Source of the DNA: Desulfatiglans sp. | Lineage (GTDB): Bacteria; Desulfobacterota; DSM-4660; Desulfatiglandales; HGW-15 | DNA: 64,000 nt | Assembly (NCBI GenBank): GCA_012513605.1 | Contig: JAAZBV010000156.1 | Coordinates: 91,270 to 155,269, forward strand | Reading direction: 5' to 3' | Shown here: positions 1-64,000 of the stretch, piece after piece | How positions within the stretch are numbered: the first letter of the stretch is position 1 | Layout of the letters: every line of letters begins with the position of its first letter | Notes under the pieces: generated by a model | Told to the model about the DNA's origin: nothing | The model's input: only the letters and a program-made list of their open reading frames with translations | Databases searched by the model: none | Position numbers and translations under genes: made by a program

Positions 1-670
1 AAGAGCGGTGAAGCCTGTTTCCATAGGTGGACTCTATAAATAGATAATCGGCAGCAAAGATTTCAAACGGGTCTTTTACTATCAACTGGTTCTGTTTACC
101 AATATCCCCTGAGAAAACTATCTTTATCTCCCCACCATTTGTTTCCAGCCATAATTCAAGTATGGAAGAGCCTAAAATATGTCCGGCATTTCTCAGCCTG
201 GCCTTGATCCCCGGTTCTACCTGGATTATGTTATCCCGTTCAACAGAAGAAAAAAGACGAATAGCATCTTCTGCATCTTTTGTTATATACAGAGGCTCGA
301 CTCCTGACCTTGATTGTCTTTTGTTCTTTTTGGTCTGCCACTCTGCATCCATTTCCTGGATATGGGCTGAATCCAGGAGCATTATTTCACATAATTCGGC
401 TGTGGGTGGAGATGTAATTATCCTTCCCGAAAAACCATCTTTTACAAGTTTGGGTATCCTGCCACTGTGATCTATATGCGCATGTGTCAGAAAGAGGGTG
501 CTGATATCTTTCGGGTTAAAACCCCAGTCAGCCCAGTTACGAAGCTCCATCTGTTTATTGCCCTGAAATAGACCGCAGTCGACAAGTATCTTTTTACCCT
601 GTGCGCTTTCCACCAGAAAACTGGAACCTGTTACGCCTCCTGCACCACCCATACACGAAATTCTAATCAT
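1..670 (-). CDS. MBL-fold metallo-hydrolase, beta-CASP (RNA-metabolising) type; partial, 3' end runs off the window
   Basis: Not in the ORF track because no stop lies in the window. Reverse translation from ATG 670-668 gives MIRISCMGGAGGVTGSSFLVESAQGKKILVDCGLFQG...LFLTHAHIDHSGRIP (HxHxDH metal motif). AAGGAAAG lies just upstream. Confidence 0.8.
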   Translation of the reverse strand, partial: MIRISCMGGAGGVTGSSFLVESAQGKKILVDCGLFQGNKQMELRNWADWGFNPKDISTLFLTHAHIDHSGRIPKLVKDGFSGRIITSPPTAELCEIMLLDSAHIQEMDAEWQTKKNKRQSRSGVEPLYITKDAEDAIRLFSSVERDNIIQVEPGIKARLRNAGHILGSSILELWLETNGGEIKIVFSGDIGKQNQLIVKDPFEIFAADYLFIESTYGNRLHRS

Positions 671-740
671 TTTTCTTTCCTTTCTTTGCGGTATTAATTT
701 GATTCTATATAAAAATTGAGCCCCGATTTTTTAACCCGGT

Positions 741-1808
741 TCATGAGATGACCGGGTAGCTGAATTCAATACCCTGGTAATTTTTCACAATTATCTGATC
801 TCCCTTTATTGCGTTTATATATTCAGGCAATAAAGGTATTTTTCCGCCACCATGTGGGAGGTCAATCACAAACCTGGGCACCCCTATGCCTGAAATATTT
901 CCCTGAAGCCCGGCCATTATCTCTATACCTTTAGAAAGAGGTGTCCAGAAATGGGATGTCCCCTTAACCAAGTCTGCCTGAAACAGATAATACGGCTTTA
1001 CGCGAATTGCAAGAAGTCTTCTCATCAGCTCTGAAATAGTTTCAATATCATCATTTACCCCTTTGAGAAGCACAGTCTGACAACCAAGGGGAATGCCGGC
1101 ATCTGCAATCATATTGCAGGCAATGGATGATTCAGGTGTAATCTCCGCAGGGTGATTGAAATGGGTATTAATATAAAGGGGGTGATATTTTTTTAAAATA
1201 TTGAGCAGGTCCGGGGTTACCCTCTGCGGAAGGGTACATGGCGCCCTTGAACCGATCCTGATGATCTCCACATGGCCAATGGCCTTTACCTTTGACAGGA
1301 TACTGTCAAGTCTTTCATCTGAAAGCAGCAGAGGGTCACCCCCTGATAAAAGCACATCCCTTATTGTTTTTGTTTTTGCTATGTAACTTAATCCTTCCTT
1401 TATTGATTCTTCTGTTACCATAGAAGAATGGCCAACCTTTCTTTTTCTATTGCAGAATCTGCAATACATTGCACATCTCCCGGATATCAGAAAAAGCACC
1501 CTGTCAGGATATTTGTGCGTCAGACCCGGTACAGGGGAGAGATTTTCCTCATCAAGGGGGTCAATATAGCCTTTATTGGATTTGATCTCTCTGATATCCG
1601 GTATGGCCTGTTTCATTAAGCGGCTATCTGATCTGATCAGATTAAAATAGTAAGGGTTGATAAGCATCGGGTATGTTTTTGTTACCTGATCAATATCAGA
1701 GAGGTTGAACCCTTCCATATTCGGCAATTCATCAGATCTTTGTATGCTTTTAGCGAGTAAATCTTCCCACAACACTGCTGGATCTTTTCTTTTAAAAATA
1801 ATCTCCAA
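741..1808 (-). CDS. KamA-family radical SAM protein (lysine 2,3-aminomutase / EpmB-like)
   Basis: 355-aa ORF with radical SAM triad CAMYCRFC. KamA-type segments LLSGGDPLLL and KPYYLFQ are present. Confidence 0.8.
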   Translation of the reverse strand: MEIIFKRKDPAVLWEDLLAKSIQRSDELPNMEGFNLSDIDQVTKTYPMLINPYYFNLIRSDSRLMKQAIPDIREIKSNKGYIDPLDEENLSPVPGLTHKYPDRVLFLISGRCAMYCRFCNRKRKVGHSSMVTEESIKEGLSYIAKTKTIRDVLLSGGDPLLLSDERLDSILSKVKAIGHVEIIRIGSRAPCTLPQRVTPDLLNILKKYHPLYINTHFNHPAEITPESSIACNMIADAGIPLGCQTVLLKGVNDDIETISELMRRLLAIRVKPYYLFQADLVKGTSHFWTPLSKGIEIMAGLQGNISGIGVPRFVIDLPHGGGKIPLLPEYINAIKGDQIIVKNYQGIEFSYPVIS

Positions 1809-1831
1809 TCTTTTACCTAAAATGCCTCTTG

Positions 1832-3190
1832 TTAAAACAGTATATCCATTAAATCCAGTACAGAATTTATGCTGTATATCTTAATGTTATGGGGGGCTCT
1901 GCAACCCTCGTAATTACTCTTAGAAAGTATACATTTTTTGAATCCCATTTTTTCAGCCTCCTTTATCCTGGTTTCCGGCTGGATAACCCCTCTTACCTCA
2001 CCGGCAAGACCTACTTCGCCGAATACAACCATCTCCGGGTCAACGGGCCTGTTAAGAAAACTGGAGATCATGGCCGCTACAATGCTCAGGTCAGCGGCCG
2101 GTTCATCTACCTTAAGCCCGCCAGCCACATTTACAAATATATCCTGATCTCCCATTTCAATACCCATTCTTTTTGCAATAACAGCAACCAAGAGTGAGAT
2201 ACGGTTGTGATCTACACCGATTGCTGTTCTCCTTGGCATGCCGAACGGGCTTGGACAAACCAGTGCCTGTATCTCCAGAAGCAGAGGTCGAGTGCCTTCG
2301 AGGCACGGGATTACAATTGATCCGGATGCGTTTTCAGGTCGCTCTTCAAGGAATATCCTTGACGGGTTGCCAACCTGGGAAAGACCGGCCTCCTTCATCT
2401 CAAACACACCTATTTCATTGGTTGACCCGTAACGGTTTTTTATAGCCCTGATTATTCTGAAGGTATGACTCGCATCTCCTTCAAAATAGAGTACTGTGTC
2501 TACAAGATGTTCCAGTATTTTGGGGCCTGCTATTGAACCCTCTTTTGTTATATGCCCGATCAGTATAGTCGGGATACTCTTTTCTTTTGCCCATCTGAGG
2601 ATCTTACCAGATACTTCTCGGATCTGCCCCACACTCCCCGGTGCAGAAGGCAGCGTTTCTGTATATGTAGTCTGTATTGAGTCCACAACAAGCAGATCTG
2701 TCTTTATCTCTCTGATCTTTTCAAAAAGGTCATCTATTCGTGTGCCTGTAACAATAAAAATATTTTCTGAATTTATTGACAGTCTCTGTGCACGGAGTTT
2801 GATTTGCTGAGCAGATTCCTCCCCTGATAAATATATAGTATTCAGGTTTTTAAGGGAGAGTTTCCCCGCTACCTGCAGAATCAGTGTTGATTTTCCTATG
2901 CCCGGTTCTCCTCCTAAAAGTAAAAGGGATCCGGGGACAATACCGCCTCCTATTGCCCTGTCAAATTCATCCAAACCGGTTTTGATCTTGCTGTCAGGGT
3001 TAAACTCAATACTGCTTATCTCCTGAGGTGCACTCATGGTAAGTTGTGAGATCCCGGTTTTTCCTGGATCATGAAAGAGCTCCTCAACTATGCTATCCCA
3101 CTGGTTACAGTCAGGGCATTTTCCAAGCCATTTTGGTGTCTGGTACCCGCAGTTCTGGCAGGTAAAGATAATTTTAGGGTTTTTTGCCAT
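1832..3190 (-). CDS. radA: DNA repair protein RadA
   Basis: 452 aa. Has N-terminal zinc ribbon CQNCGYQTPKWLGKCPDCNQW, Walker A GEPGIGKST, the RadA-specific KNRYG motif and a Lon-like C-terminal domain. Confidence 0.93.
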   Translation of the reverse strand: MAKNPKIIFTCQNCGYQTPKWLGKCPDCNQWDSIVEELFHDPGKTGISQLTMSAPQEISSIEFNPDSKIKTGLDEFDRAIGGGIVPGSLLLLGGEPGIGKSTLILQVAGKLSLKNLNTIYLSGEESAQQIKLRAQRLSINSENIFIVTGTRIDDLFEKIREIKTDLLVVDSIQTTYTETLPSAPGSVGQIREVSGKILRWAKEKSIPTILIGHITKEGSIAGPKILEHLVDTVLYFEGDASHTFRIIRAIKNRYGSTNEIGVFEMKEAGLSQVGNPSRIFLEERPENASGSIVIPCLEGTRPLLLEIQALVCPSPFGMPRRTAIGVDHNRISLLVAVIAKRMGIEMGDQDIFVNVAGGLKVDEPAADLSIVAAMISSFLNRPVDPEMVVFGEVGLAGEVRGVIQPETRIKEAEKMGFKKCILSKSNYEGCRAPHNIKIYSINSVLDLMDILF

Positions 3191-3211
3191 GAGTATATCT
3201 GGAATATCCTG

Positions 3212-3736
3212 CTATTTAAATCTTATTTCTGCTCCCTGGGTTTTTGATAGTTCTATCAATTCTGTTCGCCATTTTTCTATTCCGTTGCGCCCCTCTTCAA
3301 ATTTTTTATTTCCCTGCTCTATAATTTTATAATCCTTATTTTCAAGCCCTATCATAATCATCTGAAATCCTTCCATGGTAGAATCCGCAGCTTTAAGATA
3401 AAAGGAGTGTACCTGTCTCACCTCAAGTGTTTCGGGCCTTATTTCTCTGAGACCGGTTAAAAATCGTTTATAGGTCGGAATTATGAATTCCTTCAGAGTA
3501 TCAAGAAGCTTTTGGTCAGTTGTTGCATTTTCACCTGTAACTGATGCGTAAGCCTCAAGTGATTTTTGTTCAAGCTCAGAAATAGCAATCAACCCCTGAT
3601 TTACATAATTCACAATATCACTGGCAGCTGGTCCTGATAAAAGTTTCCCACCGCTGTTTTTTTCGCCTGAAGCGCAGCTAAAGAATATGATGAAAAAAAT
3701 AACAAAGGTGAGATAAAGAAATTTCAAGTGTTTCAT
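3212..3736 (-). CDS. hypothetical lipoprotein
   Basis: 174 aa with a hydrophobic N-terminus ending in the lipobox-like FFSC. No family recognised. Confidence 0.6.
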   Translation of the reverse strand: MKHLKFLYLTFVIFFIIFFSCASGEKNSGGKLLSGPAASDIVNYVNQGLIAISELEQKSLEAYASVTGENATTDQKLLDTLKEFIIPTYKRFLTGLREIRPETLEVRQVHSFYLKAADSTMEGFQMIMIGLENKDYKIIEQGNKKFEEGRNGIEKWRTELIELSKTQGAEIRFK

Positions 3737-4025
3737 TTTTTACCCTCATTTCAATTGAATTAATATAATTATAGTCGCTGTAAAGGTAATATTAATATTG
3801 AGGAAATATCAAGTTAAATATCAGAGCATTGGTCTAACTTTTTTTATTGATTTTGTCTGCATTCTGCATTATAAATATAAAAATCTTCTTATTAGTGATT
3901 TCATTTACAATAAATAGAGGAAAAAAAGACAGTTTTAAAAAAAAGCTTGACTATGTTTTATTATTGTTATTTAATCCTGTCTTCATGAATGGGAGGGGCT
4001 AAACATTAACCTAGGAGGGTTTAAG

Positions 4026-4280
4026 ATGAAAAGAAGTTTTTCATGGAAAATTGTTGTTAGTATTTTGTCATTGGCGTTGATTCTGGTACCTGTAACTTCA
4101 TCTGTTTCATTTGCCCAGGCTGAATCAGGAGCAGCATCAGCAGGCGCAGCAGGCGCAGGCGGGGCAGCTGGACTCAGTACAGCCGCTATTGTTGGTATTT
4201 CCGCAGCAGTTGTTGCAGTTGGTGTTGCAGTAGCAGCAGCTATAGATGATGATGACAACGCTGCGGCTCACCACCACTAA
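4026..4280 (+). CDS. small secreted/membrane Ala-Gly-rich protein with acidic-His tail
   Basis: 84 aa. GGAGGG RBS lies 8 nt upstream. The signal peptide ends SFAQA|E. It is followed by a Gly/Ala tract, a hydrophobic helix (IVGISAAVVAVGVAVAAAI) and the tail DDDDNAAAHHH. It has its own terminator-like hairpin downstream. Confidence 0.6.
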   Translation: MKRSFSWKIVVSILSLALILVPVTSSVSFAQAESGAASAGAAGAGGAAGLSTAAIVGISAAVVAVGVAVAAAIDDDDNAAAHHH

Positions 4281-4306
4281 TAATTATTTACAACAAATGT
4301 TTTTAA

Positions 4307-4340
4307 GGGGACCTGTATTTCAGGCCCCCTAATTTGTTTT
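4307..4340 (+). terminator. rho-independent terminator-like hairpin after the small ORF
   Basis: ggggacctg / caggcccc stem with one bulge, followed by the T-rich run taatttgtttt. Confidence 0.5.
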
Positions 4341-4538
4341 ATCCTTTCCTGTAAAAAATATATCTCTATTTTTTATTAGGCCTGCCTTCAAATTTTTTGA
4401 ATCCTTTATTCCTCTTTATTTATCAATATTTATTTATGCCTTGATGTTTAATTCTTGATAAAAGGGTGGTTGTAATATATATATCCGATGATGTTTGGAA
4501 AATTACATCTGACCGGTTTTTAATTAATTGATATTACT

Positions 4539-7403
4539 TTGAAATGTATGAAAGGTGTCTTAACGATGATCTCTTTTTCATGCCGCAAATTTTTTAAGCT
4601 TTTTTCACTTTTTATTTTGTTATTTATTATGCCTTTTCCCCAATACTCTCTTGCTCAGACCTCAAGGTCTCCCTTAGGACAGAGCTCAAAAGTAAAAACA
4701 GGGGTTTCCTCAATAGCCACACTAGGCACAGGCATTAAAGACTATGGATATAAAAGGTCATTAAACGAATCGGTTAAAGAAGAGATAATCAGTCTTCTTA
4801 CTGCAGAAGAGCTACCCCTGCTATTTGAAAAGCTTGATGATGCAGACAGGCAGGATCTATTTAGTCATCTTTCCCCCTCACAGAAAAGAGTTGTTTTTGT
4901 TACAATTGCTGATAGTGAAAAACAAAAGATATTTCAGACTCTTGGCGATAAAGACAAAATTGATCTTTTTGCTTTAATTGATGATAAGGAGAGGATGATT
5001 CTACTGAGCAACCTTGGGTACATGGAAAAATCCAGGCTTATAAACAGCCTTTCTATCTCTGAAAAAAAGATATGGCTGGAAAAGTATCCTGAATTAGCCT
5101 CTTCAATTGAATTAAAAGGGGAGGAGTTTGTACCGGAAGGGGCTGAAAAAAAGAATTCAAGGCTTGAAGAGCTTTTTTCAGGCCAGTTTCCTTCAAGTAT
5201 TGATAAGGATATTCGACAGTTCGGATATGATTTTTTTATACAGAAATCAACATTTACACCAGAAAAAAACGTGCCCGTGGGCAGTGATTATTATATAGGT
5301 CCAGGTGACTCTTTTACCATTAACCTCTGGGGAAATGTTGAAGAGGCTCATTATGCAACAGTATCAAGGGATGGCACTATTACCCTTTCCAGGCTTGGAA
5401 CCCTTTCAGTCAGCGGGTTGACATTTTCTGAACTGAAAATTTTTTTATACAACCGATTCAAGGAGTATTATCCAGATTTTAAAATGAACATTGCAATGGA
5501 TGCCCTCAAATCCATTGATATATTCATGGTCGGTGAGTTGAATAACCCTGGCACTTACAGCCTGAGTTCTCTTTCCACTGTTGTGTCAGCCCTGTATGCA
5601 TCAGGCGGCCCCAATAAGAACGGCACACTGAGAAATATTAGCATTCTGAATAATGATGAACTGGTAAAAACAATCGATCTGTATGATTTTTTCATCCGTG
5701 GCGCAAAAGGTGATGATATTACCATTAAACAGGGTTATACGGTATTTGTCCCTGTTATCGGCCCGACAGTTGCGGTTGCTGGTCATGTCAAGAGACCTGC
5801 CATTTATGAGATAAAAGAGGGGCAGACACTTGAACAGGTAATAGATTATGCAGGGGGGCTACTCCCCACAAGTCATCTCCAGAATATAATAGTCGAGAGA
5901 ATTGTGGGGCAAAAAGGGAGGGTAATAGTCAGCTTTGATATTGACTCTTCAAATGAAAAAAACACCCAGAATCTGAAAACAGTTTTGAAAGATGGTGACC
6001 TGGTCAAGATATACCCTGTACATAAAAATATTGAAAAGGTGGTATACCTTGAGGGTAATGTTAAATACCCCAATGAATATGAATTAAAGAACGGGATGAA
6101 ATTGAAGGATATTATTCCTTCATACGATTACCTGTTACCTGAGTCTTACCTTCCTCAGGCTGAGATTCTGAGGCTGGTGCCACCGAATCTCCACCCTGAA
6201 ATAAAGACATTTGATCTTGGAAAGATGCTAGACGGAGACGAGGGTCAGAATCTCGCCCTTCATGACAGAGACAGGATTACAATCTACAATGCATGGGAAA
6301 AGCAGAATATTCCGGAGGTAACTATAAGTGGCGCAGTGAGAAATCCCGGTATATTCCGGCTCTATAAAGATATGACAGTAAAAGACCTGATATTCGCAGC
6401 AGGTAATTCAACTAAAGATGCATATCTTGAAAAGGGCGAGCTTACACGGGTGCTTTCAGGTGATTCAGGCGCAGATATTGTCAAGCTAGAATTTTCACCA
6501 AAAAGGGCAACTGAGGGCTCTCCTCAAGATAACATTATCCTTAAGGAAGATGACAAGGTTTTCATTAGAGAGATCCCCAAATATAAAACTTCGCTTGAAA
6601 AAAAGGTATATCTCGAAGGAGAGTTCAGGTTTCCCGGCGAATATAGCTTTAAGGAGGGTGAAACTATCTCATCTGTAATAGAAAGGGCAGGCGGTCTGAC
6701 AGAAGAGGCATATCCTTATGGCGCTGTTTTTACCCGTGAATCAGTAAAAGATATACAATCGGAGAGAAAAAGAGAATACATAGAAAAGCTTGAGCAGGAT
6801 ATCTTTACTATCAGTGCATATTCTGCTGAAACATCGCTTGATGCCTCACAGGCCAGTGTTGCCCTGCAGACACTTAATGCAAAAAGAGAGATGCTGGAAA
6901 AACTGAAACAGGCTGAGCCGACGGGGCGTATGATAATCAATATCCTTGACGCAGTGCTTATACCATCAGGTGATAATGATTTAGCGCTTAGGGCTGGTGA
7001 CAGGCTTATTGTAGGAAAAAGACCTGATTCTGTCTTTGTCATAGGAGAGGTATATAATCCGAATGCAATTATCCACAGGTCAGGCAGTGATGTGGGTGAT
7101 TATCTGAATCTTGTAGGTGGCATTACAGGAAATGCAGATAAGAAACAGCTTTATATTGTACGGGCAGATGGCACTGTAATGAGTAAAAAACAGGAGAAAT
7201 TCGGATTGTTTAACTGGGACAGTTCATCACACAGGTGGGGATTTGGTTCCTTTAAGAGTGTTAAAATGGAACCGGGAGATACTATAATTGTACCTAAAAA
7301 GGTTCTTCAATTCAGTTGGCTTAAATGGTTTAAAGACACAACAAGTGTTTTATATCAACTAGCAGTCTCAGCCGGGGTATTGAATGATATATTAAAAGAT
7401 TAA
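4539..7403 (+). CDS. polysaccharide export protein (Wza/OPX-like with multiple SLBB repeats)
   Basis: 954-aa ORF with signal peptide (...QYSLAQ). Poly-export motif region YYIGPGDSFTINLWG is followed by repeated SLBB-like beta-grasp units (GDxVxI/V patterns). The start is ambiguous: TTG 4539, ATG 4548, or ATG 4566 (the last has AAAGGTG upstream). Confidence 0.8.
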   Translation: MKCMKGVLTMISFSCRKFFKLFSLFILLFIMPFPQYSLAQTSRSPLGQSSKVKTGVSSIATLGTGIKDYGYKRSLNESVKEEIISLLTAEELPLLFEKLDDADRQDLFSHLSPSQKRVVFVTIADSEKQKIFQTLGDKDKIDLFALIDDKERMILLSNLGYMEKSRLINSLSISEKKIWLEKYPELASSIELKGEEFVPEGAEKKNSRLEELFSGQFPSSIDKDIRQFGYDFFIQKSTFTPEKNVPVGSDYYIGPGDSFTINLWGNVEEAHYATVSRDGTITLSRLGTLSVSGLTFSELKIFLYNRFKEYYPDFKMNIAMDALKSIDIFMVGELNNPGTYSLSSLSTVVSALYASGGPNKNGTLRNISILNNDELVKTIDLYDFFIRGAKGDDITIKQGYTVFVPVIGPTVAVAGHVKRPAIYEIKEGQTLEQVIDYAGGLLPTSHLQNIIVERIVGQKGRVIVSFDIDSSNEKNTQNLKTVLKDGDLVKIYPVHKNIEKVVYLEGNVKYPNEYELKNGMKLKDIIPSYDYLLPESYLPQAEILRLVPPNLHPEIKTFDLGKMLDGDEGQNLALHDRDRITIYNAWEKQNIPEVTISGAVRNPGIFRLYKDMTVKDLIFAAGNSTKDAYLEKGELTRVLSGDSGADIVKLEFSPKRATEGSPQDNIILKEDDKVFIREIPKYKTSLEKKVYLEGEFRFPGEYSFKEGETISSVIERAGGLTEEAYPYGAVFTRESVKDIQSERKREYIEKLEQDIFTISAYSAETSLDASQASVALQTLNAKREMLEKLKQAEPTGRMIINILDAVLIPSGDNDLALRAGDRLIVGKRPDSVFVIGEVYNPNAIIHRSGSDVGDYLNLVGGITGNADKKQLYIVRADGTVMSKKQEKFGLFNWDSSSHRWGFGSFKSVKMEPGDTIIVPKKVLQFSWLKWFKDTTSVLYQLAVSAGVLNDILKD

Positions 7404-7431
7404 TGGAATCCACTGATTGATTGTTTTTCTG

Positions 7432-7465
7432 ACAGGCATCACTGAAAAGTGATGCCTGTTTTTTG
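7432..7465 (+). terminator. rho-independent terminator
   Basis: Perfect 12-bp stem acaggcatcact/agtgatgcctgt with a 4-nt loop and a following TTTTTT run. It sits between convergent genes. Confidence 0.8.
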
Positions 7466-7476
7466 CCTCTGTCAAG

Positions 7477-9972
7477 CTACCCGCATTTTGAATAACCGCA
7501 TGAATGGCATATCATACAACCCTCTTCAAAACTTATTGTTTGTCCGCATTCAGGACATTTTTCACCCATAAAGGTATTTGAAGAGTTAGATGGTGTACTT
7601 TTATTTACTTTACCATTCATGTACCTGTTTTTCAGTACCCGTCCTATGGCATCAGGAATAGAAAGCACAAGCCCATCCTTCTGGAAGATCGGATATTCGC
7701 CTCCTATACCCTCAATCTGTTTTACGATTTTTTCTACCTCAACCCCGGATCTGAGGGCAAGCGAAACTAGACGGCCTATAGCCTCTGTCTTGGCCGTTGT
7801 TGATCTGCCGGATTTACCAATGGTTGCAAAAACTTCAAACGGTTTCCCATCCATCTCTGTAACCGTTACATACAGATTCCCCATGCCTGTCATCATCTTT
7901 GATGTAAAACCTTCGAGTGTCTCAGGCCGTTCCTTGATATCAGCTAGATTTGTTACAGTCTTTCCCTTTTCTTTTTCACTGAAACTCAAGACCTGATTTT
8001 CTTTGCTCCCGTCTCTGTAAATGGTAACCCCCTTGCACCCCAGTTCGTAGGCTGTGTTATATACCTTTCTTACATCCTCAACCGTGGCATCCATAGGCAG
8101 GTTAACAGTTTTAGAGACAGCATTGTCTGTATGTTTCTGGAATGCAGCCTGCATTAGGATGTGCCATTCAGGTGTAACATCATGGGCTGTAACAAATATC
8201 TCCCTTACATCAGTAGGGATCTGCTTTAGTTCATGAATAGAACCTCTTTTTGCGATAATATCCATCAGCTCAGCGCTGTAAAAACCCCTTTCTCTGGCGA
8301 TTGTCTCAAAATAGGGGTTAACCTCTGTCAGGATACTATTATCCATTACTCTTCTAACAAAGCTTAATGCAAAGAGGGGTTCGATGCCACTGGAACATCC
8401 TGCGAGTATGCTCAGTGTACCTGTTGGGGCGATTGTGGTAGTTGTTGCATTCCGGTATCTTTTATTTTCCTGATCCTTGAATATACTGTAGTTGAAATTT
8501 TCAAATACCCCACGCTCCTCAGCAAGGAATTTGGATGCCTCATGGGATTCCTTCTGTATGAAACTCATAACCTCTTCAGCTGTTTCAAGTGCCTTCTCTG
8601 AATTGTATGGTATCTTAAGCTGGTAAAGCATATCTGCAAAACCCATAATGCCCAGCCCTATCTTTCTGTTTCCTTTTACCATTGCATCTATTTCAGGCAG
8701 GGGATATTTTGACATATCAATGGTGTTATCCAGGAACCTGACGCTCCACCATACTAATTCCTTTAACCCTTCATAGTCTATTTTAGGTTCTACCTGATTC
8801 TCGATCACATATTTGGCGAGATTGATAGAACCTAGGTTACATGCCTCCATTGGTAGAAGAGGTTGTTCTCCGCACGGGTTGGTGCTCTCAATTTGACCAA
8901 GTTCAGGTGTAGGGTTATCCCGGTTAATCCTGTCAAGAAAGACAATCCCCGGGTCCCCGTTCTGCCATGCCTGTGTTAAGAGCGCATTATAGACATCTGT
9001 GCTGCTCATCTCGCCTGCCTTACGTCCGTCCCTCGGGTCTATAAGATCATATTTTTCACCTTTTTTCAGTGCCTGCATGAATTTATCAGTAACACCTACT
9101 GAGATGTTGAAGTTGTTTAATTCCCTGTTATCACGTTTACAGTATATGAATTCCATAATATCAGGATGATCAATCCTCAGTATCCCCATATTGGCGCCCC
9201 TTCGGGTCCCGCCCTGTTTGACCTGTTCTGTTGCCGTATTGAATATCTTCATAAAGGATATTGGGCCGGAGGCTACACCGCCAGTTGTTCCAACCCTGCT
9301 GCTTGTGGGCCTGAGCCTGGAAAAGGAAAATCCTGTGCCGCCACCTGATTTATGAATCAGTGCGGCATTTTTCAGGGAATCAAATATGGCATCCATGCTG
9401 TCTTCTACAGGAAGCACAAAGCATGCGGCAAGCTGACCCAGGTGCCTGCCGGCATTCATGAGTGTGGGTGAATTGGGCAGAAACCTGAATTCAGTCATCA
9501 TGCGGTAAAAATTTTCCTCAACCTTTTCAATAGAGGATTCGTTGCCATATTTTTTTTCAGCGAGGGCGATATGGTGCGCTACCCTTTTAAATAATTGTTC
9601 GGGTGTTTCAACCACATTTCCATTACTGTCCTTTTTCAGGTATCTGGTTTTTAAAACAGTATAGGCATTTTCAGATAAATTTATCTTCTCTTTAAGAAAA
9701 AATGAGCCCTCAAGTTTTATGGGTGTATTTTTTTTAAGGCCATATTCAAGCAGTTTAGCTTCCACAATTTCTTCCAGCAGTGGGATGGTTATGGTCTTCA
9801 GGTCCATCTGGTGTATTTCTTCCCTGAGCGCCCTGCTTATATCCATTGCACACGAGCTGTCTATTGAACTCTCCCTTATCAGCATATCTGAAAAGAGGTT
9901 ATCATCCCACCTGTAAGCTGCAAGATCAAAAGTACCATCTTTTGTCACAAGGAATTTACTCTGCTGACCCAT
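7477..9972 (-). CDS. nrdJ: adenosylcobalamin-dependent (class II) ribonucleotide reductase
   Basis: 831 aa with an ATP-cone-like N-terminus, active-site segment ESTNPCGEQPLLP, and Cys-rich C-terminal tail CPECG...CHSCG. GGAGGGTGG RBS. Confidence 0.9.
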   Translation of the reverse strand: MGQQSKFLVTKDGTFDLAAYRWDDNLFSDMLIRESSIDSSCAMDISRALREEIHQMDLKTITIPLLEEIVEAKLLEYGLKKNTPIKLEGSFFLKEKINLSENAYTVLKTRYLKKDSNGNVVETPEQLFKRVAHHIALAEKKYGNESSIEKVEENFYRMMTEFRFLPNSPTLMNAGRHLGQLAACFVLPVEDSMDAIFDSLKNAALIHKSGGGTGFSFSRLRPTSSRVGTTGGVASGPISFMKIFNTATEQVKQGGTRRGANMGILRIDHPDIMEFIYCKRDNRELNNFNISVGVTDKFMQALKKGEKYDLIDPRDGRKAGEMSSTDVYNALLTQAWQNGDPGIVFLDRINRDNPTPELGQIESTNPCGEQPLLPMEACNLGSINLAKYVIENQVEPKIDYEGLKELVWWSVRFLDNTIDMSKYPLPEIDAMVKGNRKIGLGIMGFADMLYQLKIPYNSEKALETAEEVMSFIQKESHEASKFLAEERGVFENFNYSIFKDQENKRYRNATTTTIAPTGTLSILAGCSSGIEPLFALSFVRRVMDNSILTEVNPYFETIARERGFYSAELMDIIAKRGSIHELKQIPTDVREIFVTAHDVTPEWHILMQAAFQKHTDNAVSKTVNLPMDATVEDVRKVYNTAYELGCKGVTIYRDGSKENQVLSFSEKEKGKTVTNLADIKERPETLEGFTSKMMTGMGNLYVTVTEMDGKPFEVFATIGKSGRSTTAKTEAIGRLVSLALRSGVEVEKIVKQIEGIGGEYPIFQKDGLVLSIPDAIGRVLKNRYMNGKVNKSTPSNSSNTFMGEKCPECGQTISFEEGCMICHSCGYSKCG

Positions 9973-10175
9973 TTACCACCCTCCATAAAATTAATTGACC
10001 GCCTATATTTTATATTAATTATAATAATATATCATTTTCCCCGTGATGAAAAAGGAATGAAAAATCATTCGCTAAAACAATAGTAAAGAGCCAGATTATC
10101 ACCTCTTCTATCATGTTTTATGCTGATGATTTAAATTGTTTATATACCCTTATATTGAATGAAGCGCATTCTAGG

Positions 10176-10191
10176 GCACAATATATGGTAT
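10176..10191 (-). promoter_or_regulatory. possible NrdR box upstream of nrdJ
   Basis: GCACAATATATGGTAT matches the palindromic NrdR-box pattern acaCwAtATaTwGtgt at about 13 of 16 positions. It lies ~200 nt upstream of the nrdJ start. I found no convincing second box. Confidence 0.3.
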
Positions 10192-10775
10192 GTCAATAAA
10201 TTCTTCCAGTTTTTGTTAAATTGGAAATATTTTATAAACAAGCATTGTCGATTACTTCCTATTATTCTTTTTTTCGGCTCATAGGATGGAAATGCGTAGT
10301 AGCATCTCCTCGTGGGTAGTATAAATAATGTGAAGTCAGAGAATAACTGAAAAAACACTACTGTTATGAATTATTTTTAGATTTATTGCAGTGATTATAG
10401 CGTCTTGCAGGTAGAAAATCGTCTGAAACGGCAGGCGTTACAGATTAAGATGCTGGTTAAACTTGTTCCCAGGCAACTATAGGTTTTTTCAAGGTATCAT
10501 TTGAGGGAGATATTCCTGATGAAAAAAGGCTGTAAAAATGATCAGGGAGGAAATGAAACCGGAAAAGTCCCGATATAAAAGGATCATTAAAAACCTGGTG
10601 CATAATGCTGATTCGGAAAGTGATCTGACAAAAGATACCGGCAAAAAAAATCGGTGATATTAGATATGGGTAGTGATGAAAAGGCTTACGATGAATATGA
10701 TAATGAATTCGGTAAATACTAGATGATTAGGATATCAGACACTCAAGGATTTAATCATATAGCGGATAAAAGAAT

Positions 10776-11135
10776 ATGGATCATAAAAATATGGAAGCAA
10801 GCACAGAGTTACTCTCTTTTTAACTCGCTAATGAACTGTTCGCTATTGAGGTTAGCAAGGTAAGAGAGGTTCTCGAATATACGACTATTACCAGGGTGCC
10901 GGGATCACCGGATTATATGGAGGGAGTGATCAATGTCAGGGGGAGCGTTGTCCCTGTAATGGATCTGAAAAAGAAGTTAAACATCCCCGCTTCAGATACA
11001 GACATCAATACGCGTATCGTAATAATGGAGTTGATCCTGAATGATGAAAAGGTGGTCGTAGGTTATATCGCAGATAAGGTCAGGGAGGTAATGTCTCTCT
11101 CTCCAGGTCAGATTCAGGCCCCCATGCAGGCTTGA
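10776..11135 (+). pseudogene. cheW: CheW-like coupling protein, interrupted by an in-frame TAA and C-terminally truncated
   Basis: ATG 10776 reads MDHKNMEASTELLSF, then TAA at 10821-10823. The same frame continues as LANELFAIEVSKVREVLEY...GVINVRGSVVPVMDL, which is a typical CheW core. It ends after ~119 codons, where CheW is usually ~150-165 aa. Confidence 0.7.
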
Positions 11136-11176
11136 CTCAAATTTTTTGATGATTATTTTATTGCCGCATGAGTCAA
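11132..11176 (+). promoter_or_regulatory. sigma70-like promoter plus inverted repeat upstream of hsp20
   Basis: TTGACT (11132-11137), a 16-nt spacer, then TATTTT. The arms TTGACTCAA (11132-11140) and TGAGTCAA (11169-11176) form an inverted repeat around the putative -10/+1. Confidence 0.35.
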
Positions 11177-11202
11177 AAAAACAAATTTAAGGGGGTGATC
11201 TT

Positions 11203-11637
11203 ATGAACAGCTTGTTAAGTATAATTCCAGGAACAGGTCTTGCGCCCAGCAGGAAACTGTTTGATCGCTTCTTTGATGACTGGGGTCTGGAAACGGTTTT
11301 TAGTGATGATAATGAGTGGGTACCGGCCTTTGATATTGCTGAGAATGAAAAGGATTATGCAGTTACAGCGGAGCTCCCCGGTATAGATATAAAAGATGTT
11401 GATATTACACTTTCTGAAGGTATCCTGACTGTTAAAGGAGAAAAGAAACAGGAAAAGGAGGAGACCGTTGAAGGTTTCCACAGGATTGAAAGATGTTATG
11501 GATCATTCAACAGGAGCTTCAGGATCCCTGGTAAGGTAGAGGCTGATAAAATTGATGCAAGCTATAAGGATGGTGTGTTAAAGGTTGTGCTTCCAAAGGC
11601 AGAAGGAACAGAGACAAAAAAGATTGAGATTAGATAA
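11203..11637 (+). CDS. Hsp20/alpha-crystallin family small heat-shock protein
   Basis: 144 aa with an alpha-crystallin domain (PAFDIAENEKDYAVTAELPGI...DGVLKVVLPK). RBS AAGGGGGTGA. Confidence 0.9.
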   Translation: MNSLLSIIPGTGLAPSRKLFDRFFDDWGLETVFSDDNEWVPAFDIAENEKDYAVTAELPGIDIKDVDITLSEGILTVKGEKKQEKEETVEGFHRIERCYGSFNRSFRIPGKVEADKIDASYKDGVLKVVLPKAEGTETKKIEIR

Positions 11638-11659
11638 CACACTGACTGTGTAAAAAAAA

Positions 11660-11693
11660 GAGGGTATCATCTGATGGTGATACCCTCTTTTTC
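11660..11693 (+). terminator. rho-independent terminator
   Basis: gagggtatca / tgataccctc 10-bp stem followed by TTTTT. Confidence 0.8.
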
Positions 11694-11710
11694 CCTCTCC
11701 GAAACCCCGT

Positions 11711-11977
11711 CTAAACAATAACATCTATGGGCTTTGGTTTTGTACCGATATTTTCATCGCGGTCCGGTTCACCGTATTTATTGTATAAAGTCCCTGTATC
11801 AAAGCGTCGTGTGTCAGGTTTTTTTTCAGTGATCTTATCCCTGTTTTTATTAAGCTTGGCCTCTTCGCTGTTTCCTGATTTTTCAACAGGTTTTATCTTG
11901 TCAGGCCCTTCCTTTTTCCGGATCTTAAACTCCCCTTCACCGGGATTATTTATTACTACAGAGGAATCTATAATCAT
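11711..11977 (-). CDS. hypothetical small charged protein
   Basis: 88 aa with a strong RBS (AAGGAGGTGG). It is Lys/Glu/Asp/Pro-rich and belongs to no family I recognise. Confidence 0.55.
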   Translation of the reverse strand: MIIDSSVVINNPGEGEFKIRKKEGPDKIKPVEKSGNSEEAKLNKNRDKITEKKPDTRRFDTGTLYNKYGEPDRDENIGTKPKPIDVIV

Positions 11978-12377
11978 ATGCCACCTCCTTACATAAGAAA
12001 CCTTTCTTTGAGGGAGCGCTGCTGTATATCAAATCCTCACATTAAAACCTGTCTTGTGAAAAAAGCCCGTTCCATTTTTAATGAACAGGTACATACAACT
12101 CTTTAATAACTTTGCAACCCCGCTGTCATATCCCTTTACATCATGGGACTTAGACCGGAAGTTTTGCGCCCTCTCCTTTCAGAGAGTTTGCCCTCAAGTC
12201 TTATCCAATCTTCAAATCGGCATCATGATCCTGAAACTTTAAAAAAATTTTTATTTTATTAAAAACAACTATATCAAGATGTTATCTATATGAAATACCA
12301 GACCTTTCCTGTTGACTAGCATATAATAAAAAGGCAGAATCAATGCGACTTAAAAAATAATTACACTGGAGCGGAAG

Positions 12378-13388
12378 ATGAAAATACTGGTAACAGGCGG
12401 TGCAGGGTATATAGGCAGCCATACAATGGTGGAGCTCTTGAGTGCGGGCCACGATGTTGTTGTGGTGGATAATCTTTCCAACAGCAAAGAGGAGTCAATA
12501 CGAAGGGTTAAGGAAATAACAGGTAAGGATTGTATTTTTTACAGGGCAGACCTGAGGGACAGGGATGCCCTTTCTAAAATTTTCAGTAAAAATTCCATAG
12601 ATGCAGTAATACATTTTGCAGGGCTCAAGGCCGTAGGCGAATCGACCCAGAAGCCCATTGAGTATTACAGCAACAACATAACAGGTACACTATGTCTGTG
12701 TGATGCAATGAGAGAGCATAATGTTAAAAAGATAGTATTCAGCTCATCCGCAACAGTCTATGGAGACCCGCACATGGTGCCCATAACAGAAGAGTTCCCT
12801 CTTTCAGCAACCAACCCCTATGGCAGGTCAAAACTCTTTATTGAAGAGATACTGAGAGACCTTTACACCTCAGAAAAGACATGGGATGTTATCCTTTTAA
12901 GGTATTTCAACCCTGTGGGTGCTCATACAAGCGGCAAAATAGGTGAGGACCCGAATGGAATACCGAATAACCTGGTGCCTTATATCTCACAGGTTGCTAT
13001 CGGTAAATTAAAGGTGCTTTCGGTGTTTGGTAATGATTACCCTACACCTGATGGCACAGGGGTAAGGGATTATATCCATGTTGTGGATCTTGCCTTGGGA
13101 CATGTAAGGGCAATTGACAGGATCAAATCAGAAACAGGCGTCAGGGTTTATAACCTGGGCACAGGCAAGGGTTACAGTGTACTTAAAATGATAGATGCTT
13201 TCAGGAAGGCTTCGGGAAGAGATATACCATATCAGATAACAGCGCGCAGAAAAGGTGATATTGCCGAATGTTATGCTGACCCATCACTGGCTAAAAAGGA
13301 ACTTGGTTGGGAAGCCCTCAAGGGTATAGATGAGATGTGCAGTGACACATGGAAGTGGCAGTCCCTTAATCCAAACGGCTATGAATAG
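12378..13388 (+). CDS. galE: UDP-glucose 4-epimerase
   Basis: 336 aa with Rossmann motif GGAGYIGSH and catalytic YGRSK (YxxxK). Length and layout are typical of GalE. Confidence 0.9.
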
Positions 13389-13403
13389 AAAAAGGAGTTA
13401 CGG

Positions 13404-14051
13404 TTGCCACTTAAGGTTAATGAGATATTTTTAAGCGTACAGGGCGAATCCACAAGGTCAGGTTTTCCATGTGTGTTTATACGCCTTACAGGATGCAACC
13501 TTAGATGCTCATACTGTGATACCACCTATGCATATGAAGAGGGTGCCCTTATGGAGATCAGTGATATCATTGAAATGGTAAAGGGCTTTAACTGCCCGCT
13601 TGTTGAGGTAACCGGCGGAGAGCCACTGATACAGGATGAAACACCTGAACTCATAACAAAGCTTATTGATGACGGGTACACGGTGCTGCTTGAGACAAAC
13701 GGAAGTCAGGATATAAGCATGGTTGACAGGCGCTCTATAAAGATCATGGACATTAAATGCCCATCAAGTGGTGAAGAGAGTCATAATGATTTAAAGAACC
13801 TTAACGGGCTCAATGAGGGGGATGAACTCAAGTTTGTGATTGCTGACAAAAGAGACTATGATTTTGCAGTTGAGACCCTTGCCCTGATACCTTCTGATAA
13901 AAGGGACGATATATATGTGAATTTTTCTCCATGCTTTAGCAGGATTGAACCGAAGGAACTCTCTGAATGGATACTGAGGGATAAACTTAATGTAAGATTA
14001 AACATGCAGCTCCATAAGTATATATGGCCCCCAGATAAAAGGGGGGTGTGA
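13404..14051 (+). CDS. queE: 7-carboxy-7-deazaguanine synthase
   Basis: 215 aa with a TTG start. Has the QueE N-terminus EIFLSVQGES and radical SAM motif CNLRCSYCDT. Confidence 0.85.
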   Translation: MPLKVNEIFLSVQGESTRSGFPCVFIRLTGCNLRCSYCDTTYAYEEGALMEISDIIEMVKGFNCPLVEVTGGEPLIQDETPELITKLIDDGYTVLLETNGSQDISMVDRRSIKIMDIKCPSSGEESHNDLKNLNGLNEGDELKFVIADKRDYDFAVETLALIPSDKRDDIYVNFSPCFSRIEPKELSEWILRDKLNVRLNMQLHKYIWPPDKRGV

Positions 14052-14172
14052 TAAAAAATAGGCCCAAGGTGCAAGGCGCAGGGCTCAAGGTATAAGATTT
14101 ATGATGCAAACCCCATAATAACTCATTGAATATGCAGGTGTATCAACTGTATTGATAAAAAGGTTTTAAAAA

Positions 14173-14991
14173 ATGAATTTTATTTCTGATTTTAGGTGTC
14201 CACAGGAAATTAATCCTGATTCATACTGGTTTTTGATAAATGAGCAGAAGATTATTGTACTGTCAGAAAACGGTGCTATGTCTATCCCTCGTTACAATAC
14301 TCTTAAAGAATATGAGATAAGAAGTGACCATATCCAGTATATGGGCACCTATAACAACATTTCATGTTATGCTGCAGAGATTGAGTCCACGGAAGCTCTC
14401 CCCGGATGTCTCGTCGTACACCCGCCTCTTACCCTTCTGGACAGACTTGACTCAGACCTTGTAAGGCTTTCAGGGCTTGCAGGTCAGTTTATTACCTGGA
14501 GCAGGAATCACAGGTTTTGCGGAAAATGCGGAGGCTCAACAAAAGATAAAAATGATGAGCGTGCAAAGATATGTACCCCATGCGGTCAGGTATATTATCC
14601 GCGCCTTTCGCCTGCAATAATAGTGGCAGTTACAAAGGATGATAAACTTTTACTTGCGAGTTCTCCCAGATTCCGGTCAAAGTTCTACAGTGTGCTTGCA
14701 GGTTTTGTTGAACCCGGTGAAACCCTTGAGGGGTGTGTAAAAAGGGAGATCAAGGAAGAGGTGGGTATTGAGGTTAAAAATATTAAATATTTCGATAGCC
14801 AGCCCTGGCCCTTCCCTGATTCCCTCATGATAGGGTTTACAGCAGAGTATGATAGTGGCGAAATCAAGCCTGATAAAAAAGAGATTGTTGATGTTGGCTG
14901 GTTTAAAAGGGATGAAATCCCCGGAATCCCATCCAGTATAAGCATTGCCCGGAGGCTTATAGACTGGTTTATTGAAGGTGGAAACCATTAG
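14173..14991 (+). CDS. nudC: NAD(+) diphosphatase (NADH pyrophosphatase, Nudix)
   Basis: 272 aa with zinc ribbon CGKCG...CTPCG, Nudix box GFVEPGETLEGCVKREIKEEVGI, and the NudC-type SQPWPFP. Confidence 0.85.
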   Translation: MNFISDFRCPQEINPDSYWFLINEQKIIVLSENGAMSIPRYNTLKEYEIRSDHIQYMGTYNNISCYAAEIESTEALPGCLVVHPPLTLLDRLDSDLVRLSGLAGQFITWSRNHRFCGKCGGSTKDKNDERAKICTPCGQVYYPRLSPAIIVAVTKDDKLLLASSPRFRSKFYSVLAGFVEPGETLEGCVKREIKEEVGIEVKNIKYFDSQPWPFPDSLMIGFTAEYDSGEIKPDKKEIVDVGWFKRDEIPGIPSSISIARRLIDWFIEGGNH

Positions 14992-15016
14992 CAAAAATGG
15001 GAAAAATAATATTTTT

Positions 15017-15078
15017 ACCACGGAGAGCATGGAGAACACGGAGTAAAAATTGAAAGAACTCTATGTCTCCTCTGTGGT
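15017..15078. repeat. hairpin-forming short repeat of the ccacggagaacacggag type
   Basis: accacggagagcatggagaacacggag ... ctctatgtctcctctgtggt forms an imperfect inverted repeat. The same core recurs at 58794-58824 and 61503-61532. Confidence 0.7.
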
Positions 15079-15287
15079 CAGCGCTAACGATCTATTTTAT
15101 ACGTTATCGGATTTTTAGTCCAAAGTGCTAAGCATTTCATTATAATCACCTGAAAAACACAGATGTATTCTTTTTATAATATTTTTTATCTTTATCTGGA
15201 TTTGCCTGAAACCATCCTTATATTGGTGTAACAAAGGCGTTAAAGCGCCTGCAAATTCAAACCATATTTTCATCTGGAGGTTTGGGT

Positions 15288-16376
15288 ATGAAAATATCAA
15301 TATTGATAATACTGGCAGCTATTATAGTATCAGGCTCAGTTAAAATTTACTCCATTGCAGAGGAGGATGGTATGGGAAACATGAATGTAAAAACTGAGAC
15401 CGCAACAGTGGCTGGAGGGTGCTTCTGGTGTGTGGAATCAGACTTTAAAAATGTTGATGGGGTAATAGATGTTATCTCAGGGTATACCGGAGGTAAAAAG
15501 GAGAATCCTACCTATGAAGAGGTTTCGAGTGGTAAAACAGGGCATGTTGAGGCAGTTCAGGTGATATTTGATCCACAGAAGATAACATATGGTGAAATCC
15601 TCGATGTGTTCTGGAGACATATAGATCCAACCGATGCAGGAGGTCAGTTTGCAGACAGGGGGAGCCAGTACAAAAGCGCTATTTTTTATCACAATGATGA
15701 ACAGAAAAGGATTGCCCTTCAATCCAGGGAGAGACTTAATGGATCAGCCATCTTTGACAGGCCTATCGTAACTGAGATAATCAGGTTTGAAAAATTCTAT
15801 CCTGCTGAAGATTATCATCAGGATTATTCAGATAAGAACCCTGTAAGATATAAAAATTACAGGTATCATTCAGGAAGGGAGAGGTTTATTGAAGAGACAT
15901 GGAAAAATGATAAAGTTGAAAACACTACCTCTCAGTGTGATATCCCCGATGATGAGACTTTAAAAAAAAGGCTTACTGAACTCCAGTATGATGTAACCCG
16001 AAAGGGTGCTACAGAAAGACCTTTCCAAAATGAGTACTGGGATAATAAACGTGAGGGCATTTACGTAGATGTGGTTTCAGGGGAGCCCCTTTTCAGTTCA
16101 AAGGATAAGTATGATTCCGGTTCCGGCTGGCCCAGTTTCACAAGGCCCCTTGTAAAAGAGAATATCATAGAAAAGATCGATAAAGGTTTTTTCATGACAA
16201 GGACAGAGGTGAAGAGCAAAAAGGGTGATTCTCACCTGGGGCACCTGTTTGATGACGGGCCAAAACCCACTGGCCAAAGGTATTGTATAAACTCTGCTGC
16301 GCTCAGGTTTATACCGAAAGAGGAACTTGAAAAGGAGGGGTATGGGGAATATAAAAAACTTTTCCAGGAGAAATGA
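15288..16376 (+). CDS. msrAB: bifunctional methionine sulfoxide reductase MsrA/MsrB
   Basis: MsrA motif GGCFWC and MsrB motif RYCINS occur in one ORF with an N-terminal signal/anchor. GGAGG at 15276-15280 favours ATG 15288 over the track's TTG 15282. Confidence 0.9.
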
Positions 16377-16383
16377 TCAGTGA

Positions 16384-16800
16384 TCATTGTAACGCTGGAA
16401 TCCCCGGCCTCACCTTTATAACCATCTCCTTTTTGATGGTAACAGTACCCGGCTTTGCACCCTTTGGCTTTGAGACATATTTTGCCATTGTGCAGGAGAC
16501 AGGAGTGATTCCGCCATTTTTTGCCTTGCTGTGCCAGGCGGCAATGGCGGCTGCCTCCTTCAGTATGTCCTTTCCCGGTTCTTCATTCTCTTTTGCCCTT
16601 AAAATTACATGGCTCCCCGGCATGCCTTTTACATGAAACCAGTAGTCATTGGGGTGAGTAAGCCTCAGGCTCAGGTAATCATTATCATCATCCGTTTTAC
16701 CTGCCAGGACTTCCCAGTCACCGGCAATTTTGTATTCAATAATATTGTGTTTTTCTTTATCAATCATATTGGTATTTACCAGGGTCTTTATGGGTAACAA
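16384..16800 (-). CDS. DUF814 / NFACT-R domain protein
   Basis: 138 aa with the motif WFHVKGMPGSHVIL typical of DUF814. The start may be the internal Met (MIDKEK...). Confidence 0.7.
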   Translation of the reverse strand: MLPIKTLVNTNMIDKEKHNIIEYKIAGDWEVLAGKTDDDNDYLSLRLTHPNDYWFHVKGMPGSHVILRAKENEEPGKDILKEAAAIAAWHSKAKNGGITPVSCTMAKYVSKPKGAKPGTVTIKKEMVIKVRPGIPALQ

Positions 16801-16979
16801 TAACAGAGCTGCTTTTACTCTACAATGGGAATCTATAAAAAAAGATTGAACCGCTGTATTAAAAAAATCTGCTCTGATTTGAAATTTGTTTTATGTGATA
16901 TATATTCCTGATATATATTGGGATATATTTGAGGAACAATATCGTTAACAGATGGTAAATGTTTTAAGGAGATTAAACA

Positions 16980-18320
16980 ATGAAGATTAAGATAGCTCTG
17001 GTATCAATTGTTTTTGTCATGATTTTGAGCATGCCTTATGGTCAGGTAGGCGCCTCGGATTACAACAGCAACTGGCCCACATGGAGGGGCCCCCTGTTTA
17101 CCGGCGAGGTGGTAAAAGGTAACCCTCCTACAATCTGGAGCGAGACAAAGAATATCAAATGGAAAATACCCTTACCAGGAAAGGGCCTATCCACTCCGAT
17201 AGTATGGGGAGATCAGATATTCCTGACCTCTGCCATACCTCTTGATAAAAAGGCGTCTGAAGAAACCCTTGCAAAACTTAAGGAGGGGCAGGCATCTTGG
17301 ATGCAGCCCAAACTGCCCGAATATCTCCAGCAGTTTGTGGTCTATTCCATTGATAAAAACACCGGGAAAACTCTCTGGCAAAAGGTTGTACGCGAGCAGT
17401 TTCCCCATGAAGGCACCCATAATGATGGTAGCTGGGCCTCACAATCATGTGTGACTGATGGGGAATATCTTGTTGCATCATTTGGTTCTTTTGGAATTTA
17501 CTGTTTTGATCTCAAAGGTAATCTGAAATGGGAGAAGGACATTGGAGATCTGAATATCCGGGCCTCTTTCGGGGAAGGTAGTTCTCCTGCCCTGTATAAT
17601 GATTATCTGATCGTAAACTGGGATCATGAAAAGGATTCCTATATATATGTCCTTAATAAGAAAGATGGCGAGGTTATATGGAAAAAGAAGAGGGATGAGA
17701 AGACCTCATGGTCTACACCCATCGTTGTCCCGGTAAAGGGAAAGCTTCAGCTGATTGTAAGCGCCACTGGAAAATCAACCGCCTATGACCTGCAAAATGG
17801 AGATATCATTTGGGTAATATCAGGTATGACCGAAAATGTGATCCCATCACCTGTTACTGACGGTGAACTTGTTCACCTGATTAGCGGTTTCAGGGGCGCT
17901 GCAATGCAGACAATCAGGCTGGATGAGGCAAGCGGGGATCTGAAAGAGTCATCCGCATTAGTCTGGACATATAACAAAAATACCCCGTATGTCCCTTCAG
18001 CGCTTCTCTACAATGGCAGGCTCTATTATCTGCGCGGAAATGATGAAAGGCTGAGCTGTGTAGATGCTAAAACCGGAAAGATATTTTATGAGGCTGTTAA
18101 GCTTGATGGAATGAAAGGTGTGTATGCTTCACCCATTGGTGTTAACGGCCTTGTTTATGTGCTGGGCAGGAATGGAATGTGTTATGTTATAAAGGATGGA
18201 GAAGAGTTGAATGTTGTTTCCAGAAACCAGCTTGATGACAATTTTGATGCCAGCCCTGTTGTTGTTGGGAATCAATTGTTTTTGAGGGGTTTGAAGGCTC
18301 TTTACTGTATTTCGGAGTGA
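16980..18320 (+). CDS. secreted PQQ-like (BamB-like) beta-propeller repeat protein
   Basis: 446 aa with a signal peptide. The NWPTWRGP segment after the signal is typical of this family, followed by repeated W/G blade motifs. Confidence 0.75.
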   Translation: MKIKIALVSIVFVMILSMPYGQVGASDYNSNWPTWRGPLFTGEVVKGNPPTIWSETKNIKWKIPLPGKGLSTPIVWGDQIFLTSAIPLDKKASEETLAKLKEGQASWMQPKLPEYLQQFVVYSIDKNTGKTLWQKVVREQFPHEGTHNDGSWASQSCVTDGEYLVASFGSFGIYCFDLKGNLKWEKDIGDLNIRASFGEGSSPALYNDYLIVNWDHEKDSYIYVLNKKDGEVIWKKKRDEKTSWSTPIVVPVKGKLQLIVSATGKSTAYDLQNGDIIWVISGMTENVIPSPVTDGELVHLISGFRGAAMQTIRLDEASGDLKESSALVWTYNKNTPYVPSALLYNGRLYYLRGNDERLSCVDAKTGKIFYEAVKLDGMKGVYASPIGVNGLVYVLGRNGMCYVIKDGEELNVVSRNQLDDNFDASPVVVGNQLFLRGLKALYCISE

Positions 18321-18329
18321 TTTTTAAAT

Positions 18330-18555
18330 TGGCATGGCGCATAGAGCATAGCGCATGGAGTAAGTATAAAAAATTGGTTTTGATATTGCCCTATGCTCTT
18401 TGCCCCCTATGCGCTATGTTTTCCTGTATGTTGTAGGGGTAACCCCCTGCCTGCCCCTACACTTATTTCCAGAATCATTCAATTCGCCCTGCGCCTTGAG
18501 CCATTCCTCTCTTTCTAACCCTCGAACCCTGGAATCCTTGACCCCTTGAACCCTT
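18330..18555. repeat. mosaic of short dispersed low-complexity repeats
   Basis: gcgcatagagcatagcgcat pairs with ctatgctct..ctatgcgc as an inverted pair. A tgtagggg...cccctaca hairpin follows. The cgccctgcgccttgagcc / ctcgaaccctggaatccttgaccccttgaaccc motifs are related to 14061-14096, 27955-27970 and 59319-59345. Confidence 0.7.
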
Positions 18556-19816
18556 ACTTTAAAACCACACACTTCATCTGCTTCTGATCCCTGATCAAAA
18601 GCTTCCCGTCACTTAATGCCAAAGGCGCCCATGCCTGTTTTGTGTCAAGCAGTTCTGCCTTTGCCTGCACCCTGAATTCATCAGGAGTTGGCTCAATAAG
18701 ATAGAGCATCTTTTCACCATCACTGCTTAAAATAATGTCATCAGCTAGAATGAATCCGCCCTTGTCAAAATTAGGGTCTTTCCCTGTCTTCCATTTGATG
18801 TTGCCCTTAAGGTCCATACACATGAAGCCATTTCTCACCTGATTATTTGTGCCTTGGCTATAAAGATGCCCTTTGTAAAATATAGCGGGGTGCACATGGG
18901 AAGCGAACTCCTTTGAAAACATCACCTCATTTACTTCCCATGAATTCTCCTTCTTATTTAACTGTATAAGCGCCCCTCCAGATAGATACCCTCCTGTGAT
19001 AAACAGGCTGTTATCGCCCGTCTCTGTTACATTAGGCACAGGGGTCTTGCATTTCCAGCCATCATAAGACCATAAAAGCTTGCCTGTATCAGGGTTAAAC
19101 CCCATGACAGCCCCGGTGCCCCCACCTTCAGGCCTGGTGGCTGATATCATCACCAGATGATCTTCATTATCCATTTTGACCACCTTTGGTGAGACATATC
19201 CGGGGCTCCCTGGAAGGACCGGTGTCTTCCAGATAATCTCTCCATTTATCTTGTCATATGCCACAATGCCGACCACCTCTGTCTGAGGGGCAATAATCAC
19301 CATGTTTTTATAAACAAGGGGGTTCTGGGCAATCGCCCACATGGGGATGTCTGTTTTACTGAAATCTGTCCAGAAGTTCTTTTTCCATAAAGGTTTACGG
19401 GTGTCTTTATCAACACAGAGGAAATTGCCGAATGCATCACTTACATAAATTCTGCTACCATCTATTGTTGGTACTGTCCTTGAACCGTCATAGCTGACTG
19501 ACCATTTTGCCTCACTGCTGAATTGCCATTCTTCTTTTCCGGTAATAAGGTCAAAACAGCGTAAAACATTCTCTCTGTCATCAACCCTGTCATATATGTA
19601 GACCTTACCTTTACTAACAGCAGGCCCTCCGAAACCCTCACCGAGTGGAACTGTCCATAAAATCTTTGCCCCCCCTGCGGGCCATTGCCTTAAAAGCCCC
19701 TTTTCATCAGATACTGCATCCCGGTCAGGTCCAAGGTACTGTGGCCAGTCAGATGCCTGGGTTTTGCAGATATTAAAAAGGAAAAGAATAATAAGAATCA
19801 TTTCTGTAATCTTCAT
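18554..19816 (-). CDS. secreted PQQ-like (BamB-like) beta-propeller repeat protein
   Basis: The ORF track gives 18554..19849. ATG 19816 (MKITEMILIILF...) has an AGGAAGG RBS and starts a signal peptide. It has the DWPQYLGP segment and repeated blades. Confidence 0.75.
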   Translation of the reverse strand: MKITEMILIILFLFNICKTQASDWPQYLGPDRDAVSDEKGLLRQWPAGGAKILWTVPLGEGFGGPAVSKGKVYIYDRVDDRENVLRCFDLITGKEEWQFSSEAKWSVSYDGSRTVPTIDGSRIYVSDAFGNFLCVDKDTRKPLWKKNFWTDFSKTDIPMWAIAQNPLVYKNMVIIAPQTEVVGIVAYDKINGEIIWKTPVLPGSPGYVSPKVVKMDNEDHLVMISATRPEGGGTGAVMGFNPDTGKLLWSYDGWKCKTPVPNVTETGDNSLFITGGYLSGGALIQLNKKENSWEVNEVMFSKEFASHVHPAIFYKGHLYSQGTNNQVRNGFMCMDLKGNIKWKTGKDPNFDKGGFILADDIILSSDGEKMLYLIEPTPDEFRVQAKAELLDTKQAWAPLALSDGKLLIRDQKQMKCVVLK

Positions 19817-20237
19817 ATCAATACCTTCCTGAATATAGAGATTGTACATAGTCTGATCTGATATAAATTTTTTAAAAAGTCAATAGTTCTTAAATGTAAT
19901 AAAAAGTGCAATTATAAGGTGTATTTTTATAGACAAATTAACTGGAAAATATGAAAAAGAATACGATAAAAGAAGTAGTTAGAGAGTGTCAAGAATTTAT
20001 TTTTTACAAAAAACAAGTGGTGTCTGTTGTCAGGTTTATTAAGTAAATATTAAATAAAATTAATATAATCAGTATATTGAAGAGTATTTGCATTTTAATT
20101 GTAATAACCTTTAACTAGAATAGCCCTTTAAAAATCCATGTGCATTATTTTCTAAAAAAAATTATTGTAAGACTGGTATAAGAAATGCAAATGGTCAGGT
20201 TCAGCAGGAAAATACTAAAATAACAGGAGCGAAGAAT

Positions 20238-20891
20238 ATGTTTTTTCTATTTCAGTACAGTAAAGCGGGTCTTCCAGGTGGTTTAATCAACCTTCATCAG
20301 TCACTTCTTGAAAGTATAACCTCATATTTTGAAAAAGGTGAATCAGTTAAAACAAGGGTAAGGGAGATTAGAAAGTCACTCAGAGATGCAATAACTTTTG
20401 CAAAGAAAAAGAGAATATATCCCAGCAGCAAGACAAACCGGGCAGCTGAACTTATGGAAGAGATGTATGAAGAGCTTGAACTGACCCATAAGATACTTAA
20501 AGAGGCAGCCATTGAAATGGAAAACATGATTAACAAGATAAAGGAAGAAAGGGTTATTAATGTCCACTCGATTATTACCGAGGCCCAGGAATATTTTAAG
20601 ATAAAAGAGGTTGATGCCGGGATACAGCTCCTTGAAAAGGCACAGAAGGAACTAAAAGAAAAACTGCTTGTGAAAACAAGAAAGAAGGTTTTCGCAGGTT
20701 ATAACAGTGAGCTAAAAAAATTAAAACATGAATTTGCTCAAAGGGAATGGACAGAAAGAAAGAATAAGAGCTCTAAATTTTTCAGCTTGTGCATACCCTA
20801 TGAAAATTACTCTACCTATAAACTTATCAGGAATATAATCGACGGCTTTACACGTTTAAAGAGCTCATTTGCATTTGACAGGGCAGAATAG
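20238..20891 (+). CDS. hypothetical coiled-coil protein
   Basis: 217 aa, Lys/Glu-rich with heptad-like stretches. AGGAGCGAAG lies upstream. No family recognised. Confidence 0.5.
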   Translation: MFFLFQYSKAGLPGGLINLHQSLLESITSYFEKGESVKTRVREIRKSLRDAITFAKKKRIYPSSKTNRAAELMEEMYEELELTHKILKEAAIEMENMINKIKEERVINVHSIITEAQEYFKIKEVDAGIQLLEKAQKELKEKLLVKTRKKVFAGYNSELKKLKHEFAQREWTERKNKSSKFFSLCIPYENYSTYKLIRNIIDGFTRLKSSFAFDRAE

Positions 20892-20911
20892 TCAATCCTC
20901 CAAAAGAGTGC

Positions 20912-20959
20912 AGAGACAAGGCATGTTTACCCGCCGTTATTCAGGCGGGCCTTGTCTCT
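20912..20959. terminator. nested inverted repeat (terminator-like, no T-run)
   Basis: agagacaaggc ... gccttgtctct forms the outer stem, with an inner cccgcc/ggcggg stem. Confidence 0.4.
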
Positions 20960-21126
20960 ACATATTATTCTGTTGACACATAATATTATCCCCCATATCC
21001 AGGCATCTTCGCGAGTAATCAGAGATGAATGGTAATGCCGGGGTTGAATCCAAAAACTCATCCACAAAAGCAGCCACGCTAAGGTTTTCTGCGTGCGTTT
21101 GTGTCCTATTCGGCATGTCTCTGTTT

Positions 21127-22926
21127 TTATGCATCTTTATTCAATAATACCGCTCTTATTTTTTGTAATGCAGACAAGGAAAAGATAAGGGGATAAAGTT
21201 TTTCATGATACCATAGCCTTGCAAAATAAAGGCCTATAGGGCTTGAAGGCAGTTTGTCATGGTTATTAATCATTTCAAGCAATGCTTCTGATCCTTTTAA
21301 AAGTGCCTTTTGAACTGGCGCGGCTAAATTATCAAAGAAACCATGAAGAGCCGCACAGCCTGCAATGGCATCAAGGGCAAGGGAGGTCTCCTCAATTGTG
21401 GCAGGCGCATTCTTATCTCCTCCCCATGTGCCATTTTCTTTTTGTGCCTCAATCAGCCATTTAAGTCCGCTCTTAAGCGATTCTTTCATGGTTGAAAGTT
21501 CAGTGGATTTCATACGGGTTAAATGAGAAATTACCTTTGCTGTCCCATAAACAGGGTTCTTCATATCGTGAACATCTTCGTTACCAAACCACAAAGGTAC
21601 CCATGAACCATCAGGCCGCTGAGCATTTCGTAAAAACAGGAAACCCTTTTCCATGGCAGAGTTAATACTATTTTGCAGTTCAGGCCTCATATCAGGCATC
21701 CATGCGGAACATGCTGCAAGTGCATGGGCGGTAAGGTCTGTAGCGCTTTTATCAAAGGGTAATTTACCCCAGCCTTTGCAGAATGTGGGTATGCCTCCAT
21801 CACGGTTCTGCAGATTAATAAGCCAGAGGATGGCCGCCTCAACCGCATCAAGGGGCTTTTCGCCATCCGGGTCAAGATTCTTTATGGCCATAAGGGCTCC
21901 TGAAGTATCATCCGCATCAGGCACGCCCCCTGGGAGATCAGTCCATGCCCAGCCTCCGGGGTCTGCCCCGGTATACGGGTGAATCTCCCTGTGCTGCTGG
22001 CCTATAAGCCATGTAAAAATGAGGTTTTGCTGAGTTTTACTTATATTATCATTCTTTAACGCCTGTACAGCCATTGTGGAAACCCAGGTTGATAGATTTG
22101 TATCTATCGGCCAGCTTCCGTCTGTTCGCTGGCTGTGAAGCAAAAAATTAACCCCTTTTTTTGTAACAATGTGTTCCCTGTGTCCGCAGTTTGCAAGGCT
22201 CATCAGAACAAAGCTTGTCAAAGGAGTGGCCTCCAGAAAACCTCCATTTTCAGGCTGGATTTTTGTCAGGACTTTAAGGGATTTTGTACGTGCCAGTTTA
22301 CGGGCTATCTTTTGAACCGGGTTAACAGGGGGATGATGATGAAATACGACCTGCCCGATTGCGATAAGGGCGGGAAGGGCGTAGCTTACAACCGGCAGCT
22401 TAAGCCATTTGAACCACTGCTGGGGCAGGACAGCCAGTTCAAATGGGAGACCCTTAACATGTTTCCAGCCCTCCTTACCCAGTCTGCCCGCAAGGGCACA
22501 CATGGTGAGAATAGGGCATGAAAATGTCCTGTCAGCTCCATAGGCCGTTAAGATTGATCCGGCAATCTTTTCCGGATCAATAGAACCTGCGATACCTTTT
22601 ATATATTTTTCACAGGCATCAAGGGCCTCCTGATCCGGTGAGGTAACTGTCATGGCGCAGTAAACAAGAAGGGTAGTGCTGAGGTTGCTCTTGCTTATTG
22701 CTGTATCGCCCCATCCACCATCAGGACTCTGATTTTTTATGAGCCAGTTTATGCCGGAGTTAATAGATGAAGCATGTTGATTTTCATCCACAGAAGCCAG
22801 CGCAAAAACAGCAGTTGCAGTGGAAAGGGCACTGCTGCTTAACTCACCGGTCCAGTAACCTTTGTCATTAGTTTCCGTGTGTAGCATCTGCTGCAATCTG
22901 TTAATAGTAGATTCAATCTCTTTCAT
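21127..22926 (-). CDS. squalene-hopene-cyclase-like class II terpene cyclase
   Basis: 599 aa with the N-terminal GYWTGEL. QW-type repeats are QSPDGGWG, QRTDGSWP, QNRDGGIP, QRPDGSWV and QKENGTWG. The protonation motif GGWAWTDLPGGVPDADDTS (D-A-D-D is encoded at 21907-21918) parallels the SHC DxDDTA motif. Confidence 0.8.
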   Translation of the reverse strand: MKEIESTINRLQQMLHTETNDKGYWTGELSSSALSTATAVFALASVDENQHASSINSGINWLIKNQSPDGGWGDTAISKSNLSTTLLVYCAMTVTSPDQEALDACEKYIKGIAGSIDPEKIAGSILTAYGADRTFSCPILTMCALAGRLGKEGWKHVKGLPFELAVLPQQWFKWLKLPVVSYALPALIAIGQVVFHHHPPVNPVQKIARKLARTKSLKVLTKIQPENGGFLEATPLTSFVLMSLANCGHREHIVTKKGVNFLLHSQRTDGSWPIDTNLSTWVSTMAVQALKNDNISKTQQNLIFTWLIGQQHREIHPYTGADPGGWAWTDLPGGVPDADDTSGALMAIKNLDPDGEKPLDAVEAAILWLINLQNRDGGIPTFCKGWGKLPFDKSATDLTAHALAACSAWMPDMRPELQNSINSAMEKGFLFLRNAQRPDGSWVPLWFGNEDVHDMKNPVYGTAKVISHLTRMKSTELSTMKESLKSGLKWLIEAQKENGTWGGDKNAPATIEETSLALDAIAGCAALHGFFDNLAAPVQKALLKGSEALLEMINNHDKLPSSPIGLYFARLWYHEKLYPLIFSLSALQKIRAVLLNKDA

Positions 22927-23828
22927 GGAATCTCCGCAAGATAGCCAAGGGCGAGGAGCCCGTAATAGGTGTACTCACAGTCAATAACAGGGTCTGCCCA
23001 TGTCCCGCTGAAGCCGCCCTCTGGGTTCCAGAGCGTGTCAAGAAACTCAAGGTGGCCCTCCCTAATGATCTTATTTTCAGGGAAGTAGGAAATGGCCTGA
23101 AGGGCAGTGGCAGTGCTTAAGAGATCAGGCAGATTCATTGGGCTGTCACTCTTAAAGGCGCAGAAGCCCCCCCTCTCACTTGCCCTGCCCATAAGCCATT
23201 CAGCCCCCCTTTCAGGTAAAGGCCTCCCAAGCATATGATATGAGCATATGGCCGCGGCTGTTGAGGGGGTGGTTGATATGCCCCCTGCCTGTTCATTGGC
23301 AAAGCCGCCGTCATCCATTTCAAGTTTATCAAGGCAGTTTAAAATTGCATCAGGGTCAGGAGGCGCAACACCCATATCCTCGCACATGGTAAGGGCCATA
23401 AAACAGCCATAGGCATTACCATGCGCATCTGACTGATTAGCGCTGAAACTGCCATCCGCACATCTGAGTTCTACAAGCCTTTGGGTAAGCCCCTCCTTTA
23501 GACCGGAATCAATAGTAAAGGATGATATGTCAGCCAGATTTGTATATGAGCGGGCAAGGCATGAAAGATGAACCAGGTCAAGCCCATGCCCGCTCTCAAA
23601 GCCAGCCAGATATCTTTTTATAAGATCAACAGGGAGGGAGAGCTCAAGGCTGATGGCCAGTTCAATGCCAAATACGGTATAGTAAAGGTCGCTCTTATTA
23701 TCGCGGCCCATGAATCCGCCATCGTGGTCCAGATGCCTCAATACAAAACCGCTGACAAGCCCTGTGGATTTATCCAGCAGCAGAGGCGCCCTGCCCAGGG
23801 CCTGTATCATCTCCTGTCTGAGTGTCAT
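22923..23828 (-). CDS. prenyltransferase/squalene-oxidase-repeat protein (single alpha/alpha toroid)
   Basis: 301 aa with five evenly spaced repeats: HDGGFMG, ADGSFSA, DDGGFAN, ERGGFCA and PEGGFSG. These resemble prenyltransferase beta subunits. ATGA overlap with the downstream cyclase gene. Confidence 0.7.
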   Translation of the reverse strand: MTLRQEMIQALGRAPLLLDKSTGLVSGFVLRHLDHDGGFMGRDNKSDLYYTVFGIELAISLELSLPVDLIKRYLAGFESGHGLDLVHLSCLARSYTNLADISSFTIDSGLKEGLTQRLVELRCADGSFSANQSDAHGNAYGCFMALTMCEDMGVAPPDPDAILNCLDKLEMDDGGFANEQAGGISTTPSTAAAICSYHMLGRPLPERGAEWLMGRASERGGFCAFKSDSPMNLPDLLSTATALQAISYFPENKIIREGHLEFLDTLWNPEGGFSGTWADPVIDCEYTYYGLLALGYLAEIP

Positions 23829-25479
23829 TGCAGCATCCCATTAAATCAAAGTCGCCAAATATCTTGCTGATCACGCGGCGCAAAAGCCCCTTAAGTGCAG
23901 GGTTATTAAGCTGCGCCAGGCTCTCAATTGCCCTTGCCTTTGTGCTATCCATCAATGCCCGCGCACATTGATCAATATTAAGATCGCTGAAGATCTCCAT
24001 GATATGATCAAACTCTCTCTCCCTTACGCCTGGCTCCTGCCATGCCCTTAAGAGCAGTTGACGCGCCTCCTCTTTTGCCTGTTCTGTTGCAAGGGCCATG
24101 AGTATGCTAGGGTTGTCAAGCAGGCGGCGCCTCTTTTCATGGGGGAGAAGGTAATCCTCCAGGTCATCCCTGATCTGGTAGGCTACACCCATTGCCTCGC
24201 TGTATTGATGAAGGCAGGCCAGCACAGAACTGTCCGCCCCTGCAAGGAGCGCCCCAAGGGAGAGCGCAACATCAAAGGCAGGGGATGTCTTTCTCCTGAA
24301 TATCTCGATCACCTGATTGGATGTGAGAGATTCAGGATGCCTTGACCAGTAGAGCTCCTCACCCTGCCCAAGGCACATGATGCGATGCGCATGGGCAGCA
24401 CATTCAATCAGAGAGGCCTTCACCTGCGCAGCCACATCCAACTCTGAGAGGAGCTGATATCCCCAGCCAATAAGTAGATCCCCTGCATTAAGCGCAACAG
24501 GGATGCCATATCTTGCATGAAGGGTCTCCTGCCCGTATCGAATATCATCATTATCCTCTATATCATCATGGATAAGAGATGCCTTGTGAAAGCATTCCAC
24601 TGCGACACATATACGCCTGATATTATTGTCGGAGATGTTATTGCCCGGTGTCAGGGCTGTAAATGTGCATGACGCAAGAAAGGGACGCCATCTTTTCCCT
24701 GACAGGGCAATCCAATCCATTGCAATGGCCTCTGTCTGCGTGCCTTCGGGCCTGATAACCTCATCAAGCTCCTCCTTTGAAAACCAGGAATCAACACGGT
24801 TTCTCTCCTCTTCAAGGTTCAGCCGCGGGATTGAGGGGTTTTCAGATGTTTCATACAATGCCTCCCATAGCCAGTCTGTATCAATAGCTGTGTTTTCACA
24901 CCCGTCATAGAGCAGGGGGATAGCTATACCGGGTACAGCGCCTGCCTCCATGTATGGAAAGACCCTTTCAAGTGTGGAGAGGCAGCTTACACCCAGAATT
25001 GCCTCAATCTGGCGTGTCTCTATCAGGCTCATTACAACCGGCGAACCCTCTGCAATGAGCACCGCATACCCCAGCTCCTCTGCCTGCCTTTTAAGGTCAT
25101 TTATTATGCATGATCCGCAGTGGGCGCAGATGAGCCCGATCTCATCCATAATGCCCCTGCACTTTTCCGCTGAACGCAGACACTTTGGTACCAACAGCAG
25201 GCGCCTGTTATAGGGGATGGCAGTAAAGATATCATGCCACAGGGTATTATTGATGAGCACAGCTACAAAACCCCTGAACCTTGCGGGCCATTTATACTGG
25301 TTCAGTAATATTTCTGCATGTCTCTCAAGTTCAGCAATACCAAGAGGCGCACAGAGAGAGTTTGACTCAGCATAATCCCTGACTATCCGGCGCAGCTCTT
25401 CCCTTTCCCTAAGGGTGCAGGGGATATCCGCCTGGGGCGGACGGGCATTATATATCAATGCAAGGTTAAGGTCGCTCAT
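23770..25479 (-). CDS. DUF116-like Cys-rich domain fused to a trans-polyprenyl diphosphate synthase
   Basis: 569 aa. The N-terminal half has LLLVPKCLRSAEKCRG...GLICAHCGSC...LIAEGSPVV...ILGVSCLSTL, a DUF116-like pattern recalled from memory. The C-terminal half has GKRWRP, first Asp-rich motif LIHDDIEDNDDIRYG (DDIED at 24553-24567), and second motif QIRDDLEDY. Confidence 0.75.
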   Translation of the reverse strand: MSDLNLALIYNARPPQADIPCTLREREELRRIVRDYAESNSLCAPLGIAELERHAEILLNQYKWPARFRGFVAVLINNTLWHDIFTAIPYNRRLLLVPKCLRSAEKCRGIMDEIGLICAHCGSCIINDLKRQAEELGYAVLIAEGSPVVMSLIETRQIEAILGVSCLSTLERVFPYMEAGAVPGIAIPLLYDGCENTAIDTDWLWEALYETSENPSIPRLNLEEERNRVDSWFSKEELDEVIRPEGTQTEAIAMDWIALSGKRWRPFLASCTFTALTPGNNISDNNIRRICVAVECFHKASLIHDDIEDNDDIRYGQETLHARYGIPVALNAGDLLIGWGYQLLSELDVAAQVKASLIECAAHAHRIMCLGQGEELYWSRHPESLTSNQVIEIFRRKTSPAFDVALSLGALLAGADSSVLACLHQYSEAMGVAYQIRDDLEDYLLPHEKRRRLLDNPSILMALATEQAKEEARQLLLRAWQEPGVREREFDHIMEIFSDLNIDQCARALMDSTKARAIESLAQLNNPALKGLLRRVISKIFGDFDLMGCCNDTQTGDDTGPGQGASAAG

Positions 25480-27047
25480 CTCTTTTTCTCCGTTGCGCTG
25501 TACGCGGAAATCGTTGCTGACCCTGATAATCTCTTTGACATGCCCCGAAAGGTCATGCGCCAGTTAAAGATCTCTGCCCTGCCCATCACCTGCATTATCA
25601 TACGTTTAAGCCAGGGCACACCTCCTGCCTGCTGGTTGTCCCACATGAGTTTGGGGACACGTTTAAAATTGATCTCATAACAGGTGCGATAGAGTTCAAA
25701 ATGGCTCATGCTCATACTCGAAACAGAAAAACCGCCACCTGCCCTGATATCCTTTTCAAGCACAGGCTCATAGAATACAGGGAAGACAACAAGCTCCTGA
25801 GAGGAGAGCTCTTTAATGAGACTGAGGGTATCTATCACATCCTTAGGCTCCTCACCGGGCAGGCCCAGGACAATGCTGATTACCGGGAAGAACCCGGAGC
25901 GGGTCATCCTGCCTACTGCCTCCCTTATAATGTCAGGCCAGTCTTCAGATGAAAATGGCGCAATCTTACCGGGGCTGTTGGCAGCAACAAGCCTTCCATT
26001 GGCGCTTTCAGCCCCCATGTTTACCCATAGGTATTTTGCCGGTTTTTCCCAGGTCAATAGCCGCCGGATCTCCACAAGCTCCTTTTCCTCAAGATCAATA
26101 ACGCTTGTGATATTGGCGTGATCTATCTGCATGAATGATAGCCCTTTAAGCCCTCTCATCTGTTCAAGGAGGGATGCAAGCCTTTTAAAATCAGGCCTTG
26201 TTGTGGATGAGCCATACCTGAAAAAATCTTCGCTCCCGCTCACCACATTTTTTATTCCATTGGAAAGGTTTGTCTCGAGGTCTGCCATGATCATATCAGG
26301 GGAAAGGTGTTTCATCCCCTTCTGGGCCATGCTGCAAAACCTGCATCCCCTTCCGCATCCCCTTGAAAGCTCAATAATACCCATCATTGAGGGGCCACAA
26401 ATGGGCTGAACGCGCTCGATGCCAATCCCATTTACAGCAACATAATTATCTACATGCCTGCCCGCTAAAATGTCAGCAATAAGCTCAGGGCCAGATTCTT
26501 CGAAATAGCCCTCATATACCACATCAATGCCAAGACGGGCCGCTTCATCCGGGCTGGTTATAAATTGCCATGCGCCTGCCCCTCCGAACACCACCTTGAA
26601 GGGGTATTTTTTTTTGGCAGCCTTGAGCATGAGGAGCGTCTCTCTTGTCCATCTCCTGGTATAGAGTTCCCCTCCCCAGAAGCTGCTTGTGGTGGTATTG
26701 CTCATGCCATGACCAAGAGGGTCGCTGGAGCTGAAGAGCACAAGCTTTACCCATGGCCCAATAAGGTCAAAAAGCCGCTCAGGTGTGGTGCAGACTATAT
26801 CATCAGGAGAGAGACCTGATGCGGCCCTCATGCATGATTCAATGCGGCGCAGCCCCAGGGGAGCAACAGAGGCCCTGCCATTTTCATCAGTATGCACCTT
26901 TGGGCTTAGAAAATATCTCATAAGGGGTTCAGGCACCTTGCTTGTCTGCATGGTTGCAAAGATGCCCTCAAACAATACTGGGTAATTGGCGCTTAGTGTG
27001 CGGTCAGCCACCAGTATAACGGCAGGTCTTAAGAAGTTATTTTTCAT
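25476..27047 (-). CDS. radical SAM protein with N-terminal B12-binding-like domain (class-B-like)
   Basis: The track ORF runs to 27119. ATG 27047 (MKNNFLRPAVILVADR...) has a GGAGATCAGG RBS. The N-terminal VILVADR...APLGL layout resembles B12-domain rSAMs. The Fe-S triad is CGRGCRFC (26334-26357). Confidence 0.75.
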   Translation of the reverse strand: MKNNFLRPAVILVADRTLSANYPVLFEGIFATMQTSKVPEPLMRYFLSPKVHTDENGRASVAPLGLRRIESCMRAASGLSPDDIVCTTPERLFDLIGPWVKLVLFSSSDPLGHGMSNTTTSSFWGGELYTRRWTRETLLMLKAAKKKYPFKVVFGGAGAWQFITSPDEAARLGIDVVYEGYFEESGPELIADILAGRHVDNYVAVNGIGIERVQPICGPSMMGIIELSRGCGRGCRFCSMAQKGMKHLSPDMIMADLETNLSNGIKNVVSGSEDFFRYGSSTTRPDFKRLASLLEQMRGLKGLSFMQIDHANITSVIDLEEKELVEIRRLLTWEKPAKYLWVNMGAESANGRLVAANSPGKIAPFSSEDWPDIIREAVGRMTRSGFFPVISIVLGLPGEEPKDVIDTLSLIKELSSQELVVFPVFYEPVLEKDIRAGGGFSVSSMSMSHFELYRTCYEINFKRVPKLMWDNQQAGGVPWLKRMIMQVMGRAEIFNWRMTFRGMSKRLSGSATISAYSATEKKR

Positions 27048-27936
27048 CCTGATCTCCGGCCTTAAAGGCCCTTTTTTGTATCCGGGACAGGTCTGATGGT
27101 GAGAGTCCTTCCAGCACACTCATCGGGATATCAAGCCTTTTGTGAAGCGCCTCCAGCATATTAACCGGCTTGCGCGGCTCAGCGGAAAAGAGCCCGCCCT
27201 GCCTGCCGCGGTTTCTCAGCATGGAGTGGATGTCTGTTCCATTCAGAAGATCCAGCCTTACAGGAGGTGCCTGGATTTTTGATTCATCTATTTCGTCACC
27301 ATTAAATGGTGGCTGATTCAGTTTAGGAAATATAATGGCCCTGCCAGGGCATATACGGGCGCATGCGGCACAGTTGTTTTTACAGTTGTCAGGGTGGGAA
27401 ACCCTGATATTGGCCTCTTCATCAATGGTGTAGACACCAAAAAGACAGAAATTAAAACAGAGTTTACATTTCTGGCAGCGGCCCCGATCAATTACCGGGA
27501 ACCATGGCTCCTGTAAACCGCTGAATGCTATCTTCTCAGGAGTGCCTCCTGAACCTCCTGTTACCTCACTTGTGACCCTTGACATGATCTCTTCAGGAGG
27601 CATGACCCGCGGGTTGAGGATTATGATTTGACTGCCGGGTGAAGACTCTGCCTCTGCCATGCTGAACAGGGCCTGTATGGCCCTCTCATAACAGGCAATA
27701 ACAATAAGTTTACTGTATTGCACCCACGCCTTTAACAGCGGGTCATTATGCGAGACAAGCCCGCACAGGTCATCAACAATAACCGCATCATGGCCATGTT
27801 GTTCAAGACTTTTAAGCAGCATATCACGGGATTCATCAGAGACCAAATCCCTGTGGGTACATTTGCAGTAAACTATCATATTATTTTCAGCCATATAACT
27901 TCCAAAAATATTAAGCTGTTTTTTTGTCTGTTTCAT
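27037..27936 (-). CDS. 4Fe-4S dicluster domain protein (ferredoxin-like)
   Basis: 299 aa with Cys motifs CQKCKLCFNFC and CKNNCAACARICP and an extra Cys-containing N-terminal domain. An alternative start MAENN at 27894 has GGAAG upstream. The stop overlaps the rSAM start by 11 nt. Confidence 0.7.
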   Translation of the reverse strand: MKQTKKQLNIFGSYMAENNMIVYCKCTHRDLVSDESRDMLLKSLEQHGHDAVIVDDLCGLVSHNDPLLKAWVQYSKLIVIACYERAIQALFSMAEAESSPGSQIIILNPRVMPPEEIMSRVTSEVTGGSGGTPEKIAFSGLQEPWFPVIDRGRCQKCKLCFNFCLFGVYTIDEEANIRVSHPDNCKNNCAACARICPGRAIIFPKLNQPPFNGDEIDESKIQAPPVRLDLLNGTDIHSMLRNRGRQGGLFSAEPRKPVNMLEALHKRLDIPMSVLEGLSPSDLSRIQKRAFKAGDQDEK

Positions 27937-28421
27937 AAAATAATTAAGACATTACCTTGAGCCTTGCGCCATTAATTATCTAAATATTCAATGTGGAAAC
28001 ACAACTGATGCGCAGCATGTAATGCTCAAATATAAACATGATATATTTTAATGCATTATATAGCCAATTAAAGGATAGTCAATCTATGTTGATGCCTATC
28101 CCTTGAATCCTGTTTATTCCCATATCCTTTCTCTCACTATTAGACTTTTGACTCTCTTTCTTTCTCTCCTCTTTTCCCCCCTTGCTTTTTTAAATAGTTC
28201 ATCTTAAACCCAGCTTTTTTATTAGTTTGGGTGCAATGTATTATTGTATCTTTTCAATCTCGGGGAGTTAACTTATAATTGTTTATGGTTCATGCATTTG
28301 TGTATTAAAAAGATGAAAACGGGTATGATGTATACCTTCACCGCCCGGAAGAGCCATGCCGGAAATTTTTTGGGGCTCCAAAGGCCAAGGCTAATGATGA
28401 TTAAATATAAGGAGAACTATT

Positions 28422-30518
28422 ATGGCGACACCAGGGTTTGGAGGAAAGTTACTCTTAGTTAATCTTACCAATAAACAGATAACTGCACTGGACACAGAAA
28501 AATATGAGCAGTTCGGCGGCGGGCATGGAATGGCCACTGCACTTTTCTGGGATTATTGTGTGGCGCCCGGAGACTGGGATCTGCAGGATGCCTTTCACCC
28601 GAAAAACATGGTTGCCCTTGTAACCGGCCCGGTAAGCGGGACAGGAGTGCCGTGGGCAGCAAGGACAAGTGTTTCAGGGTTGTCACCGCAGTGTTATCCC
28701 ATACAGTGGTTCGGTCATAGCAATTTCGGCGGCATGTTCGGGGCCTTTATGAAAATGGCCGGCTGGGATGGTGTTGCGGTCATTGGCAGGGCAGAATCCC
28801 CTGTCTATATCAATGTGGTAGATGACAGGGTCACCATTGAAGATGCTAAAGAGCTCTGGGGTTTAACCACATGGGAGTGCCAGGAGGAGATATGGAAGAG
28901 ATCCGGCATCAGGTATGGTAAGGAGTGGCAGGGGGTTGAAGAGAGGTATACACTACAGAGACCTGCTATAGTAACCATAGGCCCTGCTGGCGAAAACATG
29001 ACCAGGGTAGCATCACTTGTCCACGGAGGCGGAAGCGGTGCAGGGCAGGGAGGTTTCGGCGGGGTATTTGGCTCCAAAAATCTCAAGGCAATCGCCTTTC
29101 TTGGAACAAAGGGGATAAAGATAGCTGATCCAAAAGTATTGCTGGATGTAAGAGACTGGTATTACCAGAATTGGCCGGCAGGGGCACCCCCTTTTGCAGG
29201 GCAGGGTGTATCATCAGCGTGTATTGGCTGCGGACAGGTAAGAAAGTGTCATAACCGGGACAGGATTCATGGCAAGGATTCGGATGGTTGCGCTGAGGCA
29301 GGATGGTTCTACCTTACACCCCAGGATGCAAATGGGATGGACGATGCAACAAAGTTCAGGATAAACGCTAAAGGCACTGACATAGTCCAGCAGCTTGGTA
29401 TAAACGGCATGGAAACCTGTTTCATGGGCCCCCTGACATTTAAAACTGATCATAATCCCGATTTTCCAATTCAGCCGGAGGTGCCCGCCTATACGGCCCT
29501 TGGCTGGTACATGAAGAGGATGTATGACATGGGTGTTATAGGCCCAGGCACAAAATATGATACTGCCCCTCTGAATTTTAAAAAGTTTGCCACTCAGGAG
29601 TTCATGGAGATCTACGGCATTGCCCTGGCAAACCGTTATGGAATAGGTGACCTGTTGGCCGAGGGAACCGCGCGCATGGCGGATATACTTGGACGAAAGG
29701 ATGATTTTAATACACTTGCCAGACTTACCAACTGGGGTTATGTGGATCACTGGTCCATGCCCGGAGTAGACTGGGCCTATGGTAACCTGATGGATTCAAG
29801 GGACATCAACAGCCATGATATAGACCTGGCAAACCCTGCTGTAGGTCTGATGGGTTTTGGGGGCGGCGGCAACAGCAAATGGTCATGCGAGGAGTTTGTA
29901 AAGATCCATGCAGAGCGAACCACGCGCAACAACCCCTACTGGTTTGATTTCAGCTGGGAGGGTAAACAGGCACATGATACCGGTGTCTTTTCAAGGCACA
30001 AGGCGGAATTTGTCGCATGGCGCATGCATTACTGGACCTATTACAAGGAATCTGTCGGATTCTGTGACTGGGGTTATACAAAGCTCTTTGATGCAAACCA
30101 CCCGAAAGGCTATGGCTATACCCCTGAGGCTGAACCTCGCTGGCTAAACGCAATCACCGGAAGAAAACACACCTTTGAGGATGGGCTTGAAATGGGAAGA
30201 CGCGCCTGGAATCTGAAACGTGCAATCTTTGCCCTTCAGGGCAGGCACAGAAAGATGGAAAAATTTAACGGTTACATGTACAGACCCGGGGCGTCCTATT
30301 GCGGATTTTACAACACGAAGCCAATATACGATGGAAAAAACTGGGAATGGAAGGACTGCAAGGAGCTTTACCTGACTGAAGAGGGTGTGGAAAAGTGGAA
30401 GAGCTATTTCTATGAGATAGAAGGCTGGGACAAGGATTCGGGATATCCGAAGAGGAAAACCCTGGAAAAGCTTGGTCTGAAATATGCTGCTGATCTGCTT
30501 TCTAAAAAACTTGTTTAA
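28422..30518 (+). CDS. aldehyde:ferredoxin oxidoreductase (AOR) family tungsten/molybdopterin protein
   Basis: 698 aa with an AOR-type N-terminus GKLLLVNLTNKQI...FGGGHGMA and large C-terminal domains. Cys cluster CIGCGQVRKC. RBS AAGGAGAA. Confidence 0.7.
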   Translation: MATPGFGGKLLLVNLTNKQITALDTEKYEQFGGGHGMATALFWDYCVAPGDWDLQDAFHPKNMVALVTGPVSGTGVPWAARTSVSGLSPQCYPIQWFGHSNFGGMFGAFMKMAGWDGVAVIGRAESPVYINVVDDRVTIEDAKELWGLTTWECQEEIWKRSGIRYGKEWQGVEERYTLQRPAIVTIGPAGENMTRVASLVHGGGSGAGQGGFGGVFGSKNLKAIAFLGTKGIKIADPKVLLDVRDWYYQNWPAGAPPFAGQGVSSACIGCGQVRKCHNRDRIHGKDSDGCAEAGWFYLTPQDANGMDDATKFRINAKGTDIVQQLGINGMETCFMGPLTFKTDHNPDFPIQPEVPAYTALGWYMKRMYDMGVIGPGTKYDTAPLNFKKFATQEFMEIYGIALANRYGIGDLLAEGTARMADILGRKDDFNTLARLTNWGYVDHWSMPGVDWAYGNLMDSRDINSHDIDLANPAVGLMGFGGGGNSKWSCEEFVKIHAERTTRNNPYWFDFSWEGKQAHDTGVFSRHKAEFVAWRMHYWTYYKESVGFCDWGYTKLFDANHPKGYGYTPEAEPRWLNAITGRKHTFEDGLEMGRRAWNLKRAIFALQGRHRKMEKFNGYMYRPGASYCGFYNTKPIYDGKNWEWKDCKELYLTEEGVEKWKSYFYEIEGWDKDSGYPKRKTLEKLGLKYAADLLSKKLV

Positions 30519-30752
30519 GCATAAAGCCAGGGGATAGACTGTATGCTTAAGGCTGGTAGGAGGTATAAATTCAAGACTAAAGATTCACGATCCAATATTC
30601 CTCTAGTTCCAATGTTCTTCGTTGGAAAAAACGTTCGGCATGTAAATGTGGAACAGGTGGCGCACTTCAAAATGTTAAATTACTTTTAAGTTGGTAAATT
30701 GATGTGCGCCAACTATAAAAAAGTCCTGGTTTTATTACATCTCAGGAGATAT

Positions 30753-30950
30753 TTAATTTTTTATGTCCGTTTCCACTTTTAATACAGTATTCTTATTGTT
30801 TTCATGAGATCCTGTTTTTGACTGAACAACAAAATAATAAGGTTTACCAGGTTCAAGCCCTGTAACATCAATATGGTTTATATCTATTTCCTGCACCGCT
30901 GTATTATCCGAATTGCAAAGCACTAAAAAGCAACTGGATTCCCGCCTTCC
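30753..30950 (-). pseudogene. start-less C-terminal fragment of a fibronectin-type-III domain protein
   Basis: The minus frame reads ...NSDNTAVQEIDINHIDVTGLEPGKPYYFVVQSKTGSHENNKNTVLKVETDIKN*. It has no Met. Its 5' side runs into a short repeat (tcattccctggaaggcgggaatcc) and then a stop. Confidence 0.4.
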
Positions 30951-31002
30951 AGGGAATGACTATAAAAAGACTATTGTTATCAAAATCTTAAATTTAAAAT
31001 CA

Positions 31003-31779
31003 TTATCTTTCAATCTCTGCAAGCGTCTTTTCTATTGCATCCTGGAATATGGCAAATGGTTTTGCGCCGCGGATATAGGTTGCCCCCTTCACCTTTTCGG
31101 GATTTTCCGGATCGACTTTCCCAAGTATAAACCCCGGCACACTCGGTATGCGAAGCTTATCAGCAAGGGCTACATTTTTAGTGACTGTATCAGCATGTTT
31201 TTTTATCTCCATGCAGACCCTGAAATCAGGCATGTCAAGATTAATAGAGGATGCAATACCTTTTATGTCTGCCATTTTGGTCTGATTAAACATGAGCTCT
31301 TCATGCATCTCCCAGAATTTACCCTGATCAGATGCACAGTGTGCCGCCTCAGATGCTGTCACAGAAGGGAGGTCTGACAGCAAAGGATAATCTATAACCA
31401 CATAGCGAAGTTTCCCGGTATCAATAAAGTGCTTCTGTATATCAGGCAGGGTCTCTCTTGTATGAAATGAACAATGGCTGCATGAATAGTCTGAGAATTG
31501 CACAATTATAAGCCGGGCTTTATTACTCCCCATGACCTGATTACCTGCAATATCAAACTCAACATCCTTTACAATAGGGTCCGGCTGCCTTGGAGGCTGA
31601 TTCTGTTGCATGATCATATTGATCATCTCTTTGTCTTTGTTTATGGCCTCCTGTACAGAGCTTGATTCCATTCCATTTTTTTTCTTTTCAGTCGCCTGCT
31701 CCGCAGCAAATACAGGAGAGGCAACATCTGATACCATTAAAAAGATTAGAGCGGCTGTTATGACAAGCCTTATATGCAT
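31003..31779 (-). CDS. DsbA-family thiol:disulfide oxidoreductase (thioredoxin fold)
   Basis: 258 aa with a signal peptide and CxxC active site in FSDYSCSHCSFH. Confidence 0.8.
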   Translation of the reverse strand: MHIRLVITAALIFLMVSDVASPVFAAEQATEKKKNGMESSSVQEAINKDKEMINMIMQQNQPPRQPDPIVKDVEFDIAGNQVMGSNKARLIIVQFSDYSCSHCSFHTRETLPDIQKHFIDTGKLRYVVIDYPLLSDLPSVTASEAAHCASDQGKFWEMHEELMFNQTKMADIKGIASSINLDMPDFRVCMEIKKHADTVTKNVALADKLRIPSVPGFILGKVDPENPEKVKGATYIRGAKPFAIFQDAIEKTLAEIER

Positions 31780-31847
31780 TTTTTGATCTCCTTATTCTCA
31801 ATAAAAAAGCTTCATCCATAAAAACAACTTTCTGGATGTATGCTATT

Positions 31848-32003
31848 TAGTGTCCATCCAGAAAGAGACAAATTCTGGATGGGGCTTTCATCTGTCAGCG
31901 ATCAGATGTCAGCTAAATCTTTGATTTGAAAGTCTTTTGCTGAAAGCTGAATGCTGATGGCTGACCGCTTGAATCCAAAAACGACAGTTTTTGGATTGAC
32001 ATA
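31848..32003 (+). mobile_element. MITE-like element, copy 1 (~155 bp, terminal inverted repeats)
   Basis: TAGTGTCCATCCAGAAAGAG...TTTTTGGATTGACAT. It differs from copy 2 by about a dozen substitutions counted by eye. Internal hairpins are ccatccagaa..ttctggatgg and tccaaaaac..gtttttgga. Confidence 0.8.
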
Positions 32004-32138
32004 TTTAGTATTACCAGTGATTCCCTTTGTCAATAATCTATCCAAAATTTTGTGACGTTAGAAATGGTTGACAAAAAAAAAGATTACCTATAGATTTTTC
32101 ATATTCCCTAACATATTAATTTGAAAGGTATTATTGTT

Positions 32139-33065
32139 ATGAAAACAATTATTTCCGGTTCTATGGCTTATGACAGAATAATGGAGTTTCCGGCAGGATT
32201 CTCCGAATGTATATTACCCGAAAAGATAGATAACCTTAATGTATGCTTCACTGTTAACGGCATGAAGGAGAGGTTTGGCGGCACAGCAGGCAATATTGCC
32301 TATGCCCTCAGGCTCATGGGTGAAGCGCCTGAGATCTCTGCCGCCATTGGTCAGGATCATGCAAAATACATTGACTGGCTCAGAAAAAACAATATCTCTA
32401 CAGGCATGATCAAAATTATTGATAAGGATTTCACAGCAGGGGCATTCATTACCACCGATAAAACAGGCAACCAGATAACCGTATTTAACATCGGCGCAAT
32501 GGGCAATTCATCATGCCTTGATTTTAACAGCCTTGACCCTAAAAATACCATCATTATAATATCACCGGGTAATCTGGATGACATGGTCAACTATCCGAAC
32601 CATTGCAAGGAGAAGGGGATAAGGTATATCTTTGACCCGGGTCAGCAGATACCGGTTATACCCCCTGAGGCACTTGAAAAATCCATTGATGGGGCTATGA
32701 TACTTATTTGCAATGAATATGAACTTGACATGATCATGAATATTACCGGGCTTAATAGAGATGCCCTTCTTAAACGGGCTGAGACCATAATTGTTACAAA
32801 GGGAGAAGAAGGCTCAGTAATCTTCACACAGGATAGTAAAATAGAGATACCTGCTGTGCGTGCAATTCGTGTGCTTGACCCGACTGGCGCAGGCGATGCT
32901 TACAGGGGCGGGCTTATAAGCGGAATTGTAAGGGGAATGGGGCTTAGAGAGAGCGCTATACTTGGCAGCGTATGCGCCTCCTTTGCAGTTGAATGTTATG
33001 GGACACAGGAATATACTTTTACCAAGGATGAATTTCAAAAAAGACTGGATGAGGTTACTAGATAG
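32139..33065 (+). CDS. PfkB-family carbohydrate/nucleoside kinase
   Basis: Has the PfkB signature DPTGAGDAYRGG near the C-terminus. The track start is TTG 32121, but ATG 32139 (MKTIISGSMAYD) is more likely. Confidence 0.8.
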   Translation: MKTIISGSMAYDRIMEFPAGFSECILPEKIDNLNVCFTVNGMKERFGGTAGNIAYALRLMGEAPEISAAIGQDHAKYIDWLRKNNISTGMIKIIDKDFTAGAFITTDKTGNQITVFNIGAMGNSSCLDFNSLDPKNTIIIISPGNLDDMVNYPNHCKEKGIRYIFDPGQQIPVIPPEALEKSIDGAMILICNEYELDMIMNITGLNRDALLKRAETIIVTKGEEGSVIFTQDSKIEIPAVRAIRVLDPTGAGDAYRGGLISGIVRGMGLRESAILGSVCASFAVECYGTQEYTFTKDEFQKRLDEVTR

Positions 33066-33219
33066 TGTCCATCCAGAAAGAGGCAAATTCTGGATGGGGC
33101 TTTCAGCTGTCAGCGATCAGCTGTCAGCTAACTCTCTGATTTGAAAGTCTTTTGGTGAAAGCTGAACGCTGATGGCTGACCGCTTGAATACAAAAACGAT
33201 AGTTTTTGGATGGACACTA
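33063..33219 (+). mobile_element. MITE-like element, copy 2
   Basis: TAGTGTCCATCCAGAAAGAGG...TTTTTGGATGGACACTA with 13-nt perfect terminal inverted repeats. Its first three bases are the TAG stop of the kinase gene. Confidence 0.85.
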
Positions 33220-33257
33220 GATAACAGTATATAACAGCAAATCTGGAGAAAGGAAAA

Positions 33258-33887
33258 ATGACACAGACTAAGGAATGGGCAGAGGCAATTGGAATCAATA
33301 CACAGGATATCTTACCCCCCTCGGAAGATATCAATGAGAGCTACTGGAGAACTGCAGGGGAGGTCGCCATTCGAATCCTGTTGCTTCATTCAATTGTGGC
33401 AGCCGGCTCAGGCATAGACAGAAGGACTATTACTTCATGGTTGCAGGATCAGAACCTGTGGGAGCATGCATCACCACATGAGCAGACAGTGCTTCTCTCC
33501 CCAAGGGTCTTCAGAGAGGACAGGTCCGCTTCACAGTGGCTTCAGGAGGCGCAATGGGCGCTGTTATGGACTATCAATAAGGTTGAAGCCCTCGGCCTTC
33601 CGACAAAAACATGTAACAGTATCAGGCTGGTTGATGAGATTATGCCTACCCTCGGCGGCAATATAGACCAGTTCATCTCCACCGCAGAATTCCGGCCTGC
33701 CCCGGAGATAAATGCGGAAAATGACCGAATCAGCAGGCTGTACCTGAACTACAATAAGGCAGCCGATAAAGGCGAGGCACCTGATGACCTTATCTACGGG
33801 GTGCTGGCAAACCGTTATCACGCCTTCAGGTGGCTTACAAGTGATGACCCATGGGATGATGTGAAAATGGACATCACAGAGTCATAA
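33258..33887 (+). CDS. hypothetical protein (possibly DUF4272-like)
   Basis: 209 aa with GGAGAAAGGAAAA upstream. The family assignment rests only on recollection of the W-rich QWALLWTINKVEALGLP type segment. Confidence 0.5.
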   Translation: MTQTKEWAEAIGINTQDILPPSEDINESYWRTAGEVAIRILLLHSIVAAGSGIDRRTITSWLQDQNLWEHASPHEQTVLLSPRVFREDRSASQWLQEAQWALLWTINKVEALGLPTKTCNSIRLVDEIMPTLGGNIDQFISTAEFRPAPEINAENDRISRLYLNYNKAADKGEAPDDLIYGVLANRYHAFRWLTSDDPWDDVKMDITES

Positions 33888-33906
33888 ATATCGATAGAGA
33901 GATATC

Positions 33907-34635
33907 ATGAGAATAAAAATGCTCGGAACAGGAGGGGCAATAAATGACGGGCTCCCATATAACTCATTCATTGTTGATAATACCCTTCTTGTTGAAACCC
34001 CGCCCGATATCATGAACAGCCTTTACAGGGAGGGTATAGAGAGAAGGGATATATCGACAATATATATATCTCATTTCCATGCAGACCACTGTTTCGGGCT
34101 TCCATTCCTTCTTTTAAAAAATTTTTTTGACGGGTATACAAATACAATAGATGTTTATGGATCTGAAGATATTAGGCAAAGGGTATTAGATTTGTGTGCT
34201 CTTGCCTTCGGGCCTGAAAGCAGGATGCTAAACTGGGTAAACACATATGTCAGGTGCCATGAGGTCAAAGAGGGTAAAGAGGTAACAGCCTGTTCAAAAT
34301 ACAGACTCATTCCCATAAGGATGTTTCATTCTGAAGAGACGTACGGTTTCAATCTGGATTCAGAAGGAAAAAGGCTTCTGTATATAGCTGACTCATACTG
34401 GGATATGAGCCTGCTTAGATACATGGATGATGTGGACACCATTCTGATAGACCTGAATGGCGAAAAATCCGACACTGTAAAGGTGCATATATCTGAGGAT
34501 GACCTTGTAGAACATGCACTCCCTTACTTAAAAAACAGAGAGGTTATTTTTTACGGCACGCACCTCAAATTCAGCAAGGTATCATCAAACAAGAAGATAA
34601 GGTACCTTAAGCCTGGAGATGAGTTAATTATCTAA
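33907..34635 (+). CDS. MBL-fold metallo-hydrolase (RNase Z-like size)
   Basis: 242 aa with the HxHxDH motif as ISHFHADHCFG. Confidence 0.75.
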   Translation: MRIKMLGTGGAINDGLPYNSFIVDNTLLVETPPDIMNSLYREGIERRDISTIYISHFHADHCFGLPFLLLKNFFDGYTNTIDVYGSEDIRQRVLDLCALAFGPESRMLNWVNTYVRCHEVKEGKEVTACSKYRLIPIRMFHSEETYGFNLDSEGKRLLYIADSYWDMSLLRYMDDVDTILIDLNGEKSDTVKVHISEDDLVEHALPYLKNREVIFYGTHLKFSKVSSNKKIRYLKPGDELII

Positions 34636-36920
34636 GTCACCCTGTTATCCAGCACCCGACGCACTGTTTCCGCCACGTTATATAAAGCAAGTGGCTTCAT
34701 TATATATTTTGCAATGCCTGCTTCAGCCGCCCTCTGTTCATCAATAAGATCACTGTAACCGGTGCAGAGTATAACTGGGATATCGGCCCTTAATGCCTTT
34801 ACCCTTCTGGTAAGGTCAAACCCTGTCATTTTGGGCATGGTCATGTCTGTAATAATAAGGTCAAACCTATTTGGATCATTCTCAAATACTTTGCAGGTCT
34901 CGACGGGGTCTGTCCCTGATGTTACTCTATATCCAAGCCTTTCAAAGAGGTAGGTGAGCAATGTTACGATACTCTTTTCATCATCTATAATGAGTATACT
35001 TTCACTTCCACCAAAAAGTGTGCCTGATGATTCATTTTCCTTTTCAGGCTGCTCATTAACAACCGGGAAAACTACCCTTATTGTTGTGCCTTTACCTGGG
35101 ATGCTTTCAACGCGGATCTTTCCATTATGGACTGTCACTATACCATGCACAACAGCAAGCCCCATACCACTGCCCTCTCCCACCCCTTTTGTTGTAAAAT
35201 AGGGGTCAAATATGCGCTCCATAATATCAGGCAGAATGCCATGCCCTGTATCCTTCACTATCAGCTCTGCGTACTCACCATTGGGAAGGTCATAATATTT
35301 TATCCTTTCCCTGTCCCTGGCGCCGAATCTTATGACTGAAATATCGAGTGCTCCTCCGGTTTCACGCATGGCATGTGCGGAGTTTGCGCAAAGGTTAAGC
35401 ATCACCTGGCTTATCTGGGTTGAGTCGCCTATTATATTGTCATCAGACTCAGGGATATTTACGGATATTGATATTGTTGAAGGTATTGTGGCCCTGATCA
35501 GATTTATAGATTCCCTTATTACCCTGTTTATGCTTATGGGGCTAAACTCCTGATCGCTTTTACGGCTGAAGACAAGTATCTGCTCAACCATCTTTTTTGC
35601 CCTGAGACATGCGGTCTTTATCTCATCAATAAACTCTCCGACAGGCCCCCCTTCTGATATGGTGATCTGGGTAAGCTCCGCATTGCCAAGGATAATGCCA
35701 AGGATATTGTTAAAATCATGCGCAATGCCTCCGGCCAGCGTGCCGATTGATTCCATCTTCTGCGCCTGATATAGCCTAGATTCAAGGTTCTTGCTTTCGG
35801 TGATGTCATAAAAAGCGCCCTGAATAAAGCTCTTCTTTCCCTCTCCGGGGTTTATCCGGCAAATATCCCTTACCCACTTTACCTTGCCATCTTTGCGGCT
35901 TATCCTGTATTCATTATCTATAACCTGTACAGTGCCCTCCTTTAGATTATCAATATCAGCCATGACTTTCTTGATATCTTCAGGATGAATCAACTCTCTT
36001 AATGTCAGCTTCTTTTCAAGAATTTCCCAATCATCATAACCGGATATATCCTTCACATAACCGTGAATCATCATAAATTTAAGACTCTCCTGATCTGCCT
36101 GATAGGCAATGCCTACAAAGTTCTGCAAAAACTGACGATATTTTTCTTCGCTGTCCCATAAGGTACGATTAAGCGCCTCCAGTTCACCTGTATACTCATT
36201 GACCTTTCCTAAAAGTTCTGCAAGTTTCATATCAACAAGACGTATCTCACTGCTTACGACCCTGCAGCGGGATGAGACAGGCTCTATCTCCCTGATATTG
36301 CCCGCTGCCAGTGATTCAGCCAGAAACTGAAGTGGTTTAAGCAGGTACAGAAGGATCATCCATGATGCAAAAAGAAGCACTATTGTCCCGCAGGTGGCAG
36401 CTATAAAACTCTTTTTTACACTTTTCTCAAAATGCCTGAATGAATATTTACTGCAATGAAAACGGGCAATGCCAAGCAGCTCTTTTGTGTTAAGAGAAAA
36501 AAGGGGTATCTCAACATTGTAATAATCATCATCTGTGTTTTTAGTCTCAACATCCTGCCATCTGCTTATATCAAGCGAACCCTCTTGCACATCTTTTAAG
36601 ACATCATAATCCATTATAAGCTCAATGCCTGAAACAAAAGGTGTGCCTGTAACAGAATCCCTGAGCAGAAATAGATCATCTATAGTGCTGATGATCTTTT
36701 CCTTGTTTATTTCTCCATCTGAGAGAGAGTTTGCAATAGCGTTGCTCTGGGTCTGTGCAAGTGCCTTGATATTTGACTCTATATCACTCTCTATATGAGG
36801 CATCATAAAATAGAGCCAGTAAAGTGCAATGGATATCTCAATCACAAATGCCAGCACCACAAACATAAGTGTGATCCGGCCCTTCAGGGAGGACGCATAT
36901 TCAGAAAACTTATTGCCCAT
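34632..36920 (-). CDS. hybrid sensor histidine kinase (TM sensor - PAS - HisKA - HATPase - receiver)
   Basis: 762 aa with two TM segments, a PAS-like region, H-box GIAHDFNNIL, ATPase boxes DTGHGI and GSGMGLA, and receiver ILIIDDE...IITDMTMPKMTG. Confidence 0.9.
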   Translation of the reverse strand: MGNKFSEYASSLKGRITLMFVVLAFVIEISIALYWLYFMMPHIESDIESNIKALAQTQSNAIANSLSDGEINKEKIISTIDDLFLLRDSVTGTPFVSGIELIMDYDVLKDVQEGSLDISRWQDVETKNTDDDYYNVEIPLFSLNTKELLGIARFHCSKYSFRHFEKSVKKSFIAATCGTIVLLFASWMILLYLLKPLQFLAESLAAGNIREIEPVSSRCRVVSSEIRLVDMKLAELLGKVNEYTGELEALNRTLWDSEEKYRQFLQNFVGIAYQADQESLKFMMIHGYVKDISGYDDWEILEKKLTLRELIHPEDIKKVMADIDNLKEGTVQVIDNEYRISRKDGKVKWVRDICRINPGEGKKSFIQGAFYDITESKNLESRLYQAQKMESIGTLAGGIAHDFNNILGIILGNAELTQITISEGGPVGEFIDEIKTACLRAKKMVEQILVFSRKSDQEFSPISINRVIRESINLIRATIPSTISISVNIPESDDNIIGDSTQISQVMLNLCANSAHAMRETGGALDISVIRFGARDRERIKYYDLPNGEYAELIVKDTGHGILPDIMERIFDPYFTTKGVGEGSGMGLAVVHGIVTVHNGKIRVESIPGKGTTIRVVFPVVNEQPEKENESSGTLFGGSESILIIDDEKSIVTLLTYLFERLGYRVTSGTDPVETCKVFENDPNRFDLIITDMTMPKMTGFDLTRRVKALRADIPVILCTGYSDLIDEQRAAEAGIAKYIMKPLALYNVAETVRRVLDNRVT

Positions 36921-37500
36921 AGATAACCGATACCCTCATATAGAATTCTTTTATGTTTATTCCTGCCGACTTCATGGTTGATTTATTAATATAGGGCAGA
37001 ACCCTGTCACTTATGTGCAGCCCTCCCAGAACACCCTTTTCAACATCCCCCTGAAAAGGTGAAAAGAGAATAACTCCCTTGTTTACTGAAAATCTGATTA
37101 TCTCAAGCAGTTTTTCATCAAGGGGCTGCATTAAAAAGATGCCGGCAGGAGGATTATCCGCATATGCCCTCATAGTAAGGTCATTCGATATCTCAACACG
37201 GACTGGTATATTGCAGATTGTTTTAAGTTCGCCCAGTCTCTGCGACATGGAAATGGCCTGAGACCTTTTGTCAGTATAAACAAGAAGCAGGGTAATAGTT
37301 CCGTCACTGCCTCTCTTTTTTACAATGTCAAGGTCAGCAGCTATCAGGCTTGGGAAAAGGTCAATGCCTGCCCTCACCCCTAATTCATCCCTCTCTACTG
37401 AATATGCCCTTTCGCCCGTAATAACTATCAGGGCAAGGCTGATAAGGAGGAAATTCCAGGCCAGATATCTGGCATTCTTTATGTTAAAAAGTATCTTCAT
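36910..37500 (-). CDS. YfiR/DUF4154-family periplasmic protein
   Basis: 196 aa with a signal/anchor. The C-terminal pattern GVILFSP...GVLGGLHISDRVLPYINKSTMKSAGINI resembles YfiR. Its position between a TonB-dependent receptor and a sensor kinase is typical for this family. Confidence 0.6.
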   Translation of the reverse strand: MKILFNIKNARYLAWNFLLISLALIVITGERAYSVERDELGVRAGIDLFPSLIAADLDIVKKRGSDGTITLLLVYTDKRSQAISMSQRLGELKTICNIPVRVEISNDLTMRAYADNPPAGIFLMQPLDEKLLEIIRFSVNKGVILFSPFQGDVEKGVLGGLHISDRVLPYINKSTMKSAGINIKEFYMRVSVIYGQ

Positions 37501-37514
37501 GAATATAACAGCAA

Positions 37515-39614
37515 TTAGAATTCATATGTTATCTTTGTCCACCACTCTCTTCCCGGTCTTGGATAGTCATTAAAGTACAGATATTCCGGGGCTGCATAAT
37601 ACACATCTTCATTAAGGATATTTTTCATCCCGCACCTTAAGGTCAATCCCGGTGTTAAAAGGTTGTACAGGCTTACAGTAGCGTCAACAGTGTGATACCC
37701 CTTTAATTTTGCCCTTGTATCAGTTACTGCCCTGTTTCGTTTGCCAACATAGCTGTATTGAAGGTTAAAGGCCATGTCCCTGCCGGGTTCAAATATGACG
37801 CCCAGATCCCCAAGCCATTCAGCCACCTCAGGGATAGAGCCCCCTGTGATACTGTTATTTGAATGTGAATAGGAGATATTGCTGTCAAGCTTGAATCTTT
37901 CAAGAAATTTATACTCAACCTCCAGTTCAGCCCCTGAAATTTTAGTCGAGCCGGTATTTGAATATGTGCCCCCGCCTGCGCTAATCAGTTTATCAAGCTC
38001 CGAATAAAAATAGGTTAATCTCCCCATCGTAAGTTCATCACGATAGAGGTAGCTAAGTTCCATAGTATCGATCGTTTCCGGATCAATTGCGGGATTACCC
38101 ACCAGATATGGGTTATTCTTTGAATAGAGCTGGTTAAAGGTCGGGGGGCAAAATGCCCTTGCATACTGGGTCTTTATAATATGGTTTTGTGTTACCCTCC
38201 AGACCGCTGCGATTCTTGGAGAGAGTTCTGAACCCACATCATCATAATGATCATACCTGAGCCCGCCAGTGATGGAAACCATATCATTAATCTTATATTC
38301 ATCCTGAAGGGTAATATTGATGAGGGTCCTGTCCATCCCCTCCTCGATCCAGTTTTCAGTGCCTGTGAATCTTGAAACAGGGCTGATTGGCGCGCCTGTT
38401 GAGGGTATGTAATTTGTATCATGCCAGGCGCTGTCTATTTCAGTATTTGCAAAGGCTGCGCCAAATTTTACAGTATGCTTCTTCCAACCTGCATAGGTGA
38501 AATCAACCCCTGCATCAATTCTATCTTCCATATAAAATGGGGCTGCCGCCATCCCCTCTGTATAGATGCCGATAAAACCTGGAGGCTGCTGAAATGTAAG
38601 GGCTGAGCTGAATCTATGGTGGAAAAACCCCAGGTTATACTCAAACAGGAGATTTTCTATCATATAAATTTCCTGTTTTATCTGTCCTCCATAGTTCTTG
38701 AACCTGAAGGCAGTGCTGCTGTGAGGAGGTGGTAGAGATCCCAGAAACCCGTAATAATCCCCCTGGCCCTCATTCAGATAATATCCGGTAAGATTCAGGC
38801 CCTTAAAGGAAAACCCCATAATCGCATTGCTCACATCCCTTACTTCATTAACAGGCCCCGGTGCATTGGAGATATCCCCCATGCCCATTCCATACAATTG
38901 ATCAGTACCTGAGATAACATCTGCGCCATCTGTATCAAAGGCAGCAAGATTAAGGCTGAAGTCTATTGCGCGTGCCTCATTGGAATATGAATATAATGCG
39001 CTCCCGTGATATGAGTCATAACGGCCAACCCCGCCGGTCACCTGTCGGCCTTTATTGAGTGTAATGATGTTGACAACGCCGGTGCTTGCAAATTCACCGT
39101 GAACAGCAGATCCAGGCCCCCTGATTATCTCGATCCTGTCGATCTGCTCCACGGGTATATCAAGCGCAGGGTATGCCTTGCCCCACAGGGCTGAATTCAT
39201 GGATATGCCATTGAGCTGGATCTTCAGGTTGCCCGATGAAATGGTATTTCCTATGCCCCTTACAAGGACATCTCTCAAACCCATATTGTTTATGCTGATA
39301 TCCATGCCGGGGACAAAGCTCATTGCCTCCCATACATTATGGATGCCGCGCACCTTCAGGTCTTCACCTCTCAAGACTGTTACCATGCCCGGCACAAAAT
39401 CCACGTTGAGCTTGGTTTTAGTAGCTATCTCAGTATATTTGTCAATAAACTGTATAAGGCGGGTGAACTCCTCTTCATCCTCATCTGACTGGGGCTGACT
39501 GCTCTCTTCTTTTGGGATGACCTGCTCTGATGTCGCTGATAAGATGGGTGAAATAAGAAGAACCAGGATCAGAATTAATAAGGCCGCAAGAGGGCTGCAT
39601 GCAATTTTTTTCAT
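37515..39614 (-). CDS. TonB-dependent receptor
   Basis: 699 aa with a signal peptide, plug segment IDRIEIIRGPGSAVHG, a long beta-barrel region and a C-terminal aromatic residue (...KITYEF). Confidence 0.9.
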   Translation of the reverse strand: MKKIACSPLAALLILILVLLISPILSATSEQVIPKEESSQPQSDEDEEEFTRLIQFIDKYTEIATKTKLNVDFVPGMVTVLRGEDLKVRGIHNVWEAMSFVPGMDISINNMGLRDVLVRGIGNTISSGNLKIQLNGISMNSALWGKAYPALDIPVEQIDRIEIIRGPGSAVHGEFASTGVVNIITLNKGRQVTGGVGRYDSYHGSALYSYSNEARAIDFSLNLAAFDTDGADVISGTDQLYGMGMGDISNAPGPVNEVRDVSNAIMGFSFKGLNLTGYYLNEGQGDYYGFLGSLPPPHSSTAFRFKNYGGQIKQEIYMIENLLFEYNLGFFHHRFSSALTFQQPPGFIGIYTEGMAAAPFYMEDRIDAGVDFTYAGWKKHTVKFGAAFANTEIDSAWHDTNYIPSTGAPISPVSRFTGTENWIEEGMDRTLINITLQDEYKINDMVSITGGLRYDHYDDVGSELSPRIAAVWRVTQNHIIKTQYARAFCPPTFNQLYSKNNPYLVGNPAIDPETIDTMELSYLYRDELTMGRLTYFYSELDKLISAGGGTYSNTGSTKISGAELEVEYKFLERFKLDSNISYSHSNNSITGGSIPEVAEWLGDLGVIFEPGRDMAFNLQYSYVGKRNRAVTDTRAKLKGYHTVDATVSLYNLLTPGLTLRCGMKNILNEDVYYAAPEYLYFNDYPRPGREWWTKITYEF

Positions 39615-39899
39615 GATAATTCCTCCCTACTGCCTGACTTAAGTGCTAAATAAATCAGGATATGCTGTAAAAGCTAAATATTCTGCCCTTTAAATACCAT
39701 GGCAGAGTTTAACTTTGTTAAAATACGGAATACAATCTGAAAAATTATAATATCTAATCGGCCTTAAAATCAATTTTCATAAGAATATTTAGAGGTTAAT
39801 ACCATATAAATTTAGAATATTCAAATATGAAGAAAAAGGCTGACCCTGATGGTTTCTTAAAAAAGCTTAATCTCACACAAAGACACAAAGGTAACTACT

Positions 39900-40041
39900 T
39901 AGTGTCCATCCAAAAACTTTTTTTTTGTATTCAAGCGGTCAGCCATCAGCGTTCAGCTTTCAGCAAAAAACTTTCAAATCAGAGAGTTAGCTGACAGCTG
40001 AAAGCCCCTTCCAGAATTTGCCTCTTTCTGGATGGACACTA
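39900..40041 (-). mobile_element. MITE-like element, copy 3 (inverted orientation, one internal repeat unit shorter)
   Basis: Its reverse complement aligns end to end with copy 2, except that one cagcgatcagctgt unit is missing. Termini are TAGTGTCCATCC / GGATGGACACTA. Confidence 0.8.
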
Positions 40042-40152
40042 CTTAAATTAAAACTGTTTTTCTTGGTGTTCTTTGCGGTTTTGCGTGATAACTCACCTTT
40101 TTACAGCGTTGTCTTATCCTGATGTTTTTATTTATCAGGATAAGACTTTATA

Positions 40153-42408
40153 TTAAAGCAGTTTTCTGAATGGGTTATTAAATGGCTCTGGCTTTCTCTT
40201 TTCAGGGGGTCTTCTGAAATTCACGTTTGGCGCTGTTCTTTTTGGCGCTGGAGCAGACTCAGCCGCAGGCTCCGGGTTTTCCTTCATGGAAAGGGATATC
40301 CTGTTACGCGCAAGATCAACCTCCAGCACAGTCACCTTTACCTTCTGGTTTACCTTTGCAACGCTATGAGGGTCCTTTACAAAATGGTCAGCAAGGTGAC
40401 TCACATGGACAAGACCATCCTGGTGAACACCTATATCAACAAATGCGCCAAAGGCGGTTACATTAGTGATGACCCCGGGGAGCCTCATGCCGGGTTTTAC
40501 ATCCTCTATCTTTTCAACGCCGTCTGTAAACTTGAACTGCTCAAACTGTTTTCTGGGATCACGGCCAGGTTTTTTAAGCTCGTCCATGATATCCGTGAGT
40601 GTCGGCATACCGATGGTATCGGTAACATACCTGGCAAGGTCTATCCTCTTTCTTATATCCTCCTTACCCATGAGTTCATTAATAGAGCAGTCCATGTCAA
40701 CAGCCATCTTTTCAACAATATGGTATGTCTCCGGGTGCACCGCGCTTGAATCAAGGGGGTTAGCGGCGCCCCTTATCCTTAAGAAACCCGCTGCCTGTTC
40801 AAATGCCTTTGGCCCTAATCTTGGTATATTTTTCAGCGCCTCACGGCTTGAAAGCGCCCCGTTTTCATTCCTGTATTTTATAATATTTTTGGCAAGCTGT
40901 GGCCCAAGTCCTGATACATATGCAAGAAGCTGCTCGCTTGCTGTATTCACCTCAACACCAACCCTGTTAACACAGCTTATCACCACATCATCAAGCCCCT
41001 CCTTGAGTGACTGCTGGTTTACATCATGCTGGTACTGCCCTACACCTATTGACTTTGGATCGATTTTTACAAGCTCGGCAAGGGGGTCCATGAGCCTTCG
41101 GCCTATTGATACGGCCCCCCTGTATGATATATCAAGGTCAGGGAACTCCTGCCTTGCAACATCTGATGCAGAATAGACTGATGCACCGCTCTCATTAACC
41201 ATAGAGATTATGATATCTCCCGGAAGACCTAAGCCCCTTACAAATGTCTCAGTCTCTCTCCCTGCCGTGCCATTACCAATAGCGATGGCCTCAACATTAT
41301 ATTTTACACAGAGCACCCTGATTGTATTTTCTGCGCTCCTTATGGCCTCAGCAGAACCGGATGGGTAAATGGTCTCCTGGTAAAGGAGCTTTCCCTGTGC
41401 ATCAAGGCAGACCACCTTGCACCCTGTCCTTATGCCGGGGTCTATGGCCATTACCCTCTTCTGACCCAGAAAAGGCGCAAGCAAGAGTTCCCTGAGGTTG
41501 TTTGAAAAAACAGATATGGCCGTATCATCCGCCCTCTTCTTGGTCTCAAGCCTTACCTCCGTCTCCATGGACATGGAAAGTAACCGCTTGTAACAGTCAT
41601 TAACCGCCTCAAGCACCTGTGCTGATGCAGGGGATTCACCCTTAACAAAAAGCCTCTCAAGAATTTTAACGGCATCATCCTGTGGAGGGGTAACCTTCAT
41701 GGTGATAAAGCCCTCCTTTTCACCACGCCTCATGGCCAGCACCCTGTGGGATGGTGCGCTTGTTACAGGCTCAGACCATTCAAAGTAGTCCTTGAACTTG
41801 GCCCCCTCTGTCTCCTTTCCCTTTATAAGAGAGGTCTGGAACATGCTCTTTTCCATAAAGAAACCCCTCATGGCCTCCCTTGCTGCCTGATCCTCGTTTA
41901 TCTTTTCAGCGATAATATCCCTTGCACCGCTAAGGGCATCGTCTGCTGACCCTACGCCCTTTTCAGCATCAATAAATTTTGCGGCCTCGGCTATGGGGTC
42001 TGTTTCAGCAAGCTGCGCCCAGATAATATCAGCAAGTGGTTCAAGCCCCTTTTCCTTGGCTATTATCGCCCTTGTCCTCTTCTTTGGCCTGAATGGCAGA
42101 TATATATCCTCAAGCTCAGACATGGTCTGGGCATTTATTATTTTATTATTGAGTTCTTCAGTTAAAAGCTCCCGCTCCTTTAATGATTCAAGTATGCTCT
42201 CCCTGCGTTTATCAAGCTCCTTAAGCTGTTCAAGCCTGTCCCTGATATTAATAATCGCCACTTCATCAAGTGTGCCTGTTGCCTCCTTCCTGTACCTGGC
42301 AATAAAGGGCACAGTGGCCCCATCCTCAAGGAGCCTTGCAACCGCATCTACCTGTATTTGTTTAAGACCAAGTTCCTCCGCAATCTTCAACTCATGTTCA
42401 ATACTCAT
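40153..42408 (-). CDS. tex: Tex-like transcription accessory protein (YqgF/RuvC-like, HhH, S1 domains)
   Basis: 751 aa with the canonical N-terminus IAEELGLKQIQVDAVARLLEDGATVPFIARYRKE and a C-terminal S1 domain (PGVITNVTAFGAFVDIG). Confidence 0.92.
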   Translation of the reverse strand: MSIEHELKIAEELGLKQIQVDAVARLLEDGATVPFIARYRKEATGTLDEVAIINIRDRLEQLKELDKRRESILESLKERELLTEELNNKIINAQTMSELEDIYLPFRPKKRTRAIIAKEKGLEPLADIIWAQLAETDPIAEAAKFIDAEKGVGSADDALSGARDIIAEKINEDQAAREAMRGFFMEKSMFQTSLIKGKETEGAKFKDYFEWSEPVTSAPSHRVLAMRRGEKEGFITMKVTPPQDDAVKILERLFVKGESPASAQVLEAVNDCYKRLLSMSMETEVRLETKKRADDTAISVFSNNLRELLLAPFLGQKRVMAIDPGIRTGCKVVCLDAQGKLLYQETIYPSGSAEAIRSAENTIRVLCVKYNVEAIAIGNGTAGRETETFVRGLGLPGDIIISMVNESGASVYSASDVARQEFPDLDISYRGAVSIGRRLMDPLAELVKIDPKSIGVGQYQHDVNQQSLKEGLDDVVISCVNRVGVEVNTASEQLLAYVSGLGPQLAKNIIKYRNENGALSSREALKNIPRLGPKAFEQAAGFLRIRGAANPLDSSAVHPETYHIVEKMAVDMDCSINELMGKEDIRKRIDLARYVTDTIGMPTLTDIMDELKKPGRDPRKQFEQFKFTDGVEKIEDVKPGMRLPGVITNVTAFGAFVDIGVHQDGLVHVSHLADHFVKDPHSVAKVNQKVKVTVLEVDLARNRISLSMKENPEPAAESAPAPKRTAPNVNFRRPPEKRKPEPFNNPFRKLL

Positions 42409-42467
42409 TCATTCCCCTTTTAATAAGAACTATATTTATCACATTCAGCAAAATTAAGATTAAGAAT

Positions 42468-42535
42468 TGGCTGACAGCTGATAGCTGACAGCTGAAAGCT
42501 CCATCCGGAATTTGTTTCTTTCCGGATGGGACTAT
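42468..42535 (-). mobile_element. MITE-like element, half copy
   Basis: ttggctgacagctgatagctgacagctgaaagctccatccggaatttgtttctttccggatgggacta matches the right half of copy 3. It ends immediately next to the prfC stop codon. Confidence 0.65.
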
Positions 42536-44125
42536 TTAAGAATCATATTCAATTGTCTTTTTAAAGATTATCTTCGGGTGCTCCTTCATTGCCCTTTCAA
42601 GGTGCCACTCGCTCTGGGCAAGGTATGTAAGCTGACCCTCTGCATTAAATGCAAGGTTACGCGCGTTTGCCTGTTCAAACTCCTTCATGATCTTAGGGTC
42701 TTCAGCGCTGACCCATCTTGCGGTAATATATCTGGATGGTTCAAATACTGTCTCTGCTCCATACTCGGTTAATAACCTTGAGGCAGTCACCTCAAACTGG
42801 AGCACACCAACAGCGCCTAATATATACTCACTGCTGTTTATCGGCCTGAAGACCTGGATTGCACCCTCCTCTGCAAGTTGAAGCAACCCTTTAGCAAGCT
42901 GTTTTGTCTTAAGCGGATTCTTGATCCTGATTAGTTTAAAATGCTGTGGCGCAAAACTCGGTATGCCTTTAAACCTGAGGGGTTCCTTTTCAGTGAAGGT
43001 GTCTCCGATCTTTATGGTGCCGTGGTTGTGTATGCCTATGATGTCTCCCGGATATGCCTCCTCTACATTTTCCCTGTCCTGGGCCATGAGTACTGTGGCA
43101 TTTCCAAGGGATATCTCACGTCCTATCCTGTGGTGCATAACCTTCATCCCCTTTGTAAATCTGCCTGAGCATATCCTTAAAAAGGCTATCCTGTCACGGT
43201 GTGCAGGGTCCATGTTTGCCTGTATCTTGAAAACAAACCCGGAGAACTCCTCTTCATATGGCGAGACCTCCCTTGTGGTGGTCATGCGTGGATATGGGGC
43301 AGGCGCCATCTCTATAAAGGCATTAAGCAGTTCCCTTACACCAAAATTATTGATAGCACTCCCGAAAAAGACAGGTGTCTGAGAACCTGTAAGGTAATGT
43401 TCAAGCTCAAATGGATTGGCTGCACCCTCTAATAGCTCCACATCCGCCCTGAGCTCTCTTGCCTGGCTGCCAAGCAGGTCATCAAGCCTCTTATCACCAA
43501 GATCCTTTATAGTTATACCATCTGTGAGTCTTGTTACACCGCCCGGTGTAAAAAGATGAAGCTCCTTTTTATAGAGGTTATACACACCCCTGAATGATTT
43601 ACCCATGCCAATTGGCCATGAAAGCGGGGTGCACTCCACCTGGAGCTTTTCTTCAATATCGGCCATTATATCAATGGGGTACATGCCCTCCCTGTCCAGC
43701 TTGTTTATAAAGGTCATGATAGGGGTATTGCGCATACGGCACACCTCCATGAGCTTTTCGGTCTGTGTCTCAACCGCCTTTGCACTGTCTATCACCATCA
43801 TGGCGCTGTCAACAGCGGTAAGCACCCTGTATGTATCCTCAGAAAAGTCCTGGTGACCGGGTGTATCGAGCAGGTTGATCTCATAATCCATATAATTGAA
43901 CTTCATTGCGGATGCAGTAACAGAGATACCTCTCTCCTGTTCTATGGCCATCCAGTCGCTCGTGGCATGACGCGCCGCCTTTCTGGCCTTGACCGCACCT
44001 GCCTGTTGTATTGCACCCCCGAATAAAAGGAGCTTTTCAGTCAATGTGGTTTTACCGGCATCCGGGTGGCTGATAATCCCGAAATTACGCCTGCGGTCAA
44101 CCTCTTTCATATGCTGTTTATTCAA
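42536..44125 (-). CDS. prfC: peptide chain release factor 3
   Basis: 529 aa with GTPase motifs [17 protein letters not shown] and NKLDR. Length is typical of RF3. Confidence 0.92.
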
Positions 44126-44200
44126 TAGATATTCCTCTGTATTTCATTATATAAAAAACCGGGGCCAAAGGGCACCGGTTTTTAAAAGCCGGGCTATTAT

Positions 44201-44231
44201 ATTCATATTAATAAAAAGGTCAATGGCAGGA
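44201..44231 (+). repeat. 31-bp direct repeat, left copy
   Basis: ATTCATATTAATAAAAAGGTCAATGGCAGGA matches 45582-45612 at 30 of 31 positions. Confidence 0.85.
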
Positions 44232-44625
44232 TTAGTTCCTGGGAAATATAACAGGGTAATAATTTTGGGAGAGTGTGAAACATTTTCCCATGGGATAGTT
44301 TTATCGTAGTCCTCTGAATCAAAAGCCTCTAATTACTCTCCAGCTGCGCGCGTCTAAAACCCAGATCATTCCTCATACCCTCCTCTCAGGCGGCGCAGTA
44401 TTTCAAGACCGTTTTTGTTTACCTTTTTCCTTCCCCTCAAATTTTTGACTGAATCAAAAATACGTTTTTTCCCTTACTCTACCTTCCAGTCCAAAAACCT
44501 TTTTTCAAATTGATCCGGCGTAACAAGGACAGCCCTAACCTATGGTCCATCTGAACACAAACTTGACAATATTGATTGCATTGAATACATTGATATCATC
44601 GGTTAATTCATGGAGGTTTAAGTCT

Positions 44626-44874
44626 ATGGCAAGTTTAACAATTCGAAATATTGATGATTCTCTTAAAGCTACTCTCAGAATGAGTGCAGCCTTAAATAAA
44701 AGGTCGATGGAGGAAGAAGCCAGACAAATCCTTAAGCGTTATTTATTGCATCAAAAATGTTCCACTGGCATTGGCACTCGTATTTCAAAGCTTTTTTCAG
44801 AAATTGGTGGTGTAGAGTTGCCCCAGGTATCTCGTTCATTGCCGCGCCAATCTTCCATTTTATCGAATGATTAA
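44626..44874 (+). CDS. vapB: ribbon-helix-helix antitoxin (FitA/VapB-like)
   Basis: The track ORF starts at 44542, but ATG 44626 has a GGAGG RBS. The N-terminus MASLTIRNIDDSLKATLR is typical of RHH antitoxins. Confidence 0.75.
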   Translation: MASLTIRNIDDSLKATLRMSAALNKRSMEEEARQILKRYLLHQKCSTGIGTRISKLFSEIGGVELPQVSRSLPRQSSILSND

Positions 44875-44876
44875 TA

Positions 44877-45311
44877 ATGATGTTGCTGCTTGATACAAAT
44901 GTTCTCTCTGAGCTGATGCGCCCTAATCCGAATGAAGGTGTTGTCCATTGGCTGGATGCACAACCGGATGATGAGGTCTGGATCAGCGCTGTCACAGTGG
45001 GTGAAATTCGGTTGGGTATTGAACTACTACCGGAGGGTCGTCGTAAACAAATTCTAACAAAAATTGCAGATCAAATGTTTAAACAAGAATTTTCTGAAAG
45101 ATGTCTTCCCTTTGATTTTGAAGCTGCTGGTGAATTTGCAAAAATTATCGCATCGCGAAAACATAAAGGAAAACCAATTACAGTTGAAGATGCACAGATT
45201 GCAGCAATTGCCATAACGGCAGATATCACCTTAGCAACCCGGAACATTAAGGATTTCTCAGATATTGAAGGCTTGGAACTGGTCAATCCGTGGGAAGCTG
45301 ATATCCCCTGA
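44877..45311 (+). CDS. vapC: PIN-domain toxin VapC (FitB-like)
   Basis: 144 aa with LLLDTNVLSE at the N-terminus and acidic residues in ...DAQIAAIA...TRNIKDF. It starts 2 nt after the antitoxin stop. Confidence 0.85.
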   Translation: MMLLLDTNVLSELMRPNPNEGVVHWLDAQPDDEVWISAVTVGEIRLGIELLPEGRRKQILTKIADQMFKQEFSERCLPFDFEAAGEFAKIIASRKHKGKPITVEDAQIAAIAITADITLATRNIKDFSDIEGLELVNPWEADIP

Positions 45312-45581
45312 TCATTTATTTAAAGAGTTATGCCCCTGATGACAATAGTAAAACCCTGGCTAAAGATGGAATGTCTAAGCTGCCTCTTATTGCCGAAAAT
45401 GATGACCACTGTTAATAAAATGAATCTGATTTTTTCTTCAACCATCCCATAAAAAAGCTAGGTTATTAAAGATAATAACCTTTAACCCCCTTGGTATTAC
45501 AAGCTCTTCGATGTTTTTTAAATATTGAAGGACGTTTTTTCTTCACATAATGGGAGGATCGAATACGTCCCCTTTTTCTTC

Positions 45582-45612
45582 ATTCATATTAATAAAAAGG
45601 TCAATGGGAGGA
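45582..45612 (+). repeat. 31-bp direct repeat, right copy
   Basis: ATTCATATTAATAAAAAGGTCAATGGGAGGA. Weaker similarity continues to the right (gggaaata...). Confidence 0.85.
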
Positions 45613-45840
45613 TGGAATAAAGGGAAATAAGTATATTGGTGTCGAATTTGACTGAATGTCAATGTCTTAAATATGCAGTTGATTTTGAAGGTCTGATAAT
45701 CAACGCATCTTTATTGCGATTTTCCAGACCTATATTATTTATGTTGAATCATTATTTATCCTGATTGTATAATGGTTAACACAAACTAAAGAAGTGCCGG
45801 ACAGCACATAGGTAGACTGGGAAATCTGAATTAATAAAAT

Positions 45841-46275
45841 ATGAAAATATATTTAGACAATTGCTGTTTTAATCGACCATTTGATGATCAATCTCAACTC
45901 AGAGTGAGGCTTGAGTCAGAGGCAAAATTGAAAATCCAAGAAGAAATTCGGATTGGTAATATGGAGTTGATTTGGTCATATATATTGGATTATGAAAACA
46001 ATAAAAATCCCTTTATTGAGCGAAGACATAGAATATCAGAATGGAAAAAATATACCATTGAAGATGTAGATGAAAATCATGAACTAAAAAGTATAGCTAC
46101 TTCATTAAATAAAAAAGGTTTTCATAAAATAGATTCATTACATCTGGCTTGTGCAATCTTTTCCAAATGTAAATATTTCATAACAACTGATGACCAGATC
46201 CTAAAATTATCAGTTATTGAAAAAGAGATAAAAATAGTTGATCCGATCGGGTTCATAAAGGAGGTATTATCGTGA
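45841..46275 (+). CDS. PIN-like domain protein
   Basis: 144 aa. MKIYLDNCCFNRPFDD..., ...DSLHLACA... and ...ITTDDQIL supply the conserved acidic positions of a PIN fold. Confidence 0.6.
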   Translation: MKIYLDNCCFNRPFDDQSQLRVRLESEAKLKIQEEIRIGNMELIWSYILDYENNKNPFIERRHRISEWKKYTIEDVDENHELKSIATSLNKKGFHKIDSLHLACAIFSKCKYFITTDDQILKLSVIEKEIKIVDPIGFIKEVLS

Positions 46276-46499
46276 TTACTGATACTGAGATCAGATTAAA
46301 AGGAATAAAAATACTGGCAAAATATCTTGGAGATGTTGAAGCCGAACGATTCATTGCCTTGATACAGAGAGAACCATTTGATTATACTAAATGGAGACAG
46401 GACTTGGATGAGGAATTTTCAATAGAAGAAATCAGCAATAAAGCAATGAAATTAAGGATGAAAAACACAGCCCAAAATGGAGATAAAGGCCTGGCATAA
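46272..46499 (+). CDS. small partner protein of the PIN-like gene (possible antitoxin)
   Basis: 75 aa. GTGA start/stop overlap with the upstream gene. No family recognised. Confidence 0.5.
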   Translation: MITDTEIRLKGIKILAKYLGDVEAERFIALIQREPFDYTKWRQDLDEEFSIEEISNKAMKLRMKNTAQNGDKGLA

Positions 46500-46571
46500 T
46501 AGGTATACCTGGAAAAAGCTTTAACAATATAATTGAATTAACCCCCTTTCCAGCAATTACCCAAAAAATAA

Positions 46572-46603
46572 AAGGCAGTTAAGATAAAAACCTTAACTGC
46601 CTT
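46572..46603. terminator. bidirectional terminator hairpin
   Basis: Perfect 12-bp stem aaggcagttaag / cttaactgcctt between convergent genes, with A-run and T-rich flanks. Confidence 0.7.
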
Positions 46604-46763
46604 TGCATTACTGGCTATCTGCCTTACTATTTCACAATGAATATCTGATATTGATCTTTTTTCCTCAAAACCCACAATTGCAGTTTTTTATAAACTGTCA
46701 ATTACATAGGTTTGAAACCTAAATTTGTCTTAAATGAAGTTAATATAATGAAATAAAGTAAAA

Positions 46764-48650
46764 TCACTCACCATATAATACCTGGGCACGAAAATCCCTG
46801 CCTATAGCCTGTCCAAGGTCTCGCATGAGCGGGTACCCTTCAGGCGGACAGAGCCCCCTGGGGGTTTTAACAGAAAGCCTTCGTTCCACCTTGATTGCCT
46901 GCCCATCCTGTTTGTAGGTTGCAGTATAACTGCCATACTGATTCTGTACTGAAACATCCTTTGGCAGCTGCATAACCTTTATCTTTTCCGGTAATGCCAC
47001 TGTTGTAATCTCAACCTTTCCATACCCGCTATGGTAGCTTGGATATTTCATTTCCGGCTGATTGGTCCCAAATGAAAGGACAACAGCTGGAGATGGATTG
47101 GGGATACCGGCAGGTATCATAAATGCACCAGGGCCTGGAATAGTCATCACATTCTGAAGTGTATATGAGGTTTCAACCTTCATTTTATCAGTAAGTTTAC
47201 GCGGATCACTGCCAGTTATTGTCCCTTCACCCTGCTGCCCGGACCTTGTCAGAAAGGCATTTGCGGCCATTGCCTCCTGGCCTGGAGGTATTGAGGCCTT
47301 GTAGCTGCGCAGGACATATTCCATCCCACCATTTGCAGTAACCACTGATTGCCCTTTTGCTGTGCCGTCATCATTTATCGTAATGGTAGTGATGGTTTCC
47401 ATATTTGATATTTCAGGAGAGGGCTCCGGAAGCATCTTTATCCCCGCACCCTTTTCAAGCCCGCGTGTAACCAGGGCATACTTGCTGTATTCATTTGTCG
47501 GCAGTATACCAAAAGGAGCAATTTCTGCGGTAGGATCGATAAACAAATCAAAATCTGGCAGATAGGTGATTACATGGTTATAGACTCCAAGGGGCAGTGC
47601 CACGTCCGGCTGCCAGTACACATCCCCGGAATTAATAAGCACCGGCGCTGATTTTATACCTTTGGCAGAAAGTAATGCATTTAGCAGAACAACCTTGTCT
47701 TTACAGTCACCATACTGGGTCTCTATAATGGCATCGGCATCACGCGGTACAATACCCCCTACCTCAAAACTGAGGGCCACGTACCTGATATTCCCTGTTA
47801 CCCATTGGTACAGAGCGGCTGCCTGATCACGAGGGCTAACTATACCGCCTGTGATCTTGTCTGCAAGTTTTTGGACCTCATCTGTTACCTTTTCCTTGTC
47901 TGCTGCACGCTTGAGATATGCCTCGGCGACCTGATTAAAGTCAGCAAAGGATGTCACTGCCAGACGCGGGCAGTAGTTTGTCTCACTGATAGCTCCCGAC
48001 TCAGGGGTTTTGGCTTTCTGGTCTTTTACTGTCCAGACATATTTGGATTTACCTGGTATATCTGACTGAACCTGTCCACCTGCAACATCAATGGCCTGGA
48101 TATACATTTTCATTGTTTCAGGTGCAACCAGTGTTATTTTAATTGAATCTATATCAACGCTCATAGGGAAGGTTTCAAACATTGAGAAATGGTTTTCAAA
48201 CAGAGGCTTTATCTGTTTGTGTAAGAAATGATACCCCTTGCTTGCGCCCACAGATATCTGCGGAAACACAATCGCCTTCACCTTGATATCACCAAATGCA
48301 GGGGCTGATGTGCTGATTGGACTCTGCTGTGTGATTATCATATCAGCCGGAACAGGTATCTTTTCTCCCTGAGCTGTTAAGGTGTAGGCATCAAGCACTT
48401 CAAGGGACTGAAGGCTCTCACTGTAAGCAAGATATGACTGCGCCTGTGACTGGACTGCCTGATCAATATTAATCCGGATTTCACTGATTATATCCATGGT
48501 ATATGTACCGTCTGCATTTACCTCATAAGTCACATCCATTTTGCTAATCGTGAGTGGTGATTTGTATTCCGGGGCCGCCATCTGTGCGGTTACTGTTCCG
48601 GTCGTGATAAGAATGAAAAATACAACTGATAAAAATGAACCAAGTCTCAT
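46764..48650 (-). CDS. secreted transglutaminase-like protein with DUF3857-like N-terminal domain
   Basis: 628 aa with a signal peptide and transglutaminase core QYGDCKDKVVLLNALL. Confidence 0.7.
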   Translation of the reverse strand: MRLGSFLSVVFFILITTGTVTAQMAAPEYKSPLTISKMDVTYEVNADGTYTMDIISEIRINIDQAVQSQAQSYLAYSESLQSLEVLDAYTLTAQGEKIPVPADMIITQQSPISTSAPAFGDIKVKAIVFPQISVGASKGYHFLHKQIKPLFENHFSMFETFPMSVDIDSIKITLVAPETMKMYIQAIDVAGGQVQSDIPGKSKYVWTVKDQKAKTPESGAISETNYCPRLAVTSFADFNQVAEAYLKRAADKEKVTDEVQKLADKITGGIVSPRDQAAALYQWVTGNIRYVALSFEVGGIVPRDADAIIETQYGDCKDKVVLLNALLSAKGIKSAPVLINSGDVYWQPDVALPLGVYNHVITYLPDFDLFIDPTAEIAPFGILPTNEYSKYALVTRGLEKGAGIKMLPEPSPEISNMETITTITINDDGTAKGQSVVTANGGMEYVLRSYKASIPPGQEAMAANAFLTRSGQQGEGTITGSDPRKLTDKMKVETSYTLQNVMTIPGPGAFMIPAGIPNPSPAVVLSFGTNQPEMKYPSYHSGYGKVEITTVALPEKIKVMQLPKDVSVQNQYGSYTATYKQDGQAIKVERRLSVKTPRGLCPPEGYPLMRDLGQAIGRDFRAQVLYGE

Positions 48651-48689
48651 AATACTTTCTCCTTTTATTTATATAATCTATTACTGTCC

Positions 48690-48986
48690 TTATTTATCAA
48701 AATCCGGCACTATAAATTCCAATGATTTTTCACAAAATTCCTTCCATTTGGGTGTTATATCATCAAAAATAATATTTTGTTCTTTGTATATATCATCTGT
48801 TACAACATAGTTTTCCTGGAGATAAACAATCGATTCATCTGTGAGTACCCTTATTTCCTCAACCTCTATTCCATCAATTTCCTTTTTTTCTTTACGAGTA
48901 TTCTGTGTATTTTCCTTCCAGCTACGATATTTTCTCATGTCTCTCAAATGGTATGCCTTGCAATATTTTCCCATAACTTTAATCAT
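48690..48986 (-). CDS. hypothetical protein
   Basis: 98 aa with GAAGGAGAA upstream. No family recognised. Confidence 0.5.
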   Translation of the reverse strand: MIKVMGKYCKAYHLRDMRKYRSWKENTQNTRKEKKEIDGIEVEEIRVLTDESIVYLQENYVVTDDIYKEQNIIFDDITPKWKEFCEKSLEFIVPDFDK

Positions 48987-49068
48987 ATTGTTTTCTCCTT
49001 CAAAAATATATGAACAGAATTAATTTAATTCTGTTCATAATTATCCAAACAGTTCTAAGAGTATAAAA

Positions 49069-50523
49069 TTACTGGACTTCAAATTGTTTTGAACTGTTGA
49101 TTGTCATAGTTACACCACCAAAAGGATTTATTTCAATGACTCCTGTCACACTAACATTTTTTCCATTATAAAGATCAGGTGGAAACTGATCCTTTATTGT
49201 ATCTTGAATAGCAAGAGGAAATGCTCCGGGAGTTTCCGGGGGTTTCCCGATGGAAATAGTTGTTACCTCAAAATCAGGATATTCTTTTACTCCTTCTACT
49301 TTACCAAAAACAGTAGCCTGCCTTCCAATATAATTTTCAGCCTCTGAATAATATATTTTAACCAGTTCATCAGGATTGCCAGTCTCCATATTCTTCTGAA
49401 TATTTTGCTTTGAATAATTAGTTTGAGGTGTAACAGATATTTCCGATGTTTTAATTTCGGCCTTATTCAGTGTTTTTTTTGCACAGATTTGTGTTAAAGA
49501 GGTTCCAAAACCATCATATCGATTTACTGAATAATGCATCAATCCCTCTTTATCCTGAAAGTCTTTCAGCTCATCAAGCGTCCAGGTCCCGGATGTACTT
49601 GTGATACTCCAACATAAATCCATCAATACACTCGACAGATCATCAGCAGATGGAGCAGATGGTTTTATATACTCTTGAATTACATAATATCCATTTTGCT
49701 TTAAAGCTTTTGCTATTTTTTTAGAAACCAAATGATTCTCTTCTGACTTGAAATGGTGCAATAGACTTGAAACAAATATAAGATCATATTTATTCTCTCC
49801 AAAATCATCTACTAAAGCATTTCCAGCTTGGAATTTTATACGATCTTCCATATTATGCTTCTTTAATATTGATTTTGTAAATTCTTCAACTTGAGGAAGG
49901 TCAACTATCGTTGCTTTTAGAGTCGGGTATCTTTTGCATAGTTCAATAGAATAGAGTCCATGAGAACCTCCAATATCAAGCATTTCAGAAGGGTTTTCAG
50001 GAATTGGTGTAATTTTTGGGCAAATGTTGGATGTATATATTGCATGATTTTCCATAGCAATTTGATAATTACTCCATTCTTCATCAGACATTGTGTTGTG
50101 TAAATCAATTCCTTGACCTGTACGCAAATATTCTTTTAAATGAGCCATATTATTGCCCATAATTTCATAAAATCTGGCAAACTTATAATAACTAAACGGG
50201 CTATCTTTTAAGCACCATACTCTTGCCATCTTGGTTAATGAATATTTATCGTTTTCAATTTTAAAATAATCTAAAACAGCTAAAATAACCATAATTCTTT
50301 TCAATGCATCAATATTTAATCCTGTTTTTTCAGCGATTTGATCAATTGTAACCGGAGAGTCTTTTGCAGCTTCGAATATGTCTAATTGTAAAGAATTTAA
50401 TACAACTTTACTGAATATATTAAATGTATATCCATGTATTGATGGAAAATTTATTAAGTTACTTTTAAAAGCCAATTGTTCTGATTCATTTTCTGCAGTC
50501 ACATATTTCATAATCCTCTCCAT
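49069..50523 (-). CDS. O-methyltransferase (family 2, winged-helix dimerisation N-domain) with C-terminal OB-fold-like extension
   Basis: 484 aa with SAM motif LDIGGSHGLYS. The extra ~130 aa tail (ATVFGKVEGV...YNGKNVSVTGVIEINPFGG) resembles OB-type barrels. Confidence 0.75.
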   Translation of the reverse strand: MERIMKYVTAENESEQLAFKSNLINFPSIHGYTFNIFSKVVLNSLQLDIFEAAKDSPVTIDQIAEKTGLNIDALKRIMVILAVLDYFKIENDKYSLTKMARVWCLKDSPFSYYKFARFYEIMGNNMAHLKEYLRTGQGIDLHNTMSDEEWSNYQIAMENHAIYTSNICPKITPIPENPSEMLDIGGSHGLYSIELCKRYPTLKATIVDLPQVEEFTKSILKKHNMEDRIKFQAGNALVDDFGENKYDLIFVSSLLHHFKSEENHLVSKKIAKALKQNGYYVIQEYIKPSAPSADDLSSVLMDLCWSITSTSGTWTLDELKDFQDKEGLMHYSVNRYDGFGTSLTQICAKKTLNKAEIKTSEISVTPQTNYSKQNIQKNMETGNPDELVKIYYSEAENYIGRQATVFGKVEGVKEYPDFEVTTISIGKPPETPGAFPLAIQDTIKDQFPPDLYNGKNVSVTGVIEINPFGGVTMTINSSKQFEVQ

Positions 50524-50543
50524 ATTTTATTATTAATTAAAGA

Positions 50544-51314
50544 TTAACTGATTGGGGCAGCCAGATTTACGGTAAGCAATTCCTTATTTATAAGCTCAAT
50601 AACCTGAGCTTGATGAGTATTAATAAACAAATGTTTTCCTGTAATCATTTTTAAACAAAAGCCTTGGTTGGTATGTCTGTTCCATGCTTCAGCATCCTCT
50701 CTGCTTGCACGCTTGTCAAATTCACCATATAATACAGTCATACCGCTACTTAATGGTTCCTCATCAATATATTCCATTGTATTGAGCATCTCTATATCTG
50801 CCCGAAGAATTGGTAGAACTATTTCCAGTATTTCTTTATTCTGGAGCACTTCTTCCGCCATACCTCCAAGCTTAATCAATTTATCAATAAATTCTTTATC
50901 TTCCATCTTGTAGTGAAGGGCATCATGGATTGGCTCTGTTAGATGAGGCGCCCGCGCTCCTGAAATAAACATATGAATTGGACAGGGGAGATCATATTTA
51001 CGTAAATGACGAGTAAGATAAAAACTTATATGAGCCCCCAGGCTGTGTCCAAAAAAAATAAATGTTTTATCCAAAAATGGAAGAATAGCTGGCGCAAGGT
51101 CTTCAACCAGCTTCGGAATCCTTCTATAAGGAGGTTCATTGAACCTGATCTCACGGCCAGGCATCTTAATAATGCAAACTTCAATATCGTTTGAAATGCT
51201 ATGAGGCCAGTTTAAAAAAACAGAAGCCCCTCCGCCTGCATAAGAAAAACAAAACATACGTATTTTAGCATCCGGTTGTTTTTTCGGGCAGGTTATCCAC
51301 TTAGTACTGTACAA
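50544..51314 (-). CDS. type II thioesterase (alpha/beta hydrolase)
   Basis: 256 aa. FCFSYAGGGASVF plus GxSxG as FGHSLGAHISF is the typical NRPS/PKS editing-thioesterase layout. Confidence 0.85.
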   Translation of the reverse strand: MYSTKWITCPKKQPDAKIRMFCFSYAGGGASVFLNWPHSISNDIEVCIIKMPGREIRFNEPPYRRIPKLVEDLAPAILPFLDKTFIFFGHSLGAHISFYLTRHLRKYDLPCPIHMFISGARAPHLTEPIHDALHYKMEDKEFIDKLIKLGGMAEEVLQNKEILEIVLPILRADIEMLNTMEYIDEEPLSSGMTVLYGEFDKRASREDAEAWNRHTNQGFCLKMITGKHLFINTHQAQVIELINKELLTVNLAAPIS

Positions 51315-51342
51315 ATATCAACTCCTCTTAATAGTTAAAATA

Positions 51343-52974
51343 TCAACCAGTAACAAATTGCTCATCAAATAAAGCTTTTCCATTCAATGCTGCGGCTAAA
51401 AGTGTTTTTGTATATGGTTCCTTCGGTTTTTCAAAAATCTGTTTTACAGGACCTTGTTCCACAACCTCACCCTGGCACATTACCAGTACATAGTGGCTCA
51501 ATGCTCGTATAACTTTCAAATCATGACTTATGAACATGTAGGCAATCCTATATTTTCTCTGGATATCCCTAAAAAGTTCTATCATTTGCGCCTGAACCAG
51601 ACTGTCCAGGGATGATGTCGGTTCATCAAAGACTATAAATTTTGGTTTAAGCACCAATGCCCGCGCAATTGCTATCCTTTGTCTTTGCCCTCCTGAAAAT
51701 TCATGGGGTAACCTGTCCAGCATATCTTTCTCAAGTCCAACTTCAATCAATGTTTTAACTATTAATTCATTCCTTTCCTGGGTTTGCATGTGAGGTTGAT
51801 GCACCCTTAAACCTTCATCTATAATATTTCTAACTGTCATTCTTGGGTTAAATGCACCATATGGGTCCTGAAATACAATCTGGATTTTACTTCTCAATCG
51901 CCTCATATTCTCTTCTTTTAACAGATGTATCTCTTTCCCCATAAAAACCGCTTTGCCTTCAAATCGTTCCAATCGCAGGATAGCCATACCAAGTGATGTT
52001 TTTCCGGAACCTGATTCTCCGACGACTCCCAATGTCTGACCTTCAAATATTACAGAGGACACATCTTTTACCGCTTGGATACAGTTGACTGTTCTTTTCA
52101 TTAAACCTTTTTTAATGGGGTATTTTACCGATATATTATCGAACCTGACCATTTCCAGTGCCTTGGGATCAAGAGCTGTCGGTTCTCCTTTGGGGACAGC
52201 ATCAATTAATTGTTTTGTATATATGTGCCAGGGTTTTAAAAATATTTTTTCGATTGTGCCCTCTTCAACAATTTCACCATATCTCATCACTGCGACCCTG
52301 TCCGCTATCTTCTCAACAATACTTAAGTTATGCGTGATAAGTAAAATTGCCATCTGTGTGCGGATTTGAATCTCTTTAAGAAGTTCAAGAATCTGCGTCT
52401 GAATTGTGACATCAAGAGATGTAGTCGGCTCATCAGCAATCAACAGATCAGGACTATTAGCCAGTGCCATGGCAATCATAACACGTTGACGTTCTCCTCC
52501 TGAAAGGTTATGTGGATAAGCATTCAGCCTAGATTCACCTTCCGGAAATCCTGCTATATTTAACAATTCAATTATCCTGGTTCTTTTTTCTTTTTTGGAT
52601 AATGGGTGATGTTGAGTGATCATTTCACCTATTTGTTTTTGAACGGTATGCAATGGGTTCAGTGAGACCATTGGTTCCTGAAAAATCATTGAGATGCGTT
52701 TACCCCTGATACCGCGTAATATTGTTTCAGGTTGTTTGAGTAGCTCCATGCCATCGAAGGCTATAGAACCTTCCAGCTTAACAACATTACCAGGTAGCAG
52801 TTGAGGTATAGACAATCCTGTTACAGTCTTACCAGAACCAGATTCTCCTACCAGGGCAAGAATTTCTCCTTTATGGATGCTCAGGTTTGCTTCTTTAACC
52901 GCCTCTACAATACCATTGCCGGATGAGAAAGAGACTGTCAGTTTTTTAATAGTTAATAGTTGTGATGATGTCAT
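51343..52974 (-). CDS. ABC transporter ATP-binding protein, duplicated ATPase (YejF-like)
   Basis: 543 aa with two Walker A motifs (GESGSGKT twice) and two signature motifs (LSGGERQR, FSGGQRQR). Confidence 0.9.
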   Translation of the reverse strand: MTSSQLLTIKKLTVSFSSGNGIVEAVKEANLSIHKGEILALVGESGSGKTVTGLSIPQLLPGNVVKLEGSIAFDGMELLKQPETILRGIRGKRISMIFQEPMVSLNPLHTVQKQIGEMITQHHPLSKKEKRTRIIELLNIAGFPEGESRLNAYPHNLSGGERQRVMIAMALANSPDLLIADEPTTSLDVTIQTQILELLKEIQIRTQMAILLITHNLSIVEKIADRVAVMRYGEIVEEGTIEKIFLKPWHIYTKQLIDAVPKGEPTALDPKALEMVRFDNISVKYPIKKGLMKRTVNCIQAVKDVSSVIFEGQTLGVVGESGSGKTSLGMAILRLERFEGKAVFMGKEIHLLKEENMRRLRSKIQIVFQDPYGAFNPRMTVRNIIDEGLRVHQPHMQTQERNELIVKTLIEVGLEKDMLDRLPHEFSGGQRQRIAIARALVLKPKFIVFDEPTSSLDSLVQAQMIELFRDIQRKYRIAYMFISHDLKVIRALSHYVLVMCQGEVVEQGPVKQIFEKPKEPYTKTLLAAALNGKALFDEQFVTG

Positions 52975-54008
52975 ATCTTTTTAGGGTCAAATGCGTCTCT
53001 GAATGCTTCACCAATGAATATGATCAGGACAAGAGTTATTGAAACGGAAAAAAAGCCCACAATACCAAGCCATGGCGCCTGTATATTTGCTCTCCCCTGG
53101 GATAATAGTTCGCCAAGAGATGCAGATCCTGCTGGCAGACCGAAACCAAGAAAATCCAGGATTATCAACATTGTGACTGCACCGCTGAAAGTAAAGGGAA
53201 TAAAGGTCATTGCTGCAACCATTGCGTTTGGCAATACATGCTTTAAAAGGATATTATATCTTTTTACTCCCAGTGCCCGCGCCGACTTAATAAAATCAAA
53301 ATTTCTTATCCTGAGTACCTCTGCCCTTACCACATTTGATAATCCTGCCCATGAAAAAACCAGCAGTACACATATCAGTATCCAGAATCCCGGATTAATA
53401 ATGCTAAAGATGACGATTAACAGAAAAAACAATGGCAGCCCGTTCCATATCTCTAATAAACGCTGAAAAATAAGATCTACCAGCCCCCCCAAATAGCCCT
53501 GAACAGCCCCGGTTATTATTCCTATAATGGATGAAAAAATCGTTAATATTAAAGAGAAAATTATTGTTGTTCTGAAGCCATAAATCAAACGGGCAAATAC
53601 ATCCCTGGCCTGATTGTCTGTGCCCAGAGGGTTTTCAATGGATGGCGGTGATGGAACAGGCATTCCTGGTATTTTATTAATAGTTCTGTAGCCATATTTG
53701 AAAGGCGGCCAGATCATCCACCCATTGGAAATTATCTCTTCAATAATAAAGGGGTCCCTGTAATTCGTTTTAGCAAGAAAACCACCAAATACCGATTCAG
53801 GATAATCAACAAATACAGGGAAATATATTTGTTTTTTATATCTCACAATCAGAGGCTTATCATTTGAAATAAATTCTGCAGGCAGTGTGAAAATTAGAAG
53901 AAACAGGAATATCAACAGACTATAATAGCCACGTTTGTTTGCCTTGAACTTTTTCAGGCGTCTCCGGTTTACATCTGATGATTTTAATCTTAAAAAATTA
54001 TAGGACAT
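52971..54008 (-). CDS. ABC peptide-type permease (YejE-like)
   Basis: 345 aa, multi-TM, oligopeptide-permease-like. ATGA overlap with the ATPase gene. Confidence 0.85.
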   Translation of the reverse strand: MSYNFLRLKSSDVNRRRLKKFKANKRGYYSLLIFLFLLIFTLPAEFISNDKPLIVRYKKQIYFPVFVDYPESVFGGFLAKTNYRDPFIIEEIISNGWMIWPPFKYGYRTINKIPGMPVPSPPSIENPLGTDNQARDVFARLIYGFRTTIIFSLILTIFSSIIGIITGAVQGYLGGLVDLIFQRLLEIWNGLPLFFLLIVIFSIINPGFWILICVLLVFSWAGLSNVVRAEVLRIRNFDFIKSARALGVKRYNILLKHVLPNAMVAAMTFIPFTFSGAVTMLIILDFLGFGLPAGSASLGELLSQGRANIQAPWLGIVGFFSVSITLVLIIFIGEAFRDAFDPKKI

Positions 54009-54043
54009 TGTAACCTTTTGAGTGTAAGTTCCTGTAATCAGAT

Positions 54044-54153
54044 AAAGTCGCTAAGAAAAACAAAAATTATTATTTGATAAAAATAAAAAGCTTTTCTCCG
54101 TGAACTCTGCCTGTCCCGCCATAGCTTTAGCGGAGGCGGATGTTCTCCGTGGT
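54044..54153 (-). repeat. ~110-bp dispersed repeat, copy B1
   Basis: aaagtcgctaagaaaaac...ttttctccgtgaactctgcctgtcccgccatagctttagcggaggcggatgttctccgtggt is near-identical to 59160-59297 and 61650-61782. Confidence 0.85.
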
Positions 54154-54156
54154 AAA

Positions 54157-55254
54157 TCATACGCCTCTGCTTTCAAAATCTATTCTGGGGTCAATCACTG
54201 TGTACAAAATATCACTGACCAGCTTCATCAATAATCCCATAAGTGTATATATGTAAAGAGTGGCGAAAATAATCGGATAATCTCTCTCCAATACTGCCTG
54301 AAAACCCATCAATCCTAAACCATCCAGAGAGAAGATAACCTCAATCAGCATAGAACCTGTAAATATGGCAGTGATAAATGCCATAGGAAAGCTGGATATC
54401 ACGATCAACATGGCATTTCTGAAAACATGCTTATATAAAACCCCATTTTCGGTCAGTCCCTTTGAACGTGCTGTTACCACATATAATTTATGAATTTCAT
54501 CCATAAAGAAGTTTTTGGTAAGCATTGTCATGGTGGCAAAACCCGGAAGCGTAATACATATAACTGGTAATGTGATATGCCATATATAGTCAAGTATTTT
54601 AGCAGTACTGCTCAACTCATCCCAGTTATTTGAAATAAGTCCCCTTACAGGAAATATATGGAAATATGAACCTCCTGCAAAAAACACAATTAGTAATACA
54701 GCCAGAATAAATCCCGGTATAGCATAAAACACATTCACCATAAAACTTGACCAGGCATCAAATGGGGTGCCATCCTTAACTGCCTTACGAATCCCAAGGG
54801 GAATGGAGATCAAATACATAATGAAGGTGCTCCAGAGCCCAAGACTTAAGGATACTGGCAGTTTTTCTTTAATGATATTAAGAACAGTCTCGTTACGGTA
54901 ATAACTCTTGCCAAAATCAAAACAAAGATAATCCCATACCATATTTATAAATCGTTCATGGGCTGGTTTATCAAACCCGAACTGTATTTCCAGTTCTTTA
55001 ATAATGGCAGGGTTCAGGGCTTCTGATCCTCTGTAAACCCCTTTTGCGCCCCCGGATTGAACCGCGGTCTTGTTTCCATCTGCACTTTTACCGGATGTTC
55101 TCATTATTGGATCAGATGCCCCGAACGAGTATTTTGCTATTATTCGCTCCACCGGGCCACCGGGTGCAAACTGAATAATGAAAAAATTTATTACCAGTAT
55201 ACCAAACAGGGTCGGTATTATGAGTAATAACCTGCGTATAATGTAGGAAGTCAT
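54157..55254 (-). CDS. ABC peptide-type permease (YejB-like)
   Basis: 365 aa, multi-TM, with the DppB/OppB-like N-terminus YIIRRLLLIIPTLFGI. Confidence 0.85.
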   Translation of the reverse strand: MTSYIIRRLLLIIPTLFGILVINFFIIQFAPGGPVERIIAKYSFGASDPIMRTSGKSADGNKTAVQSGGAKGVYRGSEALNPAIIKELEIQFGFDKPAHERFINMVWDYLCFDFGKSYYRNETVLNIIKEKLPVSLSLGLWSTFIMYLISIPLGIRKAVKDGTPFDAWSSFMVNVFYAIPGFILAVLLIVFFAGGSYFHIFPVRGLISNNWDELSSTAKILDYIWHITLPVICITLPGFATMTMLTKNFFMDEIHKLYVVTARSKGLTENGVLYKHVFRNAMLIVISSFPMAFITAIFTGSMLIEVIFSLDGLGLMGFQAVLERDYPIIFATLYIYTLMGLLMKLVSDILYTVIDPRIDFESRGV

Positions 55255-55264
55255 TATGGATTCC

Positions 55265-55310
55265 TGATACTGGATACTGGATACTGGATGCTGGATACTG
55301 GATGCTGGAT
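55265..55310. repeat. tandem heptamer repeat (TGGATAC/TGGATGC, about 6.5 units)
   Basis: tgatac tggatac tggatac tggatgc tggatac tggatgc tggat lies in the 75-bp gap between the SBP and permease genes. Confidence 0.9.
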
Positions 55311-55329
55311 TAAGTATGATTAGAAACAG

Positions 55330-57168
55330 CTATTTTAATCCTCTATACTTTTTCACCGCCGCATCCTTTACAGGATCAACCCACCATGTATCGGAAGGGG
55401 AATATGCCTCCCATTTGGGCTGAGTTTCAGGTATCCCGAACCTGTCCCAATAGGCCATTAGTTGTTTATTCCAGAAATACATGTTTATTGAGTAATAATT
55501 CCATAAAAGCACTCTGTCCAGTGCCCTGCATGCGGCTACTTTATCGTCTCTGGTCTTTGCATTTACTACTTGTTCAATAAGATCATCAACAATGGAATTT
55601 TTAATATACTGCGAGTTTGAACTCGCATTGGCATCTGCTGTCTTTGATCCCCAGTTCTGCTTTAGTTCCGCCCCTGGAGAAAGAGAATGAGGATAAAGAC
55701 CATTTGATATCATATCCCAGTCATAACTGAAGTTTCTTGGCCAGAAGGTTGTGGAATCAACAATGTCCAGTCTGGCATCAATACCTAATAACTTCAGGTT
55801 TTCGACAAATGGTGCGAATAAGGGTTCATCGGATGGATCCTGCAACATAAAATCTATCATAAATGGTTTCCCATCTCTTACCAGTTTACCTTCTATATTT
55901 TCCCAGCCAGCCTCCTTAAGTAGTTTCGAGGCCTTACGTAAATTATTACGAAGACCTTCCTGTGTACCCTGAGTGCTGGGGGGTACAAATTCCTGAGTAA
56001 AAACCCTTGGGTCTAATTTATCACGATATGGTTCAAGTAACGCGAGTTCTTTGCCTTCAGGAACACCTCTGTGTGCCAGCTCTGTGTTGGCAAAATAGCT
56101 TGTATTACGCTCATACATACCATGAAATATATTCTTGTTTGTCCATTCCCAGTCAAAGGCATAAGCAAGAGCCTCTCTTGTTTTTTGGTCTTTAAACTGC
56201 GGCCTTCGGCCATTCATACCTATAGCAAAAAACCAGACAGGACCATTTAATTTATCTTCCCTCTTTTTGATAAAACTTTTTTTTACCGCATCATTGTTAT
56301 ATCCTTTTTTCCATTGCGCCGGTTTAAATTCATTACGTATATCAATGTTACCTCCCATAAAGGCCTCATAAGCAACATTGGTATCACGATAAACATCCAT
56401 ACGAACAAAATCAAAATTATTCCGGCCTGCATTTACAGGAAGATCCTTCCCCCAATAGTTTTCATCCCTTTTCATTATAAGGGTATTACCAACATCGACT
56501 TTATAAAAGACATATGGAGTACTTTGAACATTCATCTCGATGGTCGGTTGGGAAAAATCTCTATTTATCCAGTAATGTTTCGGGATTACAGGCAATCTTG
56601 TTGCTATCTTATATACATTATTACGATCACCCGGTTTGAGAAATATAAATTTAACAGTATCCTTTCCAGTCTTTTCAACTTTTTCTATGTCAGCTACCAG
56701 ACTTTTATATGTTGGAGATGCCTTGTCTCGCATTGTCTCATAGGAATAAATTACATCTTCAACAGTTATTGGTTTTCCATCGTTCCATCGGGCAATATCT
56801 CTGATTTTAAATTCTGCCCATTTGTAATCTTCAGGATATGTGACTGTTTCAGCAATCAGTCCATATGCTGAATTCGGTTCATCAGCATTCGTAACCATTA
56901 AGTTTTCAAAAACGCTGAAAGTTGCAAAACCTGGTGATGTCCCAAGCGCTATATAAGAGTTGATATTATCAAAATTACCCATATCCCAAACAATGGTTCC
57001 GCCTTTTGGCGCTTTTGGATTCACATAATTAAAATGTTTAAAATCCTTCCCATACATCAGATCACCATATAGTGTTATCCCATGAGAGGTAGTAATATCC
57101 TTTGCAAGTAAGACACCGGATGTAAAAAATACCAATAGTAAAACGATAAATATAATTTTTCGCAACAT
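55330..57168 (-). CDS. extracellular solute-binding protein, family 5 (YejA-like)
   Basis: 612 aa with a signal peptide. Size and layout match peptide/nickel SBPs encoded next to Dpp/Yej-type permeases. Confidence 0.8.
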   Translation of the reverse strand: MLRKIIFIVLLLVFFTSGVLLAKDITTSHGITLYGDLMYGKDFKHFNYVNPKAPKGGTIVWDMGNFDNINSYIALGTSPGFATFSVFENLMVTNADEPNSAYGLIAETVTYPEDYKWAEFKIRDIARWNDGKPITVEDVIYSYETMRDKASPTYKSLVADIEKVEKTGKDTVKFIFLKPGDRNNVYKIATRLPVIPKHYWINRDFSQPTIEMNVQSTPYVFYKVDVGNTLIMKRDENYWGKDLPVNAGRNNFDFVRMDVYRDTNVAYEAFMGGNIDIRNEFKPAQWKKGYNNDAVKKSFIKKREDKLNGPVWFFAIGMNGRRPQFKDQKTREALAYAFDWEWTNKNIFHGMYERNTSYFANTELAHRGVPEGKELALLEPYRDKLDPRVFTQEFVPPSTQGTQEGLRNNLRKASKLLKEAGWENIEGKLVRDGKPFMIDFMLQDPSDEPLFAPFVENLKLLGIDARLDIVDSTTFWPRNFSYDWDMISNGLYPHSLSPGAELKQNWGSKTADANASSNSQYIKNSIVDDLIEQVVNAKTRDDKVAACRALDRVLLWNYYSINMYFWNKQLMAYWDRFGIPETQPKWEAYSPSDTWWVDPVKDAAVKKYRGLK

Positions 57169-57239
57169 AGTAATATCCCCTTTCTATTAAATATTTTCAG
57201 CCAAGTTTTTTTGAATTATTTACTGGGCATCAATCTATT

Positions 57240-58781
57240 TCACAATGTGTTTTCCTTAATAATACTTCTATGGGGTTTCATCTTCAGTTCGGACAATCTT
57301 ATATCCGGTTTTTTCAAAACTTGAGAAATAAGGATCACATAGTCATTTGTCAGGTTAACAATAGTTGATCTGTTATAAAAAGTTTTGTTGAATGTAAAAG
57401 ATCCATTTATAGTATCTGCGGCCTCCGACAACATCACCTCAAATGGAAATATCGCGAATGGAGGCTGCTCAACCTTGATAGGAATAAACATCATGGGTGG
57501 AGGCATGGTCCTGGATGTTGTCGATTTTTCCTCTGTCTTCGATACTTGTTGAGAAGGCTTTTCTTCAGAAGTGCGCTCAGGTGCCTTAGCGCCTCCTTCC
57601 CAGAATGTCTGAAGTTGAAAATTGACCACAGGACCTTGAGGTGGAATAGTCTTAGAAACGTGGAGGAATGGAACAAAATTATCATATACCTTTAACAGTG
57701 TATTTTTTGTTCTCTCGATAACTTCTATAAAAGTGGGATCTCCTGATAGATCAATGTGAAAGAACTGCCAGGTCATAAAGCATCCTATCAGCGGTTCTGT
57801 TTCCTTTTGATTACGGTTTGCAACAATAAAGCTGAAAAAATTATATTTATTACCGCTGAAAATATAAACCATTGCCATAAATGCGGCATATAGAACTGTA
57901 AACATAGTAGTGTTATTTTCATTACACAATACTTTGAGTCTTTTGACTATTTCAGGCAGAATAATTATAGGGACAGTATCCCCGTCATAGCTGAAGCTTT
58001 CAATGGCATGGTCAAAAGGTAAAAAAGTATTTATTTTATCGGTTAACTGTTTCCAATAGCCAAGTTTTTCTTCAAGAAAATCTCCTGAATATCTTTCCTG
58101 TTCCCATATTGCATAATCGCCATACTGTAATGCCAATTCAGGAAGAGGGATAGATATGTTTAAAGCGTATGCATGATATAATGTTAATAATTCTGATTGT
58201 AGTATACCCATAGATATTCCATCTGTGGCGATATGGTGAGTAAAGATATATAGGGCATGTTCATCTTTGGCTGTTATCAGTGTAAATGTAATCATTAATG
58301 GATCCTTGAAAAATGAAAATGATTCAGATGCCCTCTTGTCTGCAACCCGTTTAAGTTCATCCTTTTTTTCATCTTCAGATAATTCGTTCAGATCAATTAC
58401 TTTAAGGATATTGGCAGGGACTTCGTTTATTTTCTGATATGGCTTATTATCTACTGCCTCATAATTTGTGCGCAGTATTTCGTGGCGTTTAACTACCTCC
58501 TGTATGGCCCTGTGAAAGGCAGAAATATTTACCCTACCTTTAATCAAATAACCTAATGCAGGGCCGGAAGATCTGATTTCTTCAGGGTCGTAATATTTAT
58601 TGATAACAGGCAGTAATGTACCTTCCTGTATGCATGAAACGGGTATCAACCCTTTTCTGTCACGCGGAGTTATTCGATCTTTATTTTTTGACTCTCTCTC
58701 TTTCTGAAATTTTAAAAACATCTCTTTTTTTGCTGCAATGGAAGATGATGCTGTATTTTCAAGCATTTTTGACTCCTTCAT
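57240..58781 (-). CDS. free-standing NRPS condensation-domain protein
   Basis: 513 aa with catalytic HHIATDG (58218-58238), plus C-domain context LIPVSCIQEG, QYGDYAIWEQ and YWKQ. Confidence 0.85.
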   Translation of the reverse strand: MKESKMLENTASSSIAAKKEMFLKFQKERESKNKDRITPRDRKGLIPVSCIQEGTLLPVINKYYDPEEIRSSGPALGYLIKGRVNISAFHRAIQEVVKRHEILRTNYEAVDNKPYQKINEVPANILKVIDLNELSEDEKKDELKRVADKRASESFSFFKDPLMITFTLITAKDEHALYIFTHHIATDGISMGILQSELLTLYHAYALNISIPLPELALQYGDYAIWEQERYSGDFLEEKLGYWKQLTDKINTFLPFDHAIESFSYDGDTVPIIILPEIVKRLKVLCNENNTTMFTVLYAAFMAMVYIFSGNKYNFFSFIVANRNQKETEPLIGCFMTWQFFHIDLSGDPTFIEVIERTKNTLLKVYDNFVPFLHVSKTIPPQGPVVNFQLQTFWEGGAKAPERTSEEKPSQQVSKTEEKSTTSRTMPPPMMFIPIKVEQPPFAIFPFEVMLSEAADTINGSFTFNKTFYNRSTIVNLTNDYVILISQVLKKPDIRLSELKMKPHRSIIKENTL

Positions 58782-58825
58782 TTAAAATATTTTCACCACG
58801 GAGAGCACAGAGAACACGGAGGGGT

Positions 58826-59128
58826 TTATGATACATATCTCTTTATTCCTTCTTTAAGCCTCGGTACATAGAGATCTCTCTTTTGTCCACAATCAAGTTT
58901 TATACCCTTATATGCTACGTGTAACCCATGCTGTAGTTTGAAGTTAATAACTTTCGGTTTCAACTTATAGGTCAGACATTGTTCATATGCAGATTCAAAC
59001 AAGCCGGGGTCTAAAATCCTGTGAACTCCAATCGTTGTCTGTATCATCGGATCTGTAATTTTACGTATTTCACTCCGCTTGTCCCGCCATAGCTTCAGCG
59101 AAGGCGGATGTTCTCCGTGAACTTTCAT
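58826..59128 (-). pseudogene. internally deleted GxxExxY-family (PD-(D/E)XK-like) remnant
   Basis: IGVHRILDPGLFESAYEQCLTYKL...VAYKGIKLDCG retains the GxxExxY signature. The central part is missing and it jumps to ...LKEGIKRYV. Its N-terminus is encoded by the dispersed repeat (HGEHPPSLKLWRDK). Confidence 0.6.
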
Positions 59129-59129
59129 T

Positions 59130-59297
59130 GTTAAAGTGACAGAAAATTAAACCGCAAAGTCGCAAAGGTCGCTAAGAAAAACAAACAATATTATTCATTA
59201 ATAAAATATAAAGGATTTTCTCCGTGCTCTCTGCCTGTCCCGCCATAGCTTTATTAGATGTCGAAAGCCTTAGCGACGGCGGATGTCCTCCGTGGTA
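59130..59297 (-). repeat. dispersed repeat, copy B2 (with an extra insert)
   Basis: gttaaagtgacag...gtcgctaagaaaaac...ttctccgtgctctctgcctgtcccgccatagcttt...gcgacggcggatgtcctccgtggt. Confidence 0.8.
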
Positions 59298-59349
59298 ATT
59301 AATTATGCAGTTAAACACATGAACCCTAGAACCCTCGAACCCTTCTTCG

Positions 59350-59709
59350 CTAAATCACCCCTTCCTCCATCTCTCCACCCAGCACCTCATTGTATGTATC
59401 TTCAATCTTCTTAGCTAGGGCTTTAACAGTCTGAAGTTCAAATATGGTCCTGATGGGTAATTCCATTCCAAACACTTCAAAAATAAGGTTAATAATGCGA
59501 CTTGCCTGTAATGAATTTCCTCCCATCTCAAAAAAATTATCATTACGGCCAATATGCTCTATCTTAAGTACACCAGACCAGATTCGTGCAAGCTCTTCTT
59601 CTATCTCACCTATAGGAGCCTCATAAGGAGTCGGCCCCTTTAACACCATAGAGTCAAAGATCGTATTGTTATTTTCATTGATGTCAGTTTCCATATCCAC
59701 CCCCAGCAT
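59350..59709 (-). CDS. peptidyl/acyl carrier protein
   Basis: 119 aa with phosphopantetheine attachment motif FFEMGGNSLQA. The start may be ATG 59694 (METDIN...). Confidence 0.85.
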   Translation of the reverse strand: MLGVDMETDINENNNTIFDSMVLKGPTPYEAPIGEIEEELARIWSGVLKIEHIGRNDNFFEMGGNSLQASRIINLIFEVFGMELPIRTIFELQTVKALAKKIEDTYNEVLGGEMEEGVI

Positions 59710-59747
59710 CCATAATCTAGTATCTAGAATCCAGCATCCAGTATCTA
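59703..59747. repeat. degenerate tandem heptamer repeat, inverted relative to 55265-55310
   Basis: gcatcca taatcta gtatcta gaatcca gcatcca gtatcta spans the junction between the C-domain gene stop and the carrier-protein start. Confidence 0.75.
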
Positions 59748-61271
59748 GACAAACTCCCCCAACCTTTTACCCGGTTCTTTAATTGCCTCAACCACTACTT
59801 CCTTAAAAATATCCAGAAACTTGTTAATAGTCTCTTCATCATAAACATCTGTCCTGTATACCATTGAACCTTCTATAACAGTTTCTCTGTCAATGAATTC
59901 CATGGCACAGGAAACAGGAAAGCCATGACACCCATGTCGTACACCTGGTGGCTCAATCTTTATACTGCGTGGTCTGAAATCATCCTGTTTTTCATCAGAA
60001 CTGCCAGTCAATATACTTATTCCAGGTGCATTAAATGAGATACCATCATCGGCTAAGGCCTTGCGTACCCAGTCGAGTGGAACTGGTTGATGAGAATGGG
60101 CTTCATTCATTGTATTTGTAACACGCTCGGAGATCTCTGCAAAACTTGGATTTCCTGTAAGGCTTGTTTGATAGGCAACCTCCATGGCAAAATTACCAAT
60201 AATATTTTGAAAATCAGTGTTTAACCTCCCGGCCTGAAGCGCAACAACAACCACCTCTTCCTGCCCGGTCATGCGCCAAATTGCCATGTTGTATGCAGAG
60301 AGCAAAACACAAAACAAGGTCTTCTTTAAACTGGAAGCCAATTGCTTTAGACCACTGGTTATATCAGTCTCAATAACAATGGTTTTTTCTGCACTTTCTT
60401 CTGTAGTTGATCTTTTAATAGATTGGTTTCCATTAGAAAGAAGGCCGGTAAAAGGAGCAGACTTAATAGTGTCCTTCCAAAAATTGATGTGCCTGATGCC
60501 TGCAGGGCTTTTTGCCCATTCCTCTATGGATGCAAGATAGTCCATGTACTGGAATCGGACAGGGAGTATTCGGGGCGGGGTGCTTGATAAAACTGAATTA
60601 TATACAATCATAAGTTCCTGAAAAAATATGCCAATAGATATAGCATCTCCAATGGCATGATGAAGACCAACGCTTAATATGTAATCTGTAAAAGATATCC
60701 TTATTAAAAAAACACGATATAATGGTCCTTTATCCAGATCGTATTCCTGCCAGACAAGTTCATTAGCAATACGTATTGCTTCATTTTCACGCTCTTCGAG
60801 AGACTCTCCTTTAATAACAATTTCTTGAAAGGCAGGTTCCTGTTTAGGTTTATTAACCAGGTAAAGATTGCCATCTAAAATCTCAACAGAACTATTAAGC
60901 ACTTTATGGCGACCAAGAATGTAGTTAATGCTTTTTATAAGAGAATCGGCATAAATTTCCCCTTTTTGCCGTATTACACTGTGGGTAGCATTAGCGCTGC
61001 TTAACTCAATCACACGGTTGGGATAATCCTTCCATAAGAACCTGTTAAATAATACGCCGCGATCTTTTGAAGTTGATAAAACCTGAAAAGGCCTATTGGC
61101 TTTTTCAACACTCTTCAAATATCGCAAGATGTCAGACTTTTTTTCTTTTATAGATAAAAGGATATCCTGCGTCATAGCGCCTTTCTGCGCTCGATAACTT
61201 AACTCTCTATCTTTGAGATACAAGTGTATGCCTTTCCCAAGGCAGTATTCAAGAAATGATTCTATTGTCAT
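59745..61271 (-). CDS. free-standing condensation-domain protein with TubC-type N-terminal docking domain
   Basis: 508 aa. The first ~55 aa (FLEYCLGKGIHLYLKDRELSYRAQKGAMTQDILLSIKEKKSDILRYL) fit the TubC_N docking pattern. The catalytic motif is HHAIGDA, a variant of HHxxxDG. Confidence 0.8.
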   Translation of the reverse strand: MTIESFLEYCLGKGIHLYLKDRELSYRAQKGAMTQDILLSIKEKKSDILRYLKSVEKANRPFQVLSTSKDRGVLFNRFLWKDYPNRVIELSSANATHSVIRQKGEIYADSLIKSINYILGRHKVLNSSVEILDGNLYLVNKPKQEPAFQEIVIKGESLEERENEAIRIANELVWQEYDLDKGPLYRVFLIRISFTDYILSVGLHHAIGDAISIGIFFQELMIVYNSVLSSTPPRILPVRFQYMDYLASIEEWAKSPAGIRHINFWKDTIKSAPFTGLLSNGNQSIKRSTTEESAEKTIVIETDITSGLKQLASSLKKTLFCVLLSAYNMAIWRMTGQEEVVVVALQAGRLNTDFQNIIGNFAMEVAYQTSLTGNPSFAEISERVTNTMNEAHSHQPVPLDWVRKALADDGISFNAPGISILTGSSDEKQDDFRPRSIKIEPPGVRHGCHGFPVSCAMEFIDRETVIEGSMVYRTDVYDEETINKFLDIFKEVVVEAIKEPGKRLGEFV

Positions 61272-61417
61272 TCAAACGTACTCTTATAATTGTTTTGATT
61301 TTTTAAGGTTATCTGTTATGTAAAGCTTGCGTTGCAATATATCCAGTTAAGAATTACATCAAACATAGTTATAGCAAAATAAAAACAACCAACAATATGC
61401 AATCTTTCACTTCCGTG

Positions 61418-61532
61418 TTTTTATTTTCGTGCTTTTCGTGTGGTTCGCGGTTAGAAATATGTTTTTGGTTTTTCAGTAACGGATGACAAACATTATTATA
61501 ATCAACCACGGAGAACACGGAGGGCACGGAGA
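61418..61532. repeat. short dispersed repeats (ttttcgtgtggttcgcggttagaa type plus ccacggagaacacggag type)
   Basis: The cgcggttagaa core recurs at 61868-61897 and 62812-62842. The ccacggag core recurs at 15017 and 58794. Confidence 0.75.
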
Positions 61533-61578
61533 TTTTTTTTTTATTAGATTATACTCTGTGCTCTCAATGTTCTTGTAT

Positions 61579-61782
61579 GGTTAAAGTGACAGGTTAAAAT
61601 TGAACCGCCCCTGTGAAATAACGGCAAAACATGTTTCACAGGGTAAACAAAGGCGCAAAGGGCGCTAAGAAAAACAATAATTAATATTTGCCTTTCGATT
61701 GATAAAAAAATAAAAAGTTTTTCTCCGTGAACTCTGCCTGTCCCGCCATAGCTTTAGCGGAGGCGGATGCTCTCTGTGGTGA
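61579..61782 (-). repeat. dispersed repeat, copy B3 (long form)
   Basis: ggttaaagtgacag...ggcgctaagaaaaac...ttctccgtgaactctgcctgtcccgccatagctttagcggaggcggatgctctctgtggt. Confidence 0.85.
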
Positions 61783-61901
61783 GAATACTGTATTCAAAAT
61801 ATAATCAGGTTCGCCTCGTAAAAGCACAAATTGATTGCAATGCACTTTTTCATTGCCCTGTTTTTATTTTCGCGCTTTTCGCGTGGTTCGCGGTTAGAAT
61901 G

Positions 61902-62201
61902 CTATATCTGAATTCCATTTTTTAATATTTCTTTTAAAAATCCGCTTTCATCATGATTTTTATCCAGAATAACAGGTTCAATTCTGTCGTCAATTTCCCT
62001 TCTTAGTTTCCATAATAAAGGTCTGGTTGAAAAATAATCTCCTTCAATTTTATCAACAATAACTGCAACGTCTATATCGCTGTCTTCTCTATTATTACCT
62101 GTTGCATAGGATCCAAACAAAACCATCTGATCAAACATCATGTTTTTTGAAAGGAGTTTTTTATATTTTTTAAGTTTTTTTATAACCTCTGTTTTATCCA
62201 T
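61902..62201 (-). CDS. minimal nucleotidyltransferase (MNT) domain protein
   Basis: GSYATGNNREDSDIDV is the GSxxxGx...DxD motif. The likely start is MDKTEVIKK at 62201; the track ORF extends to 62240. Confidence 0.8.
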   Translation of the reverse strand: MDKTEVIKKLKKYKKLLSKNMMFDQMVLFGSYATGNNREDSDIDVAVIVDKIEGDYFSTRPLLWKLRREIDDRIEPVILDKNHDESGFLKEILKNGIQI

Positions 62202-62566
62202 ATCTGAAGTTCCCTGGTGTCCTTTAAAATCTCTATGCATTTTTCATCGGTTAATGTTTTCAGTAATTCTTCTTTATGAACTGGATACCTGCATTCAATA
62301 TTCATTGGTTCGAGCAGGTCTATGAAATCCTGTTGTTTTTCTGATAAAAGCTCATAAAGTTCTGCTTTTTTAGCAATATATGAGAGACTGTGCGAGTATG
62401 GAGGTGTATCAGCGTGTATCTTAACAAAATAGCTTTTGAGTATTTTTTCGATTGCCTGATGAGCCATGAATCCGACATAAAGATATCTTTTGCTTTTCAG
62501 CATTGCTTCCGCTGTTTCCAGGTCATACTCTGACAATTCTTTCCAATAATTTACTTGGCTTGACAT
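62180..62566 (-). CDS. HEPN domain protein
   Basis: 128 aa. Has a four-helix HEPN pattern with AHQAIEKILK and the ECRYP motif. Its 3' end overlaps the MNT gene start. Confidence 0.75.
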   Translation of the reverse strand: MSSQVNYWKELSEYDLETAEAMLKSKRYLYVGFMAHQAIEKILKSYFVKIHADTPPYSHSLSYIAKKAELYELLSEKQQDFIDLLEPMNIECRYPVHKEELLKTLTDEKCIEILKDTRELQIWIKQRL

Positions 62567-62864
62567 TTATTCTCGCTATTCATCATTCTAAATAAAACAT
62601 AATTTTAGTTCTTTTCTGAAGCGACGAGATAATATAATCCAAACCAATGAATTTCTCAATATATTCTTTGAGATAGCTGCATATTTCCAAATCACTTATC
62701 GTCAGTTATGTAGTGCGGCTTTTCATATTTTTAATGAAGAATGGCAACAAACATCGTTATAACCAAACAAGATCTCCGGCGATACGCTTATTTTCATCTC
62801 CTATTTTCATTTTCGCGCTTTTCGTGTGGTTCGCGGTTAGAAATATGTCTTTGCTTTTATTTAA

Positions 62865-63024
62865 GGGGTCGGAGCCAGTACTGCCTCTTTTTAAGGCAGA
62901 TTCAATATATTCGATATTTTTCCTTTCTATCTTTCCTGCTCTTAGATATATCCTTTTACTCATTACCTCTTGATGTTACATGATAAAAAGCCCCCGGATA
63001 TGAAATTCTTAAAGGCCGAGCCAT
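62865..63024 (-). pseudogene. remnant of a REP-associated/IS200-like Y1 tyrosine transposase (RayT-like)
   Basis: ATG 63024 reads MARPLRISYPGAFYHVTSRGNE, then TAA. The +1 frame continues KRIYLRAGKIERKNIEYIESALKR before running into a dispersed repeat. Confidence 0.5.
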
Positions 63025-63130
63025 GATTGCTCCTCTCATATATTTTTATGGAAGGACATTTATCATGGCATCTTTATATTGTTAAGAATGAAGGTCTGAC
63101 CCCTTTATTTTTTCTTACTTTTACTTTCTG

Positions 63131-63712
63131 CTACCAGTACCTCAGTTGTTGATCTTTCATATCTACTTTACCATCTCCGTTTAAGTCACCGTGAGTTCCA
63201 TCTCCGCTTGCAACATAATTAATTTCATGTATAGGCGCATTGATTTTTTTCAATACTTCCAATTGGTACTTCAGACATTTTCTTTCAGCTTCAAAACTTA
63301 TCCAGACTTCCGGCGGAATTTGCCAAACTCGCCATGGATGCTTTTTCTTATATTCATGATAGAGTTTAGAGTGAAACGCTTCATGCGCAATGGCACCGGC
63401 ACACCATGTTAAAGAATAATATATAGTTTCATCAGACAGAAACATTATAGGTGGGATTTTAAATGGGGCCATTCCAGATCTTTTGCTCTGTTCAATCTTT
63501 ACGGCATATTCATTAACCATATCGTATGCCTCAGGTGCCTTTTCTTTAAGCAGGACCAACGCCTGTGAGATCTGATCAACAAACTTTGGATCGCCTTTTA
63601 TAACCAACTTTTTATATCCAAGACTTGCTATCCCCATTACTCTATTATAATTAAGGCTAATTATTACAACTAAACCCGAAAACACAATTATAATTAATAT
63701 CACTATTTTCAT
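63131..63712 (-). CDS. membrane-anchored hypothetical protein with HExxH motif and C-terminal Ca-binding (dockerin/EF-hand-like) loop
   Basis: 193 aa with an N-terminal TM helix, AIAHEAFHSKLYH (HExxH), and the C-terminal DLNGDGKVDMKD loop. Confidence 0.6.
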   Translation of the reverse strand: MKIVILIIIVFSGLVVIISLNYNRVMGIASLGYKKLVIKGDPKFVDQISQALVLLKEKAPEAYDMVNEYAVKIEQSKRSGMAPFKIPPIMFLSDETIYYSLTWCAGAIAHEAFHSKLYHEYKKKHPWRVWQIPPEVWISFEAERKCLKYQLEVLKKINAPIHEINYVASGDGTHGDLNGDGKVDMKDQQLRYW

Positions 63713-64000
63713 TACTTATTCTAGCCCTCTTTTATTATCTTCGAAAAAGATAATAAAATTACTCCTGCCCTGCAAGAATAATCTTCAGTTGTTAATATGC
63801 TAATACTGTATTATTGCTATATAATGTAAACTTACCCAATCATTATTTTATTCATTCATTTTATTTTTATGAAACGAGTCAATATATTACCCCGGAATGG
63901 AAGCACCACTCCGAGGTTACTAAATTAGGCTATTTTTTAAAATCCGTACATCTCCGCGACGTCCACCCATTGATGATATTGTTCTATGGATACATTCGGG

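Follow-up and report, generated by a model that had tools for sequence, protein, structure and literature searches.

A candidate hybrid of microcin-like precursor, stand-alone NRPS enzymes and Yej-type importer in a Desulfatiglans gene cluster

How could two condensation (C) enzymes and a carrier protein (PCP) work with no loading enzyme in sight, and what would a peptide importer be doing among them? These questions are raised by positions 49069-61271 of the window, the whole stretch of 64,000 nucleotides analysed here, which an earlier note described as eleven co-directional calls forming an adenylation-less NRPS-like set around a YejABEF-type importer. ORF calls with Pfam and NCBIfam assignment give ten ORFs rather than eleven, all on the minus strand, and bear out the gene identities: C enzyme with docking domain, PCP, GxxExxY remnant, second C enzyme, YejABEF-like importer, type II thioesterase (TE-II) and O-methyltransferase (OMT). 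The observation is thus confirmed overall, and the readings built on it are supported in part. The interval and its flanks contain:

63937..64000, minus strand, 3' end of the precursor gene: last 20 codons and stop (codons: 63937-63999) of a 111-aa double-glycine-leader peptide
63755..63785, minus strand, long hairpin (14-bp stem) with T-run in the gap separating the precursor gene from the one that follows; possible attenuator, weak evidence
63131..63712, minus strand, 193-aa membrane-anchored protein with HEAFH (HExxH) motif and C-terminal DLNGDGKVD motif
61902..62566, minus strand, HEPN/nucleotidyltransferase toxin-antitoxin pair, an insertion in the cluster (PF05168 and PF01909 on identical L001 genes)
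59745-61271, minus strand, C1, stand-alone condensation enzyme: TubC_N docking domain (48.5 bits) and Condensation (180.8 bits), HHAIGD
59350-59709, minus strand, PCPb, stand-alone carrier protein: PP-binding PF00550, GGNSL, acidic C-terminal tail ...GGEMEEGVI
58826-59128, minus strand, GxxExxY/PD-(D/E)XK remnant (PDDEXK_3/GxxExxY), truncated to profile positions 2-67 of 117
57240-58781, minus strand, C2, second stand-alone condensation enzyme: Condensation (203 bits), HHIATDG
55330-57168, minus strand, YejA-type periplasmic peptide-binding protein (SBP): SBP_bac_5
54157-55254, minus strand, YejB-type permease: NF011712, 530 bits against a cutoff of 445
52971-54008, minus strand, YejE-type permease: NF011596, 418.6 bits, just below the cutoff of 439
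51343-52974, minus strand, YejF-type fused double ATPase: NF011713, 679 bits, two ABC_tran domains
50544-51314, minus strand, TE-II: Thioesterase PF00975 (137 bits), GHSLG
49069-50523, minus strand, OMT: Dimerisation and Methyltransf_2
49009..49039, minus strand, hairpin (14-bp stem) with T-run past the OMT stop; possible operon end, weak evidence
48690..48986, minus strand, 98-aa conserved protein, 74-96% identical in L007, L008 and L009
46764..48650, minus strand, DUF3857/transglutaminase-like protein (Pfam), a neighbour without established cluster membership, syntenic in L003 and L031

Both hairpin calls are weak, since the overall number of terminators does not exceed what shuffling predicts.

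The statement that no adenylation, ketosynthase or acyl-ligase domain is visible in the window is true: Pfam finds no AMP-binding domain in the 30 largest other window ORFs, Pfam scans of window ORFs return no ketosynthase, and a tblastn search of the window with the cluster's own ligase gives a best E-value of 1.3. Of the locus, however, "adenylation-less" does not hold. It is a window-edge effect, because metagenome contig L054 carries a free-standing AMP-binding enzyme, accompanied by a PCP of its own, 4.2-5.8 kb past position 64000. This contig equals window positions 61460-64000 at 100% identity (2541 nt) and extends 8.6 kb beyond, and the same junction is crossed by the independent assemblies L057 and L056. 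On the same strand the extension encodes a double-glycine-leader peptide, a Cys-variant beta-lactamase-fold protein and a second PCP (PCPa), followed by a 4CL/FadD-type acyl-AMP ligase, a C39-peptidase ABC exporter and an HlyD-like protein. Only toxin-antitoxin insertions and small genes lie between the AMP-binding enzyme and C1. This is essentially the arrangement that the earlier note had envisaged as an alternative, an A-domain NRPS just past the window behind insertions, here in the form of a stand-alone ligase and PCP. Loading in trans from a distant A domain had also been suggested, and this came close to the truth; the ligase belongs to the acid-CoA-ligase (4CL/FadD) type, not to amino-acid A domains. 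No evidence was found for loading from aminoacyl-tRNA, there being no tRNA-dependent family among the Pfam matches listed.

The window therefore shows two-thirds of a larger, intact cluster. Its upstream part runs HlyD-like protein, C39-peptidase ABC exporter, 4CL/FadD-type ligase, PCPa, Cys-variant beta-lactamase-fold enzyme, precursor and HExxH membrane protein, and its downstream part C1 with docking domain, PCPb, C2, YejABEF-type importer, TE-II and OMT, the order being broken by toxin-antitoxin and other selfish insertions. The combination of precursor, stand-alone NRPS parts and Yej-type importer is without earlier characterisation. On balance I favour reading it as a hybrid cluster that spans some 23 kb, with 49069-61271 as its downstream part, in which a ribosomal, class II microcin-like precursor is encoded together with stand-alone ligase, PCP and C enzymes and a Yej-type importer.

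The 3' end of the precursor gene in the window translates as PNVSIEQYHQWVDVAEMYGF*, identical to the C-terminus of the product of L054 8354-8689, whose leader and core divide as MKGKKMRELAYNELEEVSGG|NPLAW.... In the distant clade of relatives described below, some 30 different precursors have hypervariable cores behind a common leader, MRELTxEEMxxV(A/S)GG. Class II microcins and double-glycine bacteriocins such as microcin V are similar both in the leader (MRELxxxELxxVSGG) and in the C39-peptidase ABC exporter and MFP adjoining the precursor. Class IIb microcins (E492, H47, M) can carry a non-ribosomal moiety on a C-terminal Ser; such a Ser ends 20 of the 22 type I cores, but not the window's peptide, whose last residue is Phe. 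No MceC/D/I/J-type genes are seen among the Pfam matches listed for called genes and, unlike in the class IIb siderophore-microcins, the candidate decorating machinery here consists of ligase, PCP and C enzymes, which is known for no microcin.

In the favoured hybrid cluster, the ligase would load a carboxylic acid (aryl or fatty) onto a carrier protein, and the PCPs would bind the C1 beta-hairpin domain through their acidic C-terminal tails, after the pattern of enacyloxin Bamb_5917/5915. C1 and C2 would transfer the tethered acyl group(s) to a nucleophile on the ribosomal peptide or, alternatively, assemble a small cap that is then attached to it. The OMT may tailor the product and the TE-II edit the carriers, while the peptidase-exporter would remove the leader and secrete the product. 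The importer would return the peptide to the cell, most likely for protection of the producer membrane, otherwise for recycling or signal uptake. Co-localisation is the one link suggesting that the C enzymes probably pass PCP-tethered acyl groups to the ribosomal peptide. The earlier proposal of a system acting on a peptide gains support, with the cluster-encoded double-glycine-leader product taking the place of the imported substrate proposed.

C1 matches the enacyloxin docking-C structure 6cgo in sequence and fold over its full length (~21% identity). Relatives keep the PCPb tail, and it goes together with the C1 docking domain: of 13 loci that have the domain, 12 carry the motif [ML]-[ED]-E-G-[VI]-[IV], and of five that lack the domain, four also lack the motif. 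PCPa, on the microcin side, has the same tail. The principle of SLiM-beta-hairpin docking has been described (PMC9113145). Like the locus here, the enacyloxin pair joins a stand-alone PCP bearing a C-terminal tail (SLiM) to a beta-hairpin-docking C enzyme, neither partner containing an adenylation domain. The present cluster differs in having two C enzymes and two PCPs, in lacking a PKS to feed the carrier, and in encoding a ribosomal double-glycine-leader peptide, a peptidase-exporter and an importer as well. Several observations count against the hybrid cluster. The nearest solved structures to C1 and C2 are ordinary elongation C domains at ~21% identity (for C2, those of Txo1/Txo2); the single ligase is paired with its own PCPa, not PCPb; and all known lipidations of ribosomal peptides are performed by GNAT acyltransferases, not C domains. 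Lipolanthines, goadvionins, selidamides and lipoavitides likewise combine a ribosomal precursor with carrier-protein/fatty-acid machinery supplying an acyl group, but they use GNAT-type joining and class-defining RiPP enzymes, whereas the candidate joiners here are NRPS C domains and the Cys-variant beta-lactamase-fold protein.

The transporter was rightly recognised as having importer architecture, because a Sec signal peptide (MLRKIIFIVLLLVFFTSGVLLA|KD) is clearly recognisable in the SBP, which is accompanied by Yej-type permeases. Against PDB, the SBP matches YejA with E ~1e-110 to 1e-115 and MbnE (5icq) with 2e-99. The operon has the same four-component architecture as YejABEF of E. coli and Sinorhizobium, with YejB above the NCBIfam cutoff, but YejE and YejF fall below equivalog cutoffs and the operon sits within a biosynthetic cluster, the two being inherited together. 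The literature on YejABEF describes uptake of microcin C, phazolicin and membrane-active peptides, and internalising the last of these gives protection against them (PMC10128002). By analogy, the importer here probably serves self-protection or re-uptake. The generalisation that NRPS clusters normally carry exporters was too strong, since importers with binding proteins occur in siderophore clusters and in methanobactin operons. MbnE of the methanobactin operons is also a YejA-family binding protein encoded in a ribosomal-peptide natural-product operon; YejBEF permease/ATPase genes are not known to adjoin it there, and among the Pfam matches listed for called genes no MbnB/C-type genes are seen here.

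The upstream gene set is also found, in varying order, in L031 (C1 81% identical), L029 (89%), L028 (47%) and L041 (48%); among loci with this set, exporter and HlyD-like genes are seen only in L054 and L028. More distant relatives from Acidobacteriota and metagenomes (C1 ~52% identical) have the order C1, double-glycine peptide(s), CPBP protease, PCP, C2, SBP-YejBEF, SDR. In this distant clade the leader-peptide gene directly follows C1 in 20 of 21 contigs, and SBP-YejBEF directly follows C2 in all seven that show the region, so the yej-like operon is not the unrelated neighbour that the earlier note had allowed for. Between phyla the transporter proteins (56-71% identical) are more conserved than C1 (52%) and C2 (45-47%), indicating that the cassette moves as a whole. 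The transporter is missing from three close relatives (L031, L003, L009), making it accessory in the window's clade, a further point against the hybrid cluster. Variable tailoring genes stand behind C2 in relatives, a sulfotransferase (L003, L004) and methyltransferases, which is consistent with peptide tailoring. The RaxX/RaxST/RaxA/RaxB system of Xanthomonas sulfates a double-glycine-leader peptide in the cytoplasm, and a peptidase ABC exporter with an MFP then carries it out of the cell. Leader peptide, peptidase-exporter and the sulfotransferase of L003 and L004 recall Rax, but the window has no sulfotransferase and Rax is not known to have NRPS parts or an importer.

What if two independent neighbours merely adjoin, a microcin-like export locus (peptide, exporter, HlyD) and a small stand-alone NRPS-like acyl-amide/ester pathway (ligase, PCPs, C1, C2, TE-II, OMT), for which the importer would supply an amine/peptide nucleophile or re-import a small product, e.g. 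a metallophore? I consider this possible but rather unlikely. C domains joining a carrier-bound acyl group to a free small nucleophile are known, Bamb_5915 (6cgo) being among the best matches; TE-II, OMT, sulfotransferase and SDR are also typical of small-molecule tailoring, and binders of nickel and of opine metallophores are found in the SBP family, though the NCBIfam matches are weak. However, in 20 of 21 distant contigs the leader-peptide gene lies between C1 and PCP with no exporter nearby, L028 has peptide, ligase, PCP, beta-lactamase-fold gene, C1 and C2 in one tight co-directional block, and the two PCPs share their docking tail across the supposed boundary. Somewhat less likely still is the imported-peptide reading of the earlier note, in which the C-PCP-C set would modify or detoxify Yej-imported peptides, either a foreign antimicrobial or the cell's own peptide after export-coupled leader removal. 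Peptidase-exporters couple leader cleavage to export, and until that cleavage the core has no free N-terminus; this speaks for such a route, as do the diverse peptides taken up by YejABEF and the constant position of the transporter behind C2 in the distant clade, where exporter and ligase are not local. Yet the three close relatives without a transporter keep C1-PCP-C2, no acyl donor is identified in the distant clade, and export followed by re-import is roundabout.

No ligase lies within 10 kb in the distant type I cassettes, so their C-PCP-C core can apparently work without a local one, which also weighs against the hybrid cluster. Together with the pairing of the window cluster's single ligase with PCPa, this lends something to the improbable idea that the carrier is loaded with no adenylating enzyme, from aminoacyl-tRNA, acyl-CoA or acyl-ACP, via a C enzyme or phosphopantetheinyl transferase. 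Positive evidence for it is nil, the Pfam matches listed for the cluster and examined relatives include no tRNA-dependent enzyme family, and a ligase may stand elsewhere in the type I genomes. Finally, the earlier suggestion of a larger NRPS cluster in decay, with the interval as a leftover fragment, is rejected as highly improbable. The many selfish insertions (toxin-antitoxin pairs, GxxExxY remnant, repeat elements) would suit it, but the cluster genes are full length, the truncated remnant aside, the catalytic motifs of C1, C2, PCP and TE-II read intact in the translations, Ka/Ks of cluster genes against two relatives is 0.06-0.20, indicating purifying selection, and the core is kept to 45-52% identity in another phylum.

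Some smaller features accompany the cluster. The GxxExxY gene is an insertion remnant, judging by repeat copies on its flanks and by relatives in which it is shorter or missing. The 193-aa HExxH protein has no Pfam or NCBIfam match and stands where relatives have Peptidase_Mx1; it is a putative metallopeptidase or immunity factor. The 98-aa protein, also matching no family in Pfam or NCBIfam, always lies behind the last cluster gene in Desulfatiglandales relatives (in L007, L008 and L009 directly after C2 or TE-II). The OMT carries a C-terminal tail of ~110-150 aa after the methyltransferase domain, outside both Pfam domains.

The interval 49069-61271 is filled, by ORF calling, with ten co-directional minus-strand ORFs, one fewer than the eleven counted in an earlier note made from the sequence alone, whose gene assignments Pfam and NCBIfam otherwise confirm. 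In cluster order they are:

59745-61271, minus: C1, a stand-alone condensation enzyme with TubC_N docking domain and Condensation domain (Pfam/NCBIfam)
59350-59709, minus: PCPb, a carrier protein (PCP) of 119 aa (PF00550)
minus: truncated GxxExxY/PD-(D/E)XK gene (Pfam/NCBIfam)
57240-58781, minus: C2, a second stand-alone condensation enzyme with a Condensation domain (Pfam/NCBIfam)
minus: substrate-binding protein, SBP (SBP_bac_5, Pfam)
minus: YejB-, YejE- and YejF-type transporter subunits (Pfam/NCBIfam)
minus: type II thioesterase, TE, 256 aa (PF00975, 137.4 bits, GHSLG)
49069-50523, minus: O-methyltransferase, OMT (Pfam/NCBIfam)

Catalytic motifs are intact in C1 (HHAIGD, with A for the last G of the HHxxxDG motif), C2 (HHIATDG), the carrier (GGNSL) and the TE (GHSLG). 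PCPb matches PF00550 at 55.1 bits and GGNSL is its GGxS phosphopantetheine site, and the TE, a stand-alone alpha/beta hydrolase, has the length (about 250 aa) and the GxSxG motif expected for PF00975. Ka/Ks against the related loci L029 and L006 is 0.06-0.20 for C1, the PCP, C2, all four transporter genes and the TE, and the suggestion that the set is a decaying fragment is rejected on this ground. The OMT also has a C-terminal extension of about 110 aa that matches no family and looks beta-rich and OB-like by eye.

The earlier observation that the window contains no adenylation, ketosynthase or ligase domain holds. Pfam scans returned no AMP-binding domain in the window's other large ORFs, which are housekeeping-like (RF3, Tex, a TonB receptor, a histidine kinase, AFOR, ribonucleotide reductase and others), and no KS domain in any window scan; tblastn of the window with the cluster's own ligase gave no match. 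An amino-acid-activating A domain is thus absent from the window, which contains no complete C-A-T NRPS module, and no PPTase was found within it.

The cluster, roughly 23 kb in all, does not end with the window. Look-up of a 193-aa ORF at the window edge led to L054 (JGI 3300038675, 11.2 kb), a metagenome contig whose positions 8626-11166 are 100% identical to window 64000-61460, and which breaks at a repeat (window about 61397-61456). The same junction is crossed at 99.96-100% identity by L057 and L056, assemblies of independent read sets; the contigs of 8.6 kb and 2 kb matched by the window's C1 stop about 20 nt past the window. Going upstream from 64000 on the cluster strand, L054 encodes:

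precursor peptide, 111 aa, MKGKKMRELAYNELEEVSGG followed by NPLAW...; its last 20 codons are window 63937-63999
beta-lactamase-fold protein, 458 aa
antitoxin fragment
PCPa, a second carrier protein, 109 aa, C-terminus ...AQELESGVI
PhdYeFM/PIN toxin-antitoxin (TA) pair
AMP-binding enzyme, 551 aa
Peptidase_C39 ABC exporter (Peptidase_C39 + ABC_membrane + ABC_tran), 713 aa
HlyD-like protein, C-terminal part only

The AMP-binding enzyme lies 4-6 kb beyond the window, with its stop codon about 4.2 kb past the window end, and NCBIfam and PDB matches place it in the fatty-acid/4-coumarate CoA-ligase branch and not among amino-acid A domains. Because the cluster runs on past 64000 with such an enzyme, the description "adenylation-less" is a window-edge effect: true of the window, it fails for the cluster, where an acid ligase is paired with its own carrier, PCPa, and not with PCPb. 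For genome scans the lesson is to consult the adjoining sequence before calling a "missing domain" unusual when it lies close to the edge of a window. The 193-aa ORF itself (63131-63712) lies between the precursor gene and a TA pair, in the position of Peptidase_Mx1 in relatives. Its product is membrane-anchored at the N-terminus and contains HEAFH and the dockerin/EF-hand-like DLNGDGKVD, but matches no family.

Both condensation enzymes score above the PF00668 gathering score (C1 180.8 bits, C2 203.4 bits), and the best fold matches of the C1 AF2 model (pLDDT 87) are C domains. The closest solved chains to C1 and C2 are the elongation C domains of Txo1/Txo2 and TycC, with X, Cy and E types lower. 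A profile search with the C1 alignment returned only two representatives of the family in the top 150, since giant multi-C NRPSs dominate the ranking through their summed scores. At its N-terminus C1 carries a beta-hairpin docking domain (TubC_N, PF18563, 48.5 bits against a cutoff of 26), modelled as alpha-beta-beta-alpha-alpha (H3-12, E15-20, E23-28, H35-43, H45-58) ahead of the two-lobed C domain, and in both sequence and fold the whole protein aligns end to end with 6cgo, the docking-C enzyme of enacyloxin biosynthesis, as well as with EpoB 5t7z.

What a beta-hairpin docking domain binds is a short charged motif at the C-terminus of the carrier protein upstream (PMC9113145). Both carriers of the cluster end in acidic tails, ...GGEMEEGVI in PCPb and ...AQELESGVI in PCPa, and the tail motif [ML]-[ED]-E-G-[VI]-[IV] occurs at 12/13 loci whose C1 has the docking domain and at 1/5 without it, these loci being phylogenetically non-independent. 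This co-occurrence is only suggestive of pairing between the PCP tails and the C1 docking domain; it would imply that the PCPs act as donors to C1. A single docking site for both the peptide leader (EEMDQV) and the PCP tail (EEMDEGV) was also considered, but the spacing differs and the idea was set aside as speculation.

About 48 stand-alone homologues of C1 (43-89% identity) were found in Desulfatiglans/Desulfatiglandales MAGs, one Acidobacteriota MAG and 22 metagenome contigs. The extended layout of the window cluster recurs in three of these loci, the close relatives L031 and L029 and the locus L028, whereas a compact layout, termed type I, has a C1 about 52% identical to that of the window. 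The gene orders are:

L031: ligase, [TA], PCPa, beta-lactamase-fold protein, GG-peptide (double-glycine-leader precursor), small TM protein, Peptidase_Mx1, [transposase], C1, PCPb, C2
L029, first block: beta-lactamase-fold protein, Mx1, two GG-peptides
L029, second block, past a transposase, two TA pairs and a group II intron: C1, PCPb, C2, Yej, TE, OMT
L028: HlyD, C39-ABC, GG-peptide, rhomboid, ligase, PCP, beta-lactamase-fold protein, C1, C2
type I: C1, one to three GG-peptides, CPBP/Rce1-like protease or small TM protein, PCP, C2, SBP-YejB-YejE-YejF, SDR

A GG-leader gene directly follows C1 in 20 of the 21 type I contigs with enough sequence. The synteny of C-PCP-C with yej-like genes, which the earlier note had proposed to survey, is borne out in type I, where the transporter directly follows C2 in 7/7 contigs, and is variable in the Desulfatiglandales clade. 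There the segment after C2 holds Yej, TE and OMT in the window, L029 and L006; a methyltransferase, sulfotransferase and TE in L003; a methyltransferase, SBP, sulfotransferase and YejBE in L004; and nothing in L031 and L009, L031 being without transporter, TE and OMT. Between the window and type I, the transporter proteins are more conserved (56-71% identity) than C1 (52%) or C2 (45-47%), which speaks for a cassette that is transferred and retained as one unit. Unrelated housekeeping genes fill the 10 kb upstream in L027, and in L026 and L035 there is no ligase upstream of C1 either, so type I cassettes have no local ligase. An ABC match upstream of C1 in L035/L037, considered as a peptidase exporter, turned out to be a MacB/LolE-type system. 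A mosaic break is also visible between PCP and C2: L031 is 81% identical to the window in C1 and 92% in PCPb but 58% in C2 (57240-58781 against L031 12694-14208), and C2 appears, from these identities, to have been exchanged jointly with the variable genes downstream.

The L054 precursor has a leader ending ...ELEEVSGG before N, and L054 also carries the C39-peptidase ABC exporter and HlyD-like protein, the gene set of a class II microcin/GG-leader system. Apart from the partial gene at the window edge, regex and tblastn found no GG-leader ORF in the window. Across the relatives a leader of the form MRELTxEEMxxV(A/S)GG is common to about 30 distinct precursors, whose hypervariable cores are hydrophobic, Gly/Ala-rich or aromatic-rich; there, small TM proteins or CPBP proteases come after the precursor. 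No dedicated immunity gene was identified at this locus. Despite this hypervariability, 20/22 distinct type I cores (L011, L026, L027, L033-L052) end in Ser, many in ...GS. In siderophore-microcins a C-terminal Ser is the attachment site, and the type I cores are reminiscent of them in this respect. The window precursor differs from class IIb siderophore-microcins, ending in ...AEMYGF and not in Ser, and no MceC/D/I/J-type genes are among the Pfam matches listed for the called genes of L054 or the window.

The transporter, which the earlier note had read as an importer with a periplasmic binding protein, is confirmed as such by its domains: an SBP with a Sec signal peptide, two BPD_transp_1 permeases and a fused double ATPase, the gene complement of YejABEF. 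Against the NCBIfam equivalog cutoffs YejB scores above, and YejE (418.6 vs 439) and YejF (679 vs 834) both below. The closest solved relatives of the SBP are YejA proteins (top PDB matches, E about 1e-110 to 1e-115) and MbnE, a binding protein whose gene belongs to methanobactin (RiPP) operons. Microcin C and phazolicin enter cells through YejABEF, which by taking up membrane-attacking peptides also protects cells from them (PMC10128002). Given these properties and the composition of the cores, the most economical role for the importer would be producer self-protection or re-uptake.

All chemistry of the cluster is inferred from gene content. The ligase would load an aryl or fatty acid onto a carrier, and the carrier tails would dock on C1. 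C1 and C2 would then pass the acyl group(s) to the ribosomal peptide, or else assemble a small cap that it receives. The OMT may tailor the product and the type II TE edit the carriers, after which the peptidase-exporter would strip the leader and secrete the product, and the Yej-type system would bring it back in. That the enzymes covalently modify the core peptide I infer from genomic linkage. In the main rival reading, the peptide has no part in what the NRPS genes produce, a small molecule; against it, the precursor genes are tightly interleaved with C1 and PCP in two phyla. The earlier note's idea of a salvage system acting on an imported peptide is possible, especially for type I cassettes.

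All the parts are of known kinds. Enacyloxin biosynthesis also has a stand-alone C/PCP pair docked by a beta-hairpin domain, class II microcins also have GG-leader peptides with peptidase exporters, and YejABEF and RiPP hybrids are likewise known. I therefore class the whole as a hybrid ribosomal-peptide cluster in which the apparently new element is condensation enzymes wired to GG-leader precursors. Full-text searches of an open-access library turned up no description of a system that combines condensation domains with GG-leader, microcin or RiPP precursors. RiPP/non-RiPP hybrids are few, with GNAT-dependent acylation (2023 preprint). A bolder proposal, which I put forward tentatively and hold to be somewhat improbable, is that the C1 family comprises the first NRPS condensation enzymes dedicated to ribosomal-peptide tailoring, moving acyl groups from PCPs, recruited by a SLiM/beta-hairpin docking pair, to GG-leader peptides. 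The conserved C-terminal Ser of the type I cores would then be a candidate site of attachment, the co-inherited Yej importer would return the secreted product or clear it from the periplasm, and type I would run without a dedicated adenylating enzyme.

Hybrids of ribosomal peptides with other biosynthetic machinery are rare and the known acylation cases all use GNATs. Stand-alone C enzymes and carriers acting on microcin-like precursors would bring in a joining chemistry of a new kind, and with it a compact peptide-lipidation toolkit. The cassette is conserved and horizontally mobile; its ~50 loci come from Desulfatiglandales, Acidobacteriota and metagenomes of gut or sediment. It would further serve as an actual example of a peptide-antibiotic cluster with a binding-protein importer as one of its parts, where self-protection by internalisation becomes directly testable.

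The beta-lactamase-fold protein (L054 6463-7839, ~0.8-2.2 kb past the end of the window, with homologues in L031 at 3939-5312 and in L028 at 8165-9541) has C-I-S-K in place of the S-x-x-K nucleophile motif of AmpC/EstB-type enzymes, 'fqlgCisklmta' aligning with 'fqvgSitktft' (7spn) and 'ygigSitksfta' (2qmi). As it lacks a signal peptide, it is a cytoplasmic Cys-nucleophile variant, possibly a transacylase. With Asn frequent right after the GG site, and with ClbP one of the beta-lactamase-fold matches, a ClbP-like prodrug logic was considered; it was set aside, since Asn follows GG in only ~10/32 peptides and the enzyme has no signal peptide.

Selfish or accessory insertions are unusually dense in the cluster and its relatives, and a given gene junction often holds different elements in different loci: HEPN/NTase, PhdYeFM/PIN, HigB, antitoxin fragments, GxxExxY, 23S-rRNA-IVP genes, Y1 and DDE transposases and a group II intron (window 61902-62566 and 58826-59128; L054 4537-5153 and 6061-6291; L029 5147-9661; L031 1949-2565 and 8265-9338). 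Repeat families of ~120 nt and ~60 nt occupy intergenic gaps of the cluster, among them the one between YejB and YejE and those flanking the GxxExxY remnant (window 54034-54153, 59047-59121, 59155-59277 and 61648-61780; also 61397-61456, 61840-61899 and 62783-62842), and metagenome contigs break at one of these elements. Promoter and terminator scans of the window did not exceed shuffled expectation (57 vs 62.6; 13 vs 12.7); two long hairpins at gene ends stand out (63785-63755 and 49039-49009). Elsewhere, window 22001-30000 has a GC of 0.48-0.51 against 0.35-0.43 in the remainder, encodes squalene-hopene-cyclase-like and prenyltransferase-like proteins, a DUF116-polyprenyl synthetase fusion, a radical SAM protein and an aldehyde:ferredoxin oxidoreductase, and may be an acquired island. 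The gene at 32121-33065 lies between the copies of a direct repeat of 159 nt, 92% identical (31843-32001 and 33058-33216), and a 48-nt repeat, 88% identical (39988-40035 and 42482-42529), flanks the Tex gene.
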